Assembly: GCA_035446665.1 (NCBI GenBank)
Contig: DAOTFQ010000001.1
Span: forward strand, 1 to 37,514
DNA from: Candidatus Dojkabacteria bacterium
Lineage (GTDB): Bacteria; Patescibacteriota; Dojkabacteria; SC72
Reading direction: 5' to 3'
Length of the DNA stretch: 37,514 nt
Positions 1 through 37,514 of the stretch are shown here, piece after piece (within the stretch, counting starts at the first letter, position 1; each line of letters begins with the position of its first letter). Both the position numbers and the translations under genes were made by a program. Below the pieces are notes generated by a model. It was not told the DNA's origin. It saw only the letters and a list, made by a program, of their open reading frames with translations, and did no database searches.

Positions 1-1
1 A

Positions 2-1882
2 GGAACAACTAATTCAGTTATGGCCTATATGGAGGGTGGTAAACCTAATGTAATTCCAAATGCACAGGGAGGGAGATTAACCCCTTCTGTTGTTGCTGAG
101 GATGAGAAAGGAGAGATTTTAGTAGGGACTCCTGCAAAAAACCAAGCTATAACAAATCCAGAGAGTACAATCTACTCTGTTAAGAGATTGATTGGTAGGC
201 CTTGGGACGATCCTGAGGTAAAGAAGGATAAGGAGTTACTTCCTTTTGAGATGAGGAAGTCAGATAGTGGGGGTGTTGAAGTTAAAATGGGCAGTAAGTG
301 GTATACACCTCAAGAAATTTCTGCAAAGATTCTTGCAAAAATGAAGAAAGATGCAGAAGAATTTCTTGGAGAAGAGGTAAAGGAAGCTGTAATTACAGTC
401 CCTGCATACTTTGATGACTCTCAGAGACAGGCGACAAAAGATGCTGGAAAAATTGCGGGTTTGAAGGTTAAAAGAATTGTTAATGAGCCAACGGCTGCAG
501 CATTAGCATATGGAGTAGACAAAGGAAAAGACGAAAAGGTTGCAATCTTTGACTTAGGAGGAGGAACTTTTGATATCTCAATCCTTGAGATAGGAGATGG
601 AGTCTTTGAAGTTCTATCAACCAATGGGGATACCCACTTAGGAGGAGACGATTTCGATCAGGTAATAATAGATTACTTAGCGGATGAGTTTAAGGCAAAA
701 GAGAATTTTGATCTAAGGGAAGATAGAACAGCCCTTCAGAGATTAAGGGAGGCTGCGGAGAAAGCTAAGATAGAGTTATCTACATCAGAAGAGACCGAGA
801 TAAACGTTCCTTATATCACTGCTACAGATAAGGGGCCAAAACATTTAAAGGAGAAACTAACAAGAGCAAAGTTAGAGCAACTAACCTCAGATCTAATTGA
901 CCAGACAGTTAAGCCTTGTGAAAAGGCTCTTAGAGATGCAGGTCTCAAGAAAGAAGATGTGAACCAAGTTCTTCTAGTTGGGGGTATGACAAGAATGCCG
1001 GCCATAATTCAGAAGGTTAAAGAGATCTTTGGAAAAGAACCCAATAAAGGAGTAAACCCCGATGAGATTGTAGGTATTGGAGCAGCTATTCAGGCTGGAG
1101 TTCTAGCAGGGGATGTTAAAGATATTACCCTTTTAGATGTAACACCATTGTCCCTAGGTTTAGAGACTTTAGGAGGTGTTATGACAAAACTCATAGACAG
1201 GAACACAACAATCCCTGTAGAGAAGAAGCAAATCTTTTCAACGGCTGCAGATAACCAACCGGCAGTAGAGATTCACATTCTTCAAGGAGAAAGAGAAATG
1301 GCTCAAGACAATAAAACACTTGGGAGATTTATTTTGGATGGAATCCCACCAGCTCCTAGAGGAGTTCCTCAAATTGAGGTCACATTCTCAATAGATGCAA
1401 ATGGAATACTTAATGTTAAGGCAGTAGATCTTGCAACCAAGAAAGAGCAGAAGATAACAATTACTGCGTCTACTGGTCTTAAGGAAGAAGAGATAGACGA
1501 AATGGTTAAAGAGGCTGAGAAGTATGCAGAAGAAGATAAAAAGAAGCGGGAACGGGCAGAAGTTCGAAATAATGCAGATACTCTTTGTTTTAGTGTTGAG
1601 AAATTAATAAAGGAAAACAAAGAGAAGATTGATGAGAAGCAGAAGGAGGAGATGGAGAAGCTTGCAGAAGAATTAAAGAAACTTATAGAAAAGGACGACT
1701 TTGACAAGGAAGAGGTAGAGAAGAAGACAGAAGAGCTCTCGGAGAAGATGCAAGAAGTTGGAAAAAAGATGTATGAGCAGGTAAGCAAGGAAGAAACCTC
1801 AGAAGCAAAGAAAGAGGAAAAAGGGGAGGGAAAGGAAGATGAGAAGGAGGTTAAAGAAGGGGAAGTAGTAGACGAGGAGTAA
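2..1882 (+). CDS. dnaK: Molecular chaperone DnaK (Hsp70), 5' end cut by window edge
   Basis: The frame is open from nt 2. [13 protein letters not shown] matches the conserved DnaK N-terminal GIDLGTTNS..V.EGG region, so the ATG at 20 is internal. Hsp70 signatures [16 protein letters not shown] and EIHILQGER are present, followed by a long E/K-rich C-terminal tail. Confidence 0.97.
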
Positions 1883-1893
1883 GGCTCGAAGAT

Positions 1894-1925
1894 GTTGGGA
1901 AAGTCATTGGACTTTCCCAACTTTT
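1894..1925 (+). terminator. Rho-independent terminator after dnaK
   Basis: Perfect 12-bp stem GTTGGGAAAGTC / GACTTTCCCAAC (1894-1905 / 1910-1921) with a 4-nt loop ATTG, followed by TTTT (1922-1925), 12 nt after the dnaK stop. Confidence 0.75.
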
Positions 1926-1977
1926 GTGGTAGCATTGTTGCTATATATGTTAATTAATCTATCTTTACTGCCTTAGT

Positions 1978-4347
1978 ATGTTACAAGAATCTACCCAGAA
2001 TCCTAGAGGAGGAATAAATATATCAGCAATACAGAAAATTCTATTCAAAGGGTTGCTATTTTTACTCCCATTAACGATATTTCCATTTCCTTGGGATTGG
2101 ACAGAGAGAGGCATGTCTCTATTAATACTCTCAGTTTCGACAGTGATTTTGGGTCTAGAGATTATAAAACTTCTCTGGGGAGGTAGTCTTAGTATCTTAA
2201 AGAGTTCTATAGATATCGGATTCTTTTTAATATTGTTCTCTTATCTCTTATCAACAATATTCTCAGTAGACATAAATACTAGTCTTTGGGGTATTGATGG
2301 TAGGTTGGGAAGCGGAGTAATCGTTTTCATTGCTATCTTATTAGTGAGTATAGCTTCTAGAGGATTTATAAAAGGAGAGAAAGATGTTCGTTCACTTATA
2401 TTTTTCTTTCTAACAGGTTTCTTTATAAATAACCTGTTAAGTTTATTCTCCTTTTTCGGACTAAATATCTGGGGTTTTCTTCCTGTTTATAAGGATCTGT
2501 ACCAAGCAGGGTTGCCTCTTTTAAGGTTTGGAAGTGCTCATATTCTTGTCAACTTTATTAGTCTAATTCTCTCCCTCGGGCTAATAGGTGAATATCTAAT
2601 AGCTCAGAGAGGGAAATTAGAATTCATTCTCTCTATTATTTTTGGAATTCTTTCAGCAATAAATATCTGGGTGTTTTCCATCAATGAAGGTTTGGTGACA
2701 GTCTCCATTATCCTGCTTCTACTGATAGGCTTACTGATACCAGTTTTAAAGTTTATAAGAATAGAGAAGGAAACTTCGCGGCAGCTTTTTCTTTTCACTT
2801 TAATAACTGTGTTTATAGTAATGATTCCGACAATTTTTCTACAAATTCCGAATGTGAGAGAATCAGTTTTGCCGGAGAATTTGGAGGTTGTCACTGAACT
2901 CTCTTTAGGTTTTGACCTTTCTTGGAGGATTTTTGGTTCTATTATTGTTAATAGTTTTGTACAGGGTTTCTTCGGATATGGTCTTGGGACGTATCCAATT
3001 GCATATAATAAGTTTAAGCCATTAGATACAAGTATCCTTGTTTTAGGAGATTCCACTTTTCAGTCCGGAGTAAGTGAGGTTCTTACAAAGGTTACTACTG
3101 TAGGTTTGTTGTGGTTCTTTGTCTGGCTCTTTGTTGGATTTTTAATAATAAGAGCTTTCATAAAAGATCTTAAGGATGTAAGAGAAATAAATGATAAGGG
3201 GGGTGCTTGGAGGTTTCTAATAATAGATATCTCATTGTTAGTATTATTTGTTGCATCTTTCTTCTTCCCCTTCACTATACTGATAACCTTCTTACTTCTA
3301 ACTCTTGTTTCTATTAGATCAATAATTGGGGAATATCTGCAGAAGTCTCCAGGAGATAAGTTCATACTAAAGTTCTGGGCTGTTAATTTAGATACTGCGT
3401 CTAATGCAAACAAATCCTTATACAACTTCAATATCTTTTTAACCGTTATTGTAAGTATCATCTCTGTGTCTTTACTAGGAGTTTGGTTTGCAAGAACAGT
3501 ATCGAGTGTCCATGTTTTGAGAGCAGAGGCTTATTCAATTAGAGAAAACAGAAAATACCAAGATGATCCAGAGTTCCAACCGACACTTGAGGATAGAGAG
3601 GAGTTTATACTGACAATGGATGACTACTATTCTAAGGTTCTCTCTTTGGATGGAAATAATCCTCTTTACAATAGAAAGAAGACCCTTATATTGTTAGAGC
3701 AATTGAATATTGTTGCGGAAGCCTATTCCCAAATAGATGAAGAGGATACAGAAAAGAGGGATCAATATCTTCAAGCAGTTATGGCTCTTAAGAGCAATGC
3801 TGTAGATTTTGCAAGAAAGGCCACAGATATATCTCCAGCTGTTTACGCTAACTGGTTAACAAGATCTACAGTATATACTGGATTAGTAGGTGCTGGATTT
3901 AACGAGCATATCTCCGATGCAACAAACTCTTTAGAAAAAGCTATCACCCTAAATCCTCTTAACTACCAACTTTACTACACGCTTGCCCAGGTTCACATAG
4001 TGAAGGGGGATCAAGATACAGCCCTACAGTACTTACTGAGTGTTCTTCAGATTAATCCAAGGCATATTCCTTCTATACTTCTAGTCGCAGACTTAAGTAA
4101 AGAAGCGGGAGATTTGGAGACATATGCAGCTTATCTGCAAGCTGCGAAAGTAATTCTTGAGCAAGAAGAGGCTACAGAGTTAGATCTCTATCAGGAGATA
4201 GTTACTGCTCTTGAAGAAGTTGATGCTGGGGATGTGGAACTTCCAGAAGATTTAAACCTTGAAGGAGCAGAAGGAGATGAAGGCTTAGAAGAGTCAGGAG
4301 AGGGAGATGCAGAGAAAACCTTGGATCCAGATTTAGGAGGTCTTTAA
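1978..4347 (+). CDS. Polytopic membrane protein (O-antigen-ligase/Wzy_C-like by eye) with C-terminal TPR-like repeats and an acidic tail
   Basis: 789-aa ORF. The first ~510 aa contain more than 10 hydrophobic segments. The C-terminal ~250 aa show TPR-like helical repeats (NPLYNRKKTLIL..., LEKAITLNPLNYQLYYTLAQVHIVKGDQDTALQYLLSVLQINPRH). The tail is D/E/G-rich. The function call is tentative. Confidence 0.6.
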   Translation: MLQESTQNPRGGINISAIQKILFKGLLFLLPLTIFPFPWDWTERGMSLLILSVSTVILGLEIIKLLWGGSLSILKSSIDIGFFLILFSYLLSTIFSVDINTSLWGIDGRLGSGVIVFIAILLVSIASRGFIKGEKDVRSLIFFFLTGFFINNLLSLFSFFGLNIWGFLPVYKDLYQAGLPLLRFGSAHILVNFISLILSLGLIGEYLIAQRGKLEFILSIIFGILSAINIWVFSINEGLVTVSIILLLLIGLLIPVLKFIRIEKETSRQLFLFTLITVFIVMIPTIFLQIPNVRESVLPENLEVVTELSLGFDLSWRIFGSIIVNSFVQGFFGYGLGTYPIAYNKFKPLDTSILVLGDSTFQSGVSEVLTKVTTVGLLWFFVWLFVGFLIIRAFIKDLKDVREINDKGGAWRFLIIDISLLVLFVASFFFPFTILITFLLLTLVSIRSIIGEYLQKSPGDKFILKFWAVNLDTASNANKSLYNFNIFLTVIVSIISVSLLGVWFARTVSSVHVLRAEAYSIRENRKYQDDPEFQPTLEDREEFILTMDDYYSKVLSLDGNNPLYNRKKTLILLEQLNIVAEAYSQIDEEDTEKRDQYLQAVMALKSNAVDFARKATDISPAVYANWLTRSTVYTGLVGAGFNEHISDATNSLEKAITLNPLNYQLYYTLAQVHIVKGDQDTALQYLLSVLQINPRHIPSILLVADLSKEAGDLETYAAYLQAAKVILEQEEATELDLYQEIVTALEEVDAGDVELPEDLNLEGAEGDEGLEESGEGDAEKTLDPDLGGL

Positions 4348-5055
4348 GTAGTAAGGTTTCCCTCTAAACAGGCACAGGGCATTTATTTCAATCTCTCTGT
4401 CAATATCTTTTCGAATTCTTGATGAAATTGCTTCCAAAGTTGCTCCCGTTGTTATTACATCATCCAAAATTGTTATACTGGCGTATCCCTCCAGAGAGAA
4501 ATTTGATCTCAAGGTAAAAACTTCCCCTTTTATCTCTTTCCTCTCATCTCTGTCTCTTAAAGCCTGGTGACCATAGCTGTTTTCTCTTTCTATTAAACTT
4601 CCATCAAATGGAAGATTGAAAGCATATGCAACTTTTCTCGCTAACTCGGTCGTTTGGTTAAACCCCCTCTCTCTTAATCTGTTTTTTGCTAAGGGGACAT
4701 TTGTTAAAATAGTTCCTGTAAGCTTATTATCAAAAGTAGATTTCTTAATAGCCTCGATGAAGATTTCTGACAATGTATCCGAAATACTCTGAATATAATT
4801 GTATTTATACTTTTTCAAAAGAATAGAGGAGAGAGAATTATATTCCCAAGCAACGAAGATATGATCAAGAAAGCTCTCTTTTCTCCCTTCTCTACATTCA
4901 TAGTGTGTCTTGTAATTGGGAGAAATCTTTCTGCACACATAACACTCTGGAAGAGTTCTCTTAAAAAGCTTTTTACAACGATTACAAAGATAGTCCCCCC
5001 TCTTTTGACAGATGCTACAGCTCTTAGGGAAAACAGTATCCAGCAAATTAATCAT
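4333..5055 (-). CDS. comF: ComF-family phosphoribosyltransferase-fold protein (competence protein ComFC-like)
   Basis: N-terminal double CxxC zinc-finger-like motifs (CSICQ...CNRC, CYVC). ERGFNQ motif. PRTase loop ILDDVITTGATLEA. The size (240 aa) is typical. It overlaps the 3' end of the convergent upstream gene by 15 nt. Confidence 0.85.
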   Translation of the reverse strand: MINLLDTVFPKSCSICQKRGDYLCNRCKKLFKRTLPECYVCRKISPNYKTHYECREGRKESFLDHIFVAWEYNSLSSILLKKYKYNYIQSISDTLSEIFIEAIKKSTFDNKLTGTILTNVPLAKNRLRERGFNQTTELARKVAYAFNLPFDGSLIERENSYGHQALRDRDERKEIKGEVFTLRSNFSLEGYASITILDDVITTGATLEAISSRIRKDIDREIEINALCLFRGKPYYLKTS

Positions 5056-5171
5056 CTCCTATTTTCCCAGGACTAGGTGAAATCTTTCTTAAATTCTTAC
5101 TATAATAACTCTTGCATTGATAAAAACCTTAGATTAAATTATCATATATCCATACCCAATACTTCTAGATT

Positions 5172-6971
5172 ATGTTAAAAATTCTTAAACAAAAAAACAG
5201 TGTCCCCTTTGTAATGCTTCTTCTGTTTTTCACAAAAATCCTCGGATTTTTAAAATTAAGAACAATAGCTCAACTATTCGGAGTCTCTCACGAATTAGAT
5301 ATCTTCTGGGCGGCATTTACAATCCCCGACATGTTATTTATGTTGTTAGTGGCAGGCTCCATAAATGCTGCTATCATACCTACCTTTTCAGAGATATTTA
5401 GAAAGGAGGGAAAGGATTCCCTAAACCAATTCTTTAACCATTTAATGGTTATTATCTCTTCTTTGCTTATTTTAATTGCCCTCATCTTATTTGCCTTTAC
5501 TCCACAGTTAACAACATTATTGATAGAGTCAGAAGCTCTACAGGATTTCCTAAAGTTTGGACAACGAATAGGACCTGAAGATTTTGATCTGTTTGTTTCC
5601 TTAACAAGAATTATGATGATATCTCCGATTCTCTTAGGCATTAGTAGTCTAGTTACTGGTTACTTACAGGTTAGAAAGCAATTCTTTGTAACGTCACTTG
5701 CTCCACTCTTCTACAATTTAGCGATGATAATAGGTTCTGTGATTTTGGTTGTTGGTTTTGATATGGGGGTCGAGGGGATTGCCATTTCCGCCGTATTAGG
5801 TTCCCTCGTACATCTTGTTGTCCAGATACCGAAGTTTAAAAATTATTATGATAGTCGTCTCAGATTTGGTATAACACCTCTGGTTGAGGGATTAAAAAAT
5901 CATAAAACTATGCAGGCTGTTAGGCTAGCTTTACCAAGGACAATCGCGGTTCTCGGAGAAGAGGTAAATACTCTAGTTAATACTCTAATAAGTTTCTCAC
6001 TTGCAGCTGGTGCCCTTAGTGCTTACAAGTTTGCTGTAAGCTTACATCTTTTCCCTATCAATATTATTGGAAGTGCTATAGCACAGGTTGCACTACCTAA
6101 TCTTGCAGAGAGTTGTGATGACGAGAAGAGATATTGTAAAGTTCTAAACAGCTCAATACAAAAAGCCTTGTTCTTGGTATTGCCAATAGTATCTGTTTTG
6201 ATAGTTCTAAGACTACCCATTGTTCGACTTGCTTATGGAGTAGGAGCATTTGACTGGAGGGCTACTATTTTAACTGCTTGGTGTCTTGTTCTTCTCAGTT
6301 TTTCTGTTGTGGGTCAGAGTATAATTCAAATCTTACTAAGAGCATTCTATGCTCTTAAGGAAACATGGTTACCATTGGTAGCTATTACTGTTGGGATTAT
6401 TGTTAATATGGGATTTGCAGTTCTTCTAACTAACTTTCTAAGTCATTACTATGACTGGAGACCAATTCTTGAACAGATATTTATACAAGTTCGTGATGCA
6501 AATGGGGCAGGACTTACCCCTGTCGTTGGTTCCTTCATAAAAGATTCTCTAAGGTGGGCAACCACAAGAGGGACTTCAGATCTTGCTGTCGGTGGCTTAT
6601 CTCTTAGTCTAAGCATCTCTTCCTTAGTTGAAATGGTCGTTCTATCGCTTCTCTTAAATCTAAAAATAAAAGTTATTACTTGGAAGAAAACAATAGTTCC
6701 TTCCTTTAAAAAGGCAGTTAATGCTTCCTTAATGTGTCTGGGAATGTATGTTGTTTTCAAGCTTTTTGACTTCCAATTAGATACCACAAGAACGATCTCC
6801 ATCGTTATCTTAACTGGAATAACAACGGCGTATGGGTTCCTCTCTTATTTTGTTGGTTGCAAGGTCTTTAGAATCCAGGAAATAACCTTATTAGATGAAA
6901 TAGTTAAAGATATTAAAGAAAACTTATTTAGAAGAAATAAAAGGAAAGTCGATGTTCAAGAAGGTATTTAA
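5172..6971 (+). CDS. murJ: Lipid II flippase MurJ (MviN family)
   Basis: The N-terminus (RTIAQLFGVSHELDIFWAAFTIPDMLFMLLVAGSINAAIIPTFSE) is the classic MurJ signature. About 14 hydrophobic segments. Confidence 0.9.
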   Translation: MLKILKQKNSVPFVMLLLFFTKILGFLKLRTIAQLFGVSHELDIFWAAFTIPDMLFMLLVAGSINAAIIPTFSEIFRKEGKDSLNQFFNHLMVIISSLLILIALILFAFTPQLTTLLIESEALQDFLKFGQRIGPEDFDLFVSLTRIMMISPILLGISSLVTGYLQVRKQFFVTSLAPLFYNLAMIIGSVILVVGFDMGVEGIAISAVLGSLVHLVVQIPKFKNYYDSRLRFGITPLVEGLKNHKTMQAVRLALPRTIAVLGEEVNTLVNTLISFSLAAGALSAYKFAVSLHLFPINIIGSAIAQVALPNLAESCDDEKRYCKVLNSSIQKALFLVLPIVSVLIVLRLPIVRLAYGVGAFDWRATILTAWCLVLLSFSVVGQSIIQILLRAFYALKETWLPLVAITVGIIVNMGFAVLLTNFLSHYYDWRPILEQIFIQVRDANGAGLTPVVGSFIKDSLRWATTRGTSDLAVGGLSLSLSISSLVEMVVLSLLLNLKIKVITWKKTIVPSFKKAVNASLMCLGMYVVFKLFDFQLDTTRTISIVILTGITTAYGFLSYFVGCKVFRIQEITLLDEIVKDIKENLFRRNKRKVDVQEGI

Positions 6972-7575
6972 AACTCTCTTATTGTTATTTCTTTTGATCA
7001 TTCTCGCTCTCACAGTAATAGCATTTGTTTCTTACCGTAGATACTCTAAATGGGAGAAAGAGGAACTATCTAAACCAGGAATAATCTGTACCTCAGACAT
7101 TACACAGGAGTCTTCTGGGGAGGAAGGTTTGGGAACTGTTATAGAGGACAAAATAAAGAAATTTGCATTGTCAGATACTAAGACAGATTTTGTCGTTTTG
7201 ACAGAAGATGAGATGCTTTATCTATTGCTAGAAAATTTCACAAATGAAGGGGATGTAAAAGTTGAAGATATCTGTCTAAAACCTTCAAAAGGAATTTGGC
7301 AACTATATCTTAAGACCAAATACAAAAAGATATCTCTCCCATGGTTAGTTCTAGATATTGTTAAGGACAATATTGAAACAGCTGAGGTATATGTTAGAGA
7401 AGTGCATCTCGGAGATTTAGAATTTCCAGCTTTTCTGGAGTCTTGGGTAAGAGATGATCTCAACAGGGGGATATCTGATGGGATCATAATGCTGAATGAA
7501 AACAACTTCCTTGGTAGAAGAATAGATAATATAGAGTTACTTGAGGACAGAGTTATATTCAAAGGGACCAGATAG
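6952..7575 (+). CDS. Hypothetical N-terminally membrane-anchored protein
   Basis: 207-aa ORF. The ATG overlaps the murJ 3' end by 20 nt and is preceded by AAGGAAAG about 6 nt upstream. There is a single N-terminal TM (LLLLFLLIILALTVIAFV) and then a soluble domain with no motif I recognise. Confidence 0.6.
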   Translation: MFKKVFKTLLLLFLLIILALTVIAFVSYRRYSKWEKEELSKPGIICTSDITQESSGEEGLGTVIEDKIKKFALSDTKTDFVVLTEDEMLYLLLENFTNEGDVKVEDICLKPSKGIWQLYLKTKYKKISLPWLVLDIVKDNIETAEVYVREVHLGDLEFPAFLESWVRDDLNRGISDGIIMLNENNFLGRRIDNIELLEDRVIFKGTR

Positions 7576-7604
7576 ATTTCCCACAGGTTTTATTCAGCTA
7601 AGAC

Positions 7605-7634
7605 TTGAAGAGAGGCAACCCTGTATGATACAAT
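7605..7634 (+). promoter_or_regulatory. Candidate sigma70-type promoter of groES-groEL (TTGAAG-N18-TACAAT)
   Basis: -35-like TTGAAG at 7605-7610 and -10-like TACAAT at 7629-7634, with 18-nt spacing, 36 nt upstream of the groES ATG. Confidence 0.35.
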
Positions 7635-7637
7635 TCT

Positions 7638-7664
7638 TTGGCAATCGTTAAATTAATCTGCTAA
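7638..7664 (+). promoter_or_regulatory. Degenerate CIRCE-like (HrcA operator-like) element
   Basis: TTGGCAATC-N9-ATCTGCTAA compared with the CIRCE consensus TTAGCACTC-N9-GAGTGCTAA. It matches 7/9 plus 6/9 positions with the exact 9-nt spacer. It sits between the putative -10 and the groES start, as in classical groESL operons. As an inverted repeat it is imperfect (core TTGGCA/TGCTAA). Confidence 0.3.
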
Positions 7665-7669
7665 AAATT

Positions 7670-7969
7670 ATGGAGAAAGATATAAAAATACAACCCATAG
7701 GAAACAGGGTCTTAGTAAAGCCTGACGAAATAGAGGAGAAAACGTCAGGAGGGTTAGTTCTCCCACCTAGTGCAAGCGAAGAGCAAAGGCCTGAAACAGG
7801 GACCGTTGTTAAGCTAGGAAAGGGCAAAATAGATGGCAAAGAAATCTCTTTTGAAGTTTCTGTAGGAGACAGGATCTATTTTAAGAAATATTCTCCGGAT
7901 GAGATTTTAATAGGTGAAGATAAATACCTCTTATTAAATGAAGAGGATATTCTTGCAATTGTTAAGTAA
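7670..7969 (+). CDS. groES: Co-chaperonin GroES
   Basis: 99 aa. IQPIGNRVLVKPDEIEEKTSGGLVLP mobile-loop region and GDRIYFKKY motif, immediately upstream of groEL. Confidence 0.95.
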   Translation: MEKDIKIQPIGNRVLVKPDEIEEKTSGGLVLPPSASEEQRPETGTVVKLGKGKIDGKEISFEVSVGDRIYFKKYSPDEILIGEDKYLLLNEEDILAIVK

Positions 7970-7982
7970 TTAAATTTATTAG

Positions 7983-9623
<1,641 letters not shown>

Positions 9624-9645
9624 TCTCTTCTCGTAGATTGAAAAT

Positions 9646-9677
9646 AAAGGGGGGCGTAAGCCTCCCTTTATTTTTTA
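9646..9677. terminator. Hairpin terminator between convergent groEL and the metallopeptidase gene
   Basis: Stem AAAGGGGGGC / GCCTCCCTTT (9646-9655 / 9660-9669, one G-U pair) with loop GTAA, followed by ATTTTTTT. An A-run lies on the other side, so it could act in both directions. It overlaps the stop codon of the minus-strand gene. Confidence 0.65.
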
Positions 9678-10132
9678 CCAGAGATAATCTCTATCCAGTT
9701 CTCTTTGAGCCAAAGATCTGCCCTTTTCTGTTCCTCCAATAGTCCTCTCTCCTCTAGCTCCTTATCTATAATCTTTCCTTGGTGAGGATTCTTAAACCTC
9801 TTCTGTAGGGGAGAACTAAAGCCGTGTGCGTAATGACAAAGTTCATGAGCAACTGTTGCTCTTACGACGAACTCTGGGACATTTTCATTCTGAAAATATC
9901 TTGTAATTGTTATTACAGTAATACTCTTGTCATCTTGTACCTCGTAATCCTCTCTTCTTTTGTTTAACAATCCCTTAATCCTAGTTTCTTCTGTCGCAAG
10001 CTTGATACTTCCTAATTGCCTCCGGGAGTATTTACCATACTTAATCAGAACCAGGTTTCTTCTAGGGATATCACAAAAATGACTCTCCCAGAGTTCATAC
10101 AACAAATTTTCTAAAAATTCTTCTTTTCTCAT
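9668..10132 (-). CDS. Small HExxH zinc metallopeptidase-like protein (SprT/DUF45-like by eye)
   Basis: 154 aa with HELCHYAHG (HExxH), preceded by a beta-rich region. AGGAAA lies just upstream of the ATG. The family assignment is tentative. Confidence 0.6.
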   Translation of the reverse strand: MRKEEFLENLLYELWESHFCDIPRRNLVLIKYGKYSRRQLGSIKLATEETRIKGLLNKRREDYEVQDDKSITVITITRYFQNENVPEFVVRATVAHELCHYAHGFSSPLQKRFKNPHQGKIIDKELEERGLLEEQKRADLWLKENWIEIISGKK

Positions 10133-10151
10133 TTTCCTGTTTCTTTAAGCA

Positions 10152-10160
10152 TGCTATCAT
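10152..10160 (+). promoter_or_regulatory. Extended -10-like box (TGcTATCAT) 6 nt upstream of the ABC gene ATG
   Basis: TG at 10152-10153, TATCAT at 10155-10160, 6-nt spacer ATTCTA, ATG at 10167. No Shine-Dalgarno sequence is possible, so the geometry fits a leaderless transcript. Confidence 0.3.
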
Positions 10161-10166
10161 ATTCTA

Positions 10167-11981
10167 ATGATTGTACAAAAGGTCAAGGAGAAATTCTTTG
10201 CATTAAGGAAAACTCTAGGGTTTATATATTCACGCTATACATTTGCAGCAATAGGGAGAGATCTCCTCTTTGTACTCTCTACTGGGGCGGAGATCTACGG
10301 AATTACTGTTCTTGGTAAGTTTATAGACGAAACAGCGAAGATACTTCTGGATTGGGGTGAATTTGATTTGAATTCCTACTTTGGAACTGAATCTTTCTAC
10401 TATCTTCTAATCTTACTCCTACTTTGGGTTGTATCACAGATATGTACCCAGGGGAGAGAATATCTATACCATGTAATAAATGAGGGTGTATGGAAAGACT
10501 CACAGAGAGAGATGTTGGGGAAAGTATCTGCTTCGAACCTTGAGGATGTAGAAAAAGAAGAATTTCAAGATTACTTAGTGTTTGTTCCGTCTTATTCCAT
10601 AGCTAGAATAACGTCTGCCTATGATAACTTCTCTACAATCCTTAGTAATATAATCAGATTAATAAGTGCTTTTGCTATCCTTTTTGGGACAATGGGCTGG
10701 ACATCTCTATTGTTACTACTCTTCGTAATCCCAGAGACAATCGCTGTGCATGTAAGAAGGAAGGATCTTAAGGGGTACAGGGATGAGGAGATTGGAAGAT
10801 TAAAGTTCCTTAATTATATCCAGAACCTAGGTCTAAGTATTCCTAATTTTGCAGAGCTGAGGGTTAATAACATATATTCCTATCTAAGAAGGAAATACAG
10901 AGAAGAGTACCAAGAATTTGTTGAAGGTTTGTTAAAGAGGTTGTTCAGCTTTACCAGAGATAAGGCGTCTTTATCAATAATTGGCCAATTTATGAAATAC
11001 GGTTACATAGTTTACGTTTTATCTGTAGCTGTAGCCAAGAGATTAACAATAGGTTCTTTCAAGGCCCTGTATGACTATGTAGATGTAATTTACAGCAGCA
11101 CCTTCAGGGTTATAAATACTCTCTCTTTAATGTCTAATAACCTTGAATATGTAGATGAGTATTTCAAGTTAGTCGAATACAAGGGTTTTGGAGATTATGA
11201 ACATGGGGATGTTAAATTAAGGGGGGGGACTCCCTCTCTAGAGTTTAAGAACCTAAGTTTCGAATATCCCGACGATCCAGAGACTAAGGTTTTAAAGAAT
11301 TTAAATATTAAGATAGAGCCTGGAGAGAAAGTTGCCTTTTTTGGTGGAGATGGTTCTGGAAAGACTACCACTGTGAAAATACTAACTGGTTTGTACAGGG
11401 TTAAAGAGAATCAATACCTAATAGATGGTCATGGAATACAAGATTTAGACAGGAATCAATTAAAGCAAAAACTTTCTGTTATGTTCCAAGATTTCATTCA
11501 TTACCACTTTAGTCTAATAGAGAATGTTGTTATTTCTGGACAAAGGAAGAATGTCAATAAAGATCTTTATGAAGAAGTAATTAAAATTACTGGGGTTAAG
11601 GAGTTTAAAAAGGAGATCAAAGTTATGGATAAGAGTGTTCTCGGAAAGACATTTCCTTCAGGAAAAGAACTCTCTCCTGGATATTGGCAGAGACTTTCTA
11701 TAGCCAGAACTCTCTATAGAAACAAGAATGTGTTTATTATGGATGAACCCTTTACCTTTATAGATGACATGTCCGCCAGAGAGATCCTCAGAGGAATCTT
11801 TGAATTTCTCGGGGAGGAAAGATCTATGATTTATATAACCAGAAGTGTAAGTCTTTTGAAAAACTTTGACCGTATATATTACTTTGACAAAGGCAGGGTT
11901 GTGGAGTCTGGATCGTGGGATGAGCTTATGAAGAAAAAGGGTAAGCTTTACACAGAGATTAAGAACAAGGATGGGAAGTAG
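10167..11981 (+). CDS. ABC transporter, fused permease/ATPase (type I exporter-like) with degenerate NBD motifs
   Basis: N-terminal ~330 aa carry TM helices. NBD motifs: Walker A GGDGSGKTT, Q-loop MFQD, signature LSPGYWQR (canonical LSGGQ), Walker B VFIMDEP. The H-loop region reads IYITRSVS, with no histidine. Confidence 0.85.
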   Translation: MIVQKVKEKFFALRKTLGFIYSRYTFAAIGRDLLFVLSTGAEIYGITVLGKFIDETAKILLDWGEFDLNSYFGTESFYYLLILLLLWVVSQICTQGREYLYHVINEGVWKDSQREMLGKVSASNLEDVEKEEFQDYLVFVPSYSIARITSAYDNFSTILSNIIRLISAFAILFGTMGWTSLLLLLFVIPETIAVHVRRKDLKGYRDEEIGRLKFLNYIQNLGLSIPNFAELRVNNIYSYLRRKYREEYQEFVEGLLKRLFSFTRDKASLSIIGQFMKYGYIVYVLSVAVAKRLTIGSFKALYDYVDVIYSSTFRVINTLSLMSNNLEYVDEYFKLVEYKGFGDYEHGDVKLRGGTPSLEFKNLSFEYPDDPETKVLKNLNIKIEPGEKVAFFGGDGSGKTTTVKILTGLYRVKENQYLIDGHGIQDLDRNQLKQKLSVMFQDFIHYHFSLIENVVISGQRKNVNKDLYEEVIKITGVKEFKKEIKVMDKSVLGKTFPSGKELSPGYWQRLSIARTLYRNKNVFIMDEPFTFIDDMSAREILRGIFEFLGEERSMIYITRSVSLLKNFDRIYYFDKGRVVESGSWDELMKKKGKLYTEIKNKDGK

Positions 11982-12037
11982 TTAAAGGGGCTAAATCTGT
12001 AGTTTTCCCCAATATAATGATAAAATGCGAGGTATAA

Positions 12038-12892
12038 ATGAAGATATTAGATGGAAAACGCACATCTCAGAAAATACTAGATGATATCTCCTCCAAAGTT
12101 GAGAGGATTGTTTTGGATGGAAAAAGAACTCCCAGATTGGACCTAATTTTAGTTGGGGAGGACTTTGCAAGTATTAAATATGTTCAAATTAAGGAGCAAA
12201 GGGCTCGGGAATTAGGTATAGATTGTCAAACACATCATTTGGGGCAAGATTCTACAACTGAGGATGTCGTGAATCTTATTAAAACGTTGAATGCTTTTGA
12301 TGAAGTAGATGGCTTTATGGTGCAATTACCTCTTCCAGTGAATATAGATACAAACACTGTATTGGAGAGTATAGAACCAAGAAAGGATGTGGATGGATTA
12401 ACATCTGTTAATCTAGGAAGGCTTTTTCAAAATGACCCAAAGGCTATTCCTCCGGCAACTCCTTTAGGAATAGTAAGGCTTTTAGAGGAGTATGGTATTG
12501 AGGTCTCTGGGAAGAAGTCTGTTATATTAGGTGCTAGTAATATTGTTGGAGTGCCTTTGTCTGCGATGTTATTGAGAAGAGATTCTACTGTGACCATATG
12601 TAATTCAAGTACAGTTAATATTCAGGAAGTTGCAAAGACAGCAGATATTTTAATATCTGCAACGGGTGTTCCACTTCTTGTTAAGTCAGAATTTCTTAAA
12701 GAAGGAGCTGTTGTTATTGATGTAGGCTCAAATAAGCACCCAGAGACTGGTAAACTGGTCGGTGATGTAGATTGGGAAGATGTTCAAGGGATTCCTTCAT
12801 ATATAACTCCAGTCCCTGGTGGTGTTGGACCAATGACGGTCGCTTCTTTAATGTTAAATTTAATGGACTGCTATGAACAAAATGAAAGATAA
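12038..12892 (+). CDS. folD: Bifunctional methylenetetrahydrofolate dehydrogenase/methenyl-THF cyclohydrolase FolD
   Basis: 284 aa with [31 protein letters not shown] and [13 protein letters not shown] motifs. GAGG lies 7 nt upstream of the ATG. Confidence 0.93.
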
Positions 12893-14120
12893 GAAGGTAC
12901 TAGAATATTTGAATAAGGAAAAGAAGAGACAAATGGAGGGTCTAGAGCTAATAGCTTCAGAGAACTATGTTTCTGAGGATGTCCTTGCATGTACGGGCTC
13001 TATTCTCACAAATAAATATTCTGAGGGTTATGCTGGGAAGAGATATTACAAAGGAAATCAGTATGTAGATGAAATAGAGAAATTGGCCATAGAGAGAGCC
13101 AAGGATCTTTTTGGTGCAGAACATGTAAATATTCAACCATACTCAGGATCTCCAGCAAATCTAGCTGTTCATTTTGCACTCTTGGAACCAGGGGATCGAA
13201 CCTTAGGAATGTCTTTAGATGCAGGTGGTCATTTAACCCATGGATTTAAGGTTTCTATCTCTGGTAAATATTACAACTCTGTAAGTTATGGAGTAGATGA
13301 TAACGGCTACATAGATTACGACGAAGTAAGAAAGTTGGCAAAAGAACATAAGCCAAAGCTGATATGGTCAGGATTCTCAGCATATTCTAGAATAATAGAT
13401 TGGTCTAAATTTAGAAAAATAGCAGATGAAGTTGGAGCATTTCTCGTTGCAGATATAGCCCATGTGGCTGGCTTAGTTGCTGCAGGGGAGTATCCATCTC
13501 CAATAGGGATTGCAGATGTAGTAACTACGACCACACATAAGACTCTAAGAGGCCCGAGGGGGGCGATGATCATGTGCAAGGAGGAACTAGGGGAGAAGAT
13601 AGATAAAGCCGTCTTCCCAGGCCTACAGGGAGGTCCTCACAACCATATAACAGCTGCCATAGCAGTTGCTCTCAAAGAAGCATCAACGAATGAATTTAGG
13701 GAGTATTCCAAACAGGTTATTAAGAATGCCAAAGTTCTCTCAGAGGAACTGACGAAAAGAGGTTACAAAATTGTCTCTGGAGGAACGGATAACCATCTTT
13801 TCTTAGTAGATTTAATCAACTCAGATGGTTTGGGAGATCTCGGAGGAGAGGAAGCTTCTACTCTGTTAGAGGATGCAAACATTACATTAAATAAGAATGC
13901 TATCCCAAATGATCCTAGGAAACCATGGGACCCCTCAGGCGTTAGAATCGGAACTCCCGCCTTAACAACTAGAGGGATGAAGGAGAAGGAAATGGAAAAG
14001 GTTGCAGGATATATAGATACTGTCTTAAAGAACAGAGAGGACGAATCTGTAATTGAGAAAACAAAGGAAGAGGTAAAAGAGTTTGCTTCCAAATTCCCGA
14101 TTCCAGGGATCAAGGAATAA
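12873..14120 (+). CDS. glyA: Serine hydroxymethyltransferase GlyA
   Basis: 415 aa with [35 protein letters not shown] (PLP lysine) and GLQGGPH motifs. It overlaps folD by 20 nt. An alternative ATG at 12882 is possible. Confidence 0.97.
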
Positions 14121-14177
14121 ACCTTTAGGATTGTAAGACCTTTGAGTAAATAAAAATTAATTTTTTAAAAACAATGG

Positions 14178-15773
14178 ATGAAATTAAGTTTTAGAAAAGA
14201 TTTACATATTGCCACCTTAAGATCTGAAGCCCAATGGAATAAATTCAAAGTACAGACCCTTCTTCAAAATACAGAAAGGAAACAACCCTCTGTTAATGCC
14301 TATTTGGGAGCAAGATACAGTAGGTCGGCCGATTCCATCCTAGATATTGCCTCTGAGATTATGAGGAAAAATACAGATGCTGCAGAGAGACTAGAGAAGA
14401 TCTTTGCAGGATATGGCCATAAATCTGTTGGAGATATGGCAGATCTATTTGTTTGTTTAGAGAACGTCCCAATATATCTAGAAACCAAGATGTTCTATTC
14501 TTGTCCAGTAATATCTGGGCAAGGGAGATCCACAAGATACCAGAACTTTCAAGATCCTAACTTTGTTAAGATCCCGAATGAAGTTTGCAAAAATCGTGAA
14601 GTTAGCAGGGAGTATGAGCGAATAATCCTAAAGCAAATGAAGGATTACAGGGAGATGCTGGGTCCAACAAGGGAAGCCCTTAAGAAGCATTTCAGAATCA
14701 ACGAAGAGAGTAATCAAGAGGTTCTAGCCCTAAAGGCAAGAGTATTTGACACTACTAGATACTTTCTCCCTTACGGGCTAAGTACGAGTACTGCCTATTT
14801 AATGTCTGCGAGAAGTTGGTCTGATACTATTAGCTTCATGTGTGCAAGTGATACTGTTGTAGAAAATGAGGTTGCAAGTATGCTTCTTAATCTTCTAGGA
14901 GAATCTAAACTGGATGCTAGAGGTTATATTAGGGAGGCAGACGGACTAATTAGGCACACTGATGCTAATTGTTGCAGAAAAAATTCAACAGATAAAATTC
15001 TAGATTATATGAGAGAGAGTTTCTCCTCAGAGCAAAAGAGGGAGATTCCTGAAAGTGAAAGCTATTCTGTAAAGGTATCCTATTCTCCTGATTGTATGGA
15101 GTCTTTAGTCTCTCACTACGAGTACTTAATAAACCCATTAGGTTCTAGGGAAGAGTTCGAATTCTCAGAGGAGGATCAAGAGAAGTTTGGAGAGATAATA
15201 TTCGAATTGCATGACCACCATAACCAACTTGGGAATATTGGCCAATCTGGAGCAATAAAGATTGAGGGATTTGCTACCTTGGGGACACTGAAAGACCTTA
15301 ATAGACATAGGAGTCTTGAGAGATTCATCCCCTTGTTACATGACCAGGTTGATATGGACAAAGAATTAGACAGGAGGAGTGATCAATGTTTCTATCTTTG
15401 TAATTACTTGGATATAGGGTCTCTCTCAAAAGTTAAGAAAGAATATATAAAGAGATTGTCTGACACCTATGATATGATAAAGGGTTGGAGGGAAATGGCA
15501 AAGCAACACCTTTCCAAAGAGGTTTGTGATGAGTTCACAAAATATCTATTACCACATGCCCATGCGACTAAGTACATCTTTTATGGGTCGTTTGATGATT
15601 TGCAATATCTGATAAACTTAAGAAGTAGAAATGGGGGACATATCTCTTATAGGGTTTTGGTTTATGAATGGCTAAGGAATCTGAGTTATATAGATCCTAT
15701 CTGGAGACCATTATTGAGAAAGATTATAGAGCCGAGGGTAGATGATAAGCATCAGTTTGTAGATAGAGGTTAG
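14178..15773 (+). CDS. thyX: Long two-domain ThyX-like protein (FAD-dependent thymidylate synthase family, tandem/pseudo-dimeric)
   Basis: 531 aa. The N-half has GHKSVGD (compare GHxSxxEH) and S-T-R-Y (compare SxRY), but S-C-P where RHR should be. The C-half has NRHRS (RHR at 15303-15311) and LINLRSRNGGH (compare NLR..HAQ), but no SxRY. The flanking genes are glyA and dcd. Confidence 0.7.
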   Translation: MKLSFRKDLHIATLRSEAQWNKFKVQTLLQNTERKQPSVNAYLGARYSRSADSILDIASEIMRKNTDAAERLEKIFAGYGHKSVGDMADLFVCLENVPIYLETKMFYSCPVISGQGRSTRYQNFQDPNFVKIPNEVCKNREVSREYERIILKQMKDYREMLGPTREALKKHFRINEESNQEVLALKARVFDTTRYFLPYGLSTSTAYLMSARSWSDTISFMCASDTVVENEVASMLLNLLGESKLDARGYIREADGLIRHTDANCCRKNSTDKILDYMRESFSSEQKREIPESESYSVKVSYSPDCMESLVSHYEYLINPLGSREEFEFSEEDQEKFGEIIFELHDHHNQLGNIGQSGAIKIEGFATLGTLKDLNRHRSLERFIPLLHDQVDMDKELDRRSDQCFYLCNYLDIGSLSKVKKEYIKRLSDTYDMIKGWREMAKQHLSKEVCDEFTKYLLPHAHATKYIFYGSFDDLQYLINLRSRNGGHISYRVLVYEWLRNLSYIDPIWRPLLRKIIEPRVDDKHQFVDRG

Positions 15774-15854
15774 GGGTGTAGGGGGAACTCAATTTGAAAT
15801 TTCTATTTTTATAAAAGGTTTTATAAGAGTAAATTAAAATTTTATACAGGAGAT

Positions 15855-16418
15855 ATGATTCTTTCAGATAAAACAATAAAGGCTAAAATAAAGAGTGGAG
15901 AGATAGTAATAGAGCCTTTCTCAGATGAGTTTCTACAACCTGCTACCTATGATTTGCATCTGGACAATTTTTTCCTTACTTTTAATAAGGAGAATATAGG
16001 AATTATAGATGTTAAAGAAAAGCCCAAGAATCTTATGAGGGAGATTGAGGTTGATGAAAAAGAGGGATTTATTATTCATCCTAATGAGTTTGTTTTAGCA
16101 AACGTTAAGGAAATTACAGGAGTAGACTCTAAGCATGTTGGTCGTTTAGAAGGGAAGAGCTCGTTGGGGAGGTTGGGGCTAATAGTTCATGCTACTGCAG
16201 GGTTCCTAGATCCTGGGAACAAATTAAGGTTAACTCTTGAATTAGCAAATGTTTCTCCCATCCCAATAAAGATATATCCTGGGATGAAGATTGCACAGAT
16301 AGCTTTTGAGACTCTGGACAAGGATTGTGAGAGACCATATGGAAGCAAGGATCTTAATAGTAAATACCTAGGAGATCTTCGAGTTAAGGGTAGTGAAGTA
16401 TGGAGGAATTTTAAGTAA
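15855..16418 (+). CDS. dcd: dCTP deaminase (Dcd family; mono- versus bifunctional not decidable here)
   Basis: 187 aa with MILSDKTI, QPATYDLHL, GKSSLGRLGL and HATAGFLDPG motifs. AGGAG lies 4 nt upstream of the ATG. Confidence 0.92.
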   Translation: MILSDKTIKAKIKSGEIVIEPFSDEFLQPATYDLHLDNFFLTFNKENIGIIDVKEKPKNLMREIEVDEKEGFIIHPNEFVLANVKEITGVDSKHVGRLEGKSSLGRLGLIVHATAGFLDPGNKLRLTLELANVSPIPIKIYPGMKIAQIAFETLDKDCERPYGSKDLNSKYLGDLRVKGSEVWRNFK

Positions 16419-16438
16419 TCCCTCCACTAATTTTCATA

Positions 16439-17797
16439 TTACATGGTTGGTGGTATAGGAGGCATTTCCTCTGGAGTATTATCTGTACTTGGGTTTTGTT
16501 GTAATGTTATAGGTGGCATCTGTGGCTGCGATTCTGGTTGTATAGGTTGTTGTGGAGTCGTTGTTGTTCCCATTGGAGGCTGTTGTGTAGGTATGACTCC
16601 TCCATTTATTTGATTTATATATCCATTAACATTTTCTTGTAAATCTTGAGTAGTATCAGGTTGTTGCGTAGGGTTAGCTACCTCGCTTTCTGGTGCAGAG
16701 GTTATAGGGTTAAAGTCTTGTGTAGGAGGTGTCTGTGGAGCCTCAGGCATAATGTTCTCGGGTCCTTCCTGTTGTTGTGGAACAGAAAAACCTGTGGAGA
16801 AAGGAACTTCCTGGTTAGGCTGTGAAGCCTCAGGTGTCTCCTCTGGAGCATTATCTCCCATAGCTGTTGGAACAAAAGATTCCCTCTGAAGAATTTCTTG
16901 TAAATCTTCTTCTTGAGAAGCACTCGAAATTGTTGGAGTACTCTGTTGTGGAGGTGTATATGTAGGTTGTGCTTGGGGCATCTGTGGTGTATTTTGACTC
17001 ATAGGGATAGGTTCTGGTGCACTCTCCGGATTATTAACCATCTCTTTAAGGGATCTTTCACTTTGTTGCTCTACTCCCATTACCGGAGCCATTTCTTCTT
17101 GCTCTCCTTTTTTGTCTTTTTTCACCTTGGGTTCCTTTGGACCTTTGTTTTTCCCAAGTAAGATTACGACTATACTAATAAGCAATATTACTGAACCAGC
17201 AATTAGGATATAAGGTAAGTATTCAGTTATGTTACTTAATAAGTTTCCTTCTGTAGTTGTAGTGGAGTCTTCTGTTGTTACCATAAGATCTTCGTTGGTT
17301 GTTGGGGTCTCTGTTGTTGTTGGTAGCTCCTCCCCTGTTGTTGTGACATCGTCAGTTGTAGAACCAGCACTTGTTTGTTCGAGGTTGACTGCTTGTCCTA
17401 AAGTAAGTGTATCAAGATCTAATTCGTCAGACTCTACTACCTCAAAAGTTACAGGAGTGTCTCCAGCGGAAGTAAAGCTGATATTTGCGAGGACCCCATC
17501 TAGTGCTGTTGCAGAATCAAGTGTACATGTTATGACTATGGTGTTTTGGCTATCTTGAGACTCTGTATAAGCTAATTCCGAGCATGTGACATCTCCTTCG
17601 GTGACATCTGTTATTTCAACACCCTCCGAGTAGCTTATTGGAAGGGAAACACTCTCTAGAGTGTCTGTCTCAGTATCTATATCAATGGCTACAGAACCGG
17701 TGTCAGCTTCTCTCAAGGCTATATTCACAGCAGCATATGTTGCAAGTGGGAACATAAAGACTCCAGAGGCAATGAAAAGGGCAAATAATTTTTTCAT
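16439..17797 (-). CDS. Type I membrane/surface protein: signal peptide, cohesin-like beta domain, Thr-rich linker, TM, long P/Q/T-rich tail
   Basis: 452 aa. The signal peptide is MKKLFALFIASGVFMFPLATYA. A beta-rich acidic domain spans aa ~23-140. A T/E-rich linker follows, then a TM (YILIAGSVILLISIVVILLG, aa ~194-215), a K-rich stop-transfer segment and a ~235-aa P/Q-rich low-complexity tail. Confidence 0.7.
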   Translation of the reverse strand: MKKLFALFIASGVFMFPLATYAAVNIALREADTGSVAIDIDTETDTLESVSLPISYSEGVEITDVTEGDVTCSELAYTESQDSQNTIVITCTLDSATALDGVLANISFTSAGDTPVTFEVVESDELDLDTLTLGQAVNLEQTSAGSTTDDVTTTGEELPTTTETPTTNEDLMVTTEDSTTTTEGNLLSNITEYLPYILIAGSVILLISIVVILLGKNKGPKEPKVKKDKKGEQEEMAPVMGVEQQSERSLKEMVNNPESAPEPIPMSQNTPQMPQAQPTYTPPQQSTPTISSASQEEDLQEILQRESFVPTAMGDNAPEETPEASQPNQEVPFSTGFSVPQQQEGPENIMPEAPQTPPTQDFNPITSAPESEVANPTQQPDTTQDLQENVNGYINQINGGVIPTQQPPMGTTTTPQQPIQPESQPQMPPITLQQNPSTDNTPEEMPPIPPTM

Positions 17798-17872
17798 AAT
17801 AAAGGCAGTTTATATTATTTCTCTTAAGGTTATCATGCAAAGTTTCTAATATCAATAGTTGAAGGTAAAAGT

Positions 17873-17901
17873 TTGACTTAATCTTCTTATGAAGATACAC
17901 T
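17873..17901 (+). promoter_or_regulatory. Candidate promoter of the Lon-like ATPase gene (TTGACT-N17-TACACT)
   Basis: TTGACT at 17873-17878 and TACACT at 17896-17901, with 17-nt spacing, 28 nt upstream of the ATG at 17929. Confidence 0.4.
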
Positions 17902-17928
17902 TTATAAGTATATTAAACCTGTCTAAAT

Positions 17929-19161
17929 ATGGAATATTCTAATAATTATAATCCAGCAAATACCACTGTTGTTAATGATGCTCTTGGGGAGAGTCTAAGA
18001 GAAGTTCAAGCACTTGAGGAAAAGTTATCATCTGTGAGTCTTCCAGAGAGATTGAAAGAAGAAGCAATGATGAGTGTATCAAGACTTAAGCGAATGTTTA
18101 AGTTGGGAGGATATAGTGCAGAGTTTGAAACTGTAAGTAAATATATAGATTGGATAACAAGAATCCCTTGGGGGTTAACAAGTGAAGATAACCTCGATAT
18201 CCATAGGGCCAGGAAGATTATGGATGAGACTCACCATGGTATGGACACTATTAAGGATCTGATCCTTGATTACATTGCAACTATGCAACTACAAAGTTCT
18301 GGTGGTGTAGAAAGGCTAAGAAAGGATATTATCCCCTCACAAGTGTATTACCAGAATAATATTTCTCAAGGGTTTCAGAATAAACCAATGGAGAATGATG
18401 TCCAAGTTGGTGTGTTAAGGAGTTCTTCCGCGAATGCTCCAGTATTCCTCTTCTTAGGTCTTCAGGGTGTAGGGAAAACTTCTATTGCAAAATCTATAGC
18501 TCAGTCCATAGGAAGGGAGTTTTCTCGTATATCTTTAGGAGCTATTGGAGATGTTAGAACTTTAAGAGGAGCACCTAGATATTCCCCAGATGCTGAGCCA
18601 GGTCAAATAATTAAATCTCTGGTTAGGTGTGGAACTATGAATCCGGTTATTCTTTTAGATGAGATAGAAAAGGCGAGTGGTAACAAAGGACTTCTTAGTG
18701 ATATTATGGCTGTTCTGCTTGAGATATTAGATCCTGAACAGAATTCTACATTCGTAGATCATTATATTGACTATCCAGTAGATCTCTCCAAGGTCTTTTT
18801 CATATGTACAGCAAATAATTTAGGTGGTCTTTCTGCAGCACTACTAGATCGTGTAGAAGTTATTCGCTTTACTAGTTATTCTGATCAAGAGAAGGAAGTG
18901 ATTGGGAAGGAATATATTTTACCAAAAGTGCTAAAGAATCTTAATATCTCTCCAGAATATATAAAGATAGAGGAGGAGGTGTGGCCTTTAATAATTAGAC
19001 CTGTGGGATTTGATGCAGGTATCAGACAATTAGAAAGAAATATTACAACCATTGTAAGGAGTGCAGCAAGGATGATTGTTGAAGGGAAACCTTTGCCTAT
19101 TGTTATAAATAGTTCAAACCTAACTGATTACGTCCTTGCAGATCAAGGACCACTTAGTTAG
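17929..19161 (+). CDS. Stand-alone Lon-like AAA+ module lacking the N-terminal LAN domain and the S16 protease domain
   Basis: 410 aa, colinear with the Lon ATPase region. Matching segments: LPERLKEEAMMSVSRLKRM, YIDWITRIPWGLTSEDNLDI..A.KIMDETHHGM, Walker A GLQGVGKTS (18457-18483), Walker B ILLDEIEK (18649-18672), LEILDPEQNSTFVDHY, LLDRVEVIRFTSYSDQEK and AGIRQLER. It ends at ...NLTDYVLADQGPLS, the position where the Lon protease domain normally starts. Confidence 0.85.
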   Translation: MEYSNNYNPANTTVVNDALGESLREVQALEEKLSSVSLPERLKEEAMMSVSRLKRMFKLGGYSAEFETVSKYIDWITRIPWGLTSEDNLDIHRARKIMDETHHGMDTIKDLILDYIATMQLQSSGGVERLRKDIIPSQVYYQNNISQGFQNKPMENDVQVGVLRSSSANAPVFLFLGLQGVGKTSIAKSIAQSIGREFSRISLGAIGDVRTLRGAPRYSPDAEPGQIIKSLVRCGTMNPVILLDEIEKASGNKGLLSDIMAVLLEILDPEQNSTFVDHYIDYPVDLSKVFFICTANNLGGLSAALLDRVEVIRFTSYSDQEKEVIGKEYILPKVLKNLNISPEYIKIEEEVWPLIIRPVGFDAGIRQLERNITTIVRSAARMIVEGKPLPIVINSSNLTDYVLADQGPLS

Positions 19162-19174
19162 TTGTCGTAGAGAA

Positions 19175-19411
19175 TTATATTCCTCTAAATGGATTTGAAA
19201 GTCTAAGAGAGGAGACTGCCTTTCTTATCTTTGGACTCCCCCTTCCCTTTGGAATGCTCGGTCTGTTTTGTTGTTTCTCCTCAGCTTTTGATAGCAGAGA
19301 GAGGTCCATTCCTTGTTGAATTGGATCTATCTTTTTAGGATTAACGCCCTCTGTTACAAGGTAGTTGGAGACCTCAAAATCTCCACCGTTGTTTGTATTA
19401 GAGTTGCTCAT
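19175..19411 (-). CDS. Small hypothetical protein (78 aa from the internal ATG), translationally coupled to the VirB4-like gene
   Basis: The track ORF is 19175-19435. The ATG at 19409-19411 is preceded by GAGGA with a 5-nt spacer and lies 14 nt inside the VirB4-like 3' end. No TM is present. The C-terminus is basic (PKGRGSPKIRK). Confidence 0.4.
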   Translation of the reverse strand: MSNSNTNNGGDFEVSNYLVTEGVNPKKIDPIQQGMDLSLLSKAEEKQQNRPSIPKGRGSPKIRKAVSSLRLSNPFRGI

Positions 19412-21878
19412 TCTTATCCTCTGGATAACTTTCAATTAATCCCTGCGGAGTTAAATGTGTTTTACCTTTCTGAATATCTTCACGAGATTGGACTGCCTGG
19501 CCGGAGATGGTATTGCTTTTAATCCTATCTAAGACACTTTTCTCTTTTTCCAATTTGTCCGGATTTAGCTGCTCTTCTTGTTCTCTTAGTTTTTTTTCTA
19601 TCTCCTTCTGGTATTCTGTCCTCTCCATCTGTATGGTGTCTCTCTGTTCCTGAGTTCTCTGCACAGCTTCTTCAATTATTTCTTCTTGTCTGGACATCCC
19701 CTTCCTGTCCTTCATAGTTCTCTGTTCTGTTGGAGGTTCATATATTTCAGACAACTCTTCTAGTGTTCTAGTATCTGTTTGACCTTCCCTTTCTCTAAGT
19801 TTTTCTAGGTCTCGAGGGTCAGAGGTTATTAATTCATGTTCAGATAAACTAGATAAGACTTGGATTCCCACATGATTGGAACCTGCAAAGAACAATCCCT
19901 GTCCTTGATCGCAGTTAAGTAGGAAGTTCTTCTCTCCGTCAGAGAGGTTAAAGACCTGTTGCAGTTTCTCCACTGCTGTTGGGCTTTGCATCATTAGCAT
20001 CTGTATGGAAGAGTTTGAGATTATTGCTTTACCCATATCATTGTTTAAGAAGTCTGCAACGTCTTGGGTGATTGTTGATAGCCCAAGGTAATATTTTCTT
20101 GCTCTTTTTGCAATCGAATACATAAACTTAGCAGAGTCTTCAGATTGCATCATGTACCAAGCCTCGTCCACTATCAATAATCTTCTCTTTCTTTCCTTTC
20201 TAATCTTGGTCCATATGAAGTCCAGCATGAGATACATAGCAAGAGGTTTTAACTCTTCCTGTAGGTCTCTAACACTAAAGACTGTAAAAGGATTGTTTAT
20301 CTCAAAGTTACTAGCTTCGTTGAAAACCCCAGCACCACTTCCAATGATATATTTCTCCAACCTTCTTGCGAGACCATGAGCCTCTGTTTCTGCCATTCCC
20401 TTTAAGACCTTGTATAAATCTTCTAGAAGGGGAGGAGTTTTGGTTTGTGTGTTAGGGTCAAATGTTATTCCTTTCTCACGATAGGTGAGTATAAGTGCTC
20501 GATCTAGAATAGAGGCCTCTATGTTAGAAAGTTGGCCGAGCATAACCTTAAAGAATCCCTGTAAAGCCAGGAGTTTCATTCTTAGTTCATCATCCCCCTC
20601 ATCTTTTACTCCTGAAAGTTCGAATGGATTCATTTTGTTACCTTTATCTTGGGAGAATGAGATATATGCTCCATTAACAGCTTTTGCTAAGTCTTCATAT
20701 TCTCGTTCTGGGTCAATGATAAGAATCTCTGTCCCAAGCATTAGGCTTCTTACAGCTTCCAGTTTGACGAAATAACTCTTACCAGCTCCAGACTTTGCAA
20801 ATATAACTGCATTAGCATTCTCCAAATCGAAACGGTCAAAGATTACCAAACTTCTATTATGGAGATTTAGCCCATACATAATTCCATGATCCATGGTAAG
20901 TTCAGAAGTTACGAATGGGAATGTGGTTGCCAGAGAGGTAGTATCCATATTTCTAGTTATGTACATACTGTCTAGCCCAAGTGGTTGTGAACTTATGAAT
21001 CCTTGCTCCTGTTGTAAGGTCGCAGGTTTTGCGGTTACATTTATAGCGGCTAGAGTTGAGGTGACATTTCTAGAAATCTTCTCAAGAGTATCTTTGTCTC
21101 GAGCATAGAGGGTTATGTACATAGAGAAGTGGAAGAACTTTTCTGTTCCTTCTGCAATAGAATCTTGTAGTTGTTGAGCGTCTGCTAGAGCAACCTTTAG
21201 TGAAGGATCTACAACTTTTCTATCCTCCATCTGTGAATAGAGAGAAGCCTCCATTTCTCCAATTTTCTTTTTAAGTTTTTCTAAAATAGTTTTATTATCT
21301 ACGGGATAGTAGAAGGTACTGATTCTTAAGGAGTGTTCAAAATTAATTATTGGGGAGAGCCAATTAGGTCCAACAAATCTAGGGTAACCACTCACAAATA
21401 ATGTCTTGAAGAAGTAGTCTCCTATCTGTAAGTGATTAAAATCTATTTCCAGATCTATTGGGGCAACTATGTCTTGTATGGACATATCGGATGGGATTAA
21501 TTCTCTTACACTATGTGGGTCATTGTCCACGTAGTTGCTTTCCTCAAAATCCTCATCTTTGTTCTCTTCTTCTTCCGGTTTTTCTTCTGGTTCATTTTTA
21601 TTTGATTTCCCAAGCAACTCAGTGAGGTTATCCATAACTTTTGTGATAATATTCCCCCCTTTCTTCTTTTTCTCTTCCTCTTCTAAAACCTTGGTATCAT
21701 TGTATCTGATTTTATCTTCTTTGGTCTCCTCTTTTACTTCCTCTTTAAGTTTTGAAACCTCTTGTTGGAATGTGACATACTTCTCTCCAGTTGTCTTAAA
21801 CTGTTCGGAGTGTTGTTCCAACTTTTGAGTGGTTTTGGTCTCAAATGATTTGTTATAGTTGTTTTGTATCTCATCCAT
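19398..21878 (-). CDS. VirB4/TrbE/CagE-like type IV secretion ATPase with long charged N- and C-terminal extensions
   Basis: 826 aa. The VirB4-type N-domain reads LQIGDYFFKTLFVSGYPRFVGPNWL. Walker A is AKSGAGKS (20775-20798), Walker B is RRLLIVDEAW (~20163-20180), and an STITQDVADF motif is present. Aa 1-125 and aa ~690-826 are E/K/Q-rich and probably coiled or disordered. Confidence 0.85.
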   Translation of the reverse strand: MDEIQNNYNKSFETKTTQKLEQHSEQFKTTGEKYVTFQQEVSKLKEEVKEETKEDKIRYNDTKVLEEEEKKKKGGNIITKVMDNLTELLGKSNKNEPEEKPEEEENKDEDFEESNYVDNDPHSVRELIPSDMSIQDIVAPIDLEIDFNHLQIGDYFFKTLFVSGYPRFVGPNWLSPIINFEHSLRISTFYYPVDNKTILEKLKKKIGEMEASLYSQMEDRKVVDPSLKVALADAQQLQDSIAEGTEKFFHFSMYITLYARDKDTLEKISRNVTSTLAAINVTAKPATLQQEQGFISSQPLGLDSMYITRNMDTTSLATTFPFVTSELTMDHGIMYGLNLHNRSLVIFDRFDLENANAVIFAKSGAGKSYFVKLEAVRSLMLGTEILIIDPEREYEDLAKAVNGAYISFSQDKGNKMNPFELSGVKDEGDDELRMKLLALQGFFKVMLGQLSNIEASILDRALILTYREKGITFDPNTQTKTPPLLEDLYKVLKGMAETEAHGLARRLEKYIIGSGAGVFNEASNFEINNPFTVFSVRDLQEELKPLAMYLMLDFIWTKIRKERKRRLLIVDEAWYMMQSEDSAKFMYSIAKRARKYYLGLSTITQDVADFLNNDMGKAIISNSSIQMLMMQSPTAVEKLQQVFNLSDGEKNFLLNCDQGQGLFFAGSNHVGIQVLSSLSEHELITSDPRDLEKLREREGQTDTRTLEELSEIYEPPTEQRTMKDRKGMSRQEEIIEEAVQRTQEQRDTIQMERTEYQKEIEKKLREQEEQLNPDKLEKEKSVLDRIKSNTISGQAVQSREDIQKGKTHLTPQGLIESYPEDKNEQL

Positions 21879-22519
21879 TATTCTTCTTCATCAGGGTTAT
21901 ATATTGTATAGAATTCTGATAATAACTCCTTAGTTGTCAACTGGTGGCCGAAAAGACCCATTCTACTAAGTTGTTTAAGGATGTGATCTCTTTTAGGGAA
22001 CAGAAATATCTTTGCTTTCTCTAACAATTGATCCATTTTCATTTGGCTCATTCTCTCTTGCTCCTCTTTGTTTTTCTTTGAATCTAAGATATTGGCTCCT
22101 GGTATAGGTGCTCCTGGGCTGTAAGGAACGACTATGAAGAAGTTCTTGTCGAGGACATCATTTTGGATAATTAATTTCTGAACGAAGTTTGTGTATATAT
22201 TCAACTGCTTTTTGAGGCCTTCACTCATCTGTCTCTGGTCCATAGTAGTTTTTAAGTAGTCTATGTAGTTTGATATATCTATTCTTTTTGTTCTAATGAG
22301 AATCTGTATTCTAAAATTGAGAGAGTTTAGGAGTCCAGCAAAGGCATATATCTTATTGTCTTGTTCATACTCTGCAAGGAGGTCAAAGTTGATAGAAGAT
22401 GTTTGTATAACCATTGCCACACCGCCTTGTGTAGTTATTATTAAATCATCTTGGATATCTTTTATCCCGAGGTGATCTTGTGTTGATGCTGTTGCTCTTG
22501 CTCTCGCTTTTTTATCCAC
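21878..22519 (-). CDS. Hypothetical soluble protein resembling the N-terminal domain of monoderm VirB4-type ATPases
   Basis: 213 aa. A GTG start at 22517-22519 lies 1 nt after the upstream TAG. Its TAA overlaps the VirB4-like ATG (TAATG). The pattern IKDIQDDLIITTQGGVAMVIQTSSINFDLLAEYEQD..IYAFAGLLNSLNFRIQILIRTKRIDISNYIDYL recalls the first ~200 aa of Gram-positive conjugative VirB4 homologues. This is from memory only. Confidence 0.65.
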   Translation of the reverse strand: MDKKARARATASTQDHLGIKDIQDDLIITTQGGVAMVIQTSSINFDLLAEYEQDNKIYAFAGLLNSLNFRIQILIRTKRIDISNYIDYLKTTMDQRQMSEGLKKQLNIYTNFVQKLIIQNDVLDKNFFIVVPYSPGAPIPGANILDSKKNKEEQERMSQMKMDQLLEKAKIFLFPKRDHILKQLSRMGLFGHQLTTKELLSEFYTIYNPDEEE

Positions 22520-22520
22520 C

Positions 22521-23357
22521 CTATACAGTACTAATTTTAATTGGCAACTTATTTTTCTTATTTGTCACTTCTAGCTGAACCTTCGGGAATTCATATGTAG
22601 GATGTTGAAATTCTAGCATATATATCCCAGGTTCCCATAATTTGTTTGTTAGGAAATAACCACTTTCTCCAGTTTTGTTTGCATAAAGGATTTTACCATC
22701 TGAAGACTTTAAATATACAATGACATTTGGAACTGGTTTCGAATCCTTAGTTGATAACCAAAAATTTATATTTCCAGGTAATTTGTCTGTACTTGCTATA
22801 TTGAATTGGTACTTAGATATATTCTCTTCTGTAATTATGAGGATGTTAGAAGAGGGTAGAACTGCAGTAAGTTGTGGATCTACATTAAGTTCCTCATCTA
22901 GCATATCCCTAGGGTCATTATCTTCAATCTCAACTGCATCCTTCCTTGTGGGAAGACTCTCCCCGATAATTTTCTTCTTTTTAGTTTTAATATCTTTGGG
23001 AATTAATTTACCCTCTTCATCTGGTTTAAGCTCTGGTTTGGCTCCTTTTTCTTTTAGTTCCTTATTTAACCAGACTCTCTGTGTAGGGTTCGTTATAGCT
23101 GTGATGTAATTTTTTATGAAGACGTCTGCATCCTGCTCGTTTATTGGAACAAGACCAAGGAAAGCCCCTAGTCCAGATGACACAACAAAAATAGGAATTC
23201 CAAGTATAGGAGGGATGATGTCTGACACTACTAGGTATATCATGATACCTCCAATACCGAATCCTATTGCTAGGTAAGCAAATTCCTTGAGAGTAAACTT
23301 TGTAAAGAGTTTAAACTCAACGTCCAGTATATTTTGCGGAATTGCATGTTGTCTCAT
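22521..23357 (-). CDS. PrgI/VirB3-like two-TM protein fused to a C-terminal carboxypeptidase-regulatory-like beta-sandwich
   Basis: 278 aa. The N-terminus (HAIPQNILDVEFKLFTKFTLKEFAYLAIGFGIGG...) plus two TMs is the PrgI-family pattern. A K/E-rich linker follows. The C-terminus (NVIVYLKSSDGKILYANKTGESGYFLTNKLWEPGIYMLEF, nt ~22563-22775) looks CarboxypepD_reg-like. Confidence 0.7.
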   Translation of the reverse strand: MRQHAIPQNILDVEFKLFTKFTLKEFAYLAIGFGIGGIMIYLVVSDIIPPILGIPIFVVSSGLGAFLGLVPINEQDADVFIKNYITAITNPTQRVWLNKELKEKGAKPELKPDEEGKLIPKDIKTKKKKIIGESLPTRKDAVEIEDNDPRDMLDEELNVDPQLTAVLPSSNILIITEENISKYQFNIASTDKLPGNINFWLSTKDSKPVPNVIVYLKSSDGKILYANKTGESGYFLTNKLWEPGIYMLEFQHPTYEFPKVQLEVTNKKNKLPIKISTV

Positions 23358-23479
23358 ATGTAGGCAGATTTTACTATTTTTTCTATATAAAGTTTACCAG
23401 AATATTGAATATACTTACAATGTTGGGTGTTTTTAAATTCTAATCTAAAGACTTTATTGCAATGGTTAGGTTTTAGAAG

Positions 23480-23491
23480 TGGTATCATAAT
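23480..23491 (+). promoter_or_regulatory. Extended -10-like box (TGgTATCAT / CATAAT) 6-9 nt upstream of the nucleotidyltransferase gene ATG
   Basis: TGgTATCAT at 23480-23488 overlaps CATAAT at 23486-23491. The ATG is at 23498 and there is no SD. Confidence 0.3.
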
Positions 23492-23497
23492 GGTTGT

Positions 23498-24304
23498 ATG
23501 GCAATCAGATACGAAAAATTTGAAGAACTTCTTAAATTTAGAAAAGCAATGGGATTAAGTCTCTCCAGAGAGAGGATTAAATATATCTGGGGGAGGCGGT
23601 TTCTTAGAGAAGTGGATGAACTAGAAATAAATGGGAGTGGGTACGATTTTCCTGTTAATAAAAATAGCAAAGATTTAGGGAAGGAGTCTTTAGAGAAGTT
23701 AGAAATAGCGAAAGGGGAACTCTCTAAGCTCAAGGTATTTAATTGGGTTAGGTTTGTGGGCGTGTCTGGTTCTGTTGCAGCTGGCTTTGCAAAGGAGAGT
23801 GACGATATCGATATTTTTGTAGTAGTTAGGAATGGGACCATGTGGCTTTACAGGGGGATTATTGTGTTCAGAAATATCTTTCATAACAAGATTCGAGCAA
23901 AAAGACATAAGGATGTAAGGGATAAGTTATGTGTAAATTTAATCTGTGAGGAGCGTGGCCTAGAATTCCCAAATGACATTTTTAATATGCATGAACTACT
24001 CTTCCTAATCCCTATATATAATGAAAAGTACAAGAGGTATGTTCTCTCCATGAATCCCTGGTTAGAAAGTGATTTCTGTGTTAAGAAGGAATTGCTTAGG
24101 TCAAGAACGGTACCCAAGAAAAAGGTTTTCTTTGTGCTTAGATTTTTTAACTTTCTTGCCTTTGTTGGACAGTTAATCTTTATGTTTATCTCTGGGCATA
24201 ATCCCGAAACCAAGAGGCTAGTCGAGAACTATAGAAAAGGGAGGATAGAATTTTTTGAATACGAATTTCGAGTAGAGAAGTTGAAGGGATATCTCAATGA
24301 ATAG
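23498..24304 (+). CDS. Pol-beta-superfamily nucleotidyltransferase-like protein with a C-terminal hydrophobic segment
   Basis: 268 aa. GVSGSVAAGFAKESDDIDIFVVV fits the G-S...D-x-D minimal NTase motif. A hydrophobic stretch (VFFVLRFFNFLAFVGQLIFMFIS) lies near the C-terminus. The stop abuts the convergent recF stop. Confidence 0.6.
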   Translation: MAIRYEKFEELLKFRKAMGLSLSRERIKYIWGRRFLREVDELEINGSGYDFPVNKNSKDLGKESLEKLEIAKGELSKLKVFNWVRFVGVSGSVAAGFAKESDDIDIFVVVRNGTMWLYRGIIVFRNIFHNKIRAKRHKDVRDKLCVNLICEERGLEFPNDIFNMHELLFLIPIYNEKYKRYVLSMNPWLESDFCVKKELLRSRTVPKKKVFFVLRFFNFLAFVGQLIFMFISGHNPETKRLVENYRKGRIEFFEYEFRVEKLKGYLNE

Positions 24305-25351
24305 CTACTCAAAGGAGTTTAGATTTATTAGTTGTGCTTTCTCTAAGACCTCCTTAGGGAGTCTTTTGTAATCAACTATTGTTATGAAGGTTTGTTGTTT
24401 AGCAAGAAAGTCTTTGTCAAAAACCTTTCTGGTGTTCTCTCTGTCCAACTCTGAGGAAATATCGTCTAGCAAAAGTAGGGGGTAGAAGCCTAATTTCTTT
24501 GCTACTAGTTCCTGCTTATTAAATAGTAGTTGCCCAATGGATAGTCTTTTCTCGCCTCTTGAACCGAACTTTTTAATATCCATTCCGTTTATCAGATTCC
24601 AATCATCTCTGTGTGGTCCAATGTTTGTGTATCCTGTTGCAATATCTCTTTTTTTAGATGCTTCTATTTTCTCCTCTAGAGGAGTTTCTTCATTTGATTT
24701 TATATATTCGATTCGGATATTGTTTGAGGAGAGTTCGTTACATAACTCAACTCTTTTTTCTTGTATCTCCTCTGCGAGTTTTGTGAACTTTTCTGTCCAA
24801 AAATTCAGTTGAGTGTCATTTCTTGCTACAATTCCTTTCTCGTAAAAATCTTTTGAAAGTTTTTTGAGGTAGGCATTTCTTTGCCTTAATGTCTTTTTAA
24901 AGGTTTTGAGAGTGTCAGAGTAATCATAATTTATTAAAGAGATTGTCTCATCTAAGAAATCTCTTCTCTTACTCGGAGAAATCATTAATATCTCTATTTG
25001 TTCGGGATTGAAAATTGTGGATGCAGTTTCTTCAAAGAATTTTTTGGGCGTGGTCTTTTTTGAATCTATTTGGAATATTCGTCTACCATTATTTTTGAAA
25101 AAGGAGAATGTCTTCTCATCTATGGTTATTTCTATGCGAGTATATTTTTTTTCATCTTCCTGATCTGTGGAGATGTACTCATCTGAGGAGGCCCATGGAG
25201 AGGAACCATTTGTTATCAACATAATGGATTCTAGGATTGTGCTTTTACCCTGTGCGTTGTCACCGTATAGTACTACAATATTCTTCTCTATGGGAATTTC
25301 TATCTCGCTAAATTTCCTAAAATTTGAGAGTTTTATATTTTTAATAATCAT
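24305..25351 (-). CDS. recF: DNA replication and repair protein RecF
   Basis: 348 aa with LSNFRKF, GDNAQGKSTILESI (Walker A), IGPHRDDW, GSRGEKRLSIGQLL and LLLLDDISSELD motifs. The ATG overlaps the lepA stop by 1 nt. Confidence 0.9.
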   Translation of the reverse strand: MIIKNIKLSNFRKFSEIEIPIEKNIVVLYGDNAQGKSTILESIMLITNGSSPWASSDEYISTDQEDEKKYTRIEITIDEKTFSFFKNNGRRIFQIDSKKTTPKKFFEETASTIFNPEQIEILMISPSKRRDFLDETISLINYDYSDTLKTFKKTLRQRNAYLKKLSKDFYEKGIVARNDTQLNFWTEKFTKLAEEIQEKRVELCNELSSNNIRIEYIKSNEETPLEEKIEASKKRDIATGYTNIGPHRDDWNLINGMDIKKFGSRGEKRLSIGQLLFNKQELVAKKLGFYPLLLLDDISSELDRENTRKVFDKDFLAKQQTFITIVDYKRLPKEVLEKAQLINLNSFE

Positions 25352-27165
25352 TATGTTTTCAGAATTGCTAAAAATGCTTCTTGTGGTATTGTTACCTGAC
25401 CAATTTCTTTTAATCTTTTCTTTCCTTTCTTCTGTTTCTCCAGGAGCTTCTTTTTCCTAGAGTAGTCTCCACCATACAATTTCTCTGTGACATTTTTTCT
25501 GTATCCTCGGATATCTTCTCTTGCAATTATCTTTGCTCCTATTGCGGCTTGTAGTGGGATAGGGAACTGTTGCTTAGGAATTACTTTTTTCATCTCTTTT
25601 AAGAGAGTAGTGGCTTTTAATCTGGCATTTTCTCTAACTTCTAAGAAACTGAGGGCTTCTATCTTTTCGTGATTTACTAATATTGAAACTTTTACAATAT
25701 CTGCAGGGAAGAAGTCAATCATCTCATACTCCATAGAAGCGTATCCACTAGTTATATTCTTCATAAGGTCAAAGAAGTTAGAGATGAGAGATGCTAGGGG
25801 CATATCATATTCTAGGGCTATATATTGTTCTTTTAAATTAATATTTTTCTCCGCAGAAAGGTATCTAGTATTTACATACTCGCCTCTCTTTAATTGGCAC
25901 AACTTCATAAGGTCTCCGAGATATTTTTCTGGAGTCATAATTACTGTTCTTACCCAAGGCTCTCTTATTTCCGCTATCTCCGAAGGGTCAGGGAGTTCAT
26001 CTGGAGTTTGTATCTCTAGTTCTGTTCCATCTGTTTTTGTAACTCTATATTCTACTGTAGGAGCTGTTACTACTAGGTTTACATCATATTCTCTCTCTAA
26101 TCTCTCTTGGATTATTTCCATATGTAGGAGTCCTAGAAAACCACATCTGAAACCAGAGCCAAGTAGAGAGGATCTCTGCTCCGTAAAGGATATGGAGGAG
26201 TCATTTAAAGAGAGTTTTTTGAGGGCAATTTTAAGATTTTCATATTCCTCTGGGTCTGTAGGGAAGAAGGTCGCAAACATATTTGGTTTTGGAATTTTAT
26301 ATCCTGAAAGTGGCTCAACTCCTTTTTTGTCTGATACAGTATCTCCGACAGTAAAGTAACTAATATCCTTAAGTCCAGTAGCTATGTAACCGACTTCTCC
26401 AGTTTCCAGTATGTTTGTTTCTAGAAGATTGGGATTGAAAACCCCAATTTCTGTTGGTTTAAATGATTCTTCTCTCTGTATCATGTGTAGCTCTTGAGGT
26501 TTTCCTGGGATATGTTGTATCTTCCCATCAAAGACTCTAACTGCAATTACTACTCCTCTGTGTTCGTCATAGAAGGAATCAAAGACCAATGCTTTTAGAG
26601 GTTTCTTGGGGTCTCCTTTTGGAGGAGGAGATTTCTCCACGATTTCATCTAGTAATCTGTCTACGTTCTCTCCTGTCTTTGCAGAGACTTTTATGATTTC
26701 TTCCTTTTTAAATCGTAGTAAGCTTTCAATCTCTTCTTCTCTTTCTGTTATGTCTAGGTCGGGTAAGTCTATTTTGTTAAGAACTGGGATTATTTTAAGG
26801 CCCAAATCTAAAGCCTTTTTGGTGTTAGATATTGTTTGTGCTTGAATTCCTTGGCTAGCATCTATTAAAAGAATTGCAGATTCACATGCTGCTAATGATC
26901 TTGAGACCTCGTAGGAAAAATCTACATGTCCCGGAGTGTCTATTAGGTTAAGTTGGTAGCCTTTCCATTGCATTCTGCAAGCTTGTAGTTTTATGGTGAT
27001 TCCTTTCTCTTGTTCTAAGTCTAGTCTGTCTAGAACTCTCTCCTTTCTCTTCTCTCTTGAAAGGTCTGTTTTTACGGCTTCCAGAATCCTGTCCGCGAGA
27101 GTGGATTTTCCATGATCTATATGTGCAATTATTGAGAAATTGCGTATCTTGTCTAAATCTTGCAT
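25351..27165 (-). CDS. lepA: Translation elongation factor 4 (LepA)
   Basis: 604 aa with IRNFSIIAHIDHGKSTLADRIL, DTPGHVDF and NKIDL motifs, plus the LepA-specific C-terminal domain (YASMEYEM..., LLEKQKKGKKRLK). Confidence 0.97.
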   Translation of the reverse strand: MQDLDKIRNFSIIAHIDHGKSTLADRILEAVKTDLSREKRKERVLDRLDLEQEKGITIKLQACRMQWKGYQLNLIDTPGHVDFSYEVSRSLAACESAILLIDASQGIQAQTISNTKKALDLGLKIIPVLNKIDLPDLDITEREEEIESLLRFKKEEIIKVSAKTGENVDRLLDEIVEKSPPPKGDPKKPLKALVFDSFYDEHRGVVIAVRVFDGKIQHIPGKPQELHMIQREESFKPTEIGVFNPNLLETNILETGEVGYIATGLKDISYFTVGDTVSDKKGVEPLSGYKIPKPNMFATFFPTDPEEYENLKIALKKLSLNDSSISFTEQRSSLLGSGFRCGFLGLLHMEIIQERLEREYDVNLVVTAPTVEYRVTKTDGTELEIQTPDELPDPSEIAEIREPWVRTVIMTPEKYLGDLMKLCQLKRGEYVNTRYLSAEKNINLKEQYIALEYDMPLASLISNFFDLMKNITSGYASMEYEMIDFFPADIVKVSILVNHEKIEALSFLEVRENARLKATTLLKEMKKVIPKQQFPIPLQAAIGAKIIAREDIRGYRKNVTEKLYGGDYSRKKKLLEKQKKGKKRLKEIGQVTIPQEAFLAILKT

Positions 27166-27172
27166 ACGAGGA

Positions 27173-27181
27173 ATTATATCA
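27173..27181 (-). promoter_or_regulatory. Extended -10 box (TGaTATAAT) 7 nt upstream of the lepA ATG
   Basis: The minus strand reads TGATATAAT-TCCTCGT-ATG, with no SD, which is a leaderless-type geometry. Readthrough from the upstream gene is also possible. Confidence 0.35.
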
Positions 27182-27228
27182 TAGGGAAGGGAAGAGGATT
27201 TCCCTAAAGAAAGAGATTTCCCATTGAT

Positions 27229-27789
27229 CTATTCAACGGTTATTGTCATGTCAAATAGTTCAGAGAACTGAACGCCAGAGAGATTCTCTAGGGCAAGGAA
27301 GATAATTACTTTCTCTGATGGTAGAACACTTATTTTCTGTTCGTATGTTTCTCCAGTGTTGTCTTGTAGTAGATAAGGAGTTTCTTTTTCTTGTAGGTAT
27401 ATCTTTGATCTTGTATTGCTAAGTGTTTGGCCCCAGAAAGAGAGAACTTTCTTTTCTTCAGTGTTGTTCTGTATCTCCAGAATTGGTTTTGAATAGGAGT
27501 CTGCACCTCTTTTCCCAATCCTTGCAGAGTAGGCATATTCTGTTTCGTCTATTTTGTTAAGACTCTCTCCAGAGAATATCTCGTGTTGTCCTCCTACTAG
27601 TCTAAGGACGAGTTCATCTTGGGTAGTTACACCCAAAACGTCTATTTTCTTAATTTGTTTTGTTATTGGAGTTAAGTTCATTACTGTTACTACTGGAAGT
27701 ATGAAGAAAAGGGCTAGTAAGCCGAGTGCAAAAGGTTCTAGTATTTGTGTGAATACCTTTTTAAATTCTTCTTTCTTTGCCATTCTCAA
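27229..27789 (-). CDS. Hypothetical N-terminally anchored protein
   Basis: 186-aa ORF with one N-terminal TM (ILEPFALGLLALFFILPVVTVM) and a beta-rich soluble part. No motif recognised. Confidence 0.55.
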   Translation of the reverse strand: MRMAKKEEFKKVFTQILEPFALGLLALFFILPVVTVMNLTPITKQIKKIDVLGVTTQDELVLRLVGGQHEIFSGESLNKIDETEYAYSARIGKRGADSYSKPILEIQNNTEEKKVLSFWGQTLSNTRSKIYLQEKETPYLLQDNTGETYEQKISVLPSEKVIIFLALENLSGVQFSELFDMTITVE

Positions 27790-27794
27790 AGTAA

Positions 27795-28343
27795 TTAATA
27801 ATAACTGTTTTCTTTAGGATATATCTTATCAGTTTCTAATTCAAATGTCCTTATAGTTCCCCATATAGAGAGGAGCGAGGCTACACCTGCGCTTACGCCT
27901 ACCCAGCTATATGTTTGACCTTGCAATGTGTGTGCTATTACGATAATTGATGCAATAGTGAGAAAAGAGGTCCATATGAATATGTGTAGGAAAGTTACAT
28001 CCTTTTTTGTTACCCACTTCAGAATATTGAACTTTGTTATCTTTACTAAAGTTCTTGGATTTTGGAGTGTGGTTTGGTATATGGAGGTTTTGATTATGAA
28101 GTAGAGGGTAGGAACTGCTAGGAACAGAAACATCGTCAGGTTTGAAATAGAGTTCACAAAGAGAGTAACGTTATTGTCTGTAAAGAGGATTTGTATTGAG
28201 GTAAGTCCCTCTATGTCGTTTTCTATGAAGAACTCTAAATCGTATATCATTGAAGGCACTATTATCCCGATTGCTTTCCCAGCAATCATCAAGATTGCAG
28301 GGGTTATGGATATTTTAAGCGCTCTTTTTAGCAGTTTTGACAT
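27795..28343 (-). CDS. Hypothetical polytopic membrane protein
   Basis: 182-aa ORF with 4-5 hydrophobic segments. It overlaps the rpsT 3' end by 29 nt (an alternative ATG lies at 28292). Confidence 0.55.
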   Translation of the reverse strand: MSKLLKRALKISITPAILMIAGKAIGIIVPSMIYDLEFFIENDIEGLTSIQILFTDNNVTLFVNSISNLTMFLFLAVPTLYFIIKTSIYQTTLQNPRTLVKITKFNILKWVTKKDVTFLHIFIWTSFLTIASIIVIAHTLQGQTYSWVGVSAGVASLLSIWGTIRTFELETDKIYPKENSYY

Positions 28344-28611
28344 TATTTTGGGACAGCTTGTTTAATTTTGTGGTAAGGCGAGATTTAATTCTATCAGCCT
28401 TCCCTTCCTTTATAACATTTTTCCTGGTTGCTTTGTCAAGAACCTTGTAAACATTCTTTATGTTTTTAGAAGCTTCTTCAACTTTACCCTCTTCAACTAG
28501 AGTGTTTTGCTTTTTAACTGTCCTTTTTATTCTATTTCTTAACCTGTCATTGACGGTTTTTCTTTTTTTGTTCTGTTTAAGGTCTTTAATAGATGTCTTA
28601 AGGTTTGGCAT
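28315..28611 (-). CDS. rpsT: 30S ribosomal protein S20
   Basis: MPNLKTSIKDLKQNKKRKTVNDRLRNRIKRTVKK is a typical S20 N-terminus. The track ORF start at 28653 is a TTG that is part of a TTGACT -35-like hexamer (28648-28653), so I place the start at the ATG at 28609-28611. Confidence 0.85.
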   Translation of the reverse strand: MPNLKTSIKDLKQNKKRKTVNDRLRNRIKRTVKKQNTLVEEGKVEEASKNIKNVYKVLDKATRKNVIKEGKADRIKSRLTTKLNKLSQNNVKTAKKSA

Positions 28612-28678
28612 TTTAATTAGATATATATGTAAAGTAAATAACTTGTAAGTCAAGGTATTATATATATTATGTCTTTAT

Positions 28679-28706
28679 TTGTAAACATTTTTATTTGTGT
28701 TACACT
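28679..28706 (+). promoter_or_regulatory. Candidate promoter TTGTAA-N16-(TGt)TACACT, ending 6 nt before the ATG at 28713
   Basis: -35-like hexamer at 28679-28684, TG at 28698-28699, -10-like hexamer at 28701-28706, spacer ATTTCT, then ATG. This supports the MRRSR start and a leaderless mRNA. Confidence 0.35.
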
Positions 28707-28712
28707 ATTTCT

Positions 28713-29144
28713 ATGAGGAGGAGTAGATTGTTTAAGCTTTTTGTATTTTTGTTTTTTGTATTTTCGGTTGCTTCAGCTGTTTCTGTTTATGTTGTCCATT
28801 ACCAGGAGTCTATGGAAGAAGATATTTCAGAGAATGTCCTAGGAGTTAGGAATCCTACGGGGGTCCCTTACATAATTAACTTACCTCCCTTGGTCGTTAG
28901 GGAAGGGGAGGTTTATGAGTATAGGGTGAGGGTTTTGGATAGTGATACGGAGATAGAAGGTCTAGAACTGGAGTATATGGAAGGGCCTGAATGGCTCAAC
29001 TTAGAGGGTTTTGTTCTTAAGGGTGTTGCCCCAAGTGCAAGTAGGGGGACTTACAAAATTGTTTTGAAAGTTTCGGATGGGTATAATAGCTCTACTAAAG
29101 AGGATTATATATTAGTGGAGGAGAGTTTGGAGGATGTCGAATAA
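28713..29144 (+). CDS. Small membrane-anchored protein with one cadherin-like/putative Ig (He_PIG-like) domain
   Basis: The track ORF starts at a TTG at 28695. I prefer the ATG at 28713 (MRRSRLFKLFVFLFFVFSVASAVS signal/anchor). PPLVVREGEVYEYRVRVLDSD...GTYKIVLKVSDG is the putative-Ig-domain pattern. Confidence 0.6.
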   Translation: MRRSRLFKLFVFLFFVFSVASAVSVYVVHYQESMEEDISENVLGVRNPTGVPYIINLPPLVVREGEVYEYRVRVLDSDTEIEGLELEYMEGPEWLNLEGFVLKGVAPSASRGTYKIVLKVSDGYNSSTKEDYILVEESLEDVE

Positions 29145-29547
29145 AAAAAAGAAGATTTACATGTTGTCTTTGCTTGCTTTTATACTGTTAGGTTCAGGTC
29201 TTTTTTTGTTGTTCTCTAAAGATACAGGAGAGTTGGAAGTTAAGGGAATAGCTGGAAAGGATTGTGTCCCATACAATATCTTTGTTATGCCAGGGGAGAA
29301 TGATTATTCTGTTGAGATATCTTGGAAGACCAGATCTGAATGTCTAGGTTTTGTCCTTTATGGTCAGGATAGGGGCAACTTAGATATGGTAGGGGTGGAT
29401 CTTGTAAATGAAAGTAGCTCTAGGGATCATAATGTAACAATAGAGGGATTGCTTAGGAGAGAAAGATATTACTTTCTAGTGAACTCTCAGGATCAGGCTT
29501 ATGGAAATAATGGATCTCCTTTGGAATTTGTTATAGAGAATCTTTAA
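29134..29547 (+). CDS. Small membrane-anchored protein with one FN3-like domain
   Basis: 137 aa. The N-terminal TM is IYMLSLLAFILLGSGLFLLF. SVEISWKT...GFVLYGQD...HNVTIEGLLRRERYYFLV matches the FN3 / purple-acid-phosphatase-N-like pattern. It overlaps the previous ORF by 11 nt. Confidence 0.6.
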   Translation: MSNKKKKIYMLSLLAFILLGSGLFLLFSKDTGELEVKGIAGKDCVPYNIFVMPGENDYSVEISWKTRSECLGFVLYGQDRGNLDMVGVDLVNESSSRDHNVTIEGLLRRERYYFLVNSQDQAYGNNGSPLEFVIENL

Positions 29548-31349
29548 GATTTCTTTTTCTTGTTCTTAGATACCTTTCTTACTAACTTCGTTTCGAAGTA
29601 TTTCTTAGGTTTGAATATCTTCCATGAGAACACTTCTGCTTCTTTGTAAGCTCCAGAGTTTATTAACTTTTCTATCATTGTCTGGCCCATAGGTCTTGAG
29701 TAGATATACCAACCAACTGTGACGACTAGCATTCCAAGGAGAATTCTACTAATTACGGAATCAAAGATTCCTGTCTCTGGTGTTGTCTCTGAATCTGGTT
29801 CCTCAGCAACTGGTGTCTCCTCATCATCCACGGGAGCTTCTTCTTCAGTACAACTCTGTGCTACATTTAGGATAAGTTCTGCTCTGAGTGTCTCTGGATC
29901 TTCAGGTATTTCCGCAGGTGTTATTACTACTTCGTTCTGGTTTTCTCCTGTTAGAGCATTTTCTCCAGCTTCTGATATGAAGGCTATTGTTAATGATTGA
30001 CCACTATTAACGGACCAGCCTTCTGTTTTCTCCCATACTACTTCTTGAGTATCCCCAATGTTTGTTGTTGTTACAAATTTTGTATCATCTACCTTAACTC
30101 CATTTATCTTTGTTGAATCTGCCACATATGTAAACCCTAGTGGCAGTTTATCCTTGACCGAGTAGATTATCTGGGCTGTTGTGCTGTCGTTCACTGTTTT
30201 TAGTGTAAACTCTACAACGTTGTTCGGTGTTACTCTCTCTATACATTTGACGTTTGAGGTTTTGGAAACCCTGAATTTGGATTCTTCTGCTTCTTGTAAT
30301 TCTTCAGAGGTAGGATCCATTTGTGGGAAGTTAAAGGACGTATCTACTGTTCCGATTACTTCTGTGTCGGATCTGACCTCAGCAGTTATTTTTATATTCC
30401 CAACCTTACGGTCGAGTTGAGAGAAACTTAGGTCTGTACTGAAGTTCTCACTATTATAAAGGTCCTGTTCTAGAATAGAGATTTCACCTTTAGTGCTGTC
30501 TATCGTAAAGCCATCTGTCATTGAGAGATCACCCACGCCAGAATCTTCTGGCCCAAAAGAGAATCTTATTGTTAATGGTGTGTCATCTTTAATATTTCCA
30601 ATTCCTATCTTAATTCTAGAGACTTTGTAAGTGTCTTCGTCTTTTCTTGTTTGTACTTGCATTGTGCTAACACTTGCAGAAGTTGTCTGTTCTACCTCGA
30701 TAAGTCTTCTACATATGGGGGAGTTTATTTGGTTTGCACTAGCATCTGATGCTGTTGCAAAGATATTCAAAGTAGAGGTATCTAACTCTGTATAGGTCTT
30801 TGTTATGGTCAATGAATCTGGAGATATGGAGTCTGGTTCAACCTCTTGATTGTTGATCACAAATTTGTGACCTGTATAAACAGCATCAAACTTAGCTTCA
30901 ATGGTTAACTCCTTCTCATCTAGGGGGATTTTCCCAGTAACAATTTTGCCAGCGCTATCCTTTATTGTCATCTCTGAACATCTGCTATCTTGAACCACTG
31001 GGAGGGTACAGATTTGGTAGAGATCTTGTTTAGTTGTGCTGTTTAATAGGTTTGTTGAAAGGTTATCAATGGAACATGGTGTGCTACAATTCTGGTTGCT
31101 AGGAACAGTATTTAGTTCAAAAGAGAATCCTCTTCTAGGGTCTCCACATTCAGATACGACTTTTGGATCTATGTAATAACAGGCACAAGTTGTTTCCGTT
31201 AAGGTCTGTTCGCCTTCAGGTTCCTCTAAGGTATAAAAATAAACGGCTGAGATAATAAGCCCTATACCTAAAATAGCAGCGATTACGATTAATAGGGTTG
31301 TACTCTTTTTCTTTTCACTTGTGGTGGAAACTCTTCTGACTTCTTCCAT
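29544..31349 (-). CDS. Large surface protein: N-terminal anchor, Cys-rich region, beta-rich repeats, DUF11-like domain, acidic linker, TPETG + TM + basic tail
   Basis: 601 aa. The N-terminal TM spans aa ~18-38, and seven Cys lie in aa 55-124. The DUF11-like pattern is VSKTSNVKCIERVTPNNVVEFTLKTVNDSTT..VKDKLPLGFTYV. TPETG (29769-29783) is followed by a hydrophobic segment and a K-rich tail. Its stop overlaps the convergent 137-aa gene stop (TTAA at 29544-29547). Confidence 0.75.
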   Translation of the reverse strand: MEEVRRVSTTSEKKKSTTLLIVIAAILGIGLIISAVYFYTLEEPEGEQTLTETTCACYYIDPKVVSECGDPRRGFSFELNTVPSNQNCSTPCSIDNLSTNLLNSTTKQDLYQICTLPVVQDSRCSEMTIKDSAGKIVTGKIPLDEKELTIEAKFDAVYTGHKFVINNQEVEPDSISPDSLTITKTYTELDTSTLNIFATASDASANQINSPICRRLIEVEQTTSASVSTMQVQTRKDEDTYKVSRIKIGIGNIKDDTPLTIRFSFGPEDSGVGDLSMTDGFTIDSTKGEISILEQDLYNSENFSTDLSFSQLDRKVGNIKITAEVRSDTEVIGTVDTSFNFPQMDPTSEELQEAEESKFRVSKTSNVKCIERVTPNNVVEFTLKTVNDSTTAQIIYSVKDKLPLGFTYVADSTKINGVKVDDTKFVTTTNIGDTQEVVWEKTEGWSVNSGQSLTIAFISEAGENALTGENQNEVVITPAEIPEDPETLRAELILNVAQSCTEEEAPVDDEETPVAEEPDSETTPETGIFDSVISRILLGMLVVTVGWYIYSRPMGQTMIEKLINSGAYKEAEVFSWKIFKPKKYFETKLVRKVSKNKKKKS

Positions 31350-31379
31350 TAAGGGTAGTAAAAACTTATCCTTCCCTAA

Positions 31380-31408
31380 AGTTTAGTTTAATGAGGGGAG
31401 GGTGTCAA
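31380..31408 (-). promoter_or_regulatory. Candidate promoter of the 601-aa surface protein gene (TTGACA-N17-TAAACT)
   Basis: On the minus strand, consensus TTGACA lies at 31408-31403 and TAAACT at 31385-31380. AGGGAAGGA lies about 15 nt upstream of the ATG at 31349. Confidence 0.4.
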
Positions 31409-31451
31409 CTCAGAGTGCTACGGAACCTATTCTTAGAGGCAGAAAAATCTC

Positions 31452-32393
31452 TTAGAGGAAAGGACAGATTAGGGTGAGTCCAAGAGTAGGCTCAATTTTG
31501 CCTGTTTTAATCTGGTAGTCTAGGTTAGAAAGTTTAGAGTAGAGCATTTTTATTTTTTCCTCAGAATATTGTTTTGAAGCTTTTATTAGAGAAGGGGTTG
31601 TGAAGGGAGGGATTTTTAGTGCAGAAGATATCTCTTTGTATCCCTTTCCTTCCTCATCTAAGGTTTTAGTCAGGTAAAGAAGTCTTAAATTCCTCGCTAA
31701 CATTGAGAGGATATAGTTTGCATCCACTCCCTGAGAAGTTAATCTTTCTAGAATTGTGATGCTTTTTTCTTTGTTTTGCATGTTAATTGCATCTGTAAAA
31801 TCCCAAATCTCTTTCTCTAGGGTGTCAGCGGTAAGCTCTTCTATGTCTTCTTCTCTGATTATTTTATCTTGGTTGTGTAATTTGAATTTCTCTAGTTCAT
31901 TCTTACACCTTTCTGGGTCGTAGTTTGTTCTCTCCGCAAGTTTTTTAATAACGCTTTGGTCTATCTTAAGCTCATGTTTCTCCAACTCTTTTCTTAACCA
32001 AGTGAAGAAGGTTCTTTTATTGAGTTGGTCTAGTTCCTCTACAGCGTTATTTTTTTTAAAGAATTTATAATATCCTGTATTGGATCTTATCTTTTGGTCT
32101 TCCCAGACGATTATGTGGTCATCAGTTTTCCCTTCTTTGAGAATTTCTACAAGGGCTTCTGTTAAAAGGGCTTTCTCTTTATTCTTGTACAGTCTTTTTA
32201 TTAATATTGTTCTTTTTGTGGAGAAGAGGGAAGGAGAAGTTAGAAAGTCAACTATCTCCCTAGGGGTCTTGGAGTCGGCTTCCAGTATATCTACACTAAT
32301 GGTTGGGTTCTCTTCTTTAAGCTTGTTTAGATGTGAGTGAACTTCCTCTAAAGAAAGATATGTTGAATTTCCGTGATAAAGTTTGTATTCCAC
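31452..32393 (-). CDS. holA: DNA polymerase III subunit delta (HolA)
   Basis: 313 aa. SPSLFSTKRTILIK, IWDFTDAINMQNKEKSITILERL and LKIPPFTTPSLIKASKQYS...LDYQIKTG fit the HolA pattern. The neighbourhood (rpsT, lepA nearby) resembles Firmicutes-type synteny. Confidence 0.78.
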   Translation of the reverse strand: MEYKLYHGNSTYLSLEEVHSHLNKLKEENPTISVDILEADSKTPREIVDFLTSPSLFSTKRTILIKRLYKNKEKALLTEALVEILKEGKTDDHIIVWEDQKIRSNTGYYKFFKKNNAVEELDQLNKRTFFTWLRKELEKHELKIDQSVIKKLAERTNYDPERCKNELEKFKLHNQDKIIREEDIEELTADTLEKEIWDFTDAINMQNKEKSITILERLTSQGVDANYILSMLARNLRLLYLTKTLDEEGKGYKEISSALKIPPFTTPSLIKASKQYSEEKIKMLYSKLSNLDYQIKTGKIEPTLGLTLICPFL

Positions 32394-32399
32394 GCCTAT

Positions 32400-33845
32400 T
32401 TATTCCTCCTCTGTTCTAATGTTACTTCCTATTAGTATTGTAACATCTTCCCCATTTAGATTGCTTGTAATGTAATCCGGTTGAGTTGTTAAGTCAGTTT
32501 CTAGGTATTTGGAGAGTTCTCTGACTGTATGACTATTTTCTCCCTCCTCATGTGAGTAAATGATTATTTCTTCTCTGTCCGTTCTTAGTGTCCCTGCAAA
32601 GGTAATATCTAGGTATGGGTAGCCCTCGTTTAGTTTTTCTGTTATTGCTAGTACTGTTTGGTATCCTGCTCCTGTGTCATATATGAGGACTTTGGCCTTC
32701 TCCCCGTATAAAGCAGGGTTGGTCATTATTAACCCAACGAATTCATTTATATCTGTGTAATCTCCTAGTGCTATTTTAGGACCTATTGCGTATGCTCCAC
32801 TCTCCATTGGCTTGTTCTCGACTAATGAATAATTCCCAATGGAAGTGTCTAGAACGAAAGAGTAGATTTTTCCAGAATTCTCATTAAATTCTTTGAAGAG
32901 TTCTAATGCAGCTTCTATGTCATTTGTGGAAAATTCTGAAACTCTAATATTACCATCTATAGAGGGGAGGATTCCTAATATGGTTTTGGGATTCATTAGA
33001 GATTCTGAGGATAGCAGTTTATCTTTAAGTGCAATTATTACCTTCTGTTGTCTTTTTGCTCTGGCAAAGTCACTCCCTTCGTTATTTTGAAGAGAATGTC
33101 TTGATCTTGAGTATATCAGTGCTGTTTCCCCATCCATTGTTTGTGGGCCAGCCTCAAAGGATACCGTTTGGTATCCTTTTCCAAGAGGGTATCGATAATC
33201 TGTAAAACTATTCTCTACGTTTACGTCGATTCCTCCTAGTGTGTCTATTATCCCTACAAAGGCTTTAAAATCTACCATTGCATAATATTGAATCTTTTGC
33301 CCAGTGACTCTTTCAACAGTGTCTTGTAGGGCTATTATTCCAGTTCCTTGTTTCTCCTGCTCTGCAACGTTATATATGCTATTTATTCTGACATACCAGT
33401 TTACTCCCTCTTCGACTTCAACATGGAAATCCCTTGGAATGGAGAGTAGGGTTATGTCGTTAGTTTCGTAGTTATAAGATGCCATCATAATGGTATCTGT
33501 GTTTAGTAGTCCTGTATTCTCTCTGGTATCTAATCCTACTAGTAAGACATTGGTGTACTTTCCTGAGGGATCTTTCTTTAAACTTTTCTCTTCCCTTCCT
33601 AGTAGTTCTTCAGGTCTGAGTCTAAAGCCAAGGTCATGTGAGAATATATATCCCTTATAGATTAAGAATCCTAGACCAAGGAGAACGAGGGTAACTATCA
33701 CGAGGATTATGATTTTCTTTCTTTTATTTTTCTTTGGAGTAGTTCCATTAGTAGGAAGCTTCTCTCTCTTAACGTTCTTTATCTTCTCCCTAGACTTTTG
33801 GGGGACAGCTAGGTTGGTATCTTTTAAATCTATATCTATGGTCAT
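32400..33845 (-). CDS. LytR-CpsA-Psr (LCP) family cell-envelope phosphotransferase
   Basis: 481 aa. It has an N-terminal TM, LLVGLDTRE...DTIMMASYN, LLSIPRD, a DFKAF..IIDTLGGIDVNV core, and an additional C-terminal domain. Confidence 0.88.
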   Translation of the reverse strand: MTIDIDLKDTNLAVPQKSREKIKNVKREKLPTNGTTPKKNKRKKIIILVIVTLVLLGLGFLIYKGYIFSHDLGFRLRPEELLGREEKSLKKDPSGKYTNVLLVGLDTRENTGLLNTDTIMMASYNYETNDITLLSIPRDFHVEVEEGVNWYVRINSIYNVAEQEKQGTGIIALQDTVERVTGQKIQYYAMVDFKAFVGIIDTLGGIDVNVENSFTDYRYPLGKGYQTVSFEAGPQTMDGETALIYSRSRHSLQNNEGSDFARAKRQQKVIIALKDKLLSSESLMNPKTILGILPSIDGNIRVSEFSTNDIEAALELFKEFNENSGKIYSFVLDTSIGNYSLVENKPMESGAYAIGPKIALGDYTDINEFVGLIMTNPALYGEKAKVLIYDTGAGYQTVLAITEKLNEGYPYLDITFAGTLRTDREEIIIYSHEEGENSHTVRELSKYLETDLTTQPDYITSNLNGEDVTILIGSNIRTEEE

Positions 33846-33857
33846 TTAAGCAGATTG

Positions 33858-34871
33858 TTACCTTAGGTATTTATTAACATTTTCATTGTGTTCGTCTAGA
33901 GTCTCGGCGTAATGAGGGTCCCCATCATTGTCATGAATATAGTAGTAGTAGTTGGTTTCCACTGGGTTCCAAACCGCCTCTATTGACTGTAATCCTGGAT
34001 TACAAATAGGGGTAGGGGGAAGCCCAATGTTCTTGTATGTGTTATAAGGATTGTTGTCTTCTTTAACCTCTTGTGTTATTGGATGTTTCCAATCTTTAAG
34101 GGGATAAAGTAAAGTTGCATCCGTTTGTAGTAACCAGCCCTCTTCAAATCTCTTCAAGATTATTCCCGCAATGATTGGTCTGTCATTTCCATTATACCCC
34201 TCTCTCTCAACGATACTGGCAAGGATGATGTCTTCGTATGTGTACTCCCTAGTGACCTTTGTTTTGAAGTTCTCTACTAACTTAAGGATTACCCCCTTTG
34301 CATCTACCTCGGAGGGGAAAGAGTATTTATCTGGGAAGAGGAAACCTTCTAGGTTATCTGTTTCAACCCCAAGTTCTAGTGTCTGTATAAAGATGGGATC
34401 ATTTGTAAGGGCGAGGAACTCTTCAGGAGAGAAATTCTCAGTTGCTAATTCACTGTTTACTAACTCTGCAATTTCATCTTTTCTAAGTCCCTCTGGGATA
34501 GTTACCCAGATTTCTTCCTCTCTTCCATATTGTAAGGTCTCTATTAATTCAACGATGGTTAGATTCTTAGGTAGGTTATACACTCCCGCTTGTAATGTAG
34601 AACCAAGGTTTTCTAGTTTTAGGTAAACTTTTGCATAGTAGTAATTTTTCTGGGTTATAAGATCCTCCTTGAGGAGATTTTGTAATATATTTGTTACACT
34701 CTCTCCCTCTGTTATCTCCATTCTAACTTTTTCATCACTTGAGCTATTGGGAACATACAGATTCCTTTTGTAGTCTGTAACAACTAAAGCAATCCCAATA
34801 CCGATAAGAATCAAGAAAAATGGAAAGAGTTTTGTTCCAGAAGTTTTAGATTCTTTTTGTTCTACTCTCAT
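33858..34871 (-). CDS. mltG: Endolytic murein transglycosylase MltG (YceG family)
   Basis: 337 aa with an N-terminal TM and the motifs ASIVEREG, LQTDATLLY and YNTYKNIGLPPTPICNPG. Confidence 0.92.
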   Translation of the reverse strand: MRVEQKESKTSGTKLFPFFLILIGIGIALVVTDYKRNLYVPNSSSDEKVRMEITEGESVTNILQNLLKEDLITQKNYYYAKVYLKLENLGSTLQAGVYNLPKNLTIVELIETLQYGREEEIWVTIPEGLRKDEIAELVNSELATENFSPEEFLALTNDPIFIQTLELGVETDNLEGFLFPDKYSFPSEVDAKGVILKLVENFKTKVTREYTYEDIILASIVEREGYNGNDRPIIAGIILKRFEEGWLLQTDATLLYPLKDWKHPITQEVKEDNNPYNTYKNIGLPPTPICNPGLQSIEAVWNPVETNYYYYIHDNDGDPHYAETLDEHNENVNKYLR

Positions 34872-35299
34872 TCTTTTTGTTTTTTTGAATTTAAGAATTC
34901 TTGCAGGAAAACAGTAGCAGCAATCTTGTCAATTTTTCCTTTAGAGCTTCTACTGTTTTGTCCCAAAGATGTTAGCATATTTTGTGCGCTTGTTGTAGAA
35001 AAGCTCTCGTCCCATGTGAGTATGTCTATCCTTGTAGCTTTTCTTAGTAGGTCAATAAACTTCTCTATTTTTTCTTCCGTTCTTTTCTGTTCATCTGTGA
35101 ATGATTGGGGCTTTCCTACAAGGATTGTTTTGGCCCTGTTCTCTTTTGCTATTTCAACAATCTCTTCTATAACGATTTGTATTCCTCTGTTTTTTGTTAT
35201 TGAAATAACTTCAAGAGGAGAGGCAATAATCCCTCTTGAATCAGAGATTGCTAGACCAAAATTTTTCTCTCCATAATCTATGGCTAATATAGGGTACAT
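34868..35299 (-). CDS. ruvX: Putative pre-16S rRNA nuclease / Holliday junction resolvase-like RuvX (YqgF)
   Basis: 143 aa with ILAIDYGEKNFGLAISD and a C-terminal DKIAATVFLQEFL. Its TGA stop overlaps the mltG ATG (ATGA). Confidence 0.9.
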   Translation of the reverse strand: MYPILAIDYGEKNFGLAISDSRGIIASPLEVISITKNRGIQIVIEEIVEIAKENRAKTILVGKPQSFTDEQKRTEEKIEKFIDLLRKATRIDILTWDESFSTTSAQNMLTSLGQNSRSSKGKIDKIAATVFLQEFLNSKKQKE

Positions 35300-35312
35300 A
35301 GTAATTGTATGA

Positions 35313-37139
35313 CTATTCTAATATAGCTTTAATTCTTTTTACACCAGCCCCGATATTCTCCTGTTTAACAATCTTAAACTTTCCTAACTCTCCTGTATTG
35401 CTAACGTGAGGGCCATTGCAAAGTTCAACGGAGAAGGGGGCTTCTTTGTCTCCAACGTAATAGACCTTAACAATGTCTGGGTATTTCTCTTCGAAGGAGC
35501 TTGTAGAAGAATATTTCTCTATTATTTCAAGAGCTTCTTTCTTAGGGTGTTCTTCAAAGGTTACATCCAATTCTTGGTCGATGGCTGAATTTACCAAGTC
35601 TTCTACCTGTTTTAATTCCTCTGTGGTTAGTTTCGTTTTATTAGGAAAGTCCAATCTAAGCCGTTCTGGTGTTATGTTGCTACCTTTCTGGTGAACATGT
35701 TCCCCTAGGACTTTTCTTAAAGAAGCAAGTAGTAAGTGTGTTGCAGTATGGTATCTGACGGAGATTTCAGATGTGTCTGCAAGGCCTCCCTTAAAGAGTC
35801 CTTTAGATGCATTTCTAGATTTTTCTTGGTGTTCTTTTTGTGCAGAGAAGAAATTTTGTCTATTCTCCATTGCAACATTCTTTTCCGCAAGGATCTCTTC
35901 AGTAACCTCCAGTGGTAATCCATATGTTTCGTATAGTTTAAATGCATCCTCTCCGGTTATTATTCTTTTTTGTTCAAGTAAACTGTCTAGTTCTTTGAGC
36001 CCATTTTCTAGAGTGTTGTTAAATTTGATTTCTTCTTCCTCAATTATTTTTATAATGTATTCTCTCTTTTCGTTGAGCTCTTGGTAGATAGGGGAGAACT
36101 GGTCTATTGCTACTTCAGCAACTTCTTTTGTGAATGTGTCTTTAATATTTAATTTCTTTGCATGTCTGACTGCCCTCCTAATTAATCTTCTTAGAATGTA
36201 CCCCTGTTGGTTGCTAGATGGGATAACTCCATCCATTACAATCCAGGTGGCTGCTTTTATATGGTCTACTATTATCCTTTGGGATCTTAGGGTGTCTTCA
36301 GGGTTTGCATTCCTGTTGGTATGTCTCTCAGTAATCTCCCTGATTTTCTCTAAAAGTGGTTTGTATATATCTATTTCATACACGCTATCGGTTCCCTGTA
36401 TAAGGGCACTTATTCTTTCCAAGCCCCCTCCGAAGTCAACATTGTGCCTTCTCAGGGGCTTAATGTTCTCTCCTTCTTTGAGGTATTCCATGAAAACGTT
36501 GTTTCCAATCTCTACGTATTTGCCACAACTACAACTCACGTTACAATCTTCTCCACAAGGTTCTTTCCCTGTGTCATAGAATATCTCGGAATCTGGGCCA
36601 CAAGGTCCTCCAGAATCTAATCCCCACCAATTTTCTTTTTTACCAAACTTTTGGATTCTTTCCCTCTTCCCAACCTTTGCATCAATGCCATATTCTTTGA
36701 AGAGGTCCTTCCAGACCGATATAGAGACTTCGTCTTCTGGGATATTGTCTTCTCCTCCAAAAACGGAAGCATAGATGTTATTTATATCTAATCCTAATTC
36801 TTCGACGAAAAACTCTAGAGTATATCTTAGGGCATCTTCCTTAAAGTAATCATTGAGAGACCAGTTGCCAAGCATTTCAAATGAGGTACAGTGGAAACTG
36901 TTTCCTACCTCGTCAATGTCTCCAGTTCTTACACATCGCTGTGAGTTTGTTAATCTTGTTCCTTTGGGGTGTTTCTCTCCCATTAAGAATGGCACTAGGG
37001 GAAACATTCCCGCATTAACAAATAGAACGGAAGGATCATTCTCTGGAACAAGTGGGGCACTTGGGATTTCTGCATGTCCTTTCTTTTTAAAGAAGTCCAG
37101 ATATTTGCTTCTAATTTCGTTGTATTTTAAATCTTTCAT
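35313..37139 (-). CDS. alaS: Alanine--tRNA ligase, short form (catalytic + tRNA-recognition + editing domains, no C-Ala domain)
   Basis: 608 aa with KYLDFFKKKGH, FVNAGM, GPCGPDSEIFYD, VEIGNNVFMEY and DFGGGLERI motifs. The editing motifs HTATHLL and CNGPHV are present. It ends shortly after the editing domain. Confidence 0.95.
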   Translation of the reverse strand: MKDLKYNEIRSKYLDFFKKKGHAEIPSAPLVPENDPSVLFVNAGMFPLVPFLMGEKHPKGTRLTNSQRCVRTGDIDEVGNSFHCTSFEMLGNWSLNDYFKEDALRYTLEFFVEELGLDINNIYASVFGGEDNIPEDEVSISVWKDLFKEYGIDAKVGKRERIQKFGKKENWWGLDSGGPCGPDSEIFYDTGKEPCGEDCNVSCSCGKYVEIGNNVFMEYLKEGENIKPLRRHNVDFGGGLERISALIQGTDSVYEIDIYKPLLEKIREITERHTNRNANPEDTLRSQRIIVDHIKAATWIVMDGVIPSSNQQGYILRRLIRRAVRHAKKLNIKDTFTKEVAEVAIDQFSPIYQELNEKREYIIKIIEEEEIKFNNTLENGLKELDSLLEQKRIITGEDAFKLYETYGLPLEVTEEILAEKNVAMENRQNFFSAQKEHQEKSRNASKGLFKGGLADTSEISVRYHTATHLLLASLRKVLGEHVHQKGSNITPERLRLDFPNKTKLTTEELKQVEDLVNSAIDQELDVTFEEHPKKEALEIIEKYSSTSSFEEKYPDIVKVYYVGDKEAPFSVELCNGPHVSNTGELGKFKIVKQENIGAGVKRIKAILE

Positions 37140-37181
37140 AGAGATGATTATAACAACTTCTAGGATCTTTAACTACTAAGT

Positions 37182-37514
37182 TTACTCCTGAGGGGGTTGG
37201 TTATTATTGTTTTCTTCTTTCTCTTGTTCTCTTATCTTTTGTAGTTGTTCTGACAGTTTTTGCAATTCTGATATCTCAGGAATTTCTGGTTCTGGTATGG
37301 TAGGAGATACTTCTTCCTGCTGTTTTACATCAACCACTGATCCTGGGTTTGTCTCATTTTGTGTCAGTGTAGTACTTGCTGGAGCTTGTTCAGGGATTTC
37401 TGAAGTAGGTAGTGGAGGTGGTGTTGTAGGTTCTTCCTGTTTTGGAGTCTCAGTGGTCTCTTCAATTTTAACCTCTACTTCTTCTTTCTCTATGCTAGAG
37501 GCAATCGCTTGAGG
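37182..37514 (-). CDS. 3' end of a gene encoding a P/E/T/Q-rich low-complexity C-terminal tail (5' part outside the window)
   Basis: The minus-strand frame is open from the window edge to the TAA at 37182-37184 (111 codons). It reads ...IEETTETPKQEEPTTPPPLPTSEIPEQAP...ELQKLSEQLQKIREQEKEENNNNQPPQE*. It is co-directional with alaS. The listed plus-strand ORF 37207-37512 is the Cys/Ser/Gly/Val-rich mirror image. Confidence 0.5.
   Translation of the reverse strand, partial: PQAIASSIEKEEVEVKIEETTETPKQEEPTTPPPLPTSEIPEQAPASTTLTQNETNPGSVVDVKQQEEVSPTIPEPEIPEISELQKLSEQLQKIREQEKEENNNNQPPQE

Follow-up and report, generated by a model that had tools for sequence, protein, structure and literature searches.

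A four-gene PrgI–TrsD–VirB4 operon of Candidatus Dojkabacteria as the probable energising core of a Patescibacteria-clade type IV secretion system

Type IV secretion systems (T4SS) that are built around VirB4, TrsD and PrgI, reside in the chromosome and lack a relaxase have been catalogued in 2,417 genomes of Patescibacteria, including those of Dojkabacteria, assemblies of which were scored as VirB4-positive (Quiñonero-Coronel et al., 2025; PMC12102498). According to the same survey, the patescibacterial VirB4 clade is monophyletic and nested within MPF-FATA, and the commonest partner of virB4 is TrsD (1,664 near virB4), with PrgI/VirB3 also encoded near virB4 (n=880). Relaxases were found in 103 of the 3,035 Patescibacteria genomes and VirD4 homologues in 2,918, and genes for VirD4-like and VirB2-like proteins usually lie far from virB4. 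A homologous T4SS (SEML1_0006-0019) is essential for epibiotic growth of a cultivated Saccharibacterium, Southlakia epibionticum, and neither a coupling protein nor a relaxase could be recognised in it (Wang et al., 2023; PMC10633639). The essentiality of this T4SS is independent of ComEC, given that deletion of comEC in S. epibionticum abolishes competence and leaves viability unaffected (PMC12857230). Furthermore, for a cultivated patescibacterium, which acquires host RNA, possible T4SS pili have been reported at the interface with the host (preprint 10.64898/2026.06.21.733656).

In the 37.5-kb stretch of DNA analysed here (the window), four co-directional minus-strand genes occupy positions 19175-23357 and are flanked on both sides by housekeeping genes. 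We consider it highly probable that these genes encode the cytoplasmic-membrane energising core of a Patescibacteria-clade T4SS, derived from the conjugation machinery of monoderms (MPF-FATA) and organized as a four-gene operon of Candidatus Dojkabacteria (WS6). The module is chromosomal, with genes for TrsD and PrgI/VirB3 beside virB4 and no relaxase gene nearby. The genes and their immediate surroundings are as follows:

19175-19411, minus strand: small gene, 78 aa, ATG start
19417-19421, minus strand: GAGGA, a Shine-Dalgarno-like motif read directly from the sequence, 5 nt upstream of the small-gene ATG and within the 3′ end of virB4
19398-21878, minus strand: virB4, 826 aa
21878-22519, minus strand: TrsD/TraC-like gene, 213 aa, GTG start
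22521-23357, minus strand: prgI/VirB3-like gene, 278 aa
23358-23497, strand not given: 140-nt intergenic region between prgI and an NTase-like gene in divergent orientation, where the operon promoter probably lies

All four open reading frames proposed in an earlier, sequence-only reading of this DNA are present in the ORF listing of the window, where the smallest one appears as an 86-aa frame with a TTG start, in contrast to the 78 aa of the public gene calls. The four genes are translationally coupled. As read directly from the letters, the TAG of prgI is followed after 1 nt by the GTG of the 213-aa gene (22523-22517), the stop codon of which overlaps the virB4 start in TAATG (21880-21876), whereas the 3′ end of virB4 is overlapped over 14 nt by the small gene, beginning at its ATG (19411-19409). 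Three tight junctions of the same kind recur in ~70 species, indicating that the coupling exceeds chance. The G+C content of the module (0.35-0.40) is in line with that of its flanks. In the putative promoter region, the sigma-70-like matches are weak (9/12; minus strand, 23437-23408), and their number in 23358-23497 is not clearly higher than in shuffled sequence.

The third gene encodes a VirB4 ATPase of the CD1110 family with intact Walker motifs. The protein scores 391.1 bits against NCBIfam NF045971 (‘VirB4-like conjugal transfer ATPase, CD1110 family’; curated cutoff 325), in an alignment of residues 26-672 to model positions 81-734 of 752, which spans the N-domain as well as the ATPase domain. 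It also matches Pfam P-loop_TraG (92 bits), and its ATPase domain matches the Thermoanaerobacter VirB4 (PDB 4ag5) with E=2.3e-48. The scores against proteobacterial VirB4/CagE (TIGR00929; 119.8 bits, cutoff 643), TraC-F (186.9 bits, cutoff 567) and TrbE (33 bits, cutoff 1020) are all below threshold, so that, by profile comparison, the protein is a relative of these subfamilies and a member of none. The core is 67-76% identical in distant Dojkabacteria, with Walker A and B invariant in four distant orthologues, whereas the nearest plasmid VirB4s are no more than 38% identical to the protein from the window. Its regions, all on the minus strand, are the following:

aa 1-130: charged N-terminal extension
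aa ~135-345 (20844-21476): VirB4 N-domain
aa 350-685 (19824-20831): ATPase domain
aa 361-368 (20775-20798): Walker A, AKSGAGKS
aa 567-574 (20157-20180): Walker B, LLIVDEAW
aa ~690-826 (19401-19811): charged C-terminal extension

The first gene, located upstream of virB4 in a conserved order, encodes a PrgI/VirB3 transmembrane (TM) hairpin protein, which scores above the gathering threshold of Pfam PrgI (PF12666; 32.5 bits versus 27) and contains the two-helix hairpin. Relatives are annotated as ‘PrgI family protein [Ca. Dojkabacteria]’. In the AF2 model, the hairpin (pLDDT 75-90) is joined by a linker to a second folded domain (pLDDT 85-91), for which Foldseek retrieved the carboxypeptidase-D regulatory domain, CnaB2 and transthyretin, and this three-part architecture is retained in the orthologues. 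The regions, again on the minus strand, are:

aa 6-95 (23073-23342): PrgI domain (Pfam)
aa 23-44 and 50-69: TM hairpin (TM scan and AF2 model)
aa ~100-170: Lys-rich disordered linker
aa 171-278 (22524-22847): transthyretin/CnaB-like beta-sandwich (AF2 and Foldseek)

Thus, the profile searches called for in the sequence-only reading place the 826-aa protein in the VirB4 family and the N-terminus of the 278-aa protein in PrgI/VirB3, and a coupled, T4SS-derived VirB3/VirB4 module is borne out down to the coordinates, junctions, GAGGA motif and Walker motifs.

The 213-aa protein is a soluble, free-standing homologue (paralogue) of the VirB4 N-terminal domain. It has a precomputed match to Pfam TraC-like (PF26593; unmarked, E<=1e-5), a model that the Pfam scan of the window did not return and presumably did not include; residues 8-131 match the N-terminal positions 99-233 of VirB4_plasma, the VirB4 of mycoplasma ICE (E=1.5e-8, under the curated cutoff), and 10 of 39 family members match Pfam TraC_F_IV. 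When the AF2 model (pLDDT 81) was compared with the PDB using Foldseek, the top 13 matches were all TrwK/VirB4 of R388 (probability 0.87-1.0), with modest TM-scores of ~0.4 and the aligned region of TrwK absent from the output. Neither BLASTP of the protein against the neighbouring VirB4 nor hhalign against a very shallow profile of the N-domain of that VirB4 yielded a match. The score against NCBIfam TrsD/TraD (NF041427) is 32.1 bits (E=9.5e-8), far under the curated cutoff of 200, and the protein is probably most fittingly regarded as a distant, TrsD-like representative of the TraC-like superfamily. The family has 1,541 representatives at 50% identity, and the TrsD-like protein is 72-96% identical over more than 100 clusters. 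In the MPF-FATA conjugation systems of Gram-positive bacteria, TrsD/TraC-like proteins are a regular component. Accordingly, of the two accessory parts once thought to be specific to this lineage, the 213-aa protein turns out to be a canonical component, and only the 78-aa protein seems to fit that description.

The 78-aa frame is a real and conserved, apparently lineage-restricted gene. It is called in public records and accompanies virB4 at 70 of the 75 species loci, where the two genes usually overlap by 8-26 nt. The homologues form 44 clusters with a mean pairwise identity of 39%, reflecting a fast-evolving body, whereas the C-terminus ends in an invariant basic tail:

19178-19207, minus strand: L.L.NPF(K/R)G, C-terminus of the 78-aa protein

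The L, N, P, F and G of this tail are 100% conserved, and the C-terminal 25 aa have a mean net charge of +4. Searches of Pfam and NCBIfam assigned the protein to no family, and no TM segment was found; judging from the distribution of its homologues, it seems to be confined to Dojkabacteria-type loci. The positively charged tail resembles T4SS C-terminal secretion signals. One might speculate that this small protein associates with VirB4, be it as regulator, adaptor or substrate. A bolder proposal is that PrgI (with its beta-sandwich), TrsD and VirB4 make up a minimal T4SS that is functional without VirB6, VirB8 and pilin, the 78-aa protein being a dedicated new component, either a secreted or translocated substrate or a plug or regulator docked on the C-terminal extension of VirB4; we regard this combination as improbable.

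The module is found at the same site and in the same gene order, between recF and a gene for a Lon-like AAA protein, in ~80 species, a fixed chromosomal position which indicates vertical inheritance rather than a fragment of an ICE. Many of the related MAGs are labelled ‘Saccharibacteria’. At the outlier locus L083, all four genes occur together at another housekeeping site, and this joint relocation suggests that they form one unit; recF, which elsewhere adjoins the module within a long housekeeping block of complete synteny, is no longer its neighbour there. No tRNA gene is present in the window, and among the ORFs of 137 aa or more that lie outside the module, Pfam and NCBIfam scans identified no relaxase, VirD4, VirB6, VirB8, VirB1 or integrase. 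Likewise, in ~80 related loci, synteny analysis of +/-8 kb detected no relaxase, VirD4, VirB6, integrase or attachment site. The ordinary ICE or plasmid fragment considered in the earlier reading is thereby set aside, and its picture of a chromosomal module of a CPR bacterium, flanked by housekeeping genes and free of mobility genes nearby, is upheld. A decaying, functionless remnant of an integrated conjugative element might be suspected from the 3-4 genes retained of the usual 10 or more of a T4SS. However, none of the reading frames is disrupted, the VirB4 core with its Walker motifs and the TrsD-like protein are conserved to the extent described above, and translational coupling is kept in ~70 species, which together point to strong purifying selection, so that decay is effectively refuted.

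Eight window ORFs outside the module match no family, so very divergent T4SS components may be among them. Recognisable VirB6, VirB8, VirB2, VirB1 and VirD4 are lacking in the window or within +/-8 kb in the relatives, and the channel is therefore assumed here rather than seen. The designation ‘minimal, without other conjugation genes’ has been established at the level of this locus (~15 kb to either side here, +/-8 kb in the case of ~80 relatives) rather than of the whole genome, considering the usual remoteness of VirD4-like and VirB2-like genes from virB4 (PMC12102498). A functional conjugation system with relaxase, coupling protein (T4CP) and channel genes elsewhere in the genome would be in keeping with this remoteness, with the broad occurrence of VirD4 homologues and with the membership of VirB4 in the conjugative CD1110 family. 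Nevertheless, given the rarity of relaxases in Patescibacteria and the vertical inheritance of the module, which keeps a fixed position among housekeeping genes and shows nothing suggestive of mobility, we find such a system very improbable.

Energising of a Patescibacteria-clade T4SS thus remains our preferred role for the module. By analogy with the R388 VirB3–VirB4 complex (7o41/8rtb), the PrgI hairpin would hold hexamers of VirB4 at the membrane by way of the VirB4 N-domain, and TrsD, sharing the fold of that domain, would join or extend the N-domain collar. ATP hydrolysis by VirB4 would power both the building of an envelope channel or pilus and transport through it; the other parts of the machine (VirB6-like and VirB2-like) may be encoded elsewhere or have diverged too far for recognition. 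Extrapolating from Saccharibacteria, we infer that the Dojkabacteria module serves contact-dependent macromolecule transfer: as the literature on relatives suggests, a conjugation machine may have been repurposed for exchange with the host, whether by exporting effectors or by taking up host material, and this exchange would sustain an epibiotic lifestyle. Alternatively, the VirB3/TrsD/VirB4 core might only extract VirB2-like pilins encoded elsewhere and polymerise them into an attachment filament, with no substrate translocated. Arrays of VirB2-like pilins are found widely among Patescibacteria and are essential there (PMC12102498, PMC12857230), VirB4 has a known role in pilus biogenesis (PMC12102498) and tubular structures occur at a parasite-host interface (10.64898/2026.06.21.733656); yet the window is free of VirB2-like genes, as are the +/-8-kb flanks of ~80 relatives, and we deem an assembly-only role rather unlikely.

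The energising core could also belong to a DNA importer, as the sequence-only reading had suggested from the Helicobacter ComB precedent and a nearby comF. ComB and archaeal Ced are, as proposed for this module, T4SS-derived, non-conjugative machines driven by a VirB4-type ATPase, and such an importer might operate with ComF and ComEC. A ComF-family gene is indeed present in the window (4333-5055), recF adjoins the module, the T4SS of class ABY1 has comF, recG and radA in its vicinity (PMC12102498), Patescibacteria lack nucleotide synthesis and VirB4 weakly matches archaeal CedB. However, comF is 14 kb away, with unrelated housekeeping genes in between, and recF is a neighbour by virtue of the syntenic block that is disrupted in L083. 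The matches to CedB (59.8 bits, cutoff 700) and CedD (20.6 bits, cutoff 600) are both far under threshold, and none of the other components on which these machines depend (ComB2-4 and ComB6-10 for ComB, CedA/A1/A2 for Ced) was found at the module, with no equivalents of ComB2/3/6-10. Together with the viability of non-competent S. epibionticum, in which the T4SS is essential (PMC12857230), this weakens the DNA-uptake proposal to a slim prospect.

Among characterized machines, R388 TrwM(VirB3)-TrwK(VirB4) (PDB 7o41, 8rtb, 8rtd), in which the VirB3 TM hairpin binds the VirB4 N-domain, provides the structural template, and TrwK chains are the best PDB matches of the 213-aa model. By contrast, the R388 machine is of the diderm MPF-T type, includes VirB6/8/10 as well as an outer-membrane complex and lacks a free-standing TrsD, and its sequence similarity to the module is marginal (ATPase E ~3e-3). 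The MPF-FATA systems of Firmicutes (TrsC-TrsD-TrsE of pGO1/pSK41, TraD-TraE of pIP501, the C. difficile CTn CD1110 family and C. botulinum pCDC3875) share the VirB4 family with the module, and clostridial/MPF-FATA clusters also share its order of PrgI, VirB4-NTD-like/TrsD, VirB4 and small ORF. For instance, the conjugation cluster of pCDC3875 reads VirD4, VirB6, PrgI, VirB4-NTD-like, VirB4, small ORF and SLT, suggesting that the gene order of the module is ancestral. Unlike the module, the Firmicutes clusters reside on plasmids or ICE together with VirD4, VirB6, an SLT/VirB1 hydrolase and a relaxase; sequence identity to the module does not exceed 38%, and the small ORFs downstream of virB4 display no detectable homology.

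The closest likeness is to the Patescibacteria-clade T4SS, with which the module shares its chromosomal, relaxase-free state, the VirB4, TrsD and PrgI/VirB3 set, the derivation from MPF-FATA and a reduced-genome CPR host. Hence, the candidate uncharacterised system of the sequence-only reading is of a kind catalogued in 2025 (PMC12102498), with a homologue known to be essential in a Saccharibacterium since 2023 (PMC10633639). Two small lineage-specific details, the PrgI beta-sandwich and the NPF(K/R)G gene, appear undescribed so far, as we found no mention of either in PMC12102498 or PMC10633639. Whereas the Saccharibacteria locus, at dnaA/dnaN, carries VirB6, peptidoglycan hydrolases and a VirB2-like pilin array beside virB4, none of which is recognisable within +/-8-15 kb of the module, the Dojkabacteria module is located at recF/lepA and, in contrast to the Saccharibacteria and Patescibacteria T4SS as described, has an extra C-terminal transthyretin/CnaB-like domain in PrgI and an NPF(K/R)G-tailed small gene coupled to virB4.

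The four minus-strand ORFs described in the sequence-only reading were all recovered in the ORF listing at the following coordinates:

22521-23357, minus strand: prgI, encoding a 278-aa protein
21878-22519, minus strand: TrsD-like ORF, 213 aa
19398-21878, minus strand: virB4, encoding an 826-aa ATPase
19175-19411, minus strand: small ORF, 78 aa

Direct reading of the sequence confirmed tight coupling between these genes. The TAG stop codon of prgI is followed, after a gap of 1 nt, by the GTG start codon of the 213-aa ORF, the TAA of which overlaps the virB4 ATG (TAATG at 21876-21880), and the ATG of the small ORF (19409-19411) lies 14 nt within virB4, with a GAGGA motif 5 nt upstream. Across the loci of relatives, all three intra-operon junctions either overlap or are a few nucleotides apart. 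The G+C content of the module equals that of its flanks, a tRNA scan of the window detected none, and a promoter and terminator scan returned nothing exceeding shuffled expectation. Immediately downstream of the small ORF, in the 3' end of a convergent Lon-like gene, there is a perfect 7-bp inverted repeat (19132-19150; GTCCTTG-atctg-CAAGGAC on the minus strand), which lacks a T-run and was not called in the terminator scan. The initial description of the four genes was thus accurate with respect to the ORFs, the junctions, the Walker motifs, the absence of tRNA genes and the housekeeping flanks.

The 826-aa protein scores above the NCBI curated cutoff for the 'VirB4-like conjugal transfer ATPase, CD1110 family' (391 versus 325 bits), with the match spanning both the N-domain and the ATPase, and is similar to the monoderm VirB4 structure 4ag5 (E=2e-48). 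It contains the Walker A (AKSGAGKS) and Walker B (LLIVDEAW) motifs as well as charged N-terminal (~130 aa) and C-terminal (~140 aa) extensions, the presence of which is conserved, although their sequences are less so. The 278-aa protein matches the Pfam PrgI family over residues 6-95 (32.5 bits versus a gathering threshold of 27) and consists of a two-helix transmembrane (TM) hairpin, a disordered Lys-rich linker and a C-terminal β-sandwich modelled with confidence (pLDDT 85-91). Given that phmmer searches of the 278-aa and 213-aa proteins against PDB sequences yielded only noise, folds were matched by structure prediction followed by Foldseek. The closest solved folds to the β-sandwich are the transthyretin-like regulatory domain of carboxypeptidase D, CnaB2 and transthyretin; folds of this type are typical of surface proteins. 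Because of the two TM helices and the Lys-rich flanks, the domain is speculatively predicted to be cytoplasmic. The PrgI–β-sandwich fusion is retained among Dojkabacteria and appears to be an undescribed lineage-specific feature.

The 213-aa protein, previously regarded as a lineage-specific part, turned out to be a canonical component. It has no match in the Pfam scan, and in NCBIfam its matches to the TrsD/TraD family (E=9.5e-8) and to the N-terminal region of the VirB4 from a mycoplasma ICE (E=1.5e-8) fall below the curated cutoffs. Precomputed annotation assigns it to PF26593 ('TraC-like'), and 10 of 39 diverse relatives match Pfam TraC_F_IV. The AF2 model (pLDDT 81, pTM 0.71) retrieves TrwK/VirB4 of R388 as all of its best 13 PDB matches (probability 0.87-1.0, TM ~0.4), and the family comprises 1,541 representatives at 50% identity. 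The diverse TrsD-like alignment contains no conserved 7-mer. No similarity to the adjoining VirB4 was detected by BLASTP, nor did hhalign link the family profile to full-length VirB4 or to a four-sequence profile of the Dojkabacteria VirB4 N-domain, a negative outcome that carries little information given a template Neff of ~1.3. Taken together, the profile and fold evidence identifies the 213-aa protein as a remote TrsD-type, free-standing paralogue of the VirB4 N-domain, and therefore not a lineage-specific novelty.

The 78-aa protein has no family in Pfam or NCBIfam scans; nevertheless, the small ORF is a real gene. It was detected in 70 of the 75 species loci with sufficient downstream sequence, nearly always overlapping the 3' end of virB4 by 8-26 nt. 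Mean pairwise identity is just 39%; the protein ends in an invariant L·L·NPF(K/R)G tail with a net positive charge. The convergent Lon-like gene does not account for this conservation, since the two genes barely overlap. The NPF(K/R)G-tailed protein coupled to virB4 is apparently another undescribed lineage-specific feature; speculatively, it may function as an adaptor, a regulator or a substrate.

The window is also present as the whole 37.5-kb metagenome contig ENA ERZ795053 NODE_925 and in MAG GCA_964509465.1. Nearly all named homologues come from Candidatus Dojkabacteria/candidate division WS6, a class of Patescibacteria/CPR. The organism assignment follows record names, which are not fully consistent: many of the related loci gathered with the VirB4 alignment as the query, with VirB4 60-92% identical and identical Dojkabacteria synteny, come from MAGs titled 'uncultured Candidatus Saccharibacteria bacterium', and Nomurabacteria and Microgenomates each appear in one title. 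Such titles seem to be generic or wrong as taxonomic labels. In 80 species-representative genomes, the gene order is LepA–RecF–(NTase-like, optional)–PrgI–TrsD-like–VirB4–small ORF, followed by the convergent Lon-like AAA gene and Dcd/ThyX/SHMT/FolD. The joint relocation of the four genes, in the one outlier locus L083, to an HrcA–GrpE–DnaK neighbourhood that lacks the Lon-like gene defines these four as the unit. No mobility genes lie nearby. These observations indicate that the operon is chromosomal and vertically inherited under strong purifying selection, which, along with the fixed synteny, led us to reject its interpretation as an ICE remnant. A functional link to the Lon-like gene was rejected as well, the association being merely syntenic and lost in L083.

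The Lon-like gene itself (17929-19161, plus strand), convergent with the operon across a 13-nt gap, holds this position in almost all of the ~80 Dojkabacteria species, L083 not among them, and encodes only the Lon AAA+ module and lid (TIGR00763 positions 253-567 of 795), without the protease domain or a full N-domain. On the other side, the NTase-like gene (23498-24304, plus strand), located between recF and prgI and divergent from the operon, is found in most species loci and is missing from about a dozen, which places it outside the module. The annotatable remainder of the window encodes housekeeping and envelope functions (DnaK, ComF-like, MurJ, GroEL, ABC transporter, FolD, SHMT, ThyX, Dcd, Lon-like AAA, RecF, LepA, S20, HolA, LytR, YceG, RuvX and AlaRS). 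Eight window ORFs have no family assignment, and lenient Pfam scans (E<=1) of these and the 78-aa ORF revealed no VirB6, VirB8 or VirB2. The 789-aa product of 1978-4347 (plus strand) has ~12 TM helices along with TPR repeats at its C-terminus, the only part with a Pfam match; it is probably not VirB6 but an envelope protein resembling a glycosyltransferase or O-antigen ligase. Between the S20 and LepA genes (27229-28343, minus strand) lie two unannotated membrane proteins conserved in all related loci and lacking family matches even at E<=1, one of 182 aa with 3-4 TM helices, the gene for which overlaps that of S20 by 29 nt, and one of 186 aa with a single TM helix; they may be considered candidates for divergent VirB6/VirB8. 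A 601-aa surface protein (29544-31349, minus strand) combines an N-terminal TM helix, a DUF11/CnaB-like repeat and a C-terminus resembling a sortase sorting signal ('TPETG', TM helix and basic tail); together with two adjoining small bitopic Ig/FN3-like proteins (28695-29547, plus strand), it is syntenic across Dojkabacteria. The 452-aa product of 16439-17797 (minus strand) carries a signal peptide and a single TM helix, together with an acidic ectodomain (~170 aa) and a long tail rich in Pro and Gln. Only some Dojkabacteria have this gene; in other loci its place is taken by an aminotransferase gene. The ThyX homologue (14178-15773, plus strand), at 531 aa, is about twice the usual length, contains two Thy1 stretches and may be a tandem fusion; its length is maintained in other Dojkabacteria loci.

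By analogy with the R388 structures and from family relationships, the PrgI hairpin would anchor hexamers of VirB4 at the membrane through their N-domains, TrsD, with the same fold, would take part in the N-domain collar, and the VirB4 ATPase activity would power both the building of an envelope conduit and transport through it, the remaining parts of this conduit being encoded outside this locus. [quoted passage not shown]

The broad interpretation of the locus as the core of a T4SS domesticated by a member of the CPR proved right, yet the system can no longer be called uncharacterised (PMC12102498; PMC10633639). A survey of 3,035 Patescibacteria genomes found VirB4 in 2,417, and these sequences group as one monophyletic clade within MPF-FATA, the conjugation systems of Gram-positive bacteria, with TrsD as the most frequent partner and PrgI/VirB3 commonly adjoining; these T4SS are chromosomal and almost devoid of relaxases (Quiñonero-Coronel et al., 2025; PMC12102498). 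Dojkabacteria assemblies are VirB4-positive in that dataset, and the class is named explicitly in the preprint. The module is minimal at the level of this locus; VirD4-like and VirB2-like genes are usually distant from virB4 (PMC12102498). The homologous T4SS of Southlakia epibionticum, without a recognizable coupling protein or relaxase, is essential for epibiotic growth according to Tn-seq (Wang et al., 2023; PMC10633639). By contrast, deletion of comEC abolishes competence but not viability (2025 review, PMC12857230), so the essential role of the T4SS is not ComEC-dependent DNA uptake, and the earlier suggestion of a DNA-uptake function is weakened. Possible T4SS pili have been reported where a cultivated patescibacterium that acquires host RNA meets its host (2026 preprint, 10.64898/2026.06.21.733656). 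In Patescibacteria, the T4SS is the first for which an essential role in the growth of the bearer has been reported, and it is a leading candidate for the exchange of material between ultrasmall epibionts and their hosts. The present locus reveals no new principle and instead shows the strong conservation and translational coupling of the PrgI–TrsD–VirB4 core in Dojkabacteria. The PrgI–β-sandwich fusion and the NPF(K/R)G protein could inform structural studies of this minimal core. Should VirB6 and pilins be genuinely absent from Dojkabacteria, these bacteria would define the smallest natural T4SS.

The same local order, namely, PrgI, VirB4-N-like ORF, VirB4 and small ORF, is found in the genuine conjugation cluster of the Clostridium botulinum plasmid pCDC3875, where genes for VirD4, VirB6 and an SLT hydrolase border the block. 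The 92-aa small ORF of the plasmid showed no detectable homology to the Dojkabacteria small-ORF alignment in hhalign. The 328-aa ORF in the prgI–virB4 interval (7384-8370 of the plasmid locus), recorded as a 'hypothetical protein', aligns in NCBIfam with the CD1110 VirB4 model over the model's N-terminal half (E=6e-28), despite the lack of detectable homology to the 213-aa family in hhalign; it is a free-standing VirB4-N-domain paralogue analogous to TrsD, unannotated in the record. Given this shared order, the Dojkabacteria operon looks like the ancestral core block of MPF-FATA systems without the genes that surrounded it.
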